Assembly: GCA_963765575.1 (NCBI GenBank)
Contig: CAVXWZ010000011.1
Location: 96,001 to 160,000, forward strand
Source of the DNA: an uncultured cyanobacterium
GTDB taxonomy: Bacteria > Cyanobacteriota > Cyanobacteriia > PCC-6307 > Cyanobiaceae
Length of the DNA: 64,000 nucleotides
Direction: 5' to 3'
Shown here: piece by piece, positions 1-64,000 of the stretch
Layout of the letters: the number at the start of each line of letters is the position of its first letter
Position numbering within the stretch: the stretch's first letter is position 1
Position numbers and translations under genes: made by a program
Notes under the pieces: generated by a model
What the model was told of the DNA's origin: nothing
Database searches by the model: none
Seen by the model: only the letters and a program-made list of their open reading frames with translations

Positions 1-2331
1 GGTTCAGGTTGGCAGGGTCGCCTGTTCACGGGTGCTCCTTCCGGGTTGAAGGTGGGTCCGCAGCGGATCTCCATGCCGGAGGTGGGTCTGCAGTCCATCG
101 CCTTCGATGGCGCTGACAGCGCCTACACCCTGTCGGTCACGCCGGCGCCCGGCGTCAATCTGGGCCGGCCGGTGGTGAGTGCCGATGGCCGCGACCTGAT
201 CCTCACCTTTGCCTCACCCGTGCCCCAGGCCAGGCTGCAGGTCAACCGCTTCAACATGGCCCAACCCGGTGCGGTGCCGCTGCCCACCTATGCCCCGCCG
301 CTCCAGGCCCGGGCCACGGCCCCACCGTTGGGCGACATGGCCGTGGGCACGATGACCATGCGTGGTGCCGGTTCTCTCAATCTCTCCGGTCCACCGGTGA
401 CGATGACCCTCAAGAATGCGCCCGCCAAGGATGCACTGATGGCTCTGGCCCAGCTGGGTGGCTATGGCTTTGCCTATGTGGATGACCATGCCAATGCTGC
501 CCAGCAGAGCGCTGGCGCGGGACTCGCCGGTGTGCCAGGGGGCCCTGGCTTCCCCGGTGCCTCGCTCGGAGATCGGCCGATTTCCATCGCCTTTCGCAAT
601 GAGAGCTATGCAACGGCCATCAACACCACCCTCCTCTCGGCTGGGCTTCAGGGCCGCCGCGAAGGCAATGTGATCTTTGCCGGTCCAAAGGCCATGGGCG
701 CGGCTATCGGCCCCCAGGTGTCCAAGGTCTATCGGCTGAACCAGGTGAGCCCGGCCGACGCCGCGCGCTACCTCGCCAACCTGGGCGCCATCGTGGTGCG
801 CACCAAGATTGAGCGCGAATCCACAACCCAGGGCATTGCCAATGCGGCGGTGGTGTTCGGCTCCACCGCATCGCAGACCACGGCCTCGACCGAAACGGTG
901 AGTGTGGAGGAGTTCGGGGCCAGCCGCGGGCCGTTGCTGGGGTTACGGGCCACCACCGACAACCGCCTGGGCACGATCACCATGGTGGGCTCCCCGGACA
1001 TCGTGGGCATCGGCGAGCAGTATCTGAAGCAGCTTGATCTGCGGCAGCGGCAGGTGGCTCTGAATGTGAAAATTCTGGATGTCAATCTGGATAACGTATC
1101 GGAAGTCGACAATTCATTCGCCTTCCGTTTCGGCAATAATTTTATTGTCAATAACAGCGGCCAATTGCTGGGGGCATTCGGCAATAATCTGCCTCCCCAG
1201 GAGGATGCTTTTGGGCGCTTCCAGCCTGAATCGATTGAATTCGACGGTGAAGAGTTCACCACCGAAGGTGGCCCGCCAAACCAAGGGCTTACTGCCAGGG
1301 GGTTCACAAGGGGCATTCAGATTGATGTCAACCGAGGCCGCAACCTCAACCGCAACACGCTGCGGACCTTGGGCCGTCTGACTGGCTCGGAACTGCAGAC
1401 CACAGTGGATCCTGTGACCGGCAATGTGACATCGATCACCATCCCGACGGATTCCAATAGCCGCGGCCTGCAGAGGGAGATCAACAGGATTGTCGGCAGG
1501 GATGCCACGGTTTCTCGCTTTCGCTCAAATACCTCCGGCGGAATTGACCTACTCAGCACGCCCCGTAATCCTGGCAGCAATTTCGAAGAGAACACATTTT
1601 ACAATTTTGTCCGCGCTCAGATCGTCTCCGGTTCCACCAAGCTTCTGGCCAGTCCCACATTAATTCTGCAGGAGAATACCTCGCTGCTTCGCGATGCGTC
1701 ATCAGCGGCGTCGCCATTTGTGTCGGGTAATCAAGGGCTTGGTGAATTCAATATCGATTCCCCCATCGGCCGGGCCCGGGCCAATGAAGGTGTGGTTCGT
1801 GTCGGCACCAACGTTGTCACCAATTACGAAACCGAAAGCCCCGAGGGCGGCGGCAATGTCATCTGCACGCCCGTCCTCTCCACCGCTGGCCTGGTTCTCG
1901 GCGCCCGTGTGGAGAAGATTGACGACAATGGTTTTGTCACGTTCACCTTGTCGCCGAGCGTATCTGCCGTCACCGGTCAGGAGCCAGCTCCGCCGGCCTG
2001 CGGATCACCTCTCAACATTCTCAGCGTCCGCAGCCTCGATACGGGTGCTCTGCGCGTCCGCGAAGGCCAAACCCTGATCATGACCGGTGTGATCTCCGAA
2101 TTTGACCGGGAGCAAGTGAGCAAGTGGCCGATTCTCGGCGATATTCCGATCATTGGTCAGTTCTTCAGATTTTCAGGGCGTAGCCGTGAGAAACGCGAAC
2201 TCGTGATCATGGTCACACCGCGAATCGTTGATGATAGTGATGGTGGTCTTTATGGATATGGCTACCAGCCCGGCACCAGCCAGGGCCGAGACTTCTTCGG
2301 CTCTGCCCTGCAGACCGGCAATGGGTTCTAG
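1..2331 (+). CDS. pilQ: Type IV pilus secretin PilQ/GspD family (5' end lies outside the window)
   Basis: Frame open from base 1; N-domain 'VTMTLKNAPAKDALMALAQLGGY', 'LDLRQRQVALNVKILDV', secretin C-terminal 'GQTLIMTGVI...SKWPILGDIPIIGQFFR...RELVIMVTPRI'. Confidence 0.9.
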   Translation, partial: GSGWQGRLFTGAPSGLKVGPQRISMPEVGLQSIAFDGADSAYTLSVTPAPGVNLGRPVVSADGRDLILTFASPVPQARLQVNRFNMAQPGAVPLPTYAPPLQARATAPPLGDMAVGTMTMRGAGSLNLSGPPVTMTLKNAPAKDALMALAQLGGYGFAYVDDHANAAQQSAGAGLAGVPGGPGFPGASLGDRPISIAFRNESYATAINTTLLSAGLQGRREGNVIFAGPKAMGAAIGPQVSKVYRLNQVSPADAARYLANLGAIVVRTKIERESTTQGIANAAVVFGSTASQTTASTETVSVEEFGASRGPLLGLRATTDNRLGTITMVGSPDIVGIGEQYLKQLDLRQRQVALNVKILDVNLDNVSEVDNSFAFRFGNNFIVNNSGQLLGAFGNNLPPQEDAFGRFQPESIEFDGEEFTTEGGPPNQGLTARGFTRGIQIDVNRGRNLNRNTLRTLGRLTGSELQTTVDPVTGNVTSITIPTDSNSRGLQREINRIVGRDATVSRFRSNTSGGIDLLSTPRNPGSNFEENTFYNFVRAQIVSGSTKLLASPTLILQENTSLLRDASSAASPFVSGNQGLGEFNIDSPIGRARANEGVVRVGTNVVTNYETESPEGGGNVICTPVLSTAGLVLGARVEKIDDNGFVTFTLSPSVSAVTGQEPAPPACGSPLNILSVRSLDTGALRVREGQTLIMTGVISEFDREQVSKWPILGDIPIIGQFFRFSGRSREKRELVIMVTPRIVDDSDGGLYGYGYQPGTSQGRDFFGSALQTGNGF

Positions 2332-2422
2332 GCGAGCATGTCTTGCTGGTGCTTGCACCTCTTCGTGCTCACTCCCCTTCGGCCAGGTGTGGTTTTGCGC
2401 CGCTTGATCCTTGCTTGATTCG

Positions 2423-3223
2423 ATGATCGAGGAGCCCGAAGATCAGGATCTCTCCACCGAGGCCCTTGAGCAGGAACTCCAACGCGTCAAGGCCGAGCTG
2501 GAGGAGTATCAGGGGCTGATCGAGGAGCTGCCGTCGATCTACGAGGGCAAGTTTCACCACCAGCTGCGGGATGTGGCCCAGGACATCCGCCGGTTGCTCG
2601 ATGAACGCCAGGCCCTCCAGCGCCAGATTGACCATGCCCTCGAGGGCGGCCCTGAGGCGATGGCCCTGCCCGAGGCCACGACGGCGATGGCTGAGGAGCG
2701 GCGTCCCGACACCCCCTTCCTCGACGCGGATGAGGCCGGCGAGGCGCCTGCGGCACGCAATGCTCAGCCCCGGCTGATCCTGCTCTCTGCGCTCACGATG
2801 CTGGCGGTGGCCGGGCTCGTTGGGGCCCTGGGGCTCTGGATCCGGTCGCGCGCCCCCCAGCTCGCCACTCCAGCGGAGGTTGAGGCGCCGGCACCGGAGC
2901 CGGCCGCCGAGGCCTCGGCGCCTGGCCCCGATGCCGAAACTCCGGCCGCCACACCCAGCCCTGGGAGCCTGCGCCTGCGGGCCCGGGGCGACTGCTGGGT
3001 GGAGGTGCAGACCCTCGATGGCCGGCGGCTGTTCATGGGCATGCTGATCGGCGACGAGGAACGCAGCCTGGCGCTGGGGGAGGGGCTGCGCCTGCTGGCG
3101 GGGCGCCCCGACCTGCTTGAGGTGGCGGCTGGCACGGATGACTTCCGCACCCTGGGCTCCATCGAGGCGGTGGAGTGGACCACCTTTGTGCCTCCTGCCG
3201 CTCCCGAGCGTCCGGCCAGCTGA
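2423..3223 (+). CDS. Coiled-coil, single TM, C-terminal DUF4115 (RodZ C-terminal-like) protein
   Basis: N-terminal heptad region, TM 'LILLSALTMLAVAGLVGALGLWI', Pro/Ala linker, C-terminal 'LRLRARGDCWVEV...LRLLAGRPDLLEV'; start may be 2411. Confidence 0.7.
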   Translation: MIEEPEDQDLSTEALEQELQRVKAELEEYQGLIEELPSIYEGKFHHQLRDVAQDIRRLLDERQALQRQIDHALEGGPEAMALPEATTAMAEERRPDTPFLDADEAGEAPAARNAQPRLILLSALTMLAVAGLVGALGLWIRSRAPQLATPAEVEAPAPEPAAEASAPGPDAETPAATPSPGSLRLRARGDCWVEVQTLDGRRLFMGMLIGDEERSLALGEGLRLLAGRPDLLEVAAGTDDFRTLGSIEAVEWTTFVPPAAPERPAS

Positions 3224-4296
3224 TGGCCGCCCCAGTTCTGGTCACCGGCGCCGCCGGCTTCATCGGTGCCGCCGTCTGTGAGCGCCTGCTGGGCCGAGGC
3301 GAGCGGGTGATCGGCCTCGACAACCTCAACGCCTACTACGAGCCCGCCCTCAAGCGGGCCCGGCTGGATCGGGTCGCCGCCACAGCCAAGGCCACGGTGG
3401 GCGCCCAGGGATCTCCCGGCTGGGACTTCCACGCCCTCGACATCACCGATGCCCCGGCCGTGATGGAGCTGTTCAGGCGGGAGCGGCCCGACCGGGTGAT
3501 CCATCTGGCGGCCCAGGCGGGCGTGCGCCACTCGATCGACAACCCCGGCGTGTACATCCAGAGCAATCTGGTGGGCTTCGGCACCATCCTCGAGGCCTGC
3601 CGCCACCACGCCGTGCGCCATCTGGTGTATGGCTCCAGCAGCTCGGTGTATGGCGGCAACACCAACCTGCCCTTCAGCGAGCGCCAGCCGGTGAACCATC
3701 CGGTGAGCCTCTATGCGGCTACCAAGAAGGCCAACGAATTGATGGCCCACAGCTACAGCCATCTCTATGGCCTGAGTGCCACGGGGCTGCGCTTCTTCAC
3801 CGTGTATGGCCCCTGGGGCCGCCCTGACATGGCGCCGATGCTGTTCGCCAGGGCGATCCTCGCCGGTGAACCGATCAAGGTGTTCAACCACGGACAGATG
3901 CGGCGCGACTTCACCTACATCGACGATGTGGTGGAGGGGGTGATCCGCTGCCTCGACAAGCCGGCGACGGCCGATCCCGGTTTCGATGCGTCTGCCCCCG
4001 ATCCGGCCACCAGCTGGGCGCCGCATCGGATCTTCAACATCGGCAACAGCCAGCCGGTGCAGCTGCTGGCCTTCATCGGCGCCCTGGAGCAGGCCCTGGG
4101 GAGGGAGGCGATCAAGACCTTCCTGCCCCTGCAGCCCGGCGACGTGGAGGCCACCGCCGCCGATACGGCGCTGCTGGAGGCGTGGGTGGGCTTCCGGCCA
4201 TGCACGCCGCTGCAGGAGGGTGTGGAGCACTTCGCGGCCTGGTACCAGCAGCACCGGGGACTGACAATCCTTCCGGAAGGTGCCGTGATGAATTGA
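3223..4296 (+). CDS. NAD-dependent epimerase, UDP-glucuronate 4-epimerase type
   Basis: GAAGFIG, HLAAQAGVRHS, YAATKKANE, FFTVYGPWGRPDMA; ATG overlaps upstream TGA. Confidence 0.92.
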   Translation: MAAPVLVTGAAGFIGAAVCERLLGRGERVIGLDNLNAYYEPALKRARLDRVAATAKATVGAQGSPGWDFHALDITDAPAVMELFRRERPDRVIHLAAQAGVRHSIDNPGVYIQSNLVGFGTILEACRHHAVRHLVYGSSSSVYGGNTNLPFSERQPVNHPVSLYAATKKANELMAHSYSHLYGLSATGLRFFTVYGPWGRPDMAPMLFARAILAGEPIKVFNHGQMRRDFTYIDDVVEGVIRCLDKPATADPGFDASAPDPATSWAPHRIFNIGNSQPVQLLAFIGALEQALGREAIKTFLPLQPGDVEATAADTALLEAWVGFRPCTPLQEGVEHFAAWYQQHRGLTILPEGAVMN

Positions 4297-4364
4297 AGAC
4301 AACGCCCTCGCGCGGGCAATTCCCATGGGAAGCTATTTCGACTCCAGGAATCAACAGAAAATCA

Positions 4365-5828
4365 ATGGCGGCAGGGCGGAATATTCATTCAATTTGCTGT
4401 ATCGGTGCTGGTTACGTGGGTGGGCCCACCATGGCCGTGATTGCCGATCGCTGTCCGCATATCCAGGTCACCGTTGTTGATCTGAACGAGGCGCGGATTG
4501 CCGCCTGGAATGATGACGATCTGGGCAAATTGCCGGTGTATGAACCCGGTCTGGATGTGGTGGTGGGCCGGGCGCGGGGCCGCAACCTGCACTTCAGCAC
4601 CGCGGTGGATGCTGCCATCGCAGCCGCCGACATGGTGTTCCTGTCGGTGAACACGCCCACCAAGCTGCGCGGCGTGGGCGCTGGGCAGGCGAGCGATCTG
4701 CGCTGGATCGAGGCTTCGGCGCGGCAGGTGGCGGCGGCGGCCAGCGGCCACACGATCGTGGTGGAGAAGAGCACCCTGCCGGTGCGCACCGCCGAAGCGG
4801 TGAAGACGATCCTGGACGCTGCCGAGGACAACGCTGCCGCAGGCATCGCTGCAGCAGGCAATGCGGCGGGGGGGAAGACTTTCTCGGTGCTCTCCAATCC
4901 GGAGTTTCTGGCCGAGGGCACGGCCATCAAGGATCTGGAGGCGCCGGATCGGGTGCTGATCGGCGGCGAGGACGACGACGCGATCGAGGCCCTGGCCCAG
5001 GTGTATTCAGCCTGGGTGCCGCAGCAGCGCATTCTGCGCACCAATCTGTGGAGCAGCGAGCTGAGCAAGCTCACCGCCAACGCCTTCCTGGCCCAGCGGG
5101 TGTCGTCGATCAACGGCATCGCCGCGCTGTGCGAGGCCACCGGCGCCGATGTGCGCGAAGTGGCGCGGGCGATCGGCACCGACTCGCGCATCGGGCCGAA
5201 GTTTCTGCAGGCCGGGCCGGGCTTCGGCGGCAGTTGCTTCCAGAAGGACATCCTCAACCTCGTGTATCTCTGCCGCCACTACCGGCTGGAGGAGGTGGCC
5301 AGCTACTGGGAGTCGGTGGTGGGGCTGAACAGCTGGCAGCAGCACCGCATCGCCCGGCTGGTGGTGAACAGCCTGTTCGGCACGGTGAGCGGCAAGCGCC
5401 TGGCGGTGCTGGGTTTCGCCTTCAAGGCCGACACCAACGACACCCGCGAGGCGCCGGCGATCCGCATCTGCCGCGACCTGATCGAGGAGGGGGCCCAGCT
5501 GGCGATCGTGGACCCGAAGGTGGAGCAGAGCCAGATCAGCCGCGACCTGGGCTGTGGACCGCTCGACGCCGATCCCTCCGCCGCGTCCGCCTACCGGCTG
5601 TTGGCGGGTGACGGGGGCTGGTTCCCGGCCCTCAACCCGCACGAGGCCGCCCGCGGGGCCGATGCCGTGCTGATCCTCACCGAGTGGGAGCAGTACCACC
5701 GCCTCGACTGGAGTGGCATCGCCGCGGTGATGCGGCGGCCGTCGTGGCTGTTCGATGCCCGGGCGATCGCCGATGCGCCTGAGGCGCGGGCGGCGGGCCT
5801 GACTGTGTGGCGCGTGGGGGAGGGCTGA
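4365..5828 (+). CDS. ugd: UDP-glucose 6-dehydrogenase
   Basis: CCIGAGYVGGPT, VVEKSTLP, LSNPEFLAEG, GFGGSCFQKD, GFAFKADTNDTRE. Confidence 0.95.
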   Translation: MAAGRNIHSICCIGAGYVGGPTMAVIADRCPHIQVTVVDLNEARIAAWNDDDLGKLPVYEPGLDVVVGRARGRNLHFSTAVDAAIAAADMVFLSVNTPTKLRGVGAGQASDLRWIEASARQVAAAASGHTIVVEKSTLPVRTAEAVKTILDAAEDNAAAGIAAAGNAAGGKTFSVLSNPEFLAEGTAIKDLEAPDRVLIGGEDDDAIEALAQVYSAWVPQQRILRTNLWSSELSKLTANAFLAQRVSSINGIAALCEATGADVREVARAIGTDSRIGPKFLQAGPGFGGSCFQKDILNLVYLCRHYRLEEVASYWESVVGLNSWQQHRIARLVVNSLFGTVSGKRLAVLGFAFKADTNDTREAPAIRICRDLIEEGAQLAIVDPKVEQSQISRDLGCGPLDADPSAASAYRLLAGDGGWFPALNPHEAARGADAVLILTEWEQYHRLDWSGIAAVMRRPSWLFDARAIADAPEARAAGLTVWRVGEG

Positions 5829-5831
5829 GCC

Positions 5832-6778
<947 letters not shown>

Positions 6779-6782
<4 letters not shown>

Positions 6783-7816
6783 AGCTGCTGGTGACTGGTG
6801 GAGCCGGCTACATCGGCAGCCACACCGTGCGCGCCCTGCAGCGGGCCGGCCACAGCCCGATCGTGCTCGACAACCTCGTGTATGGCCATCGCCGCATCGT
6901 GGAGGAGGTGCTGAAGGTGCCTTTGGTGGAGGGCCAGCTCGGCGACCGGGAGCTGATCGATCAGCTGCTCAGCGGCGGCCATCCGGCCTGCGGCGGCGAG
7001 CGGGTGCAGGCGGTGCTGCATTTCGCCGCCTATGCCTACGTGGGCGAGTCGGTGCAGGATCCGGCCAGGTATTACCGCAACAACCTCGGGGATTCCCTGG
7101 TGCTGCTGGAGGCCCTGGTGGAGCCAGTGCGGGCCGGCAGCGGCCCGGCGATTCCGATCGTGTTCTCCTCCACCTGTGCCACCTACGGCATCCCGGAGAC
7201 GGTGCCGATCACCGAAGACACCCCCCAGCAGCCAATCAATCCCTACGGCCGCAGCAAGTGGATGGTGGAGCAGCTGCTGGCTGACTTCGGTGCCGCCTAC
7301 GGCCTGCCGAGCGTGATCTTCCGCTATTTCAATGCCGCCGGCGCCGATCCCGCCGGCGACCTGGGGGAGGATCACAGGCCGGAAACGCACCTGATCCCGC
7401 TGGTGCTGGAGGCGATGGCGGGCCGCCGGCCGGGAGTGCAGGTGTTCGGCGACGACTACCCCACTCCCGATGGCACCTGCATCCGCGACTACATCCACGT
7501 GAGCGATCTCGCCGATGCCCACGTGCTGGGGCTGCAGCAGCTGCTGGAGGGTGGCGGCCAGCACATTTACAACCTGGGCAACGGCACCGGCTACTCCGTG
7601 CAACAGGTGCTGGATGTGGCCCGCCAGGTGACGGGTCGCGGGCTGCTGGCCGATGTGGCCCCACGGCGCGCCGGCGATCCGCCCGCGCTGGTGGCCAGTG
7701 CCGGCAAAGCGCGGGCGGAGCTCCACTGGCGGCCGGCCTATCCAGACCTCGAGACGATCATTGCCCACGCCTGGGCCTGGCATCAGCGGGCCTCGGGCCC
7801 CACATCCGTTGGCTGA
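6779..7816 (+). CDS. galE: UDP-glucose 4-epimerase
   Basis: [47 protein letters not shown]. Confidence 0.93.
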
Positions 7817-7999
7817 ACGCTACCCAAAGCGGCCAAACCGGGGCCTACGGGCCCACCCCTTGCGCCATGGGTCTGCAACCCACCACAGCCACGGCCGGCC
7901 TGCGGCTGCGAGTGTCAACGGATGCCGCTGGCCCTGGCCTCCATCTGCTCTGAAGCAGCCGAAGCAGGCAGGAAGCGACGGGTCCCGTCACGGGGCCTG

Positions 8000-8230
8000 C
8001 CGCGCCGATGTTCTTGCCAATGGGCTTGGAGTTGAGCAAGGCGATGTGCTCCGCCCTGGGAATACAAGCCCTCACCCAGAGGCCCCATGCCTCAACCATC
8101 TCCAGCAGCCAGGCGGGAGGTGAGCTGTCGGTGCGGATGCAGTTCACCCCAAGCTCGCGCGCCTGGCGAAATCCCTGAGCACCTGTTGCGGCGGACGGCC
8201 CCCAGGCAGGAATGTTGATCTGTCGTTGAC
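8000..8230 (-). pseudogene. Decayed fragment of a GH2-like TIM-barrel domain (as found N-terminal to some GT2 glycosyltransferases)
   Basis: Joining two minus frames gives 'STFLP...PQQVLRDF/ARELGVNCIRTDSSPPAWLLEMVEAWGLWVRACIPRAEHIALL', resembling 'RDF..M...G.N.IRTY..PP.WLL....GL.V..G.PW.EH.AFL'; no start and no full-length ORF. Confidence 0.5.
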
Positions 8231-8311
8231 TCCGATTCCTGTTCTCGCTCTTTTCCTGTCTGCGCCGTCAGATGCCTGCAGGCAGACTCGTGCCCACCCG
8301 AGCTCTCCGGT

Positions 8312-9595
8312 TTGTCTTCGCTCCAGAGCCTGCGCGGCATGGTCGACCTGCTGCCCGACGCCACCGCGCTCTGGCAGCACGTGGAGGCCACGGCCCGCGA
8401 GCACTTCCGCCGCGCCGCCGTCGCCGAGATCCGCACGCCGCTGCTGGAGGTCACAGAGCTGTTTGCCCGCGGCATCGGTGTTGCCACCGACGTGGTGGGC
8501 AAGGAGATGTACACCTTCCTCGACCGCGGCGAGCGCAGCTGCACCCTGCGGCCCGAGGGCACGGCCTCGGTGGTGCGGGCCGCCATCCAGCACGGCCTGC
8601 TCAACCAGGGGCCCCAGCGGCTCTGGTACGGCGGCCCGATGTTTCGCTACGAGCGGCCCCAGGCCGGCCGCCAGCGCCAGTTCCACCAGATCGGCCTGGA
8701 GCTGCTGGGCGTCGCCGATCCCCGCAGCGACGTGGAGGCGATCGCCATCGCCTGGGACCTGCTCGCCGAGCTGGGCGTGGGCGGCCTGGCCCTGGAGCTC
8801 AACACCCTCGGCAGCCCCGACGACCGGGCCCGTTACCGAACCGAACTGGTGGCCTGGCTGGAGGCCCACCGCGAGCAGCTCGATCCCGACTCCCAGGCCC
8901 GCATCGCCACCAACCCCCTGCGGGTGCTCGACAGCAAGAATCCCGACACCCAGGCCCTGCTGGCCGGAGCCCCCACCCTCGCCGATGCCCTCAGCGGCGA
9001 GAGCCACGAGCGCTTCGCGCGGGTGCGGCAGGGGCTGGAGGCCCTCGCCATCCCCTTCCAGCTCAACCCGCGCCTGGTGCGTGGCCTCGACTACTACAGC
9101 CACACCGCTTTTGAGATCACCAGCAGCCAGCTCGGCGCCCAGGCCACCGTGTGCGGCGGTGGCCGCTACGACGGCCTCGTGCAGCAGCTGGGCGGACCGC
9201 CCACACCGGCGATCGGCTGGGCCCTGGGCATGGAGCGGTTGGTGCTGCTGCTCAGCCAGGCCGATCACCCCGTGGCGCCGGCCGCCGGCCCCGATCTCTA
9301 TGTGGTGAGCCGCGGTGAGGCGGCCGAGGCCCTGGCCCTGCCGCTGGCCCGCCGCTGCCGTGCCGCCGGTCTGGTGGTGGATCTCGATGCCAGCGCTGCC
9401 GCCTTCGCCAAGCAGCTGCGCCGCGCCGACCGCTGCGGCGCTCGCTTCGCCGCCGTGATCGGCGAGGCCGAGGCCGCCGCCGGGGAGGTGGTGCTCAAGG
9501 ACCTGCGCGGCGATGCCGCGGAGCAGCGTCTGGGCAGCGAAGCGCTGGTGCGTGCCCTGCGGGCGCGGCCGGTGAGCGGGGAGTCGATGGCATGA
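8312..9595 (+). CDS. hisS: Histidine--tRNA ligase
   Basis: [53 protein letters not shown]. Confidence 0.97.
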
Positions 9596-9680
9596 CGCCC
9601 GAGCACCTGTCCACTGATGCCGGCAGCGGTCCGGCTCCGGGCTGTTGACTGCTGGCACTCCGCCTGAGCAACCGGCCCGG

Positions 9681-10511
9681 ATGGGAGATCCCACCCTCGC
9701 CATCATCGCCGGTTCTGGAGGGCTGCCCCGCATGCTCTCCCGCGCCCTGGAGGCTTCCGGTCGCCCCCACCTCTGCTGCCACCCCCATGGCCTGGAGGTG
9801 GAGCTGGAGGAAGCCGAGGAGTTTTATTTCGAGCGTTCGATCTCCTTCTTCCGCTCGCTGGAGCAGCGCGGCATCCGCCAGGTGGTGATGGTGGGCAAGT
9901 TCCACCGTCCCCGGGCCCTCAACATCCTGCGCTTCGAGGGATCCACGCTGATGGCGGCGCCCCGGATCCTGGCTTCGCTGCGCAAGGGCGACGATGCGTC
10001 GCTGCGTTCCCTGGCCGAGATCGTCGAGGAGCTCGGCCTGGAGGTGGTGGGGGTGGAAGACGTGGCGCCCAAGCTGCTGCCCGAACCAGGGCTCTATGCC
10101 AGCCGCCTGCCCAGTGAGGCCGACCGGGCCGATGTGGAGCGCGCCGCCCACATCGTCGAGGCGATCTCGATGGTGGATGTGGGCCAGGGCGCCGTGGTGG
10201 CGGGGGGGTTGTGTCTGGCCACCGAAGCCCTCCCTGGCACGGACGCCATGCTCGAGTGGGTGGCCAGCAACCGGGCCCTGCCGCCGGAGGCCCCCCGTTC
10301 CGGCGTGCTCTACAAAGCCCCCAAACTCCAGCAGGATCGGCGCATGGATCTGCCGGCCATCGGCCCCACCACGGTGGCGAAGGCGGCGGCGGCCGGACTC
10401 TCCGGCATCGCCTGGGAGGCCCGCGGCGCCCTGCTGCTCGATGCCGAGCGCACCATGGCCGATGCCGAGCGCCTGGGGCTGTTCCTCTGGGCGCGGCAGC
10501 AGATCCGCTGA
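9681..10511 (+). CDS. lpxI: UDP-2,3-diacylglucosamine diphosphatase LpxI (DUF1009)
   Basis: LAIIAGSGGLP, GDDASL, DVGQGAVV, EALPGTDAML, KAPKLQQDRRMDLPAIGPTTV, GLSGIAWEA. Confidence 0.88.
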   Translation: MGDPTLAIIAGSGGLPRMLSRALEASGRPHLCCHPHGLEVELEEAEEFYFERSISFFRSLEQRGIRQVVMVGKFHRPRALNILRFEGSTLMAAPRILASLRKGDDASLRSLAEIVEELGLEVVGVEDVAPKLLPEPGLYASRLPSEADRADVERAAHIVEAISMVDVGQGAVVAGGLCLATEALPGTDAMLEWVASNRALPPEAPRSGVLYKAPKLQQDRRMDLPAIGPTTVAKAAAAGLSGIAWEARGALLLDAERTMADAERLGLFLWARQQIR

Positions 10512-10531
10512 GGACATTTCTGGCTGTTGGC

Positions 10532-11167
10532 TCAGGCGCCGGCCCGCTCCAGCACCCCCTTGCTGCTGGGAATGGCGCCGGCGCGGCGCGGATCGCGTTC
10601 GGTGGCCAGCCGCAGGGCGCGGGCGAAGGCCTTGAAGCAGGCCTCCACGATGTGGTGGGAGTTGGCGCCGTCGAGCTGGCGGATGTGCAGGGTGAGGCCG
10701 GCGTTGTTCACCACCGCCACGAAGAATTCCTTCACCAGCTCGGTGTCGTAGCTGCCGATCCTCTGGGCGGGAATCTGCAGGCCGTAGCTGAGGTGGGGCC
10801 GGCCGGAGCAGTCGAGGGCCACCTGCACCAGGGCCTCGTCGAGGGGGGCCACGAAGTGGCCGAAGCGGTGGATGCCGCGGCGGTCGCCGAGGGCCTGGGC
10901 GAGGGCCTGGCCCACGGCGATGCCCACGTCTTCGTTGGTGTGGTGGTCGTCGATGTGGGTGTCGCCCTCGGCGCTGATCTCCAGGTCGAGCAGGCCGTGG
11001 CTGGCGAGCTGGTGGAGCATGTGGTCGAGGAAGGGCACGCCCGTGCCCGCGTGACAGCGGCCCGTGCCGTCGAGGCTGAGCTTCACGCGCACATCGGTTT
11101 CGCCGGTGACGCGGTGGATGCTGCCGTGGCGATCGCCGCTGCTGCCGGGGGTCAGGGGGGCGGACAC
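10532..11167 (-). CDS. hisB: Imidazoleglycerol-phosphate dehydratase
   Basis: [50 protein letters not shown]. Confidence 0.96.
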
Positions 11168-11250
11168 GGGTGAGAGGCGAGAACTGTGCCAATCATGCCG
11201 AAAGCATCGGCCCCGCCAGAGCACAATCAGCTGCCTCTGTCCATCCCCGC

Positions 11251-11871
11251 GTGACCAACTGCCCGGAAACGGTGCTGGCCGAGCTGCGGGATGGCCACAA
11301 CCGCTTCCTGCGCGGCGAGTCGCTCCATCCCCACAGCAGCCGCGAACGCATGCTGGAGGTGGAAACGGGCCAGCACCCCATCGCGGCCGTGCTGGGCTGC
11401 GCCGATTCCCGCGTGCCCGTGGAGCTGCTGTTTGACACGGGCTTCGGGGATCTGTTCGTGGTGCGCAACGCCGGCACCGTCTCCACCACGGCGGCCATCG
11501 CCTCCCTGGAATACGCCGTGGCCCATCTGGGCGTGCCCGTGATCGTGGTGCTGGGCCACGCCTGCTGCGGTGCCGTTGAGGCGGCCCTCAACCCGGCCCT
11601 GACCCTCACCCCCAACCTGGCCCAGCTGGTGGGGCAGTTGCGCATGGAGCTGTTCAGCCTGGGGGGCAAGGACGACCTGGAGCAGGCCTCCCGCCACCAC
11701 ACCCTGAACGCGGCCCGCAACCTGGTGGACTCCAGCGTGCTGCTCACCGACCTGCTGCGCAGCGGCCGCCTGCAGGTGGTGGCCGGTTTCTACAACCTGC
11801 ACACCACCGCGATCGACTGGATGGGATCGGTGATGCCGATGCGCACCGAGGACCTGCTCACATCCCCGTGA
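11251..11871 (+). CDS. Beta-class carbonic anhydrase
   Basis: Zn motifs GCADSRVP and [26 protein letters not shown]. Confidence 0.92.
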
Positions 11872-12641
11872 TGCAGTAGCCGGCATCCACGTAGATCACC
11901 TGGCCGGTGATGCCGGAGGCCAGGGGGCTGGCCAGGAAGGCGGCGGTGGCGCCGACTTCGTCTTGCGTGACGGTGCGCTTGAGCGGGGCCTTCTCCTCCA
12001 CGTTGTGGATCATCTCGAGGATGCCGCCGATGGCGGAGCTGGCCAGGGTGCGGATCGGCCCGGCGCTGATGGCGTTCACCCGCACCTGCTGCTCGGGGCC
12101 GAGCTCGGCGGCCAGGTAGCGCACCGAGGCCTCCAGGGCCGCCTTGGCCACCCCCATCACGTTGTAGTTGGGGATGGCGCGCTCGGAGCCCAGGTAGCTG
12201 AGGGTGATCACGCTGGCCCCCTGGGCTGAACAGGGGCTTGGCGTGGCGGCAGAGGGGGGCCAGGGAGTAGGCGCTCACCTCCAGGGCCCGGGCGAAGCCC
12301 TCGGGGCTGATGGCGGAGTAGTCGCCGATCAGCTCCTCCTTGCCGGCGAAGGCCAGGCAGTGGATCAGCACATCGATCTGCCCCCACTGGGCCTTCACCT
12401 GCTCGAACACCGCTTCGATCTGGGCGGGGTCCTGCACGTTCAGGGGCTCGAACAGGGTGGGGTTCAGCGGCGCGGTGAGCTCCCGCACCTTGGCCTCGAA
12501 GCGGCCCTTTTCATCGGGCAGGTAGGTGACCCCCAGCTCACAGCCGGCGGCGGCGAGCTGCTGGGCGATGCCCCAGGCGATCGAGCGGTTGTTGGCGATG
12601 CCGGTGACGAGGGCCTTCTTGCCGCGCAGATCGAGGAGCAT
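11858..12641 (-). CDS. fabI: Enoyl-ACP reductase, with an apparent +1 frameshift near 12218
   Basis: [43 protein letters not shown]; removing one G from the minus-strand G5 run restores 'FSPGASVITL'. Confidence 0.95.
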
Positions 12642-13468
12642 GGAGGGGGTTTGCAGAAATTGGGCTCCGAACCGGTGGCCTGAGGCAAAGCCCAGCGGCC
12701 ACCGGTGCGTTCGGGCGATTCTCTCCCAGTGGATGGCTCTGTCGAGCTGAAGGGCGAGACGGATCGATCGCCTGGGGGATTGACGGCGAAGCCGGATGGC
12801 CGTGTTGGGCGGCAGTGCGCTGGTGGCGAGCAGCTACCCGCCTTGTGCCCGCCTTGGTGTTCCTCTTGGTCGTCGGTGTCGGCTTCCTGACGACATGGCG
12901 CCGGCGGTCTCAGCGCTGCGATTCGATCGTTGTCGTTGGCAATGACCCCTTCAACTTGAGCGGTGGCGGTAAGAACGGCCATGTGAATCCATTCAGGCTG
13001 GATGCCAGTTCGACATCCGATCGGCAATGTCCCTTGCGGCAGCTTGGACAGCTTGAGCCGATGCCGAGCCATGCCTTTAGAAAGCAGCGGCGAGGACGAT
13101 GCTGTGCGAAGAGCTTGATGGGACCTGCGAATGTCCAGTCATGATTGGATGGAGTTTTCTTTCGGGCTGATGGCATCGATGGTTCAGCCCCTACGGCTTG
13201 GGCCTTGGCCGTGGCACGGTTCTCTCAGAGACTGGGCTGCCAAGCACTCTGGAGATCGCGCCAGGTTGTTGATCCGCCATTGCTGGTTGTTCTTGCTCCA
13301 TTGGCAGGGTGGGCTCGTTCTCCCGTGATGAGTGCTCCTCGCCATCGACTTCCGCCTGGTTTTATCCTTAAAGGTGCTGATGCCGCCTGACGCTTGAACC
13401 GAAGCAACTGAAGTAATTGAACTGAAAAAGTCAAGTGGAAGTAACTGGTCTGAAGTCGTCGAGCTGCA

Positions 13469-14152
13469 GTGATTGAAAAGCGCGATCTCACTCCCACCCC
13501 ATGGCATCTGGCCATCTCCGCGCCGGATCTCCTGGCGTCCCTTGACTGGACCGCCCAGAGTGATAGTCACCTGCTCCTGTGCGTGGATCGGCGCGATGGC
13601 CTCGATCCAGCACGGCGTGCTGACTTGAGCGGCAGCCTTTCGGCAACGGAGCAGCGGCGCCACGACGGCTATCACCGCCGCGACGACCGGGACCGTTTTC
13701 TGCTCGGCCGTGGCCTGATGCGCCGGTTGTTGGCGTTCTGGATGCAGCAGCCGCCCCAGACCATCACCATCGCGCTGGGCCCCCATGGCAAGCCCCATTG
13801 CCCCGGCGGCCCGCAGTTCAACGTCAGCCACTCTGGTGATCTGATCCTGCTGGCCGTGCACCGCTGCCGGCCCGTGGGGGTGGATGTGGAGCAGGAGCGG
13901 CCCGGTATCGACTGGGAACCCATCGCCCGCCGGGTGTTGAGCAGCGCCGAGGTTGAGGGCCTGCTGAGCCGCCCCGAGCCAGAGCGGCAAGCTGCCTTCC
14001 TGCAGGCCTGGTGTCGGCTGGAGGCCGAGCTCAAGGCCGGTGGCTGGGGCCTGGCGGCGCCACCGCGGCCGGGTGCGCGCGAGCGGATCTGCCATTGGTC
14101 ACTCTCCCTGAGACCTGGCTATGTCGGCGCCTTGGCGTTGGTGCAGCCCTAG
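13469..14152 (+). CDS. Sfp-type 4'-phosphopantetheinyl transferase
   Basis: GPHGKP, FNVSHSGD, VGVDVE, WCRLEAELKAGGWGL (W..KEA..KA.G.GL motif, with K replaced by L). Confidence 0.88.
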   Translation: MIEKRDLTPTPWHLAISAPDLLASLDWTAQSDSHLLLCVDRRDGLDPARRADLSGSLSATEQRRHDGYHRRDDRDRFLLGRGLMRRLLAFWMQQPPQTITIALGPHGKPHCPGGPQFNVSHSGDLILLAVHRCRPVGVDVEQERPGIDWEPIARRVLSSAEVEGLLSRPEPERQAAFLQAWCRLEAELKAGGWGLAAPPRPGARERICHWSLSLRPGYVGALALVQP

Positions 14153-14201
14153 TGGCCGCCAACGGGATCGAGCTGCAGCGGCCCTCGCCAGTCTGTGCTT
14201 G

Positions 14202-15524
14202 ATGAACCCATCCCATCGGCGCCCCGTGGCCCAACCCGACTCCGATCTGCCCCGGCCGATCCGTGGTGGCCCAGCGGCCGCCAGGGCGCGGCTGGCCCAG
14301 CTCGACCCCCTCGCCTACGGCCGCAGCCGCAACCACCTCGATGGCGCCGTCACCGGCCTCTCGCCCTATCTCCGCCATGGCGTGCTCACCCTGGCGGAGG
14401 TGCGCGATGCCGTGTTCGCTTGGCTGCGCGACCGTGGCTATGCAAGCCCCGAGCGCCGGGACGAGGGGCGCCGCGTGGCCAGCAAGCTGATCAGCGAGCT
14501 GGGCTGGCGGGATTACTGGCAGCGGCTCTGGCTCCTGCTCGGTGATGGCATCTGGCACAACCTCGAGCCCCTCAAGACCGGCCATGCCGCCTCGGCCTAC
14601 GCCCCCGATCTGCCGGCCGACCTGGCCGCGGCCAGCACCGGCCTGCGCTGCATCGATGCCTTTGCCGCCGAGCTGATGGCCACGGGTTGGCTGCACAACC
14701 ACGCCCGCATGTGGCTCGCCAGCTACCTGGTGCACTGGCGCCGGGTGCAGTGGCAAGCGGGGGCGCGCTGGTTCCTGCAGCACCTGCTCGACGGCGATCC
14801 GGCCAGCAACAACCTCAGCTGGCAGTGGGTGGCCAGCAGTTTCAGCAGCAAGCCCTACATCTTCAATCGCGACAACCTCGAACGCTTCAGTGGCGGGCGG
14901 TACTGCCGCGTCTGTCCCCGCGCCGGGCGCGATTGCCCCTTCGAGGCCAGCTACGAGCAGCTCCAGGCGCACCTGTTTCCCCAAGCCGGCGATGAGGGCA
15001 TGCCCCCGGGGGGGCCACCATCGTTCCTGTCGGCTGCCCTGTCCCCGGCCCCGCCGCCCCTCGGCCCGGCCCCACCGCTGCAGCGGCCGGTGGTGTGGAT
15101 CCATGACGGCGCCCTGGGCCCGGCGAACCCTGCCTTGCGTGCCCACCCGGATGCCCGGGCCCTGTTCGTGTTCGACCAGGCCCTGATCGCTGGCGAGGTC
15201 CCGCCGGCTCCGGGTTTCAGCGGCAAGCGGCTGGGCTTCCTGGAGGACTGCCTGCAGGAGCTGCCCGTCACCGCCGCCAGCGGAGATGGGGCTGCCGCGG
15301 TCCTTGCGTTCGCGGCCCGCCACGGCGCCGATGGGGTTGTGACCAGTGCCGGTGTAGCGCCCCGCTTCTGGCAGATCGCCACCTCGATTGCCGCCCAGCT
15401 GCCACTGCGGGTGCTGCCGGCCGACCCCTTCGTGACCCTCGACATCCCCCCGGCCGAGCTGCGCCGTTTCTCGCGTTACTGGCGCCGGGCCGAGCCATTG
15501 GTCTGGTCGGGGTTCAGCAGCTGA
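14202..15524 (+). CDS. Photolyase-family protein with inverted domain order (FAD domain first, antenna-like domain last)
   Basis: VTGLSPYLRHG, ELGWRDYW, GWLHNHARMWLASY, LLDGDPASNNLSWQWV; C-terminal 'VVWIHDGAL...ALFVFD...KRLGFLEDCL...FSRYW'. Confidence 0.85.
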   Translation: MNPSHRRPVAQPDSDLPRPIRGGPAAARARLAQLDPLAYGRSRNHLDGAVTGLSPYLRHGVLTLAEVRDAVFAWLRDRGYASPERRDEGRRVASKLISELGWRDYWQRLWLLLGDGIWHNLEPLKTGHAASAYAPDLPADLAAASTGLRCIDAFAAELMATGWLHNHARMWLASYLVHWRRVQWQAGARWFLQHLLDGDPASNNLSWQWVASSFSSKPYIFNRDNLERFSGGRYCRVCPRAGRDCPFEASYEQLQAHLFPQAGDEGMPPGGPPSFLSAALSPAPPPLGPAPPLQRPVVWIHDGALGPANPALRAHPDARALFVFDQALIAGEVPPAPGFSGKRLGFLEDCLQELPVTAASGDGAAAVLAFAARHGADGVVTSAGVAPRFWQIATSIAAQLPLRVLPADPFVTLDIPPAELRRFSRYWRRAEPLVWSGFSS

Positions 15525-16033
15525 TCCTCCTGTTCCTGCACGACCTCGGGATCGCTGAGCAGGTCCTCCTCCTGCAGCAGCGGGCAAGGTCTCGGCTCTC
15601 ACCTCGCTGGCCTTGCGGGGTGGCTCCAGCCAGCGGAAGCTGCGGCGGGGATCGCGGCTGCGGCAGAGGGCCTCGCTCTCGCGCCGCAGGGCGCTGCGCA
15701 CCGGTTGGCGCGGCCATCGCTGCGAAGAACTCCTCGCGGCTGGCCAGGCCTGAGCTGAACGGTGCCGTGCCGTTGCCGTTGAACAGCCGCGCCGCGTCCG
15801 GGCTCCAGCGCGGCGTGCAGACGCCGCTCTGGCTGGTGTCGGTGTCGATCCAGATGTGCAGGCCGAAGCCGTCGGGCTGGTTCACCACCGCCAGACCGTC
15901 GTGGGGCGCTGCGGCGCTGCAGTGGATAGATGGCCCAGGTGGGATGGCGATGGGCCGGCACGCAGCCGGCGGCCAGCAGCGCGGCTGGCGCCAACGCCAG
16001 CCAGGGCCCCGGCGGAGCCGCCGGGCGCGACAT
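15476..16033 (-). CDS. Conserved picocyanobacterial lipoprotein-like protein (several apparent frameshifts)
   Basis: Signal with lipobox-like 'LLAAGC', then 'YPLQRR..HDGLAVVNQPDGFGLHIWIDTDT...PRWSPDAARLFNGNG...GLASREEFF' assembled across frames. Confidence 0.6.
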
Positions 16034-16072
16034 CCCTAATTTGGCGGCTGGCATTGCTTGCGGAACGGCCCC

Positions 16073-16712
16073 ATGGCGCTGACGCCCTCCACCATGCTTC
16101 CCCTGGGAACGGCGCTGCCGTTCACCACGATCGCTGCGGAGCTGGCGGCGGGCCATGCCCGCCAGGTGAGCGGTGAGCCACTGCAGACTCGAGAGGCCGG
16201 GGTCTGGGCCCCTGCTGGTGTTGTTTCTCTGCGCCCACTGTCCGTTCGTGAAGCACGTGGAGCCGGAGATCACCCGCCTGCAGGCCGATTTTGCCACCCC
16301 CGCCGCCCGCGGTTCCGGCGCCGCCCCTGACCCTGCTGGCGATCTCCAGCAACAGCACCATCACCCACCCCCAGGACGGCCCCGAGGGCCTGCGACGCCC
16401 AGGCCGAGCGCGCAAGGCTGGCGGTTCCCCTACCTGTTCGATGCGCGCCAGCAGCTGGCGCGATCCTTCCGGGCCGCCTGCACCCCCGATCCCTTCCTGT
16501 TCGCCCCCGCCGCCGATGGTGAGCTGCGTCTGGCGTACCGGGGCCAGTTGGATGCCAGCCGCCCCGGCAACGGCGAGCCCCTCGATGGCCGTGACATCCG
16601 CGCCGCCATTGAGGCGGTGCTCGCCGGGGAGCCGCTGGCGGCCGAGCAGCGGCCGGCGATCGGCTGCAACATCAAGTGGCATCCAGGTGAGGAACCGGAA
16701 TGGGCCCGCTGA
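16073..16712 (+). CDS. Thioredoxin-like AhpC/TSA family protein (frameshifted)
   Basis: MALTPSTMLPLG, FLCAHCPFVKH, AISSN...HPQDGPE, FPYLFD, AACTPD, YRGQLD, IGCNIKW across three frames. Confidence 0.85.
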
Positions 16713-16745
16713 CCGCCATCGACCAGGCCCTTTAATGTCACTCGC

Positions 16746-17934
16746 ATGACTGTGCCTCCCTTCAGCCTGGGCGAGCAGATCCAGGAGCTCGGTGAAGCCC
16801 TCGATCAGGCCGTGCTGGAGGTGCTGCGCAGCGGTCAGTACATCGGCGGGGCGGTGACGGCCGGTTTCGAGCGCGACTTCGCCGCCGCCTGCGGCGTGCC
16901 TCACGCGGTGGGCTGCAACAGCGGCACCGATGCCCTGGTGCTGGCCCTGCGCGGGCCTGGGGATCGGCCCCGGTGATGAGGTGATCACCGCCTCCTTCAG
17001 TTTCTTCGCCACCGCCGAGGCGATCAGCGCCGTGGGCGCCACGCCGGTGTTCGTGGATGTGCTGGAGAACAGCTATCTGATCGATCTCGACCAGCTCGAG
17101 GCGGCGATCACCCCCGCCACCCGCGCCCTGCTGCCGGTGCACCTCTTCGGCCGGCCGGTGGACATGGAGCGCGTGTGCGCCCTCGCCGCGCGCCATGGCC
17201 TGAAGGTGGTGGAAGACTGCGCCCAGGCCACCGGCGCCAGCTGGGCGGGCCGGCCGGTGGGCAGTTGGGGCGATGCCGGTTGTTTCAGCTTCTTTCCCAC
17301 CAAAAACCTCGGCGGCGCCGGCGATGGCGGTGCTGTGACCTGCCGCGATCCGGAGCTGGCCCAGCGGGTGCGGGAGCTGGCGGTGCACGGCATGCCGCGC
17401 CGTTATCTGCACACGGCCCTCGGCTACAACAGCCGCCTCGACGCCCTGCAGGCGGCCGTGCTCAGCGTCAAGCTGCCCCACCTGGAGCGCTGGCTGGAGG
17501 CCCGCCGCCAGCTGGCGGCGGGCTATGGCCTGCGGCTTGCCGGCCTGCCCGGCATCGCCCTGCCTGAGCCCGGTCCGGCCGGGCACAGCTGGAACCAGTT
17601 CGTGCTGCGGGTCACGCCCTGTGCCTCCCAGCGCCGCTGCGACGGCCCAGCGGCCTCCGCCTGCCCGGGAAGCACGCCGCGCTGCCGGGACTGGCTCAAG
17701 CAGCAGCTGCAGGACGCCGGCGTCAACACGATCATCTACTACCCGATCCCGATCCACCGCCAGCCCGCCTACGCCGACCTCGGCTATGGCCCCGGCTCGC
17801 TGCCGGTCACCGAGCGCCTTTGCGACGAGGTGCTCAGCCTGCCGATCTTCCCGGAGCTGGGGGAGGCGCGCCAGCAGCAGGTGATCGAGGGGCTGCTCGG
17901 CCTGGTGGAAGCCCAGCAGGCCCTGGCGGCCTGA
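16746..17934 (+). CDS. DegT/DnrJ/EryC1/StrS PLP-dependent sugar aminotransferase (frameshift near 16953)
   Basis: CNSGTDAL, FSFFATAEAI, VEDCAQA, SFFPTKNLGGAGDGG, GYNSRLDALQAA. Confidence 0.92.
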
Positions 17935-17977
17935 TTCCCATCCCCCAGATTCTCTTGCCCCTGATGGCCGCGAATCT

Positions 17978-19528
17978 CTAGCCCCTGATGGCGGCATAGA
18001 GGGCCTTGAAGCGGGCCTGCTGCTCCCGGTGGTTCACCAGGGGGGCCGGATACCCGCGCCGTTCCAGGGGGGGGATCGTGCCGCTGATCAGGTCGGCGGT
18101 GGCCACGTGCCGCAGCTCCGGCAGCCAGGTGCGGATGTAGCGGGCCTCGGTGTCGTAGCGGGCTGCCTGGGTGGCCGGGTTGAAGATGCGCAGCGGTTTG
18201 GGGTCCATGCCGCTGCTGGCGCTCCACTGCCAGCCGCCGTTGTTGGCTGCCAGATCGCCGTCCACCAGCTGGGCCATGAAGGCGGCTTCGCCCCAGCGCC
18301 AGTCGCAGATCAGGTCCTTGACCAGGAAGGAGGCCACGATCATGCGGCAGCGGTTGTGCATCCAGCCGCTCTGGTTGAGCTGGCGCATGGCGGCATCGAC
18401 GATCGGCATGCCCGTGAGCCCCTGGCGCCAGGCCTCAAACCAGGCCGGATCGTTCTGCCAGGGAAAGGCGCGCCACTGGGGCCGGTAAGGCCCCTCGGCC
18501 AGTTCGGGACAGTGGAACAGCGCCTGCTGGTAGAACTCGCGCCAGGCCAGCTCCTGCTCCCACACCTCGATCGCCGCCAGCGACTCCTCGGCTCCGCCCA
18601 GGGCGGCCACCGTGGCGCGGGCCCGCTGGGCGGCCGCCCAGGCCTGCCGTGGGCTGAGGGTGCCGAACTTGAGCGCGGCGCTCAGCCCCGAGGTGCCCGC
18701 CTCCCCCGGCAGGTTGCGTCCCTCGCCATAGCCCAGCAGGGGGGCGTTGCGGCCGCCGCCGCTGCCCCCGCAGAAGGCGGCCAGTTGCGCCTGCGCCGCG
18801 GCCTCGCCGGGCCGGCAGGGGCAGAGCTCCACGCCGCTGAAGCCATGGTCCAGCCAGGCCGGCGGCGCTGGTTTCGCCCCGGCCCCCAGCTCCGGCTCAG
18901 CGCTCAGGATCGGCAGGCCCGCCAGAGCGGCGGGATCGCAGTCGATCAGGGAGTGCGGGGCCGGCAGTGGATCGAGGCCGCCCGAGGCAGCCGATCCCAG
19001 CGCGGCCATCGCCTCCAGCCGCCGGCGCCAGCTCCGCCAATAGGGGCCGTAGACCCGGTAGGGCGCGCCGGCGCCGGTGCGCAGCGCCTCCGGTTCCACC
19101 AGCAGCTGGTCCCAGTCCGCCAGCACCCGGTGCCCCTCGGCCTGCAGCGCCCGGGCCACGCCGCGGTCGCGCTCCCGCCCATAGGGCTCCACGTCGCGGT
19201 TCCAGGCCACCACCTCGGCGCCGAGGGAGCGGGCGATCTGCGGCAGCAGCTGCAGCGGATCGCCCCGCAGGATCAGCAGCCGGCTGCCGGCGCTGCGCCA
19301 GGCCCGCTGCAGCTCCTGCAGGCTCTCGCCCAGAAACCACAGCCGTGCCGGTGCCTGGGCGGCCAGGCCTCCCGGCACTGCCGCCGCCGGCTCGGCCTGC
19401 AGGATCCCCGGATCGAGCACGAACACGCCCGTGACCGCCGGGGTGCTGGCGGCAGCGGCCGCCAGACCGAGGTTGTCGGCCAGGCGCAGGTCACGGCGGT
19501 GCCAGAACAGCCAGCGGGGTGGGTTCAT
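17978..19528 (-). CDS. phrA: Class I CPD DNA photolyase
   Basis: WHRRDLRLADN, GTSGLSAALKFG, ELAWREFY, GWMHNRCRMIVASFL, DGDLAANNGGWQW, RIFNP. Confidence 0.93.
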   Translation of the reverse strand: MNPPRWLFWHRRDLRLADNLGLAAAAASTPAVTGVFVLDPGILQAEPAAAVPGGLAAQAPARLWFLGESLQELQRAWRSAGSRLLILRGDPLQLLPQIARSLGAEVVAWNRDVEPYGRERDRGVARALQAEGHRVLADWDQLLVEPEALRTGAGAPYRVYGPYWRSWRRRLEAMAALGSAASGGLDPLPAPHSLIDCDPAALAGLPILSAEPELGAGAKPAPPAWLDHGFSGVELCPCRPGEAAAQAQLAAFCGGSGGGRNAPLLGYGEGRNLPGEAGTSGLSAALKFGTLSPRQAWAAAQRARATVAALGGAEESLAAIEVWEQELAWREFYQQALFHCPELAEGPYRPQWRAFPWQNDPAWFEAWRQGLTGMPIVDAAMRQLNQSGWMHNRCRMIVASFLVKDLICDWRWGEAAFMAQLVDGDLAANNGGWQWSASSGMDPKPLRIFNPATQAARYDTEARYIRTWLPELRHVATADLISGTIPPLERRGYPAPLVNHREQQARFKALYAAIRG

Positions 19529-19548
19529 CGGTGCGCTGAAGGTGGAGA

Positions 19549-20109
19549 TCAGAGCCCGAGCACCTGCTTGGCCCGCAGCCAGGCGGTCACGCTCTTGCCG
19601 TCCAGGTGCTCATCGCCGCTGGCCAGGGCCGCGTCCAGCTGCTCCGGGGTCATCAGCAGCACCTCCAGGTCCTCGTCGTCGTCGCCGGCGGGCGGCTGGG
19701 CCAGGGGGGTGAGCTCGCGGGCCAGAAACAGGTGGATCACCTCGTCGGAATACCCCGGGCAGGGCAGCATCGTCCCCAGCGGATCCCAGCGTGCGGCGCT
19801 GTAGCCCGCCTCCTCCTGCAGCTCCCGCCGCATGGTGGCCAGGGGCGTCTCGCCGGGATCGAGGGTGCCGGCTGGAAACTCCAGCAAGCGGGCGGCCACC
19901 GCAAAGCGGTACTGGCGCAGGATCACCACGCGGCCGTCGGCCAGCAGCGGCACCGCCAGGGAGGCGCCGGGGTGGCGAATCACTCCGAAGTGCCCCTCCA
20001 CCCCCATCGGCAGCTGCACCCGGTTGACCTCGAAGCGGATCTTGCCCGCGTCCAGCACGGCGGTGGTTTCGAGATGGCGCGCGGGTTCGGGGGCGGGCAG
20101 GGGCGCCAT
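19549..20109 (-). CDS. NUDIX hydrolase (ADP-ribose pyrophosphatase-like)
   Basis: Nudix box 'FPAGTLDPGETPLATMRRELQEEAGY'; has its own ATG at 20109, in frame with upstream folK. Confidence 0.9.
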   Translation of the reverse strand: MAPLPAPEPARHLETTAVLDAGKIRFEVNRVQLPMGVEGHFGVIRHPGASLAVPLLADGRVVILRQYRFAVAARLLEFPAGTLDPGETPLATMRRELQEEAGYSAARWDPLGTMLPCPGYSDEVIHLFLARELTPLAQPPAGDDDEDLEVLLMTPEQLDAALASGDEHLDGKSVTAWLRAKQVLGL

Positions 20110-20751
20110 GGCGGTGGTGGGGCTGACACCAGCATCGTTGCTGATCAGGACCGTCCGCCAGCGGCCGTCCAGCACCGACTCGGGCCAGCCGGCCTGGGGC
20201 GCCAGCCGCTGCGGCGGCGGACTGCCGTGATCAGGCGGCGCGGCCAACAGGTCGGCCAGCAGCTCGCTGACCCGGCGCCCCGCACCCGGTGGCACCAGCT
20301 CCGGCGCCAGGGCCGCCAGCGGCGCCAGCACGAAGGTCCGCCCCAAATACAGCGGATGGGGCAGCCAGAGGGCGGCGCTCTGCCGCTGGTGGGCGCCGCA
20401 CCAGAGCAGGTCGAGATCGAGGCTGCGCGGGCCCCAGGGCTGCAGCCGCTGGCGGCCGAACGCCGCCTCCAGGCTCTGCAGCGCCAACAGCAGCAGCAGC
20501 GGCTGCTGTGGGGGAGCGCCGCTGGCCAGCAGCACCGCATTGAGATAGGGCGGCTGGCCGGCTGGTCCCCCCACCGGCGCCGTGCGGAACAGGGGCGACC
20601 ACTGCAGCCGCAGCTCCGGCAGCGCGGCCTTGGCGGCCCAGCGCTGCAGCACCTGAGTCAGCAGCGGCCGCACAGCCGTGAGCGTGGCGAGCGGGTCGCC
20701 GAGGTTGGCCCCCAGGGCGATGGCCGTGGTGGCCTCAGGCGCCGCCGCCAC
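20110..20751 (-). CDS. folK: 2-amino-4-hydroxy-6-hydroxymethyldihydropteridine diphosphokinase (no stop before the NUDIX gene as sequenced)
   Basis: IALGANLGD, SPLFRTAPVG, YLNAV, WGPRSLDLDLL, LPHP. Confidence 0.92.
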
Positions 20752-21261
20752 TCAGGGCTCGCCGAGGAAATCGCGCTTGCCGAGCACCACGCCGTTGTGG
20801 CGCAGGATCGCGTAGGCGGTGGTGGTGTGGAAGTAGACGTTGGGCAGCACGAAGCCGCTGAGGAAAGGCCACCCCACCATCGTGATCGTCTGGTCCCGGC
20901 CCACCGGCACGCTCACCTCCCGCGCAGCGCTTCCCTCCAGTTGCTCGGCCGTGTAGCCGCCCAGCTCGGCGCTCGCCGCCTGCAGGCGCTCGATCAACTC
21001 GGAAAAGCTGGTTTCGTCATCGGCCACGGCGGCGGCCTCCCGCCCCGCCAGCCGGGCCACGCCGCGGCGGGCGATGTCGGCGGCGATCTGCACCTGCCGG
21101 GTCAGGGGGAACATGTCCGGGTAGAGGCGGCTGGCCAGCAGCACGGCCGGATCGATGCCGCCAGCTTCGGCGTGGGCCTGCCCCTTGGCCAGCACCGCCG
21201 CCAGGTTGGTGAGCGTGCGCTGCAGGGGGGGCACGGCGGCCGCGTGCATGGAGAGGGACAT
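20752..21261 (-). CDS. DUF1993 family protein
   Basis: [47 protein letters not shown]. Confidence 0.88.
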
Positions 21262-21368
21262 GGGCGGAGCCGGCGGCGCAGCGGTGGGCCGAGGCTAGGG
21301 GCCAGGCTTGCGGAGCTTCCGCATCGGCCAGACTGCCCCCCTCACCCGTTCTCCCCGCCACCGGCTCC

Positions 21369-23499
21369 ATGGTTGTCAGCGGCTCAGCAGCGTCCCCGGC
21401 CCAGGCTGGCCAGGCCGCGGCCCGCTCCTTTCCGCTGGCGGCGATCACCGGCCACGGCACCCTCAAGCTGGCCCTGCTGCTGGCGGCCGTGGACCCCGGC
21501 CTTGGCGGCGTGGTGATCGCCGGCGGCCGCGGCACCGGCAAGTCGGTGCTGGCCCGGGGCCTGCACGCCCTGCTGCCGCCCATCGACGTGCTCGATCTGG
21601 GCGGCGCGGCGGTGCAGGCCCTCAACGTGGATCCCCAGCGCCCCGACGACTGGAACGAGGCCGTGCGCGAGCGGCTGCAGCAGCTGGGCGCCGACCCCAG
21701 TGGCCGCGACACCCAGGCCCTGCTGCCCACCCGCGTGATCCCCGCCCCCTTCGTGCAGGTGCCGCTGGGCGTCACCGAAGACCGGCTGCTGGGCTCGGTG
21801 GATGTGGCCGCCTCCCTGGCCAGCGGCCAGGCGGTGTTCCAGCCGGGGCTGCTGGCCGAGGCCCACCGTGGCGTGGTGTACGTGGATGAGCTCAACCTGC
21901 TCGACGACGGCGTCACCAACCTGCTGCTGGCGGCGGTGGGCAGCGGCGAGAACCGCATCGAGCGCGAGGGCCTCAGCCTCGGCCCACCCCTGCCGCTGCC
22001 TGCTGATCGCCACCTTCAACCCCGAGGAGGGGGCGGTGCGCGACCACCTGCTCGATCGCTTCGCCATCTGCCTCAGTGCCAACCAGGCACTGGAGCTGGA
22101 GCAGCGGGTGGCCATCACCCGCTCCGCCCTCGACCATGCCGAGTCGGGCCAGGACTTCCGGGGCCGCTGGCAGGAGGAGACCGACGCCCTCGCCACCCAG
22201 CTGCTGCTGGCCCGCCAGTGGCTGCCCGATGTGCAGATCAGCCGCGAGCAGATCGCCTACCTGGTGACCGAGGCCCTGCGCGGCGGTGTGGAGGGCCACC
22301 GCTCCGAGCTCTACGCCGTGCGCGTGGCCCGCGCCCATGCCGCCCTCAGCGGCCGCGATCGCGTCGAGGCCGACGACCTGCAGGTGGCCGTGCGGCTGGT
22401 GATCGCCCCGCGGGCCCTGCCAGCTGCCGCCGCCCGATCCCGACCAGCCCCTGGAGCCGCCGCCGCCACCGCCGCCCCAGGGCGAGCAGCCGCCGGAGCA
22501 GCCGCCCGAACCCGACCAGAGCGAGCCGGAGCCCGAGGAGCGGACAGCGACCCCGAGCAGCCCGACCAGGAGGACGACACCCCGGAGGACCAGGCGCCCC
22601 CCTCGGTGCCGGAGGAGTTCATGCTCGATCCGGAGGCCGTGGCGATCGATCCTGAGCTGCTGCTGTTCGGGGCCGCCAAGGCCAAGAGCGGCGGCAGCGG
22701 CAGCCGGGCCGTGGTGTTCAGCGACTCCCGCGGCCGCTACGTCAAGCCGATGCTGCCCCGCGGCCCGGTGAAGCGCATCGCCGTCGACGCCACCCTGCGC
22801 GCCGCCGCCCCGTACCAGAAGAGCCGCCGCGAGCGCCAGCCCCACCGCAAGGTGGTGGTGGAGGACGGCGACCTGCGGGCCAAGCAGCTGCAGCGCAAGG
22901 CCGGTGCCCTGGTGATCTTCCTGGTGGATGCCAGCGGTTCGATGGCCCTCAACCGCATGCAGAGCGCCAAGGGTGCCGTGATCCGCCTGCTCACCGAGGC
23001 CTATGAAAACCGCGACGAAGTCGCCCTGATCCCCTTCCGCGGCGAGCAGGCCGAGGTGCTGCTGCCGCCCACCCGCTCGATCACCGCCGCCCGCCGGCGG
23101 CTGGAAGCGATGGCCTGCGGCGGCGGCTCACCCCTGGCCCACGGCCTCTCCCAGGCGGCGCGGGTGGGGGCCAACGCCCTGGCCACGGGCGACCTGGGCC
23201 AGGTGGTGGTGGTGGCGATCACCGATGGCCGCGGCAACGTGCCCCTGGGCCGCTCCCTGGGGCAGCCGGAGCTGGAGGGGGAGCAGCCGGTGGACCTCAA
23301 GGAGGAGGTGAAGCAGGTGGCCAGCCGCTACCGCGCCCTCGGCCTCAAGCTGCTGGTGATCGACACCGAGCGCAAGTTCATCGGCAGCGGCATGGGCAAG
23401 GAGCTGGCCGAGGCGGCCGGCGGCAAGTACGTGCAGCTGCCCAAGGCCAGCGATCAGGCCATCGCCGCCATCGCCATGGAGGCGATCAACGCGGTGTAA
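21369..23499 (+). CDS. chlD: Magnesium chelatase subunit D (apparent indels near 21983, 22420, 22540)
   Basis: Walker [18 protein letters not shown], acidic Pro-rich linker, vWA '[20 protein letters not shown]', ITDGRGN. Confidence 0.95.
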
Positions 23500-24520
23500 G
23501 CGGGGCAGCCCCTGCCCCTGGCGGTGACTCCGATTGGGCGTCTGTGGCCGTGCCGGTACCCGAGTCCTGGCCCGCCTCGCGTTCCGCCCGCTCCCGTGCC
23601 GCCCCGGTCTGAGCGGGGTAGAGCTCCTCGAAGAATTCGCCCAGCCCCACCGACAGGCTGCGCAGTCCGTTCATGAAGCCGGGGTCGCCGGTGAGTTTCT
23701 CCACGTCCCCCCCCACCGCCTGCCACTGGGCCGTGAGCCGCTCGGCATTGGCCACCGTCTGGCGCAGATCGGCGACCATCGTGGGGTCGTCGAGGCGGGT
23801 CATCAGCTGCCGTAGCTGGACGGAGCTGGCGTTGATGTTGGCGATGGTGGGTTGCACCCCTTGCACCGAACCCTCCAGGTCGCCTAACAGCGACTGACCC
23901 CGGCGCACGAGGCCACTGCCGTCCTGCACCAGAGCGCGGCTCTCGCGCAGGAAGACATCGGCCTGCTGGGCCGTGTCCTCCACGCTGCTAGCCACTCCGG
24001 CCATCTTGCTCAGCAATTCCTCCTGATCGGCCTGGCTCAGCAACTCGTAGAGCAGGGTGGTCACGGAGGCCAGGCTGGCCCCCTCATTGCCGCTGATGCT
24101 GGCGCCGTCGCAGAGCATGCGCTCGGGCACGCAGTCGCGGGAGCGGGGGCTGGGAGCGTCAGCGGGCAAAGTTTCGCCCTCGCTTTTGAGCACCACCTGG
24201 GCCTCCCCCCCCAGCAGCGACACCTGGCCGATCTCGGCCACCGCCGGCTGGGCCAGCCGGATGGATGGATTGGTGATCTCCAGCTGGGCAATCACCGCCT
24301 CCGGTGTGATTTCCACCGAGCGCACGCTGCCCACGATCACGCCACGGAACACCACCGGCGAGCGCACGGCCAGGCCGCTGGCCTCGTTGAAGCGCGCCTC
24401 CACCGTCCAGTACTGGCGGGTGATCGACAGCCCCCGCAGCCACAGCCCCAGGCCCACGGCACTGGTGATCGCGGCCAGCAGGGAGAAGCCCACGATCGCC
24501 TCACGCACGGAGCGGCGCAT
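23486..24520 (-). CDS. MlaD/MCE family protein (Ycf22/TGD2-like)
   Basis: [12 protein letters not shown] + TM, '[20 protein letters not shown]' MCE motif, helical tail. Confidence 0.88.
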
Positions 24521-24523
24521 CGT

Positions 24524-25336
24524 TCAGGCCTCCGCCGGCTGGATGGGTCCGTGCAGACTACCGCTGCGGAACTGCACCACATAGGGATTGTCGGTGCTGC
24601 GGTAGCTCTGCAGATCCCCCTGCCAGCGAAAGCGGCCCTCGTAGAGCAGCACCACCCGCTGCGCGGTGCGCTCGATCGTGCTGTGCACGTGGCTCACGAT
24701 CACCGAGCTGGCACCGGCCAGGTCGGTGGTGCGCACGATCAGGTCTTCGATGCGCGTGCAGGCCACAGGATCGAGCCCTGCAGTGGGTTCGTCAAACAGC
24801 AGCAGCGGCATGCGATCGCTCGGCTGGCTGGGGTCCTGGATCAGGGCACGGGCGAAGCTCACCCGCTTCTGCATGCCGCCGCTGAGCTCGCCCGGCATCT
24901 GCTGCTCGATCCCCCCCAGCCCCACGGCCTCAAGGGCCTGGCGCACCCGTTCGCGGACCTCTCCCTTGCCGAGACGGCTGAAGCGGTAGAGCAGGAAACC
25001 CACGTTCTGCTCCACTGTGAGCGAGGCCAGCAGGGCGGGGTTCTGGAACACCAGCCGCACGTCCGGAGGCCGCTGCTGATCCAGGCGCAGGTAGCGCTGG
25101 GCGTCACCGTGCAGCAGCACGCTGCCCCGGCTGGGGAGCAGCAGTCCGGCCAACAGGCGCAGGATGGTGGATTTGCCCGACCCTGACGGTCCCACCACCA
25201 CGAGCTGTTCGCCCCGCTCCAGGCTGAGGTTCACCGCGTCGAGCACACGGTTTGACCCCCACTGCATGGTCACGTCTCGGAGCTCGGCCAGGGGGCTTGC
25301 CGGCTGGTTCAGGGCTGCAACCCGATGCCACCCCAT
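24524..25336 (-). CDS. ABC ATPase, MlaF/TGD3-like
   Basis: GPSGSGKS, ELSGGMQKRVSFARAL, LLFDEPTAGLDP; start uncertain (25267 or 25336). Confidence 0.9.
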   Translation of the reverse strand: MGWHRVAALNQPASPLAELRDVTMQWGSNRVLDAVNLSLERGEQLVVVGPSGSGKSTILRLLAGLLLPSRGSVLLHGDAQRYLRLDQQRPPDVRLVFQNPALLASLTVEQNVGFLLYRFSRLGKGEVRERVRQALEAVGLGGIEQQMPGELSGGMQKRVSFARALIQDPSQPSDRMPLLLFDEPTAGLDPVACTRIEDLIVRTTDLAGASSVIVSHVHSTIERTAQRVVLLYEGRFRWQGDLQSYRSTDNPYVVQFRSGSLHGPIQPAEA

Positions 25337-25390
25337 CCTGCCAGGACCGATGAGGGGGGTGGATGTCCTGCCTACAGTTTGGGCACGACG

Positions 25391-26884
25391 TTGCCAGTCC
25401 CCCCTCCCCGGTCCGGCCCACCCTTGCCTCCTTCCGCCTCGCCCCCCCCGCCGCGCCGGCTGCGACACCCGCGATCCCAGCCCGGCTGGGTGGGCAGAGG
25501 CGATCGCCGTCAGCGCGACCTGGTGAGCCGTTCGCGCCGGGCGGTGCGCTGGCTGCAGCCCGGTCTGGTGGTGAAGCGCTGGGTGGTCACCTCGGGCCTG
25601 GGCCTGCTGATCGCCCTGATCGGGGCCGCCGTGTGGGCCGATCTGCAGCCGATCTACTGGAGCCTGGCCGGCATCCAGTGGCTGCTGCAGAGCATCACCC
25701 GGGTGCTGCCCCGGGAGATCACCGGTCCGCTGGTGCTCGCCATTGGTGCGGCGCTGATCTGGCTGGGTCAGAGCCGCAGCTTCGGCTCGATTCAAAAGGC
25801 TCTGGCTCCCGATCGCGACACCCTGCTGGTGGATGCACTCGCCGCCCAGGGCCGGCTCAACCGTGGCCCCAACATCGTGGCCATCGGCGGTGGCACGGGC
25901 CTCTCCACCCTGCTCAGCGGCCTCAAGCGCTACAGCTCCAACATCACCGCCATCGTCACCGTGGCTGATGACGGCGGCAGCAGCGGCGTGCTGCGCCGCG
26001 AGCTGGGGGTGCAGCCCCCCGGCGACATCCGCAACTGCCTGGCGGCCCTGGCCCGGGAGGAGCCACTGCTCACCCGCCTGTTCCAATACCGCTTCCCGGC
26101 CGGCACCGGCCTGGAGGGCCACAGCTTCGGCAACCTCTTTCTCACCTCGCTCTCCGCCATCACCGGCAGCCTGGAGGCGGCGATCACCGCCTCCAGCCGG
26201 GTGCTGGCGGTGCAGGGCCAGGTGGTGCCGGCCACCACCGCCGATGTGCGCCTCTGGGCCGAGCTCGAGAACGGGGAGCGCATCGAGGGGGAATCGCGCA
26301 TCAGCCGGGCCCCCAGCCCGATCGTCCGCCTCGGCTGCCTGCCGGAGCGGCCACCGGCGTTGCCGCGGGCGATCGAGGCCATCGCCCACGCCGACCTGAT
26401 CCTGCTCGGGCCTGGCAGCCTCTACACCTCGCTGCTGCCCAACCTGCTGGTGCCCGAACTGGTGGAGGCCATCGCCCGCAGCAAGGCGCCGCGGCTGTAC
26501 GTCTGCAACCTGATGACCCAACCGGGGGAAACCGACGGCCTGGACGTCTCAGGCCACCTGCGGGCGATCGAAGCCCAGCTGGCCAGCCTGGGGGTGGAGA
26601 AGCGCCTGTTCACGGCGGTGCTGGCCCAGGAGGCCCTGCCCCACACCGAGCTCCTCGATCAGTACCGCCGCAAGGGTGCTCAGCCGGTCAGCTGCGACGC
26701 CCGCGCTCTGCGCCGCCAGGGCTATGCGGTGATGGAGGCACCCCTGAACGGGGGCCGGCCCATGACCTCCCTGCGCCACGACCCCCGCAGCCTGGCGCTG
26801 GCGGTGATGCGCTTCTACCGCAACACCCGCAACCGCCAGGCGCCCGTCTGGCCGGTGGCCGAGGCAGATCAGCACGATCCCTAG
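25391..26884 (+). CDS. YvcK/UPF0052 (CofD-like) gluconeogenesis factor with N-terminal TMs
   Basis: IGGGTGLSTLLSGLK, VTVADDGGSSG, PPGDIRNC, GHSFGNL, GPGSLYTS; start uncertain. Confidence 0.9.
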   Translation: MPVPPPRSGPPLPPSASPPPPRRLRHPRSQPGWVGRGDRRQRDLVSRSRRAVRWLQPGLVVKRWVVTSGLGLLIALIGAAVWADLQPIYWSLAGIQWLLQSITRVLPREITGPLVLAIGAALIWLGQSRSFGSIQKALAPDRDTLLVDALAAQGRLNRGPNIVAIGGGTGLSTLLSGLKRYSSNITAIVTVADDGGSSGVLRRELGVQPPGDIRNCLAALAREEPLLTRLFQYRFPAGTGLEGHSFGNLFLTSLSAITGSLEAAITASSRVLAVQGQVVPATTADVRLWAELENGERIEGESRISRAPSPIVRLGCLPERPPALPRAIEAIAHADLILLGPGSLYTSLLPNLLVPELVEAIARSKAPRLYVCNLMTQPGETDGLDVSGHLRAIEAQLASLGVEKRLFTAVLAQEALPHTELLDQYRRKGAQPVSCDARALRRQGYAVMEAPLNGGRPMTSLRHDPRSLALAVMRFYRNTRNRQAPVWPVAEADQHDP

Positions 26885-26897
26885 GCCCAAGCGCCGA

Positions 26898-27485
26898 TCA
26901 GTAGGCGTCCTGCATCTCGTAGAAGTCGGGCTGGACGTAGTCCTTGCGCAGCGGCCAACCTTTCCAGTCCTCGGGCATCAGCAGGCGCTTGGGATGGGGA
27001 TGGCCCTCAAAGTGAATGCCGAACATGTCGAAGGTTTCGCGCTCCTGCCAGTCGGCGCCTCGGAACAGGCCGTAGAGGGTGGGGATGGTGAGGTCGCCGT
27101 CGCGCTCCAGGAACACCTTCAGGCGCACCTCCTGCGGTTTGACCTCGGCCCCGAGATGGGGCACGCCGGCACTCAGATCGGCCAGAACCCCGAGTTTGAC
27201 GAGGTGATAGAAGCTCACCAGCCGTCCCCCGGGGCCCTCGTCATAGCCGCCCTGGCATTGCAGGTAGTCGAAACCGTCGGCCTTGAGGGCTGTGGCCAGC
27301 AGGGGCAGGAACGCCGGCTCGACGCCGATCACTTCCACCCCCAGGTGGTCGCTCGGCAGCACCTGGTGCTCGAAGCCCTGGCCGCTCAGCCACTGGCTCA
27401 CCGCACCGGCAACGGTGGTGGGCGTGGCTTCGGCAGCGGCGGCGGGGGTGGCTGCGGCAGCCGGGGTGGGGGTGTCCTCAGGCAT
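26898..27485 (-). CDS. ndhJ: NDH-1 subunit J
   Basis: [39 protein letters not shown]. Confidence 0.96.
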
Positions 27486-27489
27486 CGAT

Positions 27490-28314
27490 TCAGGTGCGGG
27501 GGGTGGCTGCGGACGAAGTGCCAGCGGGGTCGGGTGCCACCGCCATCTCGGCCTGGGTGATCTCCCCCTCGGCCGCCAGGGCGCCAAGGGGGAGGCCGGC
27601 GGCGGCGGCCAGGGCGGCCTGCTGGGTTTCAGCGCGCAGATAGCGGCCGTTGACGAGCGGTTCGACGGGCACCAACCGGTGCGGCACGGTGCAATAACGG
27701 TGGGTGGGCAGCAGGTTGCCGCGTTCGGCCAGGGCCTCGTTGCCCACCTTCTTGCGCAGCTTGATCACCGCGTCGAAGATCGCCTCCGGCCGCGGCGGGC
27801 AGCCGGGCAGGTAGAGATCCACCGGAATCAGCTTGTCCACGCCGCGCACGGCGGTGGTGGAGTCGGCACTGAACATGCCGCCGGTGATCGTGCAGGCGCC
27901 CATGGCGATCACGTACTTCGGCTCGGGCATCTGCTCGTAGAGGCGCACCAGGGCCGGGGCCATCTTCATCGTGACGGTGCCGGCGATGATCAGCAGATCC
28001 GCCTGGCGAGGGCTGGAGCGGGGCACCAGGCCGAAACGGTCGAAGTCGAACCGGGAGCCGAGCAGGGCGGCGAATTCGATGAAGCAGCAGGCCGTGCCGT
28101 AGAGCAAGGGCCAGAGGCTGCTCAGCCGCGCCCAGTTGTGGATGTCATCGAGGGTCGTGAGGATCACGTTCTCGGAGAGATCCGAGGTCACGGTGGGGGA
28201 ACCCACCGGTCCGCAGCTGGCGGCCCGCAGGTCTTTGAGCGCCTGGATCGAGGGCGCCTCCCCCAGGCCGGGGCTGCCCAGGGTGGCGTTGGCAGGTGGG
28301 GTGGGGGGGGTCAT
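27490..28314 (-). CDS. ndhK: NDH-1 subunit K
   Basis: [36 protein letters not shown]. Confidence 0.97.
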
Positions 28315-28386
28315 GGATTCGACGGGGCGAGGTGCTCGGCGGATCTGAGAGGACGCCGGATCGGGGGGGATCGGCTCAGGCCGGTA

Positions 28387-28749
28387 TCAGCTCCATTCCA
28401 GCGCGCCTTTGCGCCAGGCGTAGGCCAGGGCCACCACCAGGATGGCAATGAACACCAGGGCCTCGATGAAGGCCAGCAGCCCGAGCCGGTGAAAGGCCAC
28501 TGCCCAGGGGTAGAGGAACACCGTTTCCACGTCGAAGATCACGAAGACCAGGGCGAACATGTAATAACGAATGTTGAACTGAATCCAGGCACCGCCAATG
28601 GGCTCCATGCCGGATTCATAGGTGAGCTGCCGCTCACCGGCCCGGCTTTTCGGCGCCAGCAGCTTGTTGGCCACGATTGCCAGCACGGGCACGGCCGCCG
28701 AGATCAGCAGAAAGCCGAGGAAGGCGTCGTAGCCGGAGAGCACGAACAT
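28387..28749 (-). CDS. ndhC: NDH-1 subunit C
   Basis: [32 protein letters not shown]. Confidence 0.97.
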
Positions 28750-28822
28750 CGGGCGGCCCAAGTTGGGCGGCAGTCTGGCACCTGCGGCGATCACTAGAGT
28801 CGTTGGGCCTGGCCTGATCCCG

Positions 28823-29293
28823 GTGACCGACGAGACGACCGCCGACAGCTCCCGCCCCGGGACGAGCCCACCGCTCGACCAGCAGCTCGATCCGGCGCCT
28901 GACCCGTCGCCCGGCCAGGCGCCCGACCCGTTGGCCGCCCAGCCTGGCGATGCCGCGGGTGCCGCCGAAGCCGACGATCCCGCCAGCCACCGCTTCGAGT
29001 GCCGCAGCTGCGGCTACGTCTACGACCCTGCCGAGGGCGTCAAAAAGGTGGGGATCAAGCCGGGGACTCCGTTCCTGGAGCTCGATCCAGCCGGCTTCCG
29101 CTGCCCGGTGTGCCGCAGCCGCATCGCCGCCTTCAACGACATCGGTCCCCGCAGCAAGCCCAGTGGCTTCGAGGAGAACCTCAACTTCGGTCTGGGGGTG
29201 AACCGGCTCACCCCGGGCCAGAAGAATGTGCTGATCTTCGGCGCCTTCGCCCTGGCGGTCGCCTTCTTCCTGTCCCTCTACTCCCTGCGTTGA
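28823..29293 (+). CDS. rubA: Membrane-anchored rubredoxin RubA
   Basis: [10 protein letters not shown]...CPVC, C-terminal TM. Confidence 0.93.
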
Positions 29294-30312
29294 TGAAGCC
29301 TGCCCTCCTCGCGTCCCTGCGGCGGCGGCTCTCGCCCCTGTTCAGCCTGGTGTTGGTGATCGGCCTGGGCTTCGCCCTCGGCGGTTGCGTCACCACCGGC
29401 CTGCCGGTGGCCGACACCAGCCCCTGGCAGCCGGTGCCCCTGGACACCCGCTCCAATCCCCTGGCCGTGGCTTTCTCCGATGACAGCCACGGCTTCCTCG
29501 TGGGCAGCAATCGGTTGATCCTGGAGACCAACGACGGCGGTGCCCACTGGGAGGAGCGCGCCCTCGACTTGCCCGAGGAGGAGAACTTCCGGCTGATCAG
29601 CATCGACTTCGATGGCCAGGAGGGCTGGATCGCCGGCCAACCAGGACTGCTTCTGCACAGCACCGATGCCGGCAGCAACTGGAGCCGGCTGTTCCTGGAC
29701 ACCAAACTGCCTGGCGAGCCTTACCTGATTACGGCCCTGGGCCGCAGCAGGGCGGAACTGGCCACCACTGTCGGCGCCGTCTACGAGACCGCCGACGGGG
29801 GCAACAGCTGGCAGGCGCGGGTGGAGGACGCCGCCGGTTCCGTGCGCGAGCTGCGCCGCAACCCCGAGGGCCGCTACGTGAGCGTGAGCAGCCTGGGCAA
29901 CTTCTTCTCCACCTGGGACCCGGGTCAGCCCACCTGGCAGGTGCACCAGCGCGTCAGCAGCCAGCGGCTGCAGTCGATGGGCTTCCAGCCCGACGGGGCG
30001 CTGTGGATGCTGGCCCGCGGCGCCCAGTTGCGCTTCGGCCCTGAGGTGGGTGAACCCGAAACCTGGGGCAAGGCGATCATCCCGATCACCAACGGCTACG
30101 GCTACCTCGATCTGGCCTGGGATCCCAAGGGCACCATCTGGACCGGGGGCGGCAGCGGCACCCTGCTGGCCAGCGACGACGGCGGCAGCAGCTGGCGCCG
30201 GGATCCGGTGGGGGAGCAGGAGCCCTCCAACTTCACCCGCCTGGTGTTCACCCGCGACGGCAAGGGCTTTGTGCTCGGTGAGCGCGGTTCGCTGCTGCGC
30301 TGGGTGGGCTGA
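29293..30312 (+). CDS. ycf48: PSII assembly factor Ycf48/Hcf136
   Basis: BNR repeats (TNDGGAHW, STDAGSNW, TADGGNSW), VSSLGNFF; lies before psbE. Confidence 0.95.
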   Translation: MKPALLASLRRRLSPLFSLVLVIGLGFALGGCVTTGLPVADTSPWQPVPLDTRSNPLAVAFSDDSHGFLVGSNRLILETNDGGAHWEERALDLPEEENFRLISIDFDGQEGWIAGQPGLLLHSTDAGSNWSRLFLDTKLPGEPYLITALGRSRAELATTVGAVYETADGGNSWQARVEDAAGSVRELRRNPEGRYVSVSSLGNFFSTWDPGQPTWQVHQRVSSQRLQSMGFQPDGALWMLARGAQLRFGPEVGEPETWGKAIIPITNGYGYLDLAWDPKGTIWTGGGSGTLLASDDGGSSWRRDPVGEQEPSNFTRLVFTRDGKGFVLGERGSLLRWVG

Positions 30313-30410
30313 GCCGGGGCGCTCCCGCCAACTTCTGTAACCATGGCCCGTCCCTGCTCCCGAGCCCTCAGGGCCTGCCCCTAGGATTCGACAGCTGAAC
30401 GCTTGTTGCC

Positions 30411-30659
30411 ATGGCTGCCGGCTCCACAGGAGAACGCCCGTTCTTCGAAATCATCACCAGCATTCGTTACTGGGTGATCCACGCGGTCACACTGCCCGCG
30501 ATCTTCCTCGCTGGATTCCTGTTCGTCTCCACCGGTCTGGCCTACGACGCCTTCGGTACCCCCCGTCCTGACGCCTATTTCCAGGCCCAGGAAAGCAAGG
30601 CCCCCGTGGTCAGTGAGCGCTACGAGGGCAGGAGTCAGCTTGACCTGCGCCTGCAATAA
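30411..30659 (+). CDS. psbE: Cytochrome b559 alpha
   Basis: [22 protein letters not shown]. Confidence 0.98.
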
Positions 30660-30662
30660 CCC

Positions 30663-30800
30663 ATGACCCAGTCCCCCGTCTCCACCACTCCGCGCAACTA
30701 CCCGATTTTCACGGTGCGCTGGCTCTCGGTTCACGCCCTCGGCATCCCCACGGTGTTCTTCCTGGGGGCCCTGGCGGCGATGCAATTCGTCCGCCGCTAA
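30663..30800 (+). CDS. psbF: Cytochrome b559 beta
   Basis: Translated by hand: [45 protein letters not shown]. Confidence 0.98.
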
Positions 30801-30830
30801 ACATCCACCGCTGAACGCCACCCCAACGTC

Positions 30831-30956
30831 ATGGGTCTGCAACGCAACACCAACCCCAACAACCTGCCGGTTGAGCTGAACCGCACGAGCCTTTACCTGG
30901 GCCTGCTGCTGGTGTTCGTCACCGGCGTGCTCTTCACCAGCTACTTCTTCAACTGA
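30831..30956 (+). CDS. psbL: PSII protein L
   Basis: Translated by hand: ...[34 protein letters not shown]. Confidence 0.97.
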
Positions 30957-30972
30957 CTCAGGAGCCCATCCG

Positions 30973-31173
30973 ATGAGCGGCAAGAAATCCACCCTGCCTG
31001 ACGGCCGCATCCCTGATCGGCTGCCCGATGGTCGTCCGGCCGTGGCCTGGCGCTCCCGCTGGACCGAGGGCGTTCTGCCCCTCTGGCTGGTCGCGACCGC
31101 CGGCGGCATGGCCGTGATCTTCGTGGTCGGCCTGTTCTTCTATGGCTCCTATGCCGGCGTGGGTTCCGCCTGA
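30973..31173 (+). CDS. psbJ: PSII protein J (picocyanobacterial long form)
   Basis: [12 protein letters not shown]...[14 protein letters not shown]. Confidence 0.97.
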
Positions 31174-31248
31174 GTCCGGCGCCAGTGCTGAAGCCTGGAC
31201 ACGCCTGAATCCAAGCTGCTGCCCGCGGCGGTTTCAGGCCATCAGCCT

Positions 31249-31956
31249 GTGAAGAAGCGCAACCTGCTGCAAAACCCTGTCCTCTCCTGGCTGGCGGGCG
31301 CTCTCCTCTATGCCTACGGGCAGCTGGTGATGGGCACCTCCGCCATCCGGGTGTGGGCGAATCCAGAGACCGAAGCCCTGGTGCTGCAGCGGCAGGTGCC
31401 GGTGATCTACGTCCTCTGGCACTGCCACGTTTTTTTTCTGCCGTTGTTGGGCAGCCATGCCCGCCGGCGGCTGGCGGTGCTGCTCAGCAGCCATCGCGAT
31501 GCGCGCATCGTGGGGGTTGCGGCTCGGCTGCGCGGGGTGGAGCTGGTGGAGGGTTCCTCCACCCGCGGCGGCCTGACGGCCTACCGCAACCTGTTGCAGC
31601 GCCTGCGCCGGGGGCAGTCGGTGTGCATCACCCCTGACGGCCCCCGGGGGCCGGCGAAGGAGGTGAAGGCGGGGGTGCTGCACCTGGCCTGGCTCTCTGG
31701 CTGCGCCGTGGTGCCGGTGGGTCTGGCGCTCAGCCGCCGGCGGCGCCTGGGCTCCTGGGACCGCTCCGTGCTGCCCCTGCCCTTCGGCCGGGTCGTGCTG
31801 GCCCTGGGCGCCCCTGTCTACGTGGCCGCGGCTGGCGCTGGCGAACCGCGGCGCCGGGGTGACAGCCGTTTCCCCCACCAGGCCGACACCCTGGCGGCGG
31901 CCCTGGATGCCACCAGTGGCGAGGCGGCCCTGCGGCTGCACCGGGGCCGCCCCTGA
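31249..31956 (+). CDS. DUF374 lysophospholipid acyltransferase family (LpxJ-like lipid A secondary acyltransferase)
   Basis: YVLWH, LLSSHRDARIV, GSSTRGG, ITPDGPRGP, GSWDRSVLPLPFGR. Confidence 0.85.
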   Translation: MKKRNLLQNPVLSWLAGALLYAYGQLVMGTSAIRVWANPETEALVLQRQVPVIYVLWHCHVFFLPLLGSHARRRLAVLLSSHRDARIVGVAARLRGVELVEGSSTRGGLTAYRNLLQRLRRGQSVCITPDGPRGPAKEVKAGVLHLAWLSGCAVVPVGLALSRRRRLGSWDRSVLPLPFGRVVLALGAPVYVAAAGAGEPRRRGDSRFPHQADTLAAALDATSGEAALRLHRGRP

Positions 31957-33266
31957 TGGCTTTGCGGGGCCAGGCACTGCTGCTCAGCTACCGCCTGCTG
32001 ACGCTGCTGCTCACCCCGGCGCTGCTGGTGCTGCTGGTGCTGCGCAGTTGCCGGGGGCGGGAGGAACCGCGGCGGCTCGGGGAGCGGCTCGGGGTGGCCA
32101 GCCGGCGCCGACCCGCCGGGCCGCTCGTGTGGATCCATGCCGCCAGCGTGGGCGAGCTCACCAGCCTGGTGCCGTTGCTGGAGGCCCTGGCCACGAGCTG
32201 CGCCGGAGCAGGTCGGGCGTCGCCGGCAGTGCTGGTCACCAGCGTCACCCGCACCGCGGCCCGCCTTGCCCCCAGCCTGCTGCCCGCCGGCGTGCTGCAC
32301 CAGTACGTGCCGATCGACCACTGGCTGGCCATGGCCCTGTTCCGCCACCACTGGCGCCCCGATCTGGGGCTGCTGGCCGAGGCCGAGCTGTGGCCCGAGC
32401 TGGTGCACGCCATGCCGGGGCCGCTGTTGATCAATGCCCGCGTCAGCGCCCGCTCCTACCGGCGCCACCGCCGGCTGCCCGGCTACAGCCGCTGGCTCTA
32501 TGGCCGCTGCCGGGCCTGTTTCGCCCAGTCGGCTGCCGACGCGGAGCGTTTGCAGTGGCTGGGGGCGCCGCCGGCCCGGGCGCTGGGGTCCACCAAGTGG
32601 GATGCGCCGCCGCTGCCGGTGCACGCCCCCAGCCTGGGGCGGTTGCGGCGGCTGTGGCCGCAGCGGCCCGTGCTGCTGCTTGCCAGCAGCCATGCCGGTG
32701 AGGAGGCGTTGTTGCTCGCCGCCTGGCCAGCCATTTGCCGTCGCCTGGGGCCGCAGCGGCCGGCGCTGCTGCTGGCGCCGCGCCATCCGCAGCGGGCGGT
32801 GCAGCTGCTGGAGCAGGTGCAGGCCTGCCTGCCGGCCGCCCAGCTCTGGAGTCGCCTGGACGCCTGGTCCCAGCTGGGGGCCGGGCCCGAGCCGGCGCTG
32901 GATGCTGTGGTGGTCGATGCCCTGGGCCTGATGGGCAGTTGGATCGCCGCGGCCGCCGTGGTGGTGATGGGCGGCAGCTTCCGGGTCGGCGGCCGCGACC
33001 TGGGCGGTCACAATCCCCTCGAACCCGTGCGCGGCGGCCGGCCCGCGGTCTGCGGTCCGGACATGGCCAACTTCGCCGAGGTGAGCGAGCAGCTGCAGCG
33101 CTCCGGTTGGCTGGTCCGCTGCACCAGCGCGGCTGAGGCCTGGGAGGCGGCGAGCGCCTGGCTGCTCGAGCCGCCCCAGCCCGGTGCCCTGCCGGTCCTG
33201 CAGGGCCCTTCGGAGCTGATTGCCGCCACCATCATGGAGCGCCTGCCGGCGCCGCCCTGGCGCTGA
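31956..33266 (+). CDS. waaA: 3-deoxy-D-manno-octulosonate (Kdo) transferase
   Basis: WIHAASVGE, EAELWP, INARVS, ASSHAGEE, LAPRHPQR, GGSF...GGHNPLEP, GPDMANF. Confidence 0.92.
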   Translation: MALRGQALLLSYRLLTLLLTPALLVLLVLRSCRGREEPRRLGERLGVASRRRPAGPLVWIHAASVGELTSLVPLLEALATSCAGAGRASPAVLVTSVTRTAARLAPSLLPAGVLHQYVPIDHWLAMALFRHHWRPDLGLLAEAELWPELVHAMPGPLLINARVSARSYRRHRRLPGYSRWLYGRCRACFAQSAADAERLQWLGAPPARALGSTKWDAPPLPVHAPSLGRLRRLWPQRPVLLLASSHAGEEALLLAAWPAICRRLGPQRPALLLAPRHPQRAVQLLEQVQACLPAAQLWSRLDAWSQLGAGPEPALDAVVVDALGLMGSWIAAAAVVVMGGSFRVGGRDLGGHNPLEPVRGGRPAVCGPDMANFAEVSEQLQRSGWLVRCTSAAEAWEAASAWLLEPPQPGALPVLQGPSELIAATIMERLPAPPWR

Positions 33267-34327
33267 TGCTGCTGGCCACGCCCCGTTTCTGGTATCAGCC
33301 GCGGCCCAGCCCCCTGGCCAGGTTGCTGCGGCCCTGCGGCTGGCTCTACGGGCTGGCGGTGCACTACCACCGGGCCCGCAGCCGGGCCTGGCAGCCGCCG
33401 CTGCCGGTGGTCTCGGTGGGCAACATCACCCTGGGGGGCACTGGCAAGACGCCGCTGGTGCGCGCCCTGGCCGGGGAGCTCGTTGCCCGCGGCTGGCGGC
33501 CGGCGGTGCTCAGCCGCGGTTATGGCAGTGGCCGCCGTGAGCCCCTGCGGGTGGAGGCGCGGATGGATGCCGCGGCGGTGGGGGATGAGGCCCTGGAGCT
33601 GGTGCGCGCCCTGCCCGCCGTGCAGGTGTGGATCGGCGCCGACCGGGTCGCCTCCGCCCGCAGGGCCCTGGAAGCGGGCGCTGACCTGCTGCTGCTCGAT
33701 GACGGCCTTCAGCACTGGCGCCTGAGCCGCGACTGCGACGTGAGCGTGCTCGATGGGCAGCGCCGCCTCGGCAATGGCCTGCTCTTCCCCGCCGGTCCCC
33801 TGCGCGAGCCGGCCGCCGCCCTGGCACGGGCCGATCTGCTGGTGCTCAGCGGTGTTCAGCCCGACTGCGCCGCCGCCGCCACAGCCGCCGCCGCCACAAG
33901 CGCCACACCGGCAGGCCTGCCCTGGCCCAGTGGCCGTCCCTGGTTGTCGGTCCCGGCCCGGCTGGAGCTGCCTGGGGGCCTGCGCCAACGCCCCCTGTTG
34001 GCGTTCTGCGGCATCGGCCTGCCAGAGAAGTTCTTCGCCGCCCTGCGCCGCGAGGGCTGCCGGCTGGTGGGCTGCCAGGCCTTCCCCGACCACCATCCCT
34101 ATGCTCGCTCCGACGTGGAACGGTTGTTGACACTGGCCCGGTCGCAGCGCAATGCCACCCTGGTGACCACGGCGAAGGACTGGCAGAGACTCATGGCCGT
34201 GCTGGCACCTCACGAGCGTGCCGCTGTCGTGCCGGTGGAGTTGCGCCTCGATCCGCTGGCCGTGACCCAGCTCACCGATTCGGTGCTGGCCGTTGTGGCC
34301 AGCCGCGGCTGGGGCCAGCGTGGCTGA
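33266..34327 (+). CDS. lpxK: Tetraacyldisaccharide 4'-kinase
   Basis: VSVGNITLGGTGKTP, LSRGYG, GDEA, LDDGLQH, PAGPLREP, FCGIGLPEKFF, FPDHH, TTAKD. Confidence 0.94.
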   Translation: MLLATPRFWYQPRPSPLARLLRPCGWLYGLAVHYHRARSRAWQPPLPVVSVGNITLGGTGKTPLVRALAGELVARGWRPAVLSRGYGSGRREPLRVEARMDAAAVGDEALELVRALPAVQVWIGADRVASARRALEAGADLLLLDDGLQHWRLSRDCDVSVLDGQRRLGNGLLFPAGPLREPAAALARADLLVLSGVQPDCAAAATAAAATSATPAGLPWPSGRPWLSVPARLELPGGLRQRPLLAFCGIGLPEKFFAALRREGCRLVGCQAFPDHHPYARSDVERLLTLARSQRNATLVTTAKDWQRLMAVLAPHERAAVVPVELRLDPLAVTQLTDSVLAVVASRGWGQRG

Positions 34328-35447
34328 GGGGCGGGAACTGCTGCTGGTGGCCGGTGAGGCCTCTGGAGATCTGCACGGCGGAGCCCTGCTGCAGGCGCTC
34401 AGGCGCCTGGCCCCGGATCTGGCCGTGGCCGGGGTGGGCGGCGAGCGCCTGCGGGCCGCCGGCATGGACACGCTCGTTGATGTCAGCAGCCTGTCCGCCG
34501 CCGGCGTGGTGGAAATCCTCGGCAGCATCCGCCGCCATCACCGGGTGATGCGCCTGCTCAAGCAGCGCATGGACCGCCGGCGGCCCGCCGCAGTGGTGCT
34601 GATCGACTACCCCGGCTTCAACTTGTTTGTGGCCCGCGAGGCCCATCGCCGTGGCATCCCGGTGTTCTTCTACATCGCCCCCCAGGTGTGGGCCTGGGGG
34701 CGGGGCCGGGCCCGGCGCATGGCTGGCTTCATTGATCGCCTGGCGGTGATCTTCCCCTTCGAGGAGGGCCTGTTCAATGCCCATGGCCGCGCCTTCGCCA
34801 GCTACGTGGGCCATCCGATCCTCGATGAGATCGAGGTCACCGCCACGGCGGCCCAGACCCGCCGCCGCCATGGCCTGGATCCGCAGCGGCCCTTGCTGGC
34901 GCTGATGCCCGGCAGTCGCCGCAGTGAGATCCGCCTGCTGCTGCCCCCCCTGCTGGCCGCCGCCGAGCGGTTGCGCCGTCAGGGCTGGCAGGTGGTGCTG
35001 CTGCGCGCCTCCACCATTGATCCCACCGTGCTGGAGCGTGAGGCCGGCCTGCGGCCGCTGCCGCTGCCCTGCATCGCCGGCGACACCGTGAACCTGCTGC
35101 ATGCGGCCGATGCCGGCCTGGTGAGCTCCGGCACCGCCACCCTGCAGGCGGCGCTGCTGGGCTGCCCCCACGTGATCGTCTACCGCTTCAACTGGCTCAC
35201 CAACCTGCTGGGCCGGCTGGTCACCCGCCACCGGGTGCTGGGCCTGCCCAATGTGATCCTCGGCCGGATGGCCTTCCCGGAACTGCTGCAGGAGCGGGCC
35301 AACGCCGATGAACTGGTGGCCGCCCTGCAGGCGTTGCTGGTCGATCGCCCCGGGGTGGAGGCCGCCATCGCCGAGCTGCAGCGGCGCATGGGCCCCCCCG
35401 GCGCCTCCGCCCGCGCCGCCGAAGTCCTGCTGGAGCTGCTGCCATGA
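34320..35447 (+). CDS. lpxB: Lipid-A-disaccharide synthase
   Basis: VAGEASGDLHG, LIDYPGFN, YIAPQVWAW, IFPFE, VGHP, MPGSRRSE, SSGTATL, LPNVI, PELLQ. Confidence 0.94.
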   Translation: MAEGRELLLVAGEASGDLHGGALLQALRRLAPDLAVAGVGGERLRAAGMDTLVDVSSLSAAGVVEILGSIRRHHRVMRLLKQRMDRRRPAAVVLIDYPGFNLFVAREAHRRGIPVFFYIAPQVWAWGRGRARRMAGFIDRLAVIFPFEEGLFNAHGRAFASYVGHPILDEIEVTATAAQTRRRHGLDPQRPLLALMPGSRRSEIRLLLPPLLAAAERLRRQGWQVVLLRASTIDPTVLEREAGLRPLPLPCIAGDTVNLLHAADAGLVSSGTATLQAALLGCPHVIVYRFNWLTNLLGRLVTRHRVLGLPNVILGRMAFPELLQERANADELVAALQALLVDRPGVEAAIAELQRRMGPPGASARAAEVLLELLP

Positions 35448-37270
35448 CGGGGTCTGCCATGAAGCGGGCCGCCACGCCACCCGCCAGCCCCGACGGGCCC
35501 ACCCCCGCCGGGTTCAGCTACCGCCGCCTGCTGGCCTACGGCCGCCGCTACCTCTGGCCCACCTACCTGCTGGCCTTCCTGTTCAACCTCGGCTACGGGG
35601 CCTCCACCGGGGTGGTGCCGCTGGTGATCCGCTACCTGTTCGACCAGGTGCTGCCCAGTGCCGATCGCAGCCGGCTTTACGCCGCGCCGCTGGCCATCCT
35701 GGTGGTGATCGGTCTGCGGGCCCTGTGCCAGTTCCTGGGGTCCTACCTCAGCGAAACGGTGGGCCAGGGGATCACGGCCGATCTGCGCGCCGATCTCGCC
35801 CGCCGGGTGATGGTGTTGCCCCAGGCCTACATCGATCGCGGCAGTTCCTCCGGCCTGATTTCGCGGGTGCTCAGCGACGTCACGCTGGTCAAGACCGGCC
35901 TCGTCGATGGGCTCACATCCCTGGCCAAGGACAGCCTCACCCTGCTGGTGCTGGTGCTGGTGGCGTTCTACCAGGACTGGCTGCTCTCCCTGGTGGCCTT
36001 CATCCTCTTCCCCCTCGGCGTCTGGCCGGTGCTGCGCTCTTCCCGCAAGGTGCGTCGCCACTCCAGCCGCGGCCAGTCGAGCCTTGCCCGCCTGGCATCG
36101 ATCCTGCAGGAGGCGCTGGTGGGCTCGCGGGTTGTCAAGGTGTTCGGCATGGAGGGCTACGAACTGGAGCGCTTCGAGCTGGAGAACCGCTCGGTGCTGC
36201 GCTCCGCCCTGCGCACCACCCGCGCCAAACTCGCCAACCAGCCCCTGATGGAGCTGCTGGGCGCGGTGGGCTTCAGTGCCGTGCTGATCTACGGCGGCGA
36301 GGCGGTGATCGCCGGCACCCGCACCACCGGCAGCTTTTTCGCCTTCCTCACCTCCCTCTACCTCTGCTACGCCCCGTTCAAGGGCCTCGCCAAGGCCAAT
36401 GCCGTGCTGCAGCAGGGAGTGGCGGCCGCCCGGGATGTGTTCGCCATCCTCGACACGCCACCCGATCCCGCCGACCCGCCCCAGCCACGGCCGCTGGTGC
36501 CGTTCGGGCGGGCGCTGCGGGCTGAGGCGGTGACCTTCGCCTACGACCAGGAGCCAGTGATCCGGGGTCTGGATCTGGAGATTCCCCGGGGCAGCACCGT
36601 GGCGCTGGTGGGGCCCAGCGGCGGCGGCAAGAGCACGATCATCGATCTCTTCTGCCGCTTCTATGACCCCAGCGACGGGCGCATCTGCATCGATGGCCTC
36701 GATCTGCGCGAGCTTTCGCTGGCCGCGCTGCGCTCCCAGATCTCGCTGGTGGATCAGAACACCTTTCTGTTCAACGACACCGTGGCCAACAACATCGCCT
36801 ACGGCCAGGGCTTTGGCTCCAGAGGCCCCCAGGCGGCGGGTCGTGAGGAGATTGTGGCGGCGGCACGGGCCGCCAATGCCCACGGCTTCATCGAGCAGCT
36901 GAGCGATGGCTACGACACCCTGATCGGCGAGAACGGCGCCATGCTCTCGGGGGGGCAGCGCCAGCGCATCGCCATTGCCCGGGCCCTGATCAAGAACGCC
37001 CCGATCCTGTTCCTCGACGAGGCCACCTCCGCCCTCGATTCCGCCTCGGAACAGGTGGTGCAGGAGGCCCTCGATCGCCTGATGGCCAACCGCACCACCC
37101 TGGTGGTGGCCCACCGGCTGTCGACGGTCGTCAATGCCGACCGCATCTGTGTGATCGCCGCCGGCCGGCTGGCCGAGTCGGGCCGCCACGGCGACCTGCT
37201 GGCTCGCGGCGGCATCTATGCCGGCCTAGTTTCGTCACAATTCGCAACCGCTGAAGCGATATCGCCCTGA
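35444..37270 (+). CDS. msbA: Lipid A export ABC transporter (MsbA-like)
   Basis: 6-TM exporter domain plus GPSGGGKST, LSGGQRQRIAIARAL, FLDEATSALD; context with lpxK/lpxB. Confidence 0.85.
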   Translation: MTGSAMKRAATPPASPDGPTPAGFSYRRLLAYGRRYLWPTYLLAFLFNLGYGASTGVVPLVIRYLFDQVLPSADRSRLYAAPLAILVVIGLRALCQFLGSYLSETVGQGITADLRADLARRVMVLPQAYIDRGSSSGLISRVLSDVTLVKTGLVDGLTSLAKDSLTLLVLVLVAFYQDWLLSLVAFILFPLGVWPVLRSSRKVRRHSSRGQSSLARLASILQEALVGSRVVKVFGMEGYELERFELENRSVLRSALRTTRAKLANQPLMELLGAVGFSAVLIYGGEAVIAGTRTTGSFFAFLTSLYLCYAPFKGLAKANAVLQQGVAAARDVFAILDTPPDPADPPQPRPLVPFGRALRAEAVTFAYDQEPVIRGLDLEIPRGSTVALVGPSGGGKSTIIDLFCRFYDPSDGRICIDGLDLRELSLAALRSQISLVDQNTFLFNDTVANNIAYGQGFGSRGPQAAGREEIVAAARAANAHGFIEQLSDGYDTLIGENGAMLSGGQRQRIAIARALIKNAPILFLDEATSALDSASEQVVQEALDRLMANRTTLVVAHRLSTVVNADRICVIAAGRLAESGRHGDLLARGGIYAGLVSSQFATAEAISP

Positions 37271-38838
37271 TGACCACTGCCCCCACCGCTCCGGCCCCCC
37301 AGTCGCCCGCCAGCTACGACCGCTCCGACTGGGCCAGCGCCTTCCGCAACGTGGTCAGCGAGCTCACGGCCGTGCCCCTCAGCGCGGCCCGGGGCAGCAT
37401 CCCGGACGAGCTCAGCGGCTGCCTCTATCGCAATGGTCCCGGTCGCCTGGAACGGGGCGGCCGCTGGGTGCATCACCCCTTCGACGGCGACGGCATGATC
37501 ACCGCCCTGCGCTTTGCCGATGGCCGGGCCCAGCTCAGCAACCGCTTCGTGCGCACCGACGGTTGGCAGGCCGAGGAAGAGGCCGGCCGCTTCGTGTACC
37601 GGGGGGTGTTCGGCACCCAGAAGCCTGGCGGTCTGCTGGCCAACGCCTTCGATCTGCGCCTCAAGAACATCGCCAACACCCATGTCGTCGGTCTGGGCGA
37701 CCAGCTGCTGGCCCTGTGGGAGGCGGCCGAACCCCACGCCCTCGACCCCCAGACCCTGGAAACCCGCGGCATCACCCTGCTGGACGGGGTGTTGAAGCCC
37801 GGGGAGGCCTTCAGTGCCCACCCCCGCTTCGATCCCGGCCACCACGGCGAACCCCGCATGGTCACCTTCGGCGTCAAGGCCGGCCCCACCAGCACCATCC
37901 GGCTGATGGAGTTCGCCGCCAGCGACCAGCCCGGTTCCAGCGATGCCGGTACCGATCCGGCCCCCGCCGAGGTGCGTGCCGGCCAGCTGCTGGCCGAGCG
38001 CCGTGACAGCTTCCGCGGCTTCGCCTTCCTGCACGACTTTGCGATCACCCCCCAGTGGGCGGTGTTCCTGCAGAACGCCATCGCCTTCAATCCCCTGCCC
38101 TATGTGCTCGGCCAGAAGGGGGCGGCCCAGTGCCTGGCCTCCAGGCCCGGCGAGGCCGGCCAGTTCTGGCTGGTGCCCCGACCCGGCACCGCCGCCGCCG
38201 AGCGCTATCCCCGCCCCCTGCAGGTGCGGGCCCCGGAGGGCTTCGTGTTCCACCACCTCAATGCCTTCGAAGACGCCGCCAGCGGCGAGCTGGTGGTGGA
38301 TTCGATCTATTACGCCGACTTCCCCTCCATCGGTCCGGGCACCGACTTCCAGGCGGTGGATTTCGAGAGCATTCCCGAGGGTCAGCTGTTGCGCTGCCGC
38401 ATCGATCTGGGCCGCGCCGAGAGCGAACCGGCCGACTGTGTGCGCCACGAATGGCTGGAGCAGCGCTGCTGTGAGTTCGCCACTGTCCACCCCGAGCGCC
38501 AGGGGCTGGAACCTCGCTTCGCCTGGATGGCGGTGGCCGAGCGGGAACGGGGCAATGACCCCCTGCAGGCGATCGAGAAGCTCGACCTGGTCAGCGGTGA
38601 GCGCCGGGTCTGGAGCGCCGGCCGCCGGGGCTTCGTGAGCGAGCCGGTGTTTGTGCCCCGGCCTGGCGGCGGTGCCGAGGACGACGGCTGGCTGCTGTGC
38701 GTGGTCTGGAACGGCGCCCGCTGCGCCAGTGATCTGGTGATCCTCAATGCCGCGGACATGGGCGAGCAGGCGGTGCTGGAGCTGCCCCTGGCGATTCCCC
38801 ATGGCCTGCACGGCAGCTGGGTGCCGGCGCAGACCTAA
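37270..38838 (+). CDS. Carotenoid oxygenase family (apocarotenoid cleavage dioxygenase)
   Basis: YRNGPG, HPFDGDG, FSAHP, LHDFA, FHHLNAFE, EPVFVP, EDDGW, HGLHGSW (four Fe-binding His). Confidence 0.93.
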   Translation: MTTAPTAPAPQSPASYDRSDWASAFRNVVSELTAVPLSAARGSIPDELSGCLYRNGPGRLERGGRWVHHPFDGDGMITALRFADGRAQLSNRFVRTDGWQAEEEAGRFVYRGVFGTQKPGGLLANAFDLRLKNIANTHVVGLGDQLLALWEAAEPHALDPQTLETRGITLLDGVLKPGEAFSAHPRFDPGHHGEPRMVTFGVKAGPTSTIRLMEFAASDQPGSSDAGTDPAPAEVRAGQLLAERRDSFRGFAFLHDFAITPQWAVFLQNAIAFNPLPYVLGQKGAAQCLASRPGEAGQFWLVPRPGTAAAERYPRPLQVRAPEGFVFHHLNAFEDAASGELVVDSIYYADFPSIGPGTDFQAVDFESIPEGQLLRCRIDLGRAESEPADCVRHEWLEQRCCEFATVHPERQGLEPRFAWMAVAERERGNDPLQAIEKLDLVSGERRVWSAGRRGFVSEPVFVPRPGGGAEDDGWLLCVVWNGARCASDLVILNAADMGEQAVLELPLAIPHGLHGSWVPAQT

Positions 38839-39452
38839 GCCAGCAGCTGACGCAGCTGCGGTTCCAGGGCCGCCAGGGCCCGCCCCCGGTGGCTGATCCG
38901 GCCCTTCAGGGGGCTGTCCATCTCCGCGAAGCTCAGGCCCACCTCCGGCACGAAGAACACCGGGTCGTAGCCGAAGCCGCCCTGGCCCCGCGGCTGCTCG
39001 AGGATCGTGCCCGGGCAGACGCCCTCCACCTCCAGCCGCACCCGGCCGCTGGCATCGGCCACGGCCAGGGCGGCAGTGAAGTGGGCCTGCCGGCCCACCG
39101 TTGTGCCCGTGGCTGCTGCTGCGGCCTGGGCCTGGGCCAGCTCCCGCAGCAGGCGTTCGATGCGGGCCCCGTCATCGGCGGCGTAGCGCGCCGAGTGCAC
39201 CCCCGGCGCGCCGCCGAGGCCGTCCACGCTCAGCCCGGAGTCGTCGGCGAGCGCCCAGCAGCCGGTGGCCTGGGCCACGGCCACCGCCTTCAGGCGGGCG
39301 TTTTCGGCGAAGGTGGCACCGGTCTCCTCCACCGCCACACCGCTGGGCTGGGGCCGGATCGTCAGGCCGAGGGGGGCGAGCAGCCGGCTGAACTCGCGCA
39401 GCTTGCCGGCGTTGCCGCTGGCGATCACCAGGGTGGGGGAGGCGGTGGTCAT
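38835..39452 (-). CDS. rdgB: Non-canonical purine NTP pyrophosphatase
   Basis: ASGNAGKLRE, ADDSGLSVD.L.GAPGV.SAR, GFGYDP, SHRGRA. Confidence 0.94.
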   Translation of the reverse strand: MTTASPTLVIASGNAGKLREFSRLLAPLGLTIRPQPSGVAVEETGATFAENARLKAVAVAQATGCWALADDSGLSVDGLGGAPGVHSARYAADDGARIERLLRELAQAQAAAAATGTTVGRQAHFTAALAVADASGRVRLEVEGVCPGTILEQPRGQGGFGYDPVFFVPEVGLSFAEMDSPLKGRISHRGRALAALEPQLRQLLA

Positions 39453-39497
39453 GGCGGCGGTCAGCTCAGGGCTTGCTGGCTCCAGGGGCTGGCCGAT

Positions 39498-40979
39498 TCA
39501 ACCGCCTTCGGCGAGCTCGCGCGCCCAGTGCAGCACGGCGGCCACCCGCTCGGCGCTGGGCGCCTCGCAATAGAGCCGCAGCAGCGGTTCGGTGCCGGAG
39601 AAGCGCAGCATCAGCCAGTGGCTGGGTCCCAGCCGCAGTTTCACCCCGTCGGTGCGGATCACGTCCTGCACCGGCTCCCCGGCCACCCGCTCCGGTGGGG
39701 CCTGGGCCAGCCGCTCCTCCAGGCGCCGGCGGGCCGCCATGTCGGCGAGCCGCAGGTCGAGGCGGTCGTAGCTGGCGGCACCACCGTGGGTTTGCTGGAG
39801 GGCATCAAGGCGCTGGCCCAGGGGCGTGCCGCCCTCCACCAGGGCCTCGATCAACAGCAGGGCGGCGAAGGGGGCATCGCGCTCGGGCAGGTGCATGCCG
39901 AAGCCCACGCCGCCGGATTCCTCGCCCCCCACCAGCACCTCACCGGTGAGCATCTCGGCGGCGATGTACTTGAAGCCCACGGGTTTCTCGAGCACCGGGC
40001 GGCCCAGGTCTTCAGCCACCCGCTGCATCAGGTCGGAGCCGCTCACGGTTTTGACCACCGTGCCCGGCAGCCCGCGGGCCCGGGCCAGGTGGTCGATGAA
40101 CAGGGGCATCAGCAGCTGGGTGCTGCAGAAGCGGCCCTGCTCGTCCACCGCCGCGATGCGATCCCCGTCGCCGTCGAAGACGATCCCCATCGCCGGCCGG
40201 CCGGCGGCGGTGCTGGCTTTCACCGCGGCGATCAGCTCCTGCAGGTAGGCGGCCAGGGGTTCGGGCGGATTGCCGCCGAACAGGGGGTCGCGCCCCGAGC
40301 GGATTTCCTGCAGCACGCCGCTGGCGAGGGCCGCCGGGCCGAGCAGGGCCGGCAGCACCCCCGCCGCCGAGCCATGCATCGGATCCACGATCACCGTGAG
40401 GCCCAGGCGCTCGAGCCCCGCCGCCAGGGGGGCGGGGTCGAGGCGGCCCCTGAGGCCGGCCACATAGCTGCCGAGGGCATCGAAGCGGTTTTCGGCGCCG
40501 GGGCTGGCCGGCGGGATCGGCACGCTGATGGCTCCGGCCGCCAGGCGCGTCTCGACCCGCTGGGTGAAGTCGCCCTCCACCGACCCGCCGAATGGGCCCT
40601 TGATCTTCAGGCCCAGCCACTCGGGTGGGTTGTGGCTGGCCGTGATCACCAGGGCGCCGAGGGCGCGTCGCTCCACCACCGCCCAGCTGGCGGCCGGCGT
40701 GGGCGTGGCGCTCTCGGCCAGCAGGGGTGAGAGGTTCACGCCCCGCACGGCGCTGCAGATCAGCTCAGCCAGTTCGGGGGCGAGGAAGCGGCGGTCGTAG
40801 CCGATCACCACCTCCCGGCTGTCCAGAGTGGCGGGGGCGGAGTAGGCGAGCTCGGCGGCCGCGGCCGCCGCCACCGGCAGCAGCCGTTCCACCGTGATGT
40901 CGACACCGAGGATGCCGCGCCAGCCATCGGTGCCGAACACGATCGGCCCCGGCGTCAGGGGCAGGGGGGCTGAAGCCAT
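39498..40979 (-). CDS. Phosphoglucomutase/phosphomannomutase
   Basis: FGTDGWRG, ITASHNP, FDGDGDR, GGEESGG, RFSGTEP. Confidence 0.94.
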   Translation of the reverse strand: MASAPLPLTPGPIVFGTDGWRGILGVDITVERLLPVAAAAAAELAYSAPATLDSREVVIGYDRRFLAPELAELICSAVRGVNLSPLLAESATPTPAASWAVVERRALGALVITASHNPPEWLGLKIKGPFGGSVEGDFTQRVETRLAAGAISVPIPPASPGAENRFDALGSYVAGLRGRLDPAPLAAGLERLGLTVIVDPMHGSAAGVLPALLGPAALASGVLQEIRSGRDPLFGGNPPEPLAAYLQELIAAVKASTAAGRPAMGIVFDGDGDRIAAVDEQGRFCSTQLLMPLFIDHLARARGLPGTVVKTVSGSDLMQRVAEDLGRPVLEKPVGFKYIAAEMLTGEVLVGGEESGGVGFGMHLPERDAPFAALLLIEALVEGGTPLGQRLDALQQTHGGAASYDRLDLRLADMAARRRLEERLAQAPPERVAGEPVQDVIRTDGVKLRLGPSHWLMLRFSGTEPLLRLYCEAPSAERVAAVLHWARELAEGG

Positions 40980-41072
40980 GGACAGCGGCGGCGGAACGCT
41001 CTGTGGTGGCCAGCATGCCCGAGCCAGGCCCCTCCGGCTGGGCTCGCCGCGGGGGCTGCCTAACGTGGCGCC

Positions 41073-42533
41073 ATGGGCCAGACGTTGGTCACCGACCGGC
41101 TGCTGCGCAGCTGGCTGCGCTGCAGGCGCCGGGCCTGGCTCGACCGTCACGGCGACCCCAGCCAGCGCCTCTGGACCGCCCACCGGGCCCTGGCGCTCAG
41201 CGACCAGGTGGGCAGCTTCCAGAGCCTGCTGCCCCGCCGGCCGGGCCATGGAGAGGCGGCCTGTGCCGCCGGGGAACCCGGCGTGGTGGGGCTGCGCCTC
41301 TACGGCAGCACCCCCGCCGGGGGGCCGTTGGAGGCCCATCCGGCCCTGTTGGAGCGGGTGGCGGGCTCCAGCCGCTGGGGCGACCACGCCTACTGGCCCG
41401 TGCTGGGCCGCCAGGGGCGCCACCTCACCCGGGAGCACCGGCTGGTGCTCACCCTCTGGGGCCGGCTGCTGGCGGAGCGGCAGCAGGCGCCGGTGCCCCT
41501 GGCCCTGGCGGTGGCCGGGGAGGGACGGGGCCTGCAGCGCCAGCGCCTGCCCCTCGGTGGCGGTCTGCAGCGCCAGCTGGATGAAGCGCTGGAGCGTCTG
41601 GCCGGGGATCTGGGCCGCCCGGAGCCGCCGCCGCTGGTGGCCGACCGCAAGAAATGCGTGCTCTGTGGCTGGCGCGGCCCGTGCGACCAGGAAGCCCGCC
41701 GCCTCGGCCATCTCAGTGAGGTGAGCGGCATCGGCGGCCGGCGCCGGGAACTGCTGCTTGAGCAGGGCATCACCAGCCTCCGCGAGCTGGCCGCCTGCGA
41801 TCCCGCCGCCCTGGCGGAGTCCCTGGCGGTGCATGGGGATCAGCACCGCGACATTGCCGCCCAGCTGGTGGCCCAGGCGCGGGTGCAGGCCTGCGGGCAG
41901 CCCGAGCGCCTGCGGCCTGAGGGCGGCGAGGCCGGACCGTTGCCGGAGCTGGCCACGGCGCCTGGGCTGCTGCTCTACGACATCGAGTCGGATCCGGATG
42001 CCCGCGACGACTTCCTGCACGGCTTCGTGATCGTGCGGCGGGCTGCTGATGGGGCCTGGCCCAGCCAGCCCCGGCCCGCTGAGCCCTGGCCTTACCACCC
42101 CCTGCTGGCCCTGCAGGAGCATGGCGAGGCGCGCCTGTGGCTGCGACTGCGCCGGCTCCTGGCCCGCTACCCCGGCTGGCCCGTGCTGCATTACGGCGAA
42201 ACCGAGTCGATCGCCCTGCTGCGCCTGGCCCGGCGCCAGGGGGCCAGCGACGACGAGGTGGAGCAGCTCAGGCAGCGCCTGCTCGATGTGCATGCCCGCG
42301 TGCGGCGGCACTGGCGCCTGCCGGTACACAGCTACGGCCTCAAGGCGGTGGCCAGCTGGCTGGGGTTCCACTGGAGCCAGGCCGGCGTGGAGGGGGCCCG
42401 CTGCCTGCTGTGGTGGCGCCAGTGGCGCCGGGACGGCGGCGCTGCACGCCTGCGGCGGATCTTCACCTACAACCGCGACGACAACCTGGCCACCTGGACG
42501 GTGGCCCGCTGGCTGCTCGATCAGGAGGACTGA
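41073..42533 (+). CDS. TM0106 family RecB-like putative nuclease
   Basis: RCRRRAWLD, KKCVLCGWRGPC, YDIESDP, LPVHSYGLKAVA, YNRDD. Confidence 0.88.
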   Translation: MGQTLVTDRLLRSWLRCRRRAWLDRHGDPSQRLWTAHRALALSDQVGSFQSLLPRRPGHGEAACAAGEPGVVGLRLYGSTPAGGPLEAHPALLERVAGSSRWGDHAYWPVLGRQGRHLTREHRLVLTLWGRLLAERQQAPVPLALAVAGEGRGLQRQRLPLGGGLQRQLDEALERLAGDLGRPEPPPLVADRKKCVLCGWRGPCDQEARRLGHLSEVSGIGGRRRELLLEQGITSLRELAACDPAALAESLAVHGDQHRDIAAQLVAQARVQACGQPERLRPEGGEAGPLPELATAPGLLLYDIESDPDARDDFLHGFVIVRRAADGAWPSQPRPAEPWPYHPLLALQEHGEARLWLRLRRLLARYPGWPVLHYGETESIALLRLARRQGASDDEVEQLRQRLLDVHARVRRHWRLPVHSYGLKAVASWLGFHWSQAGVEGARCLLWWRQWRRDGGAARLRRIFTYNRDDNLATWTVARWLLDQED

Positions 42534-43522
42534 GCGCCCGCCCCCTGCGGTGGCTTCACGAAGCCATCCCCAACCGACATCTGCAGCCGGGGCGCGGTGT
42601 CACCGGGGCCCGCCTGCAGCAGGGCCAGGCCCAGGGCCCGGCGGCGCACCAGCGCCAGCCCGATCCAGTCGCCGTTTTCCAGCGCCAGCGCCGACGTGAT
42701 CAGCCCCAGCCGGGAGCCGCCAGCGCCGGCGCCCTCGCTGTCACCAGCGGGCTCCGCCGCTGCGCTGGGTTGCTGCAGCACATCCCCCACGGCCGGGGCG
42801 GCGCTGCCGTCCCCGGCCCGCCAGTGCCAGCGCCGCAGCTGCTGCTTGACGCCGTCGTAGGTGGCCAGCTTGGCCAGGGTCTCCTGGCCCACGTAGCAGC
42901 CCTTGCTGAGGCTGACCCGATCCGCCAGCCCCAACTCAAAGGGATTGTGGTCGTCGTTGATCTCACCGGGCACCGCCGGCAGACCCAACTGGAGGCGCCA
43001 GCGCTCCTGCTGCGCAGGCAACAGCGGCAGCCGTGCGGCCCAGGCCGGCGGCAGCGACTCCCCCTCGCGCAGCAGCAGCGCCAGCCCCAGGGCGCCCTGC
43101 CCCAGCTGCCAGCCGCCAGCGTTCGCCAGCGCCTGCCAGCTGCCCGGCTGGGCCGGGGCCAGCGTCTCGCCGCTGCTGGGCACCGGCGTCATCAGCCAGC
43201 CGGGTTGGGGCGCCTGCAGCCGCACCCGGTCGGCGGGGAACAGCACCCGATCGAGGGCCTGGTGCACCTGGGCGCCGTCACCGGCGCTCACCGCCAGCCA
43301 GGCGCCCTCCCCATCGACCAGCACCTCGGCCAGGGCCCGCAGGCGGGCGGTGGGACTGATGCAGCAGGTGGGGATCCAGCTGCCGGGCGGGGCGCCTTCG
43401 AGGGGGGCACTGGTCTGGCCGTGGAGCACCCGCAGGGTGTCGCTGCCGTCGAGGCGGATCAGCCAAGCCGGCTGCCGCATCAGGGCGGGCCGCTCGGGCC
43501 GCCAGTCCCAGGGACTGCTCAT
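42521..43522 (-). CDS. ygfZ: YgfZ/GcvT-like folate-binding protein
   Basis: [12 protein letters not shown] signature. Confidence 0.9.
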
Positions 43523-44082
43523 CGCCTCGCCTCCGCCGTGGCGGCGTGACAGGCCGCCACCTCCTCCAACAGGAACAGGCTGCGCAGCTCCAGGCCCGCC
43601 GCCGTCATCGCCTCCAGGCCGCCTTCCTGCCGGTCCACGATCGCCACCACCCGGTTCACCCGGTAGCCGGCCTGGCGCAGTTGCTGCACCGCCAGCAGTG
43701 ACGAACCACCGGTGGTCACCACGTCCTCCAGCACGGTGATGGTGCTGCCGGGCGGGGGCAGCGGACCCTCCAGCCAGGCGCCGGTGCCATGGCCCTTGGC
43801 CTGCTTGCGCACGATCAGGGCAGCGAGGCTGCGGCCGTCCAGGGCGGCCCGCATCGCCACGGCGCTCACCAGCGGATCGGCACCCAGGGTGAGGCCGGCG
43901 ACGGCGGCGGCTGCGGCTTCCACCTGCTCAAGCAGCAGGGAGCCGAGCAGGGCCAGCCCGGCGCCGCTGAGGCTCACCGGCTTGCAGTTGACGTAGTGGG
44001 GGCTGGTGCGTCCCGAGGCCAGGGTGAAGCTGCCGTGGCGGTAGGCGTGGCCGGCAAGCCGCTCCAGCAGCTGGCTGCGCAT
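43519..44082 (-). CDS. pyrE: Orotate phosphoribosyltransferase
   Basis: [34 protein letters not shown]; start could be GTG 44136. Confidence 0.95.
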
Positions 44083-44249
44083 CGCCGCCGGTGCATTGGG
44101 CAGGGTGAGCCGGGGCTGAGACTCCAGAGGCGGCACTGGTGAAACGGCGGCAATGGGCCTAGTTTGGATGGGGAGCGGCCATGGCTGGCAGATGCCGCAG
44201 GGCTGATCTCTCCGCAATCCCTGCACCGCTTTCACCGGAGGTCCCGGCC

Positions 44250-44843
44250 ATGTTGACCCTTCAGCGCCTACCCCTTCAGTGCCCGGCCCTGCTCGTGGCC
44301 TTTGCCCTGCCTGGGATCGCCCTGATCGCCGGCCCGCTGGCCGCTCCCGCCCTGGCGGGCCCGGTGGTCTGCACCACCAGCCTGGAGGCCCCGCCACCGG
44401 CTGTTGCCGGGACCACGCCGGCGGCCCCGGTGGAGGTGACCCGCTGCGGCACCGTGGAGAGCGTGCCCCAGTTGATGGACCGGCGCTTTTTCAGCTACAC
44501 GGCGCCCTTCGCCCGTGGCGTCAGCCTCACCAACCAGATCACCGACCTGTTCGGCATCGCCATGGGCGGCCGGCAGGGCAATCGCGTGATGGGCCTGGGG
44601 TTCCCCGACCAGACCATCATCTGGGACAGCTCGGCGGTGGGTAACACCGCCTCCTTCCTGCTGGACCAGCAGAGCGATCCGATGCCCCTGCGCACCGGTG
44701 ACATCTCCAGCGGCTTTTCGGGCAGCCTGAGCGGCGCTGCCGAGTCCATACCCGTGGAGCGCGCTTCCGGGGATGCCCCCCAGTCGTTCTCGATGGAGAG
44801 CAGCGGCGACACCTGGTCCGCGCCCGTGCGCGGCCTCTGGTGA
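44250..44843 (+). CDS. Conserved picocyanobacterial secreted hypothetical protein
   Basis: Signal peptide ending 'APALA', then 'VCTTSLEAP...[25 protein letters not shown]'. Confidence 0.7.
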
Positions 44844-44868
44844 GCCCGGCGGCGCGGTCCGCGCCGCC

Positions 44869-44941
44869 GGGGGTCTAGCAATCTGGTGAATGCAGTGGAC
44901 TCATAATCCGCCCAAGGCGAGTTCGATCCTCGCGACCCCCA
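44869..44941 (+). tRNA. tRNA with CAT anticodon, probably tRNA-Ile2 (lysidine-modified)
   Basis: Acceptor GGGGGTC/GACCCCC+A, anticodon arm GTGGA-CTCATAA-TCCGC, T arm GCGAG-TTCGATC-CTCGC; lacks initiator features (no C1:A72 mismatch, no GGG/CCC stem). Ile2 versus elongator Met is an inference. Confidence 0.88.
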
Positions 44942-44981
44942 TGCCCGCGTCCATGCAGCGAACTGCGTCTCCCCGTCGCCC

Positions 44982-46325
44982 ATGGCCGGCACCAATGCCG
45001 TGATCTTGCTTCTGGCCCTGGCGGCCCTGGTGGCCCTCCGGGCTTTTTTCTCCGCCGGCGAGGCCGCCCTGATCCAGCTGCGGCCCAGCCGGGTCAACCA
45101 GCTCGTGGAGGCCGGCGAGCCTGGGGCCGCCGCCATCGCCAAGCTCCAGCGCCGGCTGCGCCGTGCCCTGGTGGCCACCCAGCTGGGTTCGGTGCTGGCC
45201 CTGGTGGCCTTCGGCTGGGCCGGCCGTGGCCTCGCTGAACGCCTGAGCCGGCTGGCCTTCAGCGGCGTGGCCACCCCGCCCCAGGCCTGGCTGGATCTGG
45301 CGGTGTTCCTGCTGATGGTGCTGGTGGCCACCCTGTTCGGCGGTCTGGCACCCAAGGCCTGGGTGCTGCACAGCCCCGAGCGCTCGGCCCTGCGGCTGGC
45401 GCCGCTGCTCGCCGCCCTCAGCCGCAGCCTGGCCCCCCTGCTCGGCCTGGTGGAGCGCCTGGGGGCGTTGCTGCTGCGGCTGCTGGGGCTGCCGCGCAAT
45501 TGGGATGAGCTGGTGCCGGTGCTGTCGGCGGGGGAGCTGGAGACGCTGATCGAAGCCGGCGGCGTCACGGGCCTGCTGCCCGACGAGCGCAACATCCTCG
45601 AGGGGGTGTTCTCCCTGCGGGACACCCGGGTGCGCGAGGTGATGGTGCCCCGCTCCGGCATGGTCACCCTGCCCCTGGAGGTGAGCTTCGCCGAGCTGAT
45701 GCGGGCCGTTCACGACACTGCCCATGCCCGCTTCCCGGTCACCGGTCGCTCCCTCGACGACGTGCTCGGCATGCTGGACCTGCGCCACCTGGCCGATCCC
45801 ATCGCCCGCGGGCTGCTGCAGCCCGCCTCGCCGCTGGCCCCCTACATCCGCCCGGTGGCCCGGGTGCAGGAGAGCTCCTCGCTGGCGGAGCTGCTGCCGA
45901 TCATCCGCCGGGGTCAGCCCCTGCTGGTGGTGGTGGATGAGCACGGCGGCACCGAGGGCCTGGTCACGGTGGCCGACCTCACCAGCGAGATCGTGGGCGA
46001 GGAGGAGAATCCCCTCGAGCCCGATGACGACCTCACCACCCTGGCGGAGGGCTGCTGGTCGGTGGCCGGCGATCTGGAGATCTTCGAGCTCAACCGTCAG
46101 TTGCCGGTGCCCCTGCCCGAGGCGGAAGACCACCACACCCTGGCCGGCTTTCTGCTCGAGCGCCTGCAGCACATCCCCGCCCCGGGTGAGGGCCTGCGCT
46201 GGCAGGGCTACCAGTTCCAGATCCTGGCCATGGACGGCCCCCGCATCGAGCGGGTGCAGATCGATCGCCGGGCCGAACCCTCGGCCGCTGAGCCCCAGGA
46301 GCCGGCGACGGCCCCCGAGCGCTGA
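44982..46325 (+). CDS. Hemolysin/CNNM family (DUF21-CBS-CorC) transporter
   Basis: FFSAGEAAL, VREVMVPR, VVDEHGGTEGLVT, TLAGFLLERLQHIP. Confidence 0.92.
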   Translation: MAGTNAVILLLALAALVALRAFFSAGEAALIQLRPSRVNQLVEAGEPGAAAIAKLQRRLRRALVATQLGSVLALVAFGWAGRGLAERLSRLAFSGVATPPQAWLDLAVFLLMVLVATLFGGLAPKAWVLHSPERSALRLAPLLAALSRSLAPLLGLVERLGALLLRLLGLPRNWDELVPVLSAGELETLIEAGGVTGLLPDERNILEGVFSLRDTRVREVMVPRSGMVTLPLEVSFAELMRAVHDTAHARFPVTGRSLDDVLGMLDLRHLADPIARGLLQPASPLAPYIRPVARVQESSSLAELLPIIRRGQPLLVVVDEHGGTEGLVTVADLTSEIVGEEENPLEPDDDLTTLAEGCWSVAGDLEIFELNRQLPVPLPEAEDHHTLAGFLLERLQHIPAPGEGLRWQGYQFQILAMDGPRIERVQIDRRAEPSAAEPQEPATAPER

Positions 46326-46376
46326 AGCGATGGCCGCGGCGATCGTCGATAATCGGGCCGCCTGCGTGCCTCAGCC

Positions 46377-47369
46377 ATGAACCCGGTCCGCGTGGGGGTC
46401 ATCGGCATCGGCAACATGGGCTGGCACCACGCCCGTGTGCTCAGCCTGATCAAGGACGCCCAGCTGGTGGGCGTGGCGGATCCGCACCGCGCCCGGGGCC
46501 AGCTGGCCACCCAGCAGTTCGGCTGCCTCTGGTATCCCTCCCACGAGCCGTTGCTGGAGCAGGTGGACGCGGTGTGCATCGCCGTGCCCACGCTGCTGCA
46601 TCACCCGGTGGGACTGGCCTGTCTGCGGGCCGGCAAGCACGTGCTGATCGAGAAGCCGATCGCCGCCAGCGAGGAGGAGGCGACCGAGCTGATTGCCGCC
46701 GCCGAGCGGGCCGGCGTGCAGCTGCAGGTGGGTCACATCGAACGCTTCAACCCCGCCTTCCGGGAACTGGTGAAGGTGGTGGCCAGTGAGGAGGTGGTGG
46801 TGCTGGAGGCCCGGCGCCACAGCCCCAATCCCGAGCGGGCCAATGACGTGTCGGTGGTGCTCGACCTGATGATTCACGACATCGACCTGGTGTTGGAGCT
46901 GGCCGGCGCCCCGGTGATGGGCCTGGCCGCGGCGGGGGGGCGCAGCGCCGAGGGCCCGATCGACTACGTCAACGCCACCCTGGCCTTCACCAACGGCGTG
47001 GTGGCCAGCCTCACGGCCAGCAAGATGGCCCACCGCAAGATCCGCAGCCTCAGTGCCCACTGCCGCGCCAGCCTGGTGGAAACCGACTTCCTCAACCGCA
47101 CCCTGCACATCCACCGGCGCTCCCGCCAGTCAGTCAGCGCCGACCACGGTGAGCTGGTGTACCGCTCCGATGGTCTTGTGGAGGAGGTGAGCACCACCTC
47201 GATCGAGCCCCTCTATGCCGAGCTCACCCACTTCCTGGCCTGCGTGCGCGGCGATGAGTCGCCGGCGGTGGATGGTCTGCAGGCTTCCCGGGCGCTACGG
47301 CTCGCCGACCTGATCGAGCAGTGCGTGGAGCAGCCCCGCCTGTCGATGAGCCTGGAGCAACCGATCTGA
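46377..47369 (+). CDS. Gfo/Idh/MocA oxidoreductase
   Basis: GVIGIGNMG, HVLIEKPIA, VGHIERFNPA, DLMIHDID. Confidence 0.92.
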   Translation: MNPVRVGVIGIGNMGWHHARVLSLIKDAQLVGVADPHRARGQLATQQFGCLWYPSHEPLLEQVDAVCIAVPTLLHHPVGLACLRAGKHVLIEKPIAASEEEATELIAAAERAGVQLQVGHIERFNPAFRELVKVVASEEVVVLEARRHSPNPERANDVSVVLDLMIHDIDLVLELAGAPVMGLAAAGGRSAEGPIDYVNATLAFTNGVVASLTASKMAHRKIRSLSAHCRASLVETDFLNRTLHIHRRSRQSVSADHGELVYRSDGLVEEVSTTSIEPLYAELTHFLACVRGDESPAVDGLQASRALRLADLIEQCVEQPRLSMSLEQPI

Positions 47370-47370
47370 G

Positions 47371-50300
47371 TCAGGGGGCCTGGCTGAGCTCCCGCAGGGC
47401 CTCGAGCTGCCAGCGCCGGCAATCGGCCGGGGAGGCGCGGTAGAAGCGGTCCCAGGCGGCGGCCTTGTGGCGGCCGTAGTCGCTGGCCGGCACCTCCGGG
47501 TGGTGGCCCTGCCAGCCCACGCGCACCGCATGGCCGATGACCACGTCGAGGGCCAGGTCGTCCTCGACGCGCACCCGGGGGTTGGCCTCCGCGAACGCCA
47601 TCAGTGTGAGCAGCGTTTCGGTGCAGAGCTGGCGGTATTCCGGGGCCTCGATCTTGCTCAGCAGGTGCTCCACCAGGGAGGCGAAGTTGCGCTCGCCGGG
47701 GGTCTTCTCGCTCAGCAGCGGTTCGCTGGCCAGGCGGTTGCGCTTCTCCAGCTTGTCGCCGATGACGATGCCGTGGCAGTGGTGCAGCACCTCCCATACG
47801 CCGGCGTAGAAGTCGCGCGGCACCCGCCCCAGGGCGCCGAGGCGCATGCGGTGCTGCAGCCAGCACTCGCCCCGGGGCAGCTCCTCCAAGGGGGCCGGGG
47901 CCGTCCAGCGCACCCGTCCGCTCACGTGCAGCTGCTCCTTGCGCTGCAGGGCGGCACGGGCGTGGTCCGCATCCAGCACCACCGCCCGCAGCCGGCGCCG
48001 GATCGCATGGGGAGGCTGGCGGCAGAGGGCCTCGAAGGCGTCGATCGGGCTGAGCTCGGCCTCCTGGGCCAGCTCGCCGGTGAGCAGCAGCAGCAGTTGG
48101 CCAAGCTGGAGCGTGAGGCTGCCGCTGAGCAGGCTGGGCTCATGGCGCGCCACGCCGTCGAGGGCCAGCAGCAGCTCCTGCTGCAGCATCCACTCGCGGC
48201 CGTCCTCGCCGCTGAAGCGCCGGATCATGGCGGCGATCGTGTCACTGGAGCGGGGGCTGGTGATCAGCGAATCGGCGGTGTAGTTGCGGCCCACCACCAC
48301 CTGCTTCTGGCGCGCCAGCAGATCGGTGAGGGCATCCTCCAGCTGCGGATGCACCAGCTCCAGCTGGGCGGCCATGCGGCGCACGCCATCCCAGTCGGTC
48401 TCCGCCAGTGCCCGCCGGTACACCTCCTCCACGAGCTGGCGCAGGGCCAGCGCCTGGCCATCGGGACCCTGCAGCAGCGCATCGATGCCCAGGCGGCGGC
48501 CCAGCTGCTCCAGCACCTCAGCCTGCTCCTCCAGGGAGGTGCTGCTCCAGAGCCGTTGAGCCAGGTCGGCGATGCTGAGGTCGTCCCGTTCCAGCTCCAG
48601 CTCTTCGGCGGCCGTCAACGGGGCCTGGCGGCTGCTGGCCTGCAGGGGGGTGAGCGGTGAGGGCTCAGGGGCGCCCGCGTCGGCCGTGGGTGGCAGGTCC
48701 ACCCAGCTGGCCTGGTCGGCCAGTTCGTCCAGGCTGCCGAGCTGCACCGGCATGGCATCCAGCTGGCCGGACTGCAGTTGGTGGGCGAGGGCCAGCAGGG
48801 GCTCGGGGCTGGCCCGGAAGGCTGCCTCGGAGATCGGGATCAGCAGCAGCGGCACCCCCGCACCGCGCCAGTGGCGGCGCAACAGGCGCAGTTCCGCCAC
48901 CACGCTGTCCACCAGCTGCTCCGGATCGTCGGCCAGGTAGAAGCTGCCCTCCTCCAGCACCGCCGGCAGGAAGGCCAGCCGTTCCTGCTGTCCGGCGCCA
49001 TCGCTGCGCCGGTAGAGCCGGCCCGTGGCCAGCGTGCGCATGCTGCTGGGGGGATGGCCGCTGAGCCCCAGGCGGGGGTTGGCTCCCACCTTGGCCAGGC
49101 GCCGCGCCAAGGCATCGGAGGGTTCAATCCGGAAGCCGCCTGAACCGGCCCCTTCAGCAGCTGCTGCCGTGGGGGCGGCAGGGCTGCAGGGCAGCCCCTG
49201 CTCGCCCAGGCGCGCGGCGATGGCGGCGGTGGCCGGCACCAGGGCCACCAGCACCCGCTTGGCGCCCAGCCGGGCGCCCAGGCGCCGCCCGCAGGGATCC
49301 AGCTCGGCCGGGGTGATCAGCCCCGCCAGCAGCAGATCCCCCAGCCAGGTGAGGCTCTGGGTCCAGAGCAGGGGCACGTTGGCGTTGGCCAGCCGTGGCT
49401 GGCTGCCGGGCTGGCGGCGCTCGGCCGCCACGGCCTCCTCCGGCACCAGGTAGAGCTCGGGCAGCAGGGCCACGCCCTCCACCATCACGCTCACGCTCGC
49501 CAGCCGCTGACGCCACTGACGGGCTTCCTCCCAGCGTTGCTCGCAGCAGGCCGTGACCAGCTCATAGGCCCAGAACAGCGGCCACTGGCACTCGATGTGC
49601 TCGAACTGGGCCAGCTCTGCGCGCTCGTAGTGCAGGCGGGTGTGGTCCTCCACCACGGTCTGGTGGCCGTCGCGGCGGAAGCGCTTGTAGCCGTAGCCGC
49701 CGCTGAGGTCGCTGCGGATGCGGATGCGGGTGCGCTCCGCCAGCTCGGGCTCATCCACGGCCCAGGCCGGGTAGCCGATCACCGCCAGGCAGGCCGCATC
49801 CACCTCTTTGCTGGCTGATTCCCGTGGCAGCAGCCCCTCCAGCGCCCGTCGCAGACGCACGATCGCATCGTGGGGAATCACCAGGCAGGCGCTGCCATCG
49901 CCGTGGGGGCCGAACAGGTCCAGGCCCTCTAGGGCTTCCAGGGCCGCCTTCACCAGTCCGATCGAACTGGCGTTGCGCTCGGGCAGGCCGTGGTTGCCCT
50001 TGTCGCCCCGCTCCCAGATGCCGTAATCGGCCACCCGGTGGGCCTGGGCCACGTAGTACACCAGGTTCTGGATGAAGTCGCGCTCGTGGCTGGAACGCAC
50101 CACCACCAGCCCGGCGCGGGTGAGCTGGGCGAGCTGGAGCAGGAACAGCCCCGTGGCGTCCAGCTGCAGGTGTCCCCAGCCGTCGTCGGCCACCACCGGG
50201 TTGCCGCTGGCGGTGTCGAACTTGGCGTGGATCGCATCCAGCCGGTTGCGGCTGTGCTTGAAGCGCTCCACCTTGGCGGCCTGGCGCAGCATGGCGTTGA

Positions 50301-50601
50301 GCAGGCCGCGCATCAGCAGCAGCACCCGCTGCTCGAGCTCGAAGCTGCGGCGGTTGGCGCCCCGCAGGCGCCGGTGGGCCAGGGCCAGACCCCAAACGCA
50401 CTGGATGGAATAGACGCCATCGCGCACCCAGGCGTCGCCGTAGTTGCCGTGCACGGTGTGGGCCGTGCTGGCCGGCAGCAGGCCGGTGATCGGGTGCTGT
50501 CGGTCCAGCACCACCTGCTCGATCTGGCGGTCGAGGTCGTCGAGCAACGCCCAGGCCTGGCCAGGGTCAGCCAGGGCCGTCAGGGGCTCTGCTCGGGCCA
50601 T
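47371..50601 (-). CDS. GH15-like / phosphorylase kinase alpha-beta family protein
   Basis: RQHPITGLLPAS, DAWVRD, WGHLQLDA, DYGIWERGDK, GYKRFRRDGHQT. Confidence 0.88.
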   Translation of the reverse strand: MARAEPLTALADPGQAWALLDDLDRQIEQVVLDRQHPITGLLPASTAHTVHGNYGDAWVRDGVYSIQCVWGLALAHRRLRGANRRSFELEQRVLLLMRGLLNAMLRQAAKVERFKHSRNRLDAIHAKFDTASGNPVVADDGWGHLQLDATGLFLLQLAQLTRAGLVVVRSSHERDFIQNLVYYVAQAHRVADYGIWERGDKGNHGLPERNASSIGLVKAALEALEGLDLFGPHGDGSACLVIPHDAIVRLRRALEGLLPRESASKEVDAACLAVIGYPAWAVDEPELAERTRIRIRSDLSGGYGYKRFRRDGHQTVVEDHTRLHYERAELAQFEHIECQWPLFWAYELVTACCEQRWEEARQWRQRLASVSVMVEGVALLPELYLVPEEAVAAERRQPGSQPRLANANVPLLWTQSLTWLGDLLLAGLITPAELDPCGRRLGARLGAKRVLVALVPATAAIAARLGEQGLPCSPAAPTAAAAEGAGSGGFRIEPSDALARRLAKVGANPRLGLSGHPPSSMRTLATGRLYRRSDGAGQQERLAFLPAVLEEGSFYLADDPEQLVDSVVAELRLLRRHWRGAGVPLLLIPISEAAFRASPEPLLALAHQLQSGQLDAMPVQLGSLDELADQASWVDLPPTADAGAPEPSPLTPLQASSRQAPLTAAEELELERDDLSIADLAQRLWSSTSLEEQAEVLEQLGRRLGIDALLQGPDGQALALRQLVEEVYRRALAETDWDGVRRMAAQLELVHPQLEDALTDLLARQKQVVVGRNYTADSLITSPRSSDTIAAMIRRFSGEDGREWMLQQELLLALDGVARHEPSLLSGSLTLQLGQLLLLLTGELAQEAELSPIDAFEALCRQPPHAIRRRLRAVVLDADHARAALQRKEQLHVSGRVRWTAPAPLEELPRGECWLQHRMRLGALGRVPRDFYAGVWEVLHHCHGIVIGDKLEKRNRLASEPLLSEKTPGERNFASLVEHLLSKIEAPEYRQLCTETLLTLMAFAEANPRVRVEDDLALDVVIGHAVRVGWQGHHPEVPASDYGRHKAAAWDRFYRASPADCRRWQLEALRELSQAP

Positions 50602-50687
50602 TTCGGGAAGCACGGTGGGGTGGGGTGGGGCGGGTCGCGGCGGCGGATCCTGTAACCCATAGATTCTCCCCCGCGGCGCCTCGACCC

Positions 50688-51440
50688 ATGGCAGTGACGG
50701 CCACCGATGCGGCAGCCCCGCGGCGCAGCCAGGTGCTGGGGGTGCCGGTGGATGTCTGTCCGGACGTGTTTGAGGCGGCCCTCGCCCTCTGGCGCCATGG
50801 CGGTGGGCAGATCGTCACCCTCAACGCTGAGATGACCATGGCCGCCCGGGCGGATGCCGCGCTGGGTCGGGCCATCGCCGCCGCCCAGCTGGTGATCCCC
50901 GACGGCGCCGGGGTGGTGTGGGCCCTGGGGCGCCGGGGCCTGCGGGTGCGGCGCAGCCCGGGCATCGAGCTGGCCCACCGGCTGCTGGCCCAGGGCGCAG
51001 CCCAGCACTGGCGGGTGGCCCTGGTGGGGGCCTCACCGGCGGTGATGGAGCAGCTGACGGCGCGTCTGCGCGCCGAGCTCCCCGCCCTGGAGCTGGTGTT
51101 CAGCGCCCACGGCTACCAGTCAGCCGAAGCCTGGCCGGAGCTGGAGGCGAGGCTGTTGGAGGCCCGCCCCGACCTGGTGCTGGTGGCCCTGGGGGTGCCG
51201 CGGCAGGAAACCTGGATCGCTGATCTGAGCGGCCGCCGGGGGGGGCTCTGGATGGGGGTGGGCGGCAGCTTCGATGTCTGGGCCGGGGTCAAACGGCGTG
51301 CCCCCCGCTGGATGGGCGCCCTGCGGATCGAATGGTTGTACCGGCTGGTTCAGGAGCCGCGGCGCTGGCGACGCATGCTGGCCCTGCCGGAATTCGCCTG
51401 GGCGGTGCTCAGGCAGGGCCGCGGTTCATCCGGAAGCTGA
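50688..51440 (+). CDS. WecB/TagA/CpsF glycosyltransferase
   Basis: VTLNAEM, IPDGAGVVW, VALGVPRQE, GVGGSFDVW, EWLYRL.QEP.RWRR. Confidence 0.93.
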   Translation: MAVTATDAAAPRRSQVLGVPVDVCPDVFEAALALWRHGGGQIVTLNAEMTMAARADAALGRAIAAAQLVIPDGAGVVWALGRRGLRVRRSPGIELAHRLLAQGAAQHWRVALVGASPAVMEQLTARLRAELPALELVFSAHGYQSAEAWPELEARLLEARPDLVLVALGVPRQETWIADLSGRRGGLWMGVGGSFDVWAGVKRRAPRWMGALRIEWLYRLVQEPRRWRRMLALPEFAWAVLRQGRGSSGS

Positions 51441-51480
51441 GTTGCCGCATGCTGAGTTGCCGCATGCTGAGCTGCCGATT
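51436..51480. repeat. 15-bp tandem repeat x3 (GCTGAGTTGCCGCAT)
   Basis: Two perfect copies and one degenerate copy (GCTGAGCTGCCGATT); first copy includes the upstream stop codon. Confidence 0.9.
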
Positions 51481-51522
51481 GCGCTTGCAGATCGGGCTGA
51501 AGCAGGTCGCTTCAGGGGGCGT

Positions 51523-51666
51523 TCAGCGGAAACCCACCGAGGCCTGCCAGACGAACGCGAGCAGCAGGAAGAACAGGGGGATGATCGGCAGGATGTCGAC
51601 CAGGGGAGCGAAGGCCTGGTAGGCCTCGGGCAACTGGGCCAGGGTCTGCAGGGCGTAGACGGCCAT
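51523..51666 (-). CDS. psbK: PSII protein K
   Basis: Translated by hand: [47 protein letters not shown]. Confidence 0.97.
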
Positions 51667-51699
51667 CCCGAAACTCGATCGACAAGCGTGAATCGGACG

Positions 51700-52850
51700 C
51701 TACCACGTGTGTGCAGCCGGGGACTGGGGCTCCCAGGGAGCGAAATCCTCTGCAAAACAGCCGTCCTGGATCGCCCGGGCCATGGCGCCGCTGAAGCGCA
51801 CCAGATGGGTGACGTTGTGCAGGCTGAGGAGGATCTTGCCGAGCAGTTCCTCCGCCCTGAGCAGGTGCTGAAGGTAGGCACGGCTGTGGTGCCGGCAGGC
51901 CGGGCAGTCACAGCTGGCATCGAGCGCTCGATGGTCGTGCCGGAAGCGGGCGTTGCGCAGATTCCAGCGCTCCCCGCCCACCAGGGCCGTGCCATGGCGG
52001 CCGAGGCGGGTGGGCAGCACGCAGTCGAACAGATCGAACCCCTGGGCCACGGCCACGGCCATTTCGCGCAGGCTGCCCACCCCCATCAGGTAGTGGGGCC
52101 GCTGCTCCGGCAACAGCGGCCCCAGCTGGCGCAGGATGCGGTGCATCGCCTCCGCCGGCTCGCCCACGCTCACGCCGCCCACGGCGATGCCGGGCAGATC
52201 CATCGAGGCCACCACCCGGGCCGATTCGGCCCGCAACGCCGGGAAGCAGCCTCCCTGCACGATGCCGAACAGCGCCTGGTCGCTGGTCTGATGGCTGGCG
52301 ATGCAGCGCTCCAGCCAGGCGTGGGTGCGCCGGCAGGCGGCGGCCACCTCGTCCTCGCTGGCGGGATAGGGGGGGCACTGGTCAAAGGCCATCGCCACAT
52401 CGGCGCCCAGGGCCATCTGGATCGCCATCGCCCGCTCCGGGGTGAGCTCGATGCGGCGGCCGTCGCGGGGCGAGCGAAAGGTCACCCCCCGGTCGTCGAT
52501 GCGGTTGATGTCCCCCAGACTGAACACCTGATAGCCGCCCGAGTCGGTGAGCAGTGGCCCCTCCCAGCCCATGAACCGATGCAAGCCACCGGCCTCGGCC
52601 ACGATCTCCTCGCCCGGCTGCAGGTGCAGGTGGTAGGTGTTGGCCAGCACCATGCGGGCGCCGGTGTCCCGCAGCTGGGCGGGCGTGATCCCCTTCACCG
52701 TCGCCTGGGTGCCCACCGGCATGAAGCAGGGGGTCTGGAGGCAGCCGTGGGGCGTGTGCAGCAGGCCGCAGCGGGCGCGGTCGCTGGTGCTGCGGGCCGT
52801 GATCGCAAAGCTGAACGGCTGAGCGCCCCCGGAGTTTCCGGGTGAAGCAC
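51700..52850 (-). CDS. tgt: tRNA-guanine transglycosylase
   Basis: [43 protein letters not shown]; similarity extends upstream of 52722 ([12 protein letters not shown]), true start unclear and possibly frameshifted. Confidence 0.94.
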
Positions 52851-52885
52851 TGCCGGGTGAAGCGCCGCCGACGGGAGAGACGGTG

Positions 52886-53707
52886 ATGGGGCCGCAGCAA
52901 AGCTCAGACGACGCTACGCGCCGTGGCGGCGCCGCGCCGGCGTGGCTGCAGGATCTGGCCGGCGCCTGGATCTTCTATTCGGTGCTGCCGGCCTGGCCCG
53001 GCATCGCCCCCCGCTTCCAGCGCATCGCCCGCTTCGCGCCGCTGATCGGCCTGGTGCTCGGCGCCCTGCAGGCGGCGCTGTGGCTGGCCAGCGCGGTCTG
53101 GTTGCCGGCCGGGGCCCGGGTGGCGCTGGTGCTGGCCCTGGCCCTGCTGCTCAGCGGTGGTCTCCATCACGACGGGGCCCTCGACACCGCCGATGGCCTG
53201 GCCGCCGGCCCCCGTGCCCTCGAGGCCATGCAGGACAGCCGGGTGGGGGCCGCGGCGGTGCAGGCGGCGCTGCTGCTGGCGCTGCTGCGGGGCGCCGGTC
53301 TGCTCTGCCTGGCGGCTCTGCCGGCTGCGGTGGGTGCCCTGGCCCTGGTGTGGGCGGCCTTCTGGGGGCGGCTGGCCCCGCTGCTGGCCATGCACCGCTA
53401 CCCCTACCTGCGCCAGGCGCCCGGCGCCGGCGGCAGCGCCGCCTTCCACCGGCGCCACTGGCGCGGCCTGGGCCGCGAACTGCTGCCGGCGCTGCTGGTG
53501 GGCGTGCCCCTGCTGGCCGCCAGCGTGGCGCTCAGGTTGCCGGCGCTGGCGCTGGTGGGCCTGCTGCCGGCGCTGCTGGTGCCCTGGTGGCTGGGGCGCC
53601 GCCTCGGCGGCCACAGCGGCGACAGTTATGGAGCCTGCGTGGAGTGGGGCGAAACCCTGGCGCTGCTGCTCACGGGTCTGCTGGGGCCGTGGGCGGCGGC
53701 AGGCTGA
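52886..53707 (+). CDS. cobS: Adenosylcobinamide-GDP ribazoletransferase
   Basis: [34 protein letters not shown]. Confidence 0.92.
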
Positions 53708-54798
53708 GGCGGAAGGCGTTGCCCTGCTCCGGCAGGCAGGGGTCGAGGCGCCGGGGGCAGGTCTCCAGGCCCAGCTCCCCCCCAGCTGCTGGGCCAGCTG
53801 CCGCGCCAGGGAGAGCCCCAGGCCGGAACCGGGCAGATCGTGGCCGCGGGCGCCCCGCTCCCCGCCGCGAAGATCCGCCCCCGTTCGGCCGCGGCGATCG
53901 GCTCGCCGCCGTCCCACACCGTGAGCTCCCAGCCGCCCGCAGCTGACGGCGCCACGTGCAGCCCCACCGCGGTGCCGGCGCGGCTGTAGCGGAAGGCGTT
54001 CTCGAGCAGGTTGGCCAGAATCTCCGCCACGCTGCCGGCATCGCCCCGCCAGCAGGGCAGCTGGGCCGGTGGATGCCAGGCCCGGGACTGCAGCGCCGCG
54101 GTGGCGGCAGCCCGCTCCAGCAGGGGCGGCAGCAGCGCGTCGAGGGGCTGCTGCCGCCCGCCTCCGAGGCTCGGTGGCAGCAGCAGGGGGGTGGCCGTCT
54201 CGGCGGCGCTGAAGGTGGCTTCGCTCCGCCCCAGCTGGTCGATGGCGTCGACATAGCGGCGCAGTTGCTCTTCCTCCCGCAGCAGTCCCTCCACCAGGCT
54301 GCGGTTGCGGCTGTCGCCCTCGAGCCTGCGCAGCAGCAGCTGGGCGAAGGTGCGCAGGGCGGCCAGGGGATTGCGCAGCTGATGCAGAAGCACGCTCAGC
54401 TGCTCCTGCTGGCGGCTGAGCTGCAGCTGCAGGCGCCGGTGCTCGAGATCGAGGCAGAGCGCCTCGGTGAGGCAGAGGGCCACCGACTGCAGGCGCTGCC
54501 GCAGGGGTTCGGGCCAGGGCACCTGGCTGGTTTCCACCTGCAGGGCCCCCAGCAGCACGCCGCCATGGCGCAGGGGCAGCCAGCGCCGGCGCTCCTCGGG
54601 CGCCCGCAGGGGACTGTCCGGCGCCAGCGGCGGCAGCACCAGACCACCATGGGGCCACTGACCCACCGGCACCAGGCTGGGGGTCTCAGTGGGCCCCGGC
54701 TCGGTCACATAGACCACCAGGGAGGCCACGTCGCCGCGGTCGGCGAACTGGGCGAGCTGGAAGTTCAGCAGGTTCAGAAACCGCTGAGAGACTGCCAT
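53670..54798 (-). CDS. Sensor histidine kinase (C-terminus broken by apparent indels near 53865 and 53780)
   Basis: H-box LHQLRNPLAAL, N-box NLLENAFRYS, D-box VWDGG; G2 'PGSGLGLSLAR' and 'GNAFRLSLP' in neighbouring frames. Confidence 0.9.
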
Positions 54799-54885
54799 CG
54801 GCTTCGCTGGGACGTCCATCAACCGGTCTGCTGAAAAAAATCTGCAGCCTGGGGGTTAATTCCGAAAAAACGACTTAGGATGCTC

Positions 54886-54973
54886 GTATCGACCACTACC
54901 GCGCGATTTGCGAGCGGGCAGTCAGGTCGCCGACGCCATGGGCCGAGTTGCGCTTCGTCGTAACCGAGGCTAC
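54886..54973. promoter_or_regulatory. Two GTA-N8-TAC NtcA-type boxes (54886-54899, 54960-54973)
   Basis: GTATCGACCACTAC and GTAACCGAGGCTAC; the first is 4 nt downstream of a -10-like TAGGAT (54876-54881). Confidence 0.5.
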
Positions 54974-55208
54974 AGCAGAGGAACGGTCAGGTTCCGGGAC
55001 ACCGGATCCTGCATCGCCCAACTGCTCAGGGGTTCCGAATGGGCTGGACCCCCCGACCGCGCCGGTGCTCCTGAAGCCATCGCCGTGATCGCCAGGCTGG
55101 ACGTCCATGGCTGGAGCCCCCTGGGGCTCCGGCTCGGTCTGCGGGTCCGCCCCGCCCCTGTTCTCCCCCCACCTATTCCTCGATCCTCCCGCTGCCGGGA
55201 GTTACCTG

Positions 55209-55580
55209 ATGTCCAAGAAGCGCAAGCGGATCAGCCGCCGCCGTCTGGCCGGTCAGCGGGTGCTGGCCCACGTCCCCACCTTCAACCTCGAAACCGGCTC
55301 CCACAAGCCCGTCACCGCCGCCCGTCGCTACATCGCCGAGCAGATGCTGGTGCCGCCGGCCCTGCTCAACGTGCGCCGCAACGAGCACACCACCGATCGC
55401 TTCTTTTGGGGTGAGAAGGGGCTGTTCAGCGCTCAGTACGCCGAAGAGAACCACTTCCTGTTCCCCTCCCTGCGCGAGATCGTCGACGGCATCGGTGAGG
55501 AGGTGTTGTTTGAAGGCATCGAGGCCCTGGCGTCCGACGACTGGGAGGAGATGGAGGAGTACGAGTACGCCTTCGTCTGA
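55209..55580 (+). CDS. DUF3155 cyanobacterial conserved protein
   Basis: MSKKRKRISRRRLAGQRVL...KPVTAARRYI...RRNEHTTDRFFWGEKGLFSAQYAEENHFLFPSL. Confidence 0.85.
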   Translation: MSKKRKRISRRRLAGQRVLAHVPTFNLETGSHKPVTAARRYIAEQMLVPPALLNVRRNEHTTDRFFWGEKGLFSAQYAEENHFLFPSLREIVDGIGEEVLFEGIEALASDDWEEMEEYEYAFV

Positions 55581-55596
55581 TCCGCCCTGGGTCCGA

Positions 55597-56253
55597 TCAC
55601 CCCGCCCTGCGCCAGCAATCCTCCAGGAAGCTGCGCAGGGCGGGAACGAGGCTGGCATCAATGGTGTGACCGCCGGCGAAGCCGATCAGCTCCACCTTCC
55701 GGCCGCTGTCCTGCAGCCCTTGCTGCAGCGCTTCGCTGGCCCCATAGGGCACCACCGGGTCCATGCGGCCGTGGGTGAGCAGTACGGCTGCGGCGCTCAG
55801 TGCCCCTGGACGCCAGTCGGGGTGGGGGTAGCCGCTGCAGCCGATCACCCCGGCCAGCGGCAGGCCAGCGCCGCCCGTCACCAGGTCCACGGCCAGGGCC
55901 GCCCCCTGGGAGAAGCCCAGCAGCACCGTGTTCGCGAGGGGCAGGTCCGCGTCCAGGGCCAGCAGGCGCTGGCGCAGCTGCTCCCGGGCCGCCGGCAGCT
56001 GCGGCCAACCCGGCTGCTGCAGGTCGTACCACTGGCGCCCGCCACCGGCCGGATGGGGCAGCGGTGCCCGCAGGGCCACCAGGCTCAGCTCCGGCCCCAC
56101 CAGCATCTCGCCGAGGTCCACCAGGTCGTCGGCATCGGCCCCCCAGCCGTGCAGCAGCACCAGGCGGCGCGGGGCCGCGGCCGGTCCCCGCGTGATCCGG
56201 TCCGAATCCCCGGCTGCCGGCTGGGGATCCCAGCCCCCACGCTCCTGGTTCAT
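55597..56253 (-). CDS. Phospholipase/carboxylesterase alpha/beta hydrolase
   Basis: LLHGWGADADDL, GFSQG, HGRMDPVVP, GGH. Confidence 0.9.
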   Translation of the reverse strand: MNQERGGWDPQPAAGDSDRITRGPAAAPRRLVLLHGWGADADDLVDLGEMLVGPELSLVALRAPLPHPAGGGRQWYDLQQPGWPQLPAAREQLRQRLLALDADLPLANTVLLGFSQGAALAVDLVTGGAGLPLAGVIGCSGYPHPDWRPGALSAAAVLLTHGRMDPVVPYGASEALQQGLQDSGRKVELIGFAGGHTIDASLVPALRSFLEDCWRRAG

Positions 56254-56331
56254 GGCGCTCTCCTGGGCCTGGGCGACGGATGCCGCAATGCTGCTGCGTA
56301 GGTTGGCCCTACTGCTGTCCGATTGCGAGCC

Positions 56332-57912
56332 ATGGCGCCCACGGCCCTCCTGAGCGTCTCCAACAAGGACGGTCTGGTGCCCCTGGCCCAGGGGTTGCTG
56401 GCGGCCGGCTACCAGCTGATCTCCAGCGGCGGCACCGCCTCGGCCCTGCAGGCGGCTGGCCTGCCTGTCACCCGGGTCGCCGACCACACCGGAGCGCCGG
56501 AGATCCTCGGCGGTCGGGTCAAAACGCTCCATCCCCGCATCCACGGCGGCATCCTGGCGCGCCGCTCGGAGGCCTCCCACCAGGCCGATCTCGCTGGCCA
56601 GGGCATCGCCCCGATCGACGTGGTGGTGGTGAATCTCTACCCCTTCCGCGAAACGGTGGCCGACCTCGCCGTGGCCTTCGACACCGCCATCGAGACCATC
56701 GACATCGGCGGACCGGCCATGGTGCGCGCCGCCGCCAAGAACCATGCCGATGTGGCCGTGCTCACCAGCCCCGGCCAATACGACGCCTTCCTGGCCGCCC
56801 TCCGCGACGGGCGGGTGGACGAGGCCCTGCGCCGGGAGCTGGCCCTGGCGGCCTTTGATCACACCGCCCGCTACGACGCCGCCATCAGCAGCTGGCTGGC
56901 GAGTCGCCTGGTTGACCAGCGCACCGCAGCCGTTTCGGATCCCGGTGCGGCCGCGGGCCAGGCTGACCCGCTGCAGCTGGAGCTGCCCCCCCGCCAGTCC
57001 CTGCGCTACGGGGAGAACCCCCACCAGCCGGCCCTCTGGTACGGCCAGAGCGATGCCGGCTGGGGAGCGGCGCGCCAGCTGCAGGGCAAGGAGCTCAGCT
57101 ACAACAACCTGATCGACCTCGACGCCGCCCTGGCCACGGTGCGCGAGTTTGGCTACGGCGGCACGGCCCAGCCGGCGGCGGTGGTGGTGAAGCACACCAA
57201 TCCCTGCGGCGTGGCCGTGGGCAGCGGCGGCGCCAACGCCCTGGAGCGGGCCCTGAATGCCGATCGCCTCTCGGCCTTCGGCGGCATCGTGGCCATGAAC
57301 ATGCCGGTGGACGCCGCCGCCGCGGCGTTGCTCAGCGGCCTGTTCCTGGAGTGTGTGGTGGCGCCGGGTTTTGATGACGCTGCCCGCGAGCAGCTGGCGG
57401 CCAAGGCCAACCTGCGGCTGCTGGAGCTCGACGCCGAGGCCATCGCCAGGGCCCCGCGGCGCCAGCTGCGCAGCGTGCTCGGCGGCGTGCTCGCCCAGGA
57501 CCTCGACGACGCCGCCGTGGACGAGAGCGGCTGGCAGGTGGTGAGTGAGCGCCAGCCGGCGATCGAGGAATTCGACGACCTGCGCTTCGCCTGGAAACTG
57601 GCGCGCCATGTGCGCTCCAACGCCATCGTGGTGGCCCGGGACGGCCAGAGCCTGGGCATCGGTGCCGGCCAGATGAACCGGGTGGGGTCGGCCCGGCTGG
57701 CCCTGGAGGCCGCGGCGGCGGCGGCCCGGGGGGCCGTGTTGGCCAGCGACGGCTTTTTCCCCTTCGACGACACGGTGCGACTGGCGGCCCAGCACGGCAT
57801 CCAGGCGGTGATTCAGCCGGGTGGCAGCGTGCGCGACGCCGATTCGATCGCGGCCTGCAACGAGCTGGGCCTGGTGATGGTGGTCACCGGCCGCCGGCAC
57901 TTCCTGCACTGA
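56332..57912 (+). CDS. purH: Bifunctional AICAR transformylase/IMP cyclohydrolase
   Basis: ALLSVSNK, GRVKTLHP, IDIGGPAM, LRYGENPHQ, KHTNPCG, ASDGFFPF, RHFLH. Confidence 0.97.
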   Translation: MAPTALLSVSNKDGLVPLAQGLLAAGYQLISSGGTASALQAAGLPVTRVADHTGAPEILGGRVKTLHPRIHGGILARRSEASHQADLAGQGIAPIDVVVVNLYPFRETVADLAVAFDTAIETIDIGGPAMVRAAAKNHADVAVLTSPGQYDAFLAALRDGRVDEALRRELALAAFDHTARYDAAISSWLASRLVDQRTAAVSDPGAAAGQADPLQLELPPRQSLRYGENPHQPALWYGQSDAGWGAARQLQGKELSYNNLIDLDAALATVREFGYGGTAQPAAVVVKHTNPCGVAVGSGGANALERALNADRLSAFGGIVAMNMPVDAAAAALLSGLFLECVVAPGFDDAAREQLAAKANLRLLELDAEAIARAPRRQLRSVLGGVLAQDLDDAAVDESGWQVVSERQPAIEEFDDLRFAWKLARHVRSNAIVVARDGQSLGIGAGQMNRVGSARLALEAAAAAARGAVLASDGFFPFDDTVRLAAQHGIQAVIQPGGSVRDADSIAACNELGLVMVVTGRRHFLH

Positions 57913-57956
57913 GCGGTTGTAGCTTCATTGCCACGCTTCACCCCGGCCCCCGACCC

Positions 57957-58421
57957 ATGCCCGAGTCGCTCGCCTTCAACCTCAACTTCCTGCATCCACT
58001 GCTGATGCTGGGGGTGCTGGCCCTGGCCGGCTACAGCATGCTGCTGGGCATCAAGGCCAAGAAGACGCGCACCGCCGATGCCGAGGCGCGCAAGCAGCTG
58101 ATCAAGGGGCAGTTTGCCCGTCGCCACTTCCAGATGGGCAGCATCCTGCTGGCGCTGATCGTGCTGGGTTGCTTCGGCGGCATGGCGGTGACCTACCTCA
58201 ACAACGGCAAGCTGTTCGTGGGGCCCCACCTGCTGGTGGGGATCGCCATGGTCTGCCTGATCGCCCTGGCGGTGTCGCTGACCCAGCAGATGCAGCAGGG
58301 CAACCTGATCGCCCGCAAGGTCCATGTGGGGTTGAACATGGCGATGATGACCCTGTTCCTCTGGCAGGCCTTCAGCGGCCTGCAGATCCTCAACAAGATC
58401 TGGGACAACCGGCCGGTCTGA
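57957..58421 (+). CDS. DUF4079 membrane protein
   Basis: 4 TMs; HPLLM, RHFQMGS, NNGKLFVGPHL, HVGLN. Confidence 0.8.
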   Translation: MPESLAFNLNFLHPLLMLGVLALAGYSMLLGIKAKKTRTADAEARKQLIKGQFARRHFQMGSILLALIVLGCFGGMAVTYLNNGKLFVGPHLLVGIAMVCLIALAVSLTQQMQQGNLIARKVHVGLNMAMMTLFLWQAFSGLQILNKIWDNRPV

Positions 58422-58500
58422 GGGTCCCCTTTGTCTGTCACCTCCTCCTGGGTGCCGCGCAGCTGGACTCGCAGCTCGACTCAGACCTGGGCTCGGCTCC

Positions 58501-59208
58501 TCAGAACTGGGCCCGGCGTCGTGGTGGACAGTCCAGCCCGAGGCTGGTGTGGAAGTCGCCCTGCACCTTCCAGGTGAGCCGCCGGGAGATCTGGCGCACG
58601 ATCTGGCGCAGCAGGTGCTCGCCGCTGCTCTGCAGCAGCCCCGCCGGCAGCAGGCTGACCACGGCGGGCAGCCGGATCCACACGCTCAGGTCGAGTTCCC
58701 AGCGCACCAGGGTGAGATCGCTGTCGGGTTGGTCGAGCTGCAGGGCGGCGTTGAACTCCACGTCGTAGAGGCCATCGAGACTGCCCTCGCTGGGCGGTGC
58801 TGGCACCGTGATGATGCGGTAGATGCCCTCGCTCTGGGGCAGCAGTTCCAGGGCGATCGTGGGCTCCACGTCAAAGCCGAAATTGCCGAAGCGGCCCAGG
58901 GTGAGCCGGTAGCCGTTGTCGCCCAGGCCCTGCACCGGCATCGGCGCCGCGCAGCGCCGGAACCAGCCCTCATGGCGATCGAGATAGGAGGCCACGGCGG
59001 CCGCGCCGGCGCGCATCTCCATCAGGTCGGCGAAGTTGCTGGCGTAGCGGTGCACGCGCGCATCGTCGTTGTCCCGCAGCCGGGGGCCGCCGGGGCCAAT
59101 GCTGGGCAGGGGCGCGGAGGCCATTGCTTCGGTGGCCAGGGGGCCCCTCGCCAGGGCGTCGGTGGGGCCGGGCAGCAGCGGACTCGACGACAGCAAGGGC
59201 TCAGCCAC
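58501..59208 (-). CDS. DUF1997 family protein
   Basis: YLDRHEGWFRRCAAPM, GRFGNFGFDVEP, RQISRRLTWKVQ.DFH; start may be 59124. Confidence 0.82.
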   Translation of the reverse strand: MAEPLLSSSPLLPGPTDALARGPLATEAMASAPLPSIGPGGPRLRDNDDARVHRYASNFADLMEMRAGAAAVASYLDRHEGWFRRCAAPMPVQGLGDNGYRLTLGRFGNFGFDVEPTIALELLPQSEGIYRIITVPAPPSEGSLDGLYDVEFNAALQLDQPDSDLTLVRWELDLSVWIRLPAVVSLLPAGLLQSSGEHLLRQIVRQISRRLTWKVQGDFHTSLGLDCPPRRRAQF

Positions 59209-59244
59209 TGGCGAACATGAACCAATGTAAAGCGCCTGGGGCGT

Positions 59245-60441
59245 TTAGTCCCCGCTGAGTTCGATCAATTGCTCGATCACCGCCTCGACGATGCGGTCGG
59301 GGGTGGAGGCACCGGAGGTGATACCCACCCGGATCGGACCTGCCGGCAGGAATGGCTCCTCCAGTTCCAGATCGCCGCCCAGGGGCTTGTGGGCGATGCG
59401 GTTGCCGGGGCCGATGCGCTCGGGCGTGTCGATGTGGAAGGAGCGGATGCCGCGGCTCACGGCGATCTCCTGCAGGTGGGTGGTGTTGGAGGAGTTGTAG
59501 CCGCCGATCACCACCATCAGATCAAGCGGTTCGTCCACCAGGGAGAACATCGCGTCCTGGCGCTCCTGGGTGGCATCGCAGATGGTGTTGAAGGCCAGGA
59601 AGTGGTCGTTGAGGTGGATCGGGCCGTAGCGCTGCAGCATGGTGCGCTCGAACAGCTTGCCGATCTCCTCGGTTTCGCTCTTGAGCATGGTGGTCTGGTT
59701 GGCCACCCCCACCCGCACCAGGTCGACCTCGGGGTCGAAGCCAGGCGAGCAGGCCGTGGCGAAGCGGTCCATGAACGCCTCGCGGTCGCCCTTGCCGAGG
59801 ATGTAGTCGCTCACCAGCTGGGCTTCGGCCAGGTCGAGCACCACCAGGTAGGTGCCGGCAAAGGAGCTGGTGGCGAGGGTTTCCTCGTGCTTCACCTTGC
59901 CGTGGATGATCGAGGTGAAGGCGTGCTTCTTGTGCTTCTCCACGGTGTTCCACACCTTCGACACCCACGGACAGGTGGTGTCGACGATGTGGCAGCCAAG
60001 CTCGTTGAGCAGCTGCATCTCCTGCACCGTGGCGCCAAAGGCCGGCAGGATCACCACGTCGCCGCTGGCCACGTCGGAGAAGTCCTTCACGCCCCCCTCC
60101 ACGGCGATGAACTGCACGTTCATCTCGCGCAGATGGTCGTTCACCGAGGGGTTGTGGATGATCTCGTTGGTGATCCAGATCCGCTCGCTGGGGTAGTGGC
60201 GGCGGGTTTCGTAGGCCATGGCCACGGCGCGCTCCACACCCCAGCAGAAACCGAAGGCCTCGGCCAGGCGAACCGTCAGCCGGCCCCGGCGCAGCTCGTA
60301 GCCGTTGGTGCGCAGGGCGCCCACCAGGTCGCTCTGGTAGGCCGTCTCCAGGCTGCCCGCCACCTCCTCGCCCAGCCCGAAGCCACGGCGGTTGTAGCGG
60401 TCTGAGTGGTGCAGGGAACGCTTGAAAGCCCGGGTATCCAC
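59245..60441 (-). CDS. ispH: 4-hydroxy-3-methylbut-2-enyl diphosphate reductase
   Basis: [51 protein letters not shown]. Confidence 0.97.
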
Positions 60442-60468
60442 AGTCGCCGCCGCTTGGTTGGGCCGACT

Positions 60469-61308
60469 CTATGGGCGCTGTCCCCGTTCCTGGCGATCCA
60501 CCCCCGGCTCACGGGCTTCCACAGCGGCCAGTCCCAGCCAGCTGATGCCGCCATCCTCGAAGCTGTAGATGCAGGGCAGCACCTCCACTCCGGCGGCCAG
60601 GGCGGCCCGGAACAGCTCGCCGTAGCGGGGGTCGGCCGAATCCCCCGGCGCGAAGCGGCGGACATCTCCCCGGCTCAGGCAGGGCACCAGCACGGCCCGG
60701 GCCGCGGGCTGCAGGGCCGCCAGTTCCTGCAGATGCTTCTGGCCCCGCTCGGTCACGGTGTCGGGAAACAGGGCCAGGTCGCCGCGGGTCCAGGTGGTGT
60801 TCTTCACCTCCAGGTAGATCGGCCGCGGATCGGCGGCGGTCGCCGCCGGCGTCAGCAGCAGGTCGATGCGGCTGCGCCGATCCTGGCCATAGGGCACCTC
60901 GGCGCGGATGGCGCCGACCGGCCCCAGCCAGGGCTCCAGGCAGCCGGCCTCGATCGTGGCCCGCACCAGGCGGTTGGGCAGCGCCGTGTTGATGCCCACC
61001 CAGATGGGCGTGCCGCCGGCGCCGAGCACCTGCGCCTGCTCCCAGGTCCAGGCCAACTTGCGGCTCGGCGACGGGGCATGGCGCAGGCGCACGCGGCCGC
61101 CGGGATGCAACACCCCGGTCATCGGCCCGGTGTTGGGGCAGTGGGCCGTGACCACAGCCCCTGCCGGCTCCGCTCCGGGCCCCGGCTGCAGCAGTTCGAC
61201 ATCGGCCAGAAAGCGCTTGTAGCGCCTCAGCAGCAGCCCCTCCACCAGCGGGCCCGGGTCGAGGATCGGCATCGGCATCGGCTGGGGACCGCAGGGGGCG
61301 GCGGCCAT
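60469..61308 (-). CDS. sfsA: SfsA sugar fermentation stimulation protein / nuclease
   Basis: RRYKRFLADV, HCPNTGPM, SRIDLLL, YLEVKN, FPDTVTERGQKHL. Confidence 0.93.
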   Translation of the reverse strand: MAAAPCGPQPMPMPILDPGPLVEGLLLRRYKRFLADVELLQPGPGAEPAGAVVTAHCPNTGPMTGVLHPGGRVRLRHAPSPSRKLAWTWEQAQVLGAGGTPIWVGINTALPNRLVRATIEAGCLEPWLGPVGAIRAEVPYGQDRRSRIDLLLTPAATAADPRPIYLEVKNTTWTRGDLALFPDTVTERGQKHLQELAALQPAARAVLVPCLSRGDVRRFAPGDSADPRYGELFRAALAAGVEVLPCIYSFEDGGISWLGLAAVEAREPGVDRQERGQRP

Positions 61309-61356
61309 ACTGCCGCTGATCTCCGCGGGCCCCGGGCTCGAACGACCGGCCCTGCC

Positions 61357-62979
61357 ATGGCCCCATCGCTGCGTCGCATCGCCCTGATCGTGGCCGCGGC
61401 CACCGCCCTCTCCAAGGTGGCCGGGCTGGTGCGCCAGCAGGTGATCGCCGCCGCCTTCGGGGTGGGATCGGCCTACGACGCCTACAACTACGCCTATGTG
61501 CTGCCCGGCTTTCTGCTGATCCTGCTCGGCGGCATCAACGGCCCCTTCCACAGCGCCATGGTCAGCGTGCTGGCCCGGCGTCCGCGCCAGGAGGGGGCCC
61601 ACGTGCTGGCGTCGATCAACACGCTGGTGGGGGCCGGTCTGATCGTGGTGACCGTGGTGTTGCTGGTGGCGGCCGATCCCCTGATCCGACTGGTGGGTCC
61701 GGGGCTGACCCCCGAGGTGCATGCCATCGCCGTGGTGCAGCTGCGCTGGATGGCGCCCATGGCCCTGTTCGCCGGCCTCATCGGCCTGGGCTTCGGGGCC
61801 CTCAACGCCGCCGATGTGTTCTGGCTGCCCTCGGTGAGTCCGATGCTCTCCAGCCTGTCGGTGATCGCCGGCCTGGCCCTGCTCTGGTGGCAGCTGGGGC
61901 CAGCGATCGCCCTGCCGGAGCAGGCGCTGCTGGGTGGCGTGGTGCTGGCGGGCACCACCACCGTGGGCGCGGTGCTGCAATGGCTGATCCAGCTGCCGGA
62001 GCTGATGCGCCGGGGCCTGCACCAGTTCCGGCTGGTGTGGGACTGGCGTGACCCCGGGGTGCGCGAGGTGCTGCAGGTGATGGCCCCGGCCACCCTGTCC
62101 TCGGGGATGCTGCAGATCAATGTCTTCGTGTCCCTGTTCTTCGCTTCGGGGATCCCGGCTGCGGCGGCTGGCCTGGGCTACGCCAACCTGTTGGTGCAGA
62201 CCCCCCTGGGGCTGATCTCCAACGCCCTGCTGGTGCCGCTGCTGCCGCTCTACGCGCGGCTCACGGCACCGGCGGACCGGCCCGAACTGGTGCAGCGCGT
62301 GCGCCAGGGCCTGATGCTCTCCAACGCTTCGATGCTGCCGCTGGGGGCGCTGATGGTGGCCCTGGCCGGGCCCATCGTGGCGCTGGTCTATGAGCGTGGC
62401 GCCTTTGATCAGAACGCCGCCACCCTGGTGGGCCAGCTGCTGATGGCCTATGGCATCGGCATGCCGGCCTACCTGGCCCGGGACGTGCTGGTGCGCGTGT
62501 TCTACGCCCTCGGCGACGGCGTCACCCCGTTCCGTTGGTCGCTGGCGGGTATCGGCCTCAACGCCATCTTCTGCTGGATCTTCGTGGGCGGCCCGACGCC
62601 CTGGAACCCCCAGCTGTTGCCGGGGATCTATTTCGGTGCCGCTGGTCTGGTGCTGGCCACCGTGGCGGTGAACCTGATCACCTCCGCGGGCCTGCTGCTG
62701 GCCCTGCAACGGCGCCTGGGCGGCCTGCCGCTGCGGGCCTGGGGGCGGGACACGCTGCTGCTGGCGCTGGCGGCGTTGCTGGCGGCCGTAGCCGCCTGGG
62801 TCATGGCCGGCCTCGTGAGCTGGCCCTCAAGCCTCTGGGGCCGGCTGCTGCAGACCGGCCTGAGCAGTGGCGTGGGTCTGGTGATCTACGGGGCCGTTGC
62901 CGGTGCCGCCGGCGTGCCCGAAGCCCAACAGGTGATCGCCATGGTGGGGCGCCGCCTGCCGCTGTCCTGGCGCCGCTGA
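61357..62979 (+). CDS. murJ: Lipid II flippase
   Basis: LSKVAGLVRQQVIAAAFG, GGINGPFHSA, LYERGAF-like 'VYERGAFD', VRVFYALGDG.TP. Confidence 0.95.
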   Translation: MAPSLRRIALIVAAATALSKVAGLVRQQVIAAAFGVGSAYDAYNYAYVLPGFLLILLGGINGPFHSAMVSVLARRPRQEGAHVLASINTLVGAGLIVVTVVLLVAADPLIRLVGPGLTPEVHAIAVVQLRWMAPMALFAGLIGLGFGALNAADVFWLPSVSPMLSSLSVIAGLALLWWQLGPAIALPEQALLGGVVLAGTTTVGAVLQWLIQLPELMRRGLHQFRLVWDWRDPGVREVLQVMAPATLSSGMLQINVFVSLFFASGIPAAAAGLGYANLLVQTPLGLISNALLVPLLPLYARLTAPADRPELVQRVRQGLMLSNASMLPLGALMVALAGPIVALVYERGAFDQNAATLVGQLLMAYGIGMPAYLARDVLVRVFYALGDGVTPFRWSLAGIGLNAIFCWIFVGGPTPWNPQLLPGIYFGAAGLVLATVAVNLITSAGLLLALQRRLGGLPLRAWGRDTLLLALAALLAAVAAWVMAGLVSWPSSLWGRLLQTGLSSGVGLVIYGAVAGAAGVPEAQQVIAMVGRRLPLSWRR

Positions 62980-63010
62980 CGTTGGCGCGGGGGGCGCGGA
63001 GTCGCCAGCC

Positions 63011-63301
63011 TCAGCGGCAGAACGGCTCCAGCACCTCTTCCAGGTCGCGCAGCTGGCCGGCGGGAATCAGCCGTGCCATCGGCAGGCGGGTGCTGCCGCC
63101 GCCGATCGGCACCTGCACCGCCTCAAGGGCCTGACGGGCGCAGACGCCGCTGCCCTGGTCGAGGCGGGCGGCGCACTCGATCGCCAGCTCCTGGGCCAGA
63201 CCGGCATCACCCAGATACAGGTGCCAGTTGGCCACCTGCAGGTAGAGGCGGTCGGCCAGGGCGTCCCGCAGCTCGTTGAGTTCGGTGGCGGAGAGGGTCA
63301 T
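63011..63301 (-). CDS. DUF3181 family protein
   Basis: LADRLYLQVANWHLYLGDA, VPIGGG. Confidence 0.8.
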   Translation of the reverse strand: MTLSATELNELRDALADRLYLQVANWHLYLGDAGLAQELAIECAARLDQGSGVCARQALEAVQVPIGGGSTRLPMARLIPAGQLRDLEEVLEPFCR

Positions 63302-63543
63302 GGTTCCGGTTGTCGCTCAGGGCGTAGGGCGATCACGGCGCCGGCATGCACCAGCAGGGCCAGCAGCCAGGAGAGGGTGAGCCAGTTGAGGTGCTGCCAG
63401 GGCTGGCGCAGTTCCTGCACCACCCAGAGGCCACTGTTGACGGCGGCGAACAGGGCGGCATGCAGGGTGAGATTCACGATCCGCTCGAAGTGCCGGTAGG
63501 TGGGATCGGCGGGATCGGCCGGGCCGTACCAGCGGATCGGCAT
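63298..63543 (-). CDS. 2TM domain cyanobacterial membrane protein
   Basis: MPIRW...DPTYRHFERIVNLTLHAALFAAVNSGLW. Confidence 0.8.
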   Translation of the reverse strand: MPIRWYGPADPADPTYRHFERIVNLTLHAALFAAVNSGLWVVQELRQPWQHLNWLTLSWLLALLVHAGAVIALRPERQPEP

Positions 63544-63693
63544 GGGTCGCAGCGGCGGGGGACTGCCCCGATCATGGCCCGGACCCGCCCCCGCAGCTGG
63601 CTCTCCCGTTGGCGCCCCAGCTGGCTCAGTAGTTGACGGAAGGGCCCCCCGTGCGCTGAGAATGAGCGTCACGCCGCCTCCGGGCTGGCATCT

Positions 63694-63767
63694 GCGCTTG
63701 TAGCTCAGCGGATTAGAGCATCTGACTACGGATCAGAGGGTCGGGAGTTCGAATCTCTCCAGGCGCG
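63694..63767 (+). tRNA. tRNA-Arg(ACG)
   Basis: GCGCTTG...CAGGCGC acceptor, TCTGA-CTACGGA-TCAGA anticodon arm, GTTCGAATC T loop. Confidence 0.97.
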
Positions 63768-63775
63768 CTTTCCCC

Positions 63776-63805
63776 ACCGCTCCGGGTCACCGGGGCGGTT
63801 TTTTT
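63776..63805 (+). terminator. Rho-independent terminator after tRNA-Arg
   Basis: ACCGCTCCGG-GTCA-CCGGGGCGGT followed by a T run. Confidence 0.88.
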
Positions 63806-63926
63806 ATCGCCCGTTCCGGCGCGCCTGACGTGGCAGCTCTGAGGCGAGGGATGCCGGTGGCGGCCCTGGGCGCTGGATCGGGGCCGCTGCTTTCTTACGA
63901 TTCCGTTGCATTCTCCTGGCGCACCG

Positions 63927-64000
63927 ATGGCCGACCCCGCCGTGATCGATCAACCCCTGGCGGCCGCCGACCCCGCCATCGCCGCCCTGATCGGCAAGGA
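63927..64000 (+). CDS. glyA: Serine hydroxymethyltransferase, N-terminus only
   Basis: MADPAVIDQPLAAADPAIAALIGKE resembles the GlyA start; position after tRNA-Arg fits recalled picocyanobacterial synteny. Confidence 0.7.
   Translation, partial: MADPAVIDQPLAAADPAIAALIGK

Follow-up and report, generated by a model that had tools for sequence, protein, structure and literature searches.

A Rhodobacterales-type LpxI in Cyanobium, most likely acquired by horizontal transfer and predicted to supply lipid X

In the Raetz pathway of lipid A synthesis, the kinase LpxK needs a disaccharide 1-phosphate, whose formation requires lipid X. LpxH (the E. coli type) and LpxG (the Chlamydia type) convert UDP-2,3-diacylglucosamine to lipid X, and LpxI performs the same step with a protein of an unrelated fold family. 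The LpxI of Caulobacter crescentus is represented by two PDB entries, 4GGM and its D225A mutant 4J6E, which differ in a single residue (RVDLP in the former, RVALP in the latter). We take it that the D225A exchange abolishes the activity of this enzyme and that Asp225 is catalytic. The D225A protein serves to purify the substrate, UDP-DAG. Enzymes of the same Pfam family are found within the phylum Cyanobacteriota in non-photosynthetic members (families f31 and f37, with genomes of about 2 Mb). In each of seven loci examined there, one short stretch encodes LpxI together with a homologue of LpxB.

Cyanobacteria have been described as having a much shorter pathway. The passages of Opiyo et al. 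2010 (PMC3087551) that deal with them report lpxA, lpxC, lpxD and lpxB only, and none of the cyanobacteria surveyed is scored as having LpxI, LpxH, LpxK or WaaA; the same passages, citing Snyder et al., describe the lipid A of marine Synechococcus as devoid of 1-phosphate, 4'-phosphate and Kdo. The excerpts returned by our literature search contained no report of LpxI in a cyanobacterium and no paper tying LpxI, lpxK or waaA to Cyanobium. Here we describe a member of this established enzyme family in a host where it was not expected.

The gene lies in a stretch of 64,000 nucleotides (hereafter the window; contig CAVXWZ010000011.1 of assembly GCA_963765575.1, positions 96,001 to 160,000) from an uncultured member of the Cyanobiaceae. 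Its cyanobacterial origin is borne out by the gene for the PSII assembly factor Ycf48 at 28999-30312 and by 34 loci orthologous to lpxI in Cyanobium-type records (see below). The genome as a whole (G000; 2.71 Mb, 99.97% complete) contains one LpxI, and a search of it with the LpxH model TIGR01854 gave no match. We consider it likely that this lpxI encodes a full-length LpxI-family protein, most probably of Rhodobacterales type and obtained by transfer, which is predicted to convert UDP-2,3-diacylglucosamine to lipid X and UMP. The features of the locus are collected in Table 1.

Table 1. Coordinates of lpxI, its active-site codon and the surrounding features, as positions in the window
Feature	Position	Strand	Basis or remark
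hisS (histidyl-tRNA synthetase)	8312..9595	+	Pfam; upstream neighbour of lpxI
hisS-lpxI spacer, 85 nt	9596..9680	+	sequence
lpxI alternative start, in-frame TTG	9645	+	would add 12 residues N-terminally
lpxI CDS	9681..10511	+	ORF list; ATG start; 276 aa + stop
Asp223 codon	10347..10349	+	counterpart of catalytic Asp225 of Caulobacter LpxI
hisB (imidazoleglycerol-phosphate dehydratase)	10532..11224	-	Pfam
Inverted core-gene block (hisB, beta-CA, fabI ... ndhJ, ycf48, orf30381), ~20.6 kb	10532..31109	.	gene-order maps and Pfam
ycf48 (PSII assembly factor Ycf48)	28999..30312		Pfam
DUF374-waaA-lpxK-lpxB2-ABC exporter operon	31249..37270	+	Pfam

The lpxI product contains both domains of the family, complete and in the expected order. 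Pfam searches placed LpxI_N (PF17930) at residues 6-132 (profile positions 2-129 of 129, E 1.6e-20) and LpxI_C (PF06230) at residues 136-270 (profile positions 2-131 of 131, E 3e-38), each above its gathering cut-off, and orthologues are mostly 276-277 residues long. The structure of Caulobacter LpxI aligns over its entire two-domain architecture (4GGM chain X, residues 7-274, to residues 6-269 of the window protein; E 1.2e-36), and the two proteins share the conserved motifs and the catalytic aspartate. They are nevertheless distant, since the window protein shares 28-46% identity with alphaproteobacterial LpxIs that do not belong to the Rhodobacterales clade. The NCBIfam equivalog model for LpxI, NF047836, gave the window protein 188.8 bits against a cut-off of 400. 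All seven other LpxIs that we scored also stayed below 400 bits: four from Rhodobacterales reached 215-221 bits, while two from Cyanobium and one further protein reached 180-193 bits. This cut-off thus sets apart only sequences closely related to the seed of the model and does not discriminate among the proteins compared here. In NCBI and JGI records the Cyanobium proteins are already annotated as LpxI or DUF1009.

The residues conserved across the family are retained almost without exception. Among 55 LpxIs from outside Cyanobium, 32 columns reach a conservation of 90% or more; the window protein is identical in 31 of them, including DxGQ, E...GTD and K..K..Q..R.D.P..G, and its sole departure is a glutamate in place of aspartate at residue 86. 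The initial annotation had recognized LpxI by the motifs DVGQ, E..GTD and QDRRMDLPAIG; we located all three in the translation (D166-V-G-Q169, E182...G186-T-D188 and Q218-D-R-R-M-D223-L-P-A-I-G228) and found that they fall on these conserved columns, and the LpxI profile match, whose absence would have spoken against the annotation, is present in the two Pfam domains. The residue exchanged in 4J6E aligns with Asp223, within RMDLP, and its column is invariant across our 67-row alignment, which holds 12 Cyanobium rows and 55 LpxIs from elsewhere. A separate candidate, the CCHPH stretch at residues 33-37 as a putative metal site, was rejected, as the Cyanobium orthologues do not keep it.

The genomic setting differs from that of alphaproteobacterial lpxI. 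In Falsirhodobacter and three other alphaproteobacterial loci examined, lpxB comes directly after lpxI, whereas the Cyanobium gene, unlike that of Caulobacter, does not have lpxA and lpxB as its neighbours and stands alone between hisS and hisB. A place between lpxA and lpxB is customary for lpxI but does not define the family. The position between these two his genes, about 21 kb from waaA, agrees with the initial annotation: ORF coordinates and Pfam assignments put 21.4 kb between the end of lpxI and the start of waaA. The adjacency of hisS and lpxI is common to both genera that carry the gene, as seen in G307 and G369. A consensus scan for promoter-like and terminator-like sites around lpxI, including the spacer at 9596-9680, found none. 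Co-transcription of hisS and lpxI is possible, since the 85-nt spacer holds no predicted terminator.

Comparison of gene order with relatives that lack LpxI accounts for the separation of lpxI from the waaA operon. Two such complete genomes, G386 and G224, have the order hisS, sugar-nucleotide genes, orf30381, ycf48 and onwards to ndhJ, followed by CofD and, further on, photolyase, DegT, fabI, hisB and RPE65. Relative to these, the block from orf30381 to hisB is inverted in place both in the window and in G369, a member of the second carrier genus (g172). In these two, lpxI occupies the hisS|hisB junction of the inverted block, and the waaA operon occupies the orf30381|RPE65 junction. The distance between lpxI and lpxK is 19-23 kb in both carrier genera, and therefore we place the inversion of about 20 kb before their split. 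The orphan position of lpxI would thus reflect the location of lpxI and the operon on either side of a core-gene inversion that preceded the divergence of the carriers. A simpler scheme, in which hisS and hisB formed an empty site that lpxI entered, was rejected. The two genes are not adjacent in six LpxI-less relatives. In G386, G224 and G210 they share a strand, with hisB 20-26 kb downstream of hisS; in G282 and G142 they are far apart.

The same arrangement could have arisen had lpxI and the DUF374-waaA-lpxK-lpxB2-exporter genes entered together as one contiguous island that the inversion later split, so that the orphan position is secondary. We regard this account as a plausible alternative that is nonetheless somewhat improbable. 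One insertion and one inversion would explain both junction positions, and the conserved spacing in the two carrier genera fits equally well. However, we have seen no carrier genome without the inversion, the sugar-nucleotide genes have moved as well, which means that a single event cannot account for the whole history, and the origins of the parts appear to differ. LpxI nests in Rhodobacterales (see below), while LpxB2, the LpxB encoded in the window operon, shares only 28-40% identity with alphaproteobacterial LpxBs (34% with that of Falsirhodobacter) and 35-38% with the native cyanobacterial LpxB1. In a quick LpxB tree of 44 rows with long branches, from which L100 (no match) and L106 (short) had been dropped, LpxB2 fell outside a clade of all 28 alphaproteobacterial LpxBs (SH-aLRT 99). 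Because of this placement, LpxI was not obviously brought in with LpxB2 as its partner. On present evidence the sources of LpxI and LpxB2 differ, and the pathway seems to combine genes of two or more origins. For LpxK no donor is visible: its best 120 matches are 52-100% identical, and all the named ones are cyanobacterial. Within the clade LpxK is also less conserved, at 52-84% identity, compared with 77-94% for LpxI among the matches listed. What is new about this locus is the probable separate, alphaproteobacterial origin of lpxI and its place at one junction of an inversion.

To survey the distribution of lpxI, six-frame searches with PF06230 were run on genome samples of increasing relatedness. 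In a sample of 301 genomes of the class, covering 144 genera, the only carrier was G000 itself. Within the family, 9 of 151 genomes and 2 of 64 genera carried the gene: five genomes of the window's own genus (g1, with G000 among them) and all four of g172. Of the 32 genomes sampled from the own genus, 31 gave a match, among them all 25 of high quality, and the single genome without a match is only 81% complete.

LpxK, WaaA and a second LpxB show much the same pattern. In the class sample LpxK exceeded the cut-off only in G000 and in G541, in the latter on a contig of 480 bp; in the family sample it was found in the same nine lpxI carriers and as a 63-residue fragment in G353; the 142 family genomes without lpxI have no full-length lpxK. 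Strong WaaA matches in the family sample came from the same nine genomes, with five more that were weak (20-27 bits). LpxB was matched in 143 of the 151 family genomes, with two full matches in each of the nine carriers. Within the own genus, LpxK is present in 32 of 32 genomes and WaaA in 28. The four that lack waaA (G307, G313, G315 and G320) all keep lpxI and lpxK, and the two of these examined further, G307 and G315, also keep lpxB2 and the exporter. In G307, the waaA slot is taken by GT4 and GT2 glycosyltransferases and two proteins with sulfotransferase domains. In these samples, lpxI is limited to two genera of the Cyanobiaceae, whose carriers also have lpxK, two copies of lpxB and, in most genomes, waaA, and the possibility raised at the outset that it might be common in cyanobacteria without waaA and lpxK is not borne out. 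As the carriers are close kin, this co-occurrence represents one or a few evolutionary events rather than many independent ones.

The genome of the window has the genes needed for lipid X to be used. The cyanobacterial four-gene set is retained, with LpxA (297.8 bits), LpxC and LpxD (266.8 bits) and with two copies of LpxB, of which the first is clustered with lpxA and lpxC on contig C2 and the other belongs to the window operon. To this set the lineage adds LpxI, LpxK, WaaA and the second LpxB. Pfam assigned LpxK, WaaA and an MsbA-like exporter to products of the operon, and Kdo supply is represented by a KdsB-like gene and by KdsA, which is split over two frames. The Raetz pathway genes up to Kdo-lipid IVA (LpxA, LpxC, LpxD, LpxB, LpxK, WaaA and Kdo supply) are therefore all in G000, and with LpxI, the exporter and the missing LpxH they make up the gene set of the route that the initial annotation had proposed.

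We propose the following order of events. LpxA, LpxC and LpxD would produce UDP-2,3-diacylglucosamine, part of which LpxI would hydrolyse to lipid X and UMP. An LpxB, probably the acquired LpxB2 whose gene adjoins lpxK, would then join lipid X to a further UDP-2,3-diacylglucosamine to give the disaccharide 1-phosphate, on whose 4' position LpxK would place a phosphate. WaaA would attach Kdo, its slot being occupied by other glycosyltransferases in genomes that lack it, as seen in G307, and the MsbA-like ABC exporter would flip the product. Lipid X from LpxI is thus predicted to be used by the enzymes of the waaA operon. A native route to the LpxB acceptor must also exist, since relatives that lack LpxI build lipid A with LpxA, LpxC, LpxD and LpxB alone; how these cyanobacteria supply that acceptor is not explained by the Cyanobium LpxI, and such a route could make LpxI non-essential. 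We tentatively suggest, as a possibility short of a likely one, that two lipid A lines run in parallel, with LpxI at the branch point diverting UDP-diacylglucosamine from a native phosphate-free line served by LpxB1 to one whose product bears phosphate and Kdo (LpxB2, LpxK and WaaA) and whose genes came from at least two foreign sources.

LpxI could instead be an active hydrolase of the family that serves the native LpxB1 pathway or acts on some other nucleotide-lipid substrate, its link with the operon being one of shared ancestry only. The position of lpxI outside the operon, the four genomes of the genus that have lpxI without waaA, and the close kinship of carriers from only two genera, which keeps their co-occurrence from counting as independent evidence, would all suit such an arrangement. 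We find it unlikely, however, because those same four genomes have held on to lpxK, and in the two examined to lpxB2 and the exporter, because full-length lpxK is missing from every lpxI-less genome of the family sample, and because of the dependence of LpxK on lipid X in the established Raetz chemistry outlined above. The predicted supply of lipid X to the operon enzymes remains our preferred reading.

We then turned to the origin of the gene. Among species-representative genomes, 34 loci with 78-93% identity to the window protein were found in Cyanobium, freshwater 'Synechococcus', Aphanothece stagnina and others, and the next locus, in Falsirhodobacter, dropped to 47%. One of the 34 loci sits in a record titled Chitinophaga pinensis. 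In a large protein collection, Cyanobium-type LpxIs were 77-94% identical among the matches listed (93% for PCC 7001); below this group identity fell to 49-58%, again among the matches listed, and all named proteins at that level came from Rhodobacterales (Cereibacter, Gemmobacter, Frigidibacter and Falsirhodobacter among them), which makes these the nearest named relatives and bears out the alphaproteobacterial look remarked on in the initial annotation. A sample of the class to which Falsirhodobacter belongs gave an LpxI match in 171 of 201 genomes, a count that includes the unpublished genome G743, with Falsirhodobacter best at 49% and the rest at 46% or less. By comparison, 30 LpxIs of other Cyanobacteriota classes were only 20-27% identical to the window protein.

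For phylogenetic analysis, an alignment of 67 rows was assembled from the window protein, 11 of the 34 Cyanobium-type loci, Falsirhodobacter, 5 unnamed and 13 named sequences out of 120 proteins of the collection, 29 loci of the alphaproteobacterial sample and 7 of the 30 loci from other Cyanobacteriota classes. In a careful tree built with LG+C20+F+G4, with which a quick tree agrees, the Cyanobium rows join two metagenome proteins, P0042 and P0044 (support 97/100), and these together are sister (91/90) to a group that includes the cluster holding the LpxI of Gemmobacter megaterium. A clade with 100/100 support encloses the Cyanobium group and 14 named Rhodobacterales, two of which, Haematobacter and Plastorhodobacter, are placed outside by a 97/93 branch. 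The LpxIs of non-photosynthetic Cyanobacteriota form a separate long branch. Scans of metagenomes did not find the contigs of P0042 and P0044, only relatives at 33-35% identity, and in the ESM Atlas the two fall in generic LpxI clusters, with Pseudomonadota the most frequent.

Given the nesting of the Cyanobium proteins in Rhodobacterales and their low identity to the LpxIs of other Cyanobacteriota classes, horizontal acquisition from alphaproteobacteria is the best reading of these data and the most likely origin of lpxI. An AU test of a tree constrained to unite Cyanobium with other-class Cyanobacteriota did not reject the constraint (delta lnL 16.4, p 0.154); the long outgroup branch of the LpxI tree can be re-attached at small cost. 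Because of this outcome, we base the rooting, and with it the direction of transfer, on the taxonomic spread of LpxI and on its gene context instead, as LpxI is near-universal in alphaproteobacteria and confined among cyanobacteria to two genera of one family, and lpxB stands directly after lpxI in the four alphaproteobacterial loci examined.

Descent from an LpxI ancestral to Cyanobacteriota, lost in nearly all photosynthetic lineages, would draw on the outcome of that test and on the frequency of LpxI in the non-photosynthetic classes, where 125 same-phylum genomes matched in a 301-genome sample. We nevertheless judge it very improbable. The identities point to Rhodobacterales rather than to those classes, the free tree sets Cyanobium within the fully supported Rhodobacterales clade, losses would be needed in 62 of the 64 family genera and in all 143 other genera sampled from the class, and six-frame searches of those genomes detected no lpxI remnant. 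The LpxIs of non-photosynthetic Cyanobacteriota are thus not the source of the Cyanobium gene, and we retain acquisition from alphaproteobacteria as its origin.

The gene appears well settled in its host. By rough NG86 estimates, median dN/dS was 0.18 over 30 orthologue pairs of lpxI, whereas the neighbours hisS and hisB gave 0.23 (27 pairs) and 0.28 (6 pairs), and lpxI is under purifying selection. Its G+C content of 0.704 and GC3 of 0.87 are similar to those of neighbouring genes, in a window with a G+C content of about 70%. The frame of lpxI is intact, its sequence is constrained and its base composition fits the host. That lpxI might be a remnant in decay, a silent gene or a contaminant of the assembly, a suspicion that two apparent frameshifts elsewhere in the assembly (in fabI and kdsA) could raise, is hardly credible in view of the intact frame, the low dN/dS, the nearly complete set of conserved positions, the match in composition to the neighbours and the presence of lpxI between cyanobacterial hisS and hisB in the single-contig genomes G305, G307, G327 and G369.

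Together, these results place a conserved LpxI of alphaproteobacterial type in picocyanobacteria of fresh and brackish water, a clade that is well sampled, at a step for which other cyanobacteria have no recognized enzyme. The case is one of a single gene, probably taken from a conserved lpxA-lpxI-lpxB cluster, that would complete a pathway in a new host. The gene content predicts that Cyanobium lipid A should bear 1- and 4'-phosphates and Kdo, unlike that of marine Synechococcus, and this prediction is of relevance to the evolution of the cyanobacterial outer membrane and to the endotoxin potential of picocyanobacteria associated with blooms.

Two metagenome LpxI proteins, P0042 and P0044 (283 aa each), are 52-53% identical to the LpxI of the window, share a 'C.PHG' stretch with the Cyanobium LpxI clade and cluster with that clade at 97/100, on a long branch. 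Separately, we noticed that the 215-kb contig CALRWB020000003.1, from a metagenome-assembled genome record titled 'Chitinophaga pinensis', encodes an LpxI of the Cyanobium type with 78% identity; the record is probably wrongly labelled or a mixed bin. Within the Cyanobium clade, lpxK was found to diverge much faster than LpxI, examples being 56% for LpxK versus 89% for LpxI in source-labelled Aphanothece proteins and 59% versus 81% in GFB01. The cyanobacterial genomes G541 and G353 have no LpxK apart from isolated fragments on very short contigs, which are probably contaminant reads.

Relatives without LpxI have three sugar-nucleotide genes downstream of hisS, encoding a NAD-dependent epimerase/dehydratase-family protein, a UDP-glucose dehydrogenase and a second epimerase/dehydratase-family protein; the lpxI carriers have these genes upstream of hisS. 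The internal order of these genes also varies among genomes, and the hisS neighbourhood is therefore a rearrangement hot spot.

Coordinates of the features compared
Feature	Location	Strand or frame	Remarks
Sugar-nucleotide genes	window 3223-6779		compared with L131 (LpxI-less relative G386) and L136 (carrier G369)
fabI frame break	window 12130-12290	-	two ORFs, 11790-12641 and 11858-12211
lpxK	window 33266-34327
kdsA (KDO-8-P synthase) match	G000:C2:543610-544399	two overlapping frames	window's own genome; profile positions 3-63 and 53-257
waaA-slot region of G307	L129 (G307:C1:2946000-2962000), 8000-13100
Isolated LpxK fragments	G541:C96:23-478; G353:C151:28-183		very short contigs

Sequence comparison showed that fabI of the window has one base more than its counterparts in two other carriers, G369 and G307, in or beside a G run (CCAGGGGGCCAGC in the window versus CCCGGCGG-CAGC). 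Either the assembly has an indel at this point, or this essential gene carries a true frameshift. A second apparent frameshift splits the kdsA match, which adjoins a KdsB-like gene, and suggests indel errors in the assembly.

Four of the 32 genomes of the genus (G307, G313, G315 and G320) lack waaA and retain lpxI and lpxK; in both of the two that we looked at, lpxB2 and the exporter are retained as well. The waaA slot of G307 is occupied by GT4 and GT2 glycosyltransferases, a nucleotide-sugar transferase-sulfotransferase fusion and one more sulfotransferase. This gene content may point to a non-Kdo, sulfated inner core.

Follow-up and report, generated by a model that had tools for sequence, protein, structure and literature searches.

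The window (the whole 64,000-nucleotide stretch of cyanobacterial DNA analyzed here) carries a putative five-gene lipid A operon between the psbEFLJ operon and a carotenoid oxygenase gene. A sixth gene of the same pathway, lpxI, lies apart from the other five. The relevant features are:

9681..10511, forward strand: lpxI, UDP-2,3-diacylglucosamine pyrophosphatase (predicted lipid X former), between hisS and hisB; PF17930, PF06230
10532..31173: hisB-to-psbJ block of about 21 kb, bounded by lpxI on one side and the operon on the other; it probably lies in the opposite orientation to that in non-carriers
30411..31173, forward strand: native psbEFLJ operon, directly upstream of the lpxJ-like gene
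31249..31956, forward strand: lpxJ-like (DUF374) secondary acyltransferase; PF04028
31956..33266, forward strand: waaA, Kdo transferase; PF04413
33266..34327, forward strand: lpxK, lipid A disaccharide 4'-kinase; TIGR00682
34320..35447, forward strand: second lpxB, lipid A disaccharide synthase; TIGR00215
35444..37270, forward strand: msbA-like lipid A flippase; TIGR02203
37270..38838, forward strand: native carotenoid oxygenase gene (RPE65 family), the right border of the insertion; PF03055

All five operon reading frames are open at these coordinates and their translations match the expected Pfam families above cut-off, as the original prediction of five intact genes had it. The predicted overlapping starts at 31956, 33266, 34320 and 35444 were likewise seen in the junction sequences: TGATG at the first two, a GTG start for the second lpxB eight bases inside lpxK at the third, and ATGA at the last. 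At 37270 a further TGATG links msbA with the native carotenoid oxygenase gene, whose start overlaps the msbA stop; this gene was found in 30/30 genomes lacking the operon (non-carriers). The flanks are cyanobacterial, with ndhJKC, rubredoxin, ycf48 and psbEFLJ (names read from the translations) and the RPE65-family oxygenase (PF03055), and third-position GC is 0.87–0.91 in the five operon genes versus 0.88–0.95 in six native neighbours. Among 49 named relative loci, psbJ and the DUF374 gene lie about 11–206 nt apart in all 35 holding both, and msbA adjoins the oxygenase gene in 41 of the 43 holding both; loci L032, L033 and L042 have a psbJ–lpxJ gap of about 22 nt, against 75 nt in the window. 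These cyanobacterial flanks, host-like composition and recurring junctions exclude a chimeric assembly. When the sequence was scanned, the psbJ–lpxJ gap showed no terminator-like site, and 28.5–39.5 kb of the window no promoter-like site. The psbEFLJ operon is a possible source of read-through transcription into the lipid A genes, with which it may be co-transcribed. None of the 19 runs listed with a match was an RNA run, which speaks neither for nor against expression.

The LpxI protein has both its N- and C-domain families, PF17930 and PF06230, over cut-off and matches PDB 4ggm (E 1e-36). Residues Q169, T187, D188 and D223 (Q169, T187, D188 and D225 in Caulobacter) are invariant in 31/31 carrier sequences, and the protein matches the NF047836 equivalog over its full length at 189 bits, against a cut-off of 400. 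Its closest named outsiders are Rhodobacterales, at 49–58% identity, and no lpxH was found in the genome. The order hisS–lpxI–hisB occurs in 29/30 carriers, whereas in non-carriers hisS is near hisB in 0/30 and near psbJ in 3/30, and hisB lies no more than 1.5 kb from the oxygenase gene in 22/30. This comparison of gene order makes an inversion of about 21 kb, flanked by lpxI and the operon, likely.

The operon enzymes retain their catalytic residues. WaaA matches PF04413 at 146 bits (cut-off 24) and can be aligned to PDB 2xci and 4bfc; when the catalytic reference G30, E31, E98, K162, R212, N273 and E276 of Aquifex WaaA was mapped on 2xci, the corresponding G66, E67, E142/E144, K214, R276, N353 and E356 proved invariant in carriers, with catalytic E98 aligning to either E142 or E144, both of them invariant. 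Its full-length matches to the PRK05749 equivalogs (145–232 bits) fall under all five cut-offs (363–617), and these models look lineage-specific. LpxK scores 307 bits against its Pfam family and 202 against TIGR00682 (cut-off 92); in an alignment to 4ehw, its K61, T62, D107, E108, D145, D146 and H276 are invariant in 54–55 sequences, the catalytic residues of Aquifex LpxK being K51, T52, D99, E100, D138, D139 and H261 (PMC6286764). The lpxJ-like protein matches PF04028 (DUF374) at 74 bits. Mapping by motif, using the text and primers of PMC6148475, places its W57, H58, D84, D130, W170 and D171 (invariant in 44/44) at the six residues required in Rickettsia LpxJ, W60, H61, D86, D132, W172 and D173 (PMC6148475). 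The MsbA-like protein has ABC membrane and ATPase domains above the Pfam cut-offs; at 557 bits it falls under the TIGR02203 cut-off of 602, ranks first among the 43 matches in the genome, and has this as its top family of 170; its place in the operon and its place in the tree agree with an MsbA identity.

The second LpxB scores 280 bits against the Pfam LpxB family and 264 against TIGR00215 (cut-off 190), and is 37–38% identical to the native LpxB encoded on contig C2. It holds the full set tested from the reference E. coli LpxB (E15, S17, D98, PGSR and T277), and E13, S15, D96 and PGSR are invariant in 54/54 carrier sequences. The two copies differ in motif: PQEWA and PASR in the native protein (15/15), PQVWAW and PGSR in the imported one (54/54). 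The ribose-binding E281 is Q in the window protein and in 16/54 carrier sequences and E in 38, a conservative change at the sole catalytic position examined that is not invariant.

Elsewhere the genome carries lpxD and the native cluster lpxC-fabZ-lpxA-lpxB, all with open reading frames. The original prediction proposed looking for kdsA, kdsB and kdsD outside the operon, and kdsA/B/C/D are indeed all present; since kds genes are widespread in the family (203/401 genomes), they were not brought in with the operon. Single-base breaks occur in fabI and kdsA in the window's assembly. The kdsA gene is broken twice, and it is whole in 27 of 29 other genus genomes searched; contigs from related populations lack one base at each break place (for each place, one contig from each of two runs), making a kdsA pseudogene unlikely. 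Examination of 21 other places in the assembly found no split gene, so the breaks are not general. Another contig holds a gene matching PF03279 (92 bits, cut-off 22) whose HX4D motif is conserved (H147 in 17/17 and D152 in 16/16 carrier sequences); we name it lpxL-like only, because it misses the TIGR02207 subfamily cut-off (56 versus 298), and its lipid A role is predicted from co-occurrence. A gene is thus present for each step of Kdo-lipid A synthesis, from LpxA to secondary acylation, as well as for CMP-Kdo supply. No GT9 heptosyltransferase was found in the genome, which leaves any core beyond Kdo unexplained.

Two genera carry the gene set throughout, as a trait of long standing. lpxK is present in 29/29 genomes of the organism's own genus and in 25 genomes of a second genus; outside these two, one lpxK fragment was found among 401 family genomes, and LpxK was not found in 24/24 other families of the class. 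In a comparison of 80 genomes, lpxI and a second full lpxB each occur in 30/30 carriers versus 0/50 others, and the lpxL-like gene in 28/30 carriers versus two weak matches in the 50 others. The native lpxB is kept in every one of the 30 carriers, giving two copies in each. These co-occurring genes sit at three separate genomic sites, and the catalytic residues of LpxK, WaaA, LpxB, LpxI and LpxJ are retained over 31–55 distinct carrier sequences only about 50–94% alike. The waaA gene was not found in 4/29 own-genus genomes that retain lpxK, one of them a single contig; Kdo transfer is therefore dispensable in that branch. At the waaA position, L051 and L055 have GT4, GT2-like and sulfotransferase genes, while L045 and L038 have two foreign waaA genes with neuB/epimerase genes. 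Several matches were set aside: weak PF04413 matches in genera g5, g33 and g36 (the one examined, in G035, is a GT4 glycosyltransferase), a strong one in G271 (g73) on a 1.7-kb contig that falls outside the operon WaaA group in the tree, and a fragmentary LpxK match in G081, a 63-aa frame where the contig ends.

A published presence table shows the same pattern. Table S2 of PMC9361551 lists lpxK and a Kdo transferase in the same 25/132 strains (22/67 freshwater, 3/17 brackish and 0/48 marine), all of subcluster 5.2, and counting by eye gives at least two lpxB copies in 23/25 of these strains versus 1/107 others. By presence pattern, the Cyanorak clusters CK_00045797 (lpxK) and CK_00036016 (Kdo transferase) are the genes described here; they appear as table rows, with pathway, origin and meaning left uncommented (PMC9361551), and the main text of that paper has no match to LPS, lipopolysaccharide or Kdo.

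Gene trees (quick LG+G4 searches without a mixture model, with rows chosen from searches seeded with the window proteins) place WaaA with alphaproteobacteria and LpxK nested among alphaproteobacterial rows. For MsbA the sister group, with support of 99, is the MsbA encoded just after lpxB in Binatia-like loci. WaaA is 37–41% identical to alphaproteobacterial copies and 23–27% to those of non-photosynthetic Cyanobacteriota (f42, 96/98 genomes, and three genomes of f48; a reading of the label "same phylum, other class"), and its union with the latter is rejected (AU p 0.002), ruling out vertical descent from them. A single alphaproteobacterial donor is rejected for MsbA (p 0.028) though not for LpxB2 (p 0.072); nor does the AU test reject an origin of the second LpxB by duplication of the native copy (p 0.24), which we count against the reading proposed below. 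Carriers nest among non-carrier genera in the ACO+HisS and RpoB trees. In RpoB the AU value for their monophyly is 0.116, and the ACO+HisS tree places one carrier of the 10 outside the others. A mobile origin was rejected, as no close copy was found among plasmid records (best identity 42% for LpxK in 37 records, about 41% for MsbA and 29% for the LpxL-like protein) or phage records (WaaA best 34%, nine records).

Two known arrangements resemble the window. The alphaproteobacterial variant of the Raetz pathway (Caulobacter LpxI, Rickettsia LpxJ) shares LpxI in place of LpxH and the late acyltransferase LpxJ with all six critical residues, and loci L073, L082, L095 and L098 have the order DUF374-waaA-lpxK as in the window. 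The alphaproteobacterial order is msbA-DUF374-waaA-lpxK, whereas the window has lpxB-msbA after lpxK; it differs further in its oxygenic cyanobacterial host, in lpxI lying apart from lpxB, in the kept native lpxB and in an MsbA that is not alphaproteobacterial. Three metagenome contigs (L301, L306 and L307), labelled Binatia/deltaproteobacteria-like from 4/6 organism-named relatives of P0243, carry the same six families as lpxI-lpxB-msbA-DUF374-waaA-lpxK, with the lpxB-msbA adjacency and 46–52% (LpxB) and 48–51% (MsbA) identity to the window. Their order is permuted, their LpxI is only 30–34% identical, and the AU test rejects a sister relationship to the window proteins for their WaaA and LpxK (p 1e-41 and 8e-5); a circularly permuted cassette from one such donor, suggested by gene order, fails on these two genes.

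Because the trees reject any one sampled donor, the set is likely a mosaic, pieced together long ago from at least two donor groups, rather than the single proteobacterial cassette first proposed. It was likely fixed in the carriers' common ancestor and then inherited, on the order of events we infer. The foreign origin in the original prediction stands, with WaaA and LpxK grouping with alphaproteobacteria and LpxI nearest Rhodobacterales. Acquisition by one lineage does not, lpxK being found throughout the genus and in a second one. Among picocyanobacteria the genes are likely vertically kept in a two-genus clade but not spread family-wide. The five identities also hold, but the system is larger: lpxI in the window and the lpxL-like gene elsewhere bring it to seven genes.

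The cyanobacterial lipid A pathway is described as four genes, lpxA/C/D/B (PMC3087551), and marine Synechococcus lipid A as carrying galacturonic acid at 4' and a glucose chain at 6' (PMC4515613). Reviews give cyanobacterial LPS as lacking Kdo or phosphate, the usual explanation of its low toxicity (PMC3087551, PMC4515613, PMC4377996), and PMC4515613 mentions older reports of some Kdo in a few preparations. The genome shares the native four genes but adds seven, which are predicted to form lipid X, phosphorylate the 4' position, transfer Kdo, attach secondary acyl chains and provide a dedicated flippase. The contrast originally drawn with the four-gene pathway (PMC3087551) is sound.

Together, the six window genes, the lpxL-like gene and native lpxA/C/D and kds have led us to propose that two genera of Cyanobium-type picocyanobacteria probably produce a lipid A that is phosphorylated, linked to Kdo and further acylated, through an old multi-donor mosaic. 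By analogy with the same enzyme families elsewhere, native LpxA/C/D would form UDP-diacylglucosamine, part of which LpxI would cut to lipid X; the second LpxB would couple lipid X to UDP-diacylglucosamine, LpxK would phosphorylate the 4' position, and WaaA would attach Kdo, supplied by native KdsD/A/C/B, at 6'. LpxJ and the LpxL-like enzyme would then add secondary acyl chains, and MsbA would flip the finished product.

More tentatively, carriers may run two parallel lipid A routes and so have LPS anchors of two chemical kinds side by side in the outer membrane, with native LpxB using an acceptor other than lipid X and the mosaic operon expressed behind the photosystem II operon. This possibility would account for cyanobacteria without LpxH and LpxI, for the arrival of LpxI and a second LpxB with LpxK, and for both LpxB copies being kept in every tested carrier.

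It is unlikely that the enzymes are active but the phosphates temporary, added for WaaA and later removed or replaced by galacturonic acid, leaving a mature LPS that is Kdo-bearing and phosphate-poor, with endotoxicity little changed. Some alphaproteobacteria strip these lipid A phosphates, the native lpxB is retained in 30/30 carriers, and galacturonic acid sits at 4' in native Synechococcus lipid A; however, the branch without waaA retains lpxK, which suggests that the 4'-phosphate is useful in itself. We also doubt that the imported route serves a single surface polysaccharide, giving it a minor Kdo-lipid A anchor, with bulk LPS still made by the native route. Although both lpxB genes are kept and other surface-sugar genes stand at the waaA position in L051, L055, L045 and L038, each of the 30 well-assembled carriers tested has lpxI, lpxK and the second lpxB, which agrees better with a core than with an accessory function in the envelope. 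Ancestral cyanobacterial genes lost by every other oxygenic lineage are a largely refuted, very improbable source: waaA does occur in non-photosynthetic members of the phylum, and a single clade of LpxB2 and native LpxB is compatible with the AU test, but the WaaA union and identities, the Rhodobacterales affinity of LpxI, the nesting of carriers among non-carrier genera and the 0/24 other families with LpxK oppose it. A chimera, contaminant or decaying recent island, which the fabI and kdsA breaks might suggest, is refuted by the same junctions in dozens of separate assemblies, isolates among them, together with host-like third-position GC and invariant active sites.

The proposed Kdo-lipid A pathway involves known enzymes in an unexpected host; there is no new enzyme family, and the genes were already automatically annotated. 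The carrier clade includes several cultured strains (among them Cyanobium sp. PCC 7001, NIES-981 and NS01, whereas C. gracile PCC 6307 and WH5701 are non-carriers) and Cyanobium usitatum, which PMC9361551 describes as cosmopolitan in lakes and reservoirs; in gene content it breaks the four-gene rule. Should the product be the predicted one, surface charge and recognition by phages and grazers would differ between close relatives, as would the cyanobacterial share of freshwater endotoxin signals. Carrier and non-carrier strains offer a ready matched comparison, and two LpxB enzymes in one cell provide a handle on how lipid A is built in ordinary cyanobacteria, which have no known lipid X-forming enzyme.

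The five-gene operon at 31249..37270 (+ strand) encodes an LpxJ-like (DUF374) protein, WaaA, LpxK, a second LpxB and MsbA, and lies between psbEFLJ and an RPE65-family carotenoid oxygenase gene. All five ORFs of the original prediction were recovered, each above the cut-off of its Pfam family, and their stop codons overlap the start codons that follow. LpxK and the operon LpxB also exceed their NCBIfam equivalog cut-offs, MsbA falls slightly short (557 vs 602), and WaaA is below all five NCBIfam PRK05749 cut-offs. GC3 of the operon genes equals that of their native neighbours. Of 76 loci found by scanning named genomes, 49 are close relatives (identity at least 50%), including the isolates Cyanobium sp. 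CH-040, ATX 6A2, T1B-Tous, FACHB-13342, C. usitatum Tous and Synechococcus sp. 8F6. Among these 49, psbJ lies ~11–206 nt from the DUF374 gene in 35/35 loci holding both, and msbA adjoins the oxygenase gene in 41 of the 43 holding both. Left and right junctions thus recur in relatives, isolates included, and the operon is not an assembly artefact. In one relative, the assembly repeats part of lpxK-lpxB (loci L052:8001-10943 and L016), through either duplication or misassembly. Cyanobium-type loci with psbEFLJ flanks also occur in records titled Aphanothece, Chitinophaga and Bradyrhizobium (L047, L049, L069), titles that look wrong for the contigs concerned.

The system is larger than the five-gene operon of the original prediction: lpxI and an lpxL-like gene also belong to it. 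The genes located elsewhere in the genome (G000; contigs C1, C2 and C5) include the kds genes, as well as two broken frames:

window 9681-10511: lpxI
contig C5: lpxL-like acyltransferase gene
contig C2: native lpxC-fabZ-lpxA-lpxB
contig C1: lpxD
contig C2: kdsD-kdsA-kdsC-kdsB, kdsC being named by reading of its translation
L121:11590-13009 (G000:C2 ~543.6-545.0 kb): kdsA frameshift, reading on into a kdsC-like gene
window 11790-12641 and 11858-12211, - strand: fabI split over two frames, in frame in relatives

Neither lpxH nor a GT9 heptosyltransferase gene was found in the genome. Two single-base breaks interrupt kdsA in this assembly; contigs from related populations have one base fewer at each site, and an uninterrupted kdsA was found in 27 of the 29 further genomes searched within the genus. 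Because of these missing bases, the whole kdsA and the unsplit fabI of relatives, the kdsA breaks are read as assembly errors, and the fabI split is probably another, although 21 other places checked in the assembly showed no split gene. Near the kds cluster lies a 589-aa ORF with low GC3 and codon use unlike its neighbours (L121:1234-3003, - strand), and between hisB and fabI a carbonic-anhydrase-like ORF, named by reading of its motifs (window 11170-11871, + strand), is patchy among relatives.

A first survey found LpxK in 31/31 genomes of the same genus, 0/5 from other genera of the family and 0/24 from other families of the class. Among 401 family genomes (64 genera), LpxK matched 56: the window's genome, 29/29 of its own genus (g1), 25 of a second genus (g71) and one of g51, the last a single 63-aa fragment. 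At least 28 of the 401 belong to g71, and the three lacking a match are 60–65% complete. WaaA was found in 25/29 g1 genomes, 26 of g71 and, as a divergent copy on a 1.7-kb contig, one of g73; of the weak WaaA matches in other genera, the one checked was a GT4 enzyme. When 251 genomes from the phylum were searched, WaaA matched the window's genome and otherwise only 99 genomes, which belong to two families of another class. The operon is a trait of two genera, g1 and g71, rather than of one lineage.

Co-occurrence was scored in 80 genomes (16 g1, 14 g71, 50 others) chosen from a list of 114. lpxI is present in 30/30 carriers vs 0/50 others, and carriers uniformly have two full lpxB copies (30/30), the others having one (44) or, in six incomplete genomes, none. 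The lpxL-like family is found in 28/30 carriers, with two weak matches, both in g32, among the 50 others; of 20 copies fetched, 17 lie at the same site and three are divergent. In three g71 genomes (G303, G208, G319; L160-L162) the sole match is a divergent PF03279 acyltransferase, 22–25% identical, at another site. kdsA is much more widespread than lpxK (203/401 genomes, 33/64 genera). Family genomes bearing kdsA mostly lack waaA, and one genome, G035, has its kds genes in a neighbourhood of sulfotransferase-like and GT4 genes (L122:66-10879). Strain counts made by eye from Table S2 of PMC9361551 place lpxK and a Kdo transferase, among the matches listed, in the same 25/132 strains, all of subcluster 5.2 and including PCC 7001, NIES-981, NS01 and C. 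usitatum; C. gracile PCC 6307, V. limneticus LL, WH5701 and 48/48 marine strains have neither among the matches listed. At least two lpxB genes are likewise listed there for 23/25 lpxK strains vs 1/107 others.

The waaA position is itself variable among relatives:

L051:2894-7982 and L055:2934-7956 (same branch, L104-L107): no waaA; lpxI, lpxK, second lpxB and lpxJ kept
L045:90-7214, L038:364-4137 and L056:12-2137: two tandem, unrelated Kdo-transferase genes in place of waaA

In the first branch (L051/L055) the slot holds GT4, GT2-like, GT8-like/sulfotransferase and further sulfotransferase-like genes; a core that lacks Kdo or is sulfated may here be joined to phosphorylated lipid A. The tandem genes, preceded in L045 and L038 by neuB-family and UDP-GlcNAc 2-epimerase genes, were transferred to this position later. 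A WaaA-like match (33%) also occurs in two unannotated 174-kb Campylobacter phage records (MG065691.1, MG065686.1; H33, H34), as host DNA or a phage-borne gene.

Gene origins were examined in quick trees built without a mixture model from sparse, chosen rows. Operon WaaA forms one clade (support 100) that groups with alphaproteobacteria (97); in AU tests, a clade uniting it with Binatia-like rows (p 1e-41) or with non-photosynthetic Cyanobacteriota (p 0.002) is rejected. LpxK is sister (98) to L073, which is labelled only 'Proteobacteria' and itself groups with alphaproteobacteria; joining LpxK to Binatia-like rows is rejected (p 8e-5). MsbA has Binatia-like rows as sister (99), union with alphaproteobacteria being rejected at p 0.028. 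LpxI is 77–94% identical among carriers, falling to 49–58% in outsiders, the named ones belonging to Rhodobacterales genera, among them Cereibacter, Frigidibacter and Gemmobacter. These differing neighbours of WaaA/LpxK, MsbA and LpxI point to at least two donor groups. The cassette is thus foreign, as predicted, with WaaA and LpxK allied to alphaproteobacteria, but a single sampled proteobacterial source does not survive the Binatia-like MsbA. The second LpxB has no resolved tree position, and the AU test does not reject duplication of the native gene (p 0.24). Its nearest relatives are two proteins, 51% and 49% identical. Among relatives of the latter, two carry the label Deltaproteobacteria, two Candidatus Binatia, and one each that of two further phyla; their contigs have the order lpxI-lpxB-msbA-DUF374-waaA-lpxK. 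The 51% cluster (P0242, P0391, P0392) is sister to operon LpxB (support 95) and could represent either the actual donor or a further recipient.

In 22/30 non-carriers, no more than 1.5 kb separates hisB from the oxygenase gene; hisS is near hisB in 0/30 and near psbJ in 3/30. Carriers have hisS-lpxI-hisB in 29/30, together with psbJ-operon-oxygenase. We infer that a 21-kb hisB-psbJ block was inverted in carriers, with new genes at both ends. A single insertion, subsequently split by the inversion, would account for lpxI and the operon at opposite block ends, or the two may have arrived separately, since the nearest relatives of LpxI differ from those of the operon proteins. A species tree of ACO and HisS, markers that flank the insertions, places 9/10 carriers in one clade (98), and RpoB leaves the two carrier genera without resolution (AU p 0.116). 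A single fixation in carriers is favoured because sites at three loci are common to them; the genes may instead have spread later between the two genera. The psbJ-lpxJ gap is 75 nt in the window and ~22 nt in three relatives, and a scan of it found no terminator-like site, making read-through from psbEFLJ into the operon plausible.

Known important residues, taken from Aquifex LpxK and WaaA, Caulobacter LpxI (PMC6286764), E. coli LpxB (PMC5785501) and Rickettsia LpxJ (PMC6148475), were mapped on the window proteins and are invariant in 31–55 distinct carrier sequences, the sole exception being LpxB E281 (Q in 16/54). Together the enzymes are predicted to make a lipid A phosphorylated at 4', linked to Kdo and bearing secondary acyl chains; for marine Synechococcus, PMC4515613 gives galacturonic acid and glucose at those lipid A positions. 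Native LpxB carries PQEWA and PASR (15/15), whereas the imported LpxB carries PQVWAW and PGSR (54/54), PGSR also occurring in 143/149 of its outside relatives. These motif differences and the retention of both copies suggest that the two enzymes may do different jobs.

The contrast drawn at the outset with cyanobacteria having only lpxA/C/D/B agrees with the four-gene rule stated in PMC3087551, whose supplement has Anabaena, Synechocystis and Prochlorococcus as sampled cyanobacteria among the matches listed. That cyanobacterial LPS lacks Kdo and phosphate is repeated in passages of PMC4515613 and PMC4377996, the former also listing earlier work that reported Kdo in Anacystis nidulans and in a small number of others. 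Cyanobium records at NCBI already give these proteins their names, and the genes are present in the supplementary matrix of PMC9361551, the available main text of which mentions neither LPS, lipopolysaccharide nor Kdo. No Cyanobium paper on a Kdo-lipid A pathway was found in the full-text literature searched, from which subscription journals are mostly absent. The lipid A genes are real, intact, clade-wide and old. At the gene level, this mosaic import completes a known pathway in a group described as lacking it, and with cultured carriers and non-carriers available, the lipid chemistry is directly testable.
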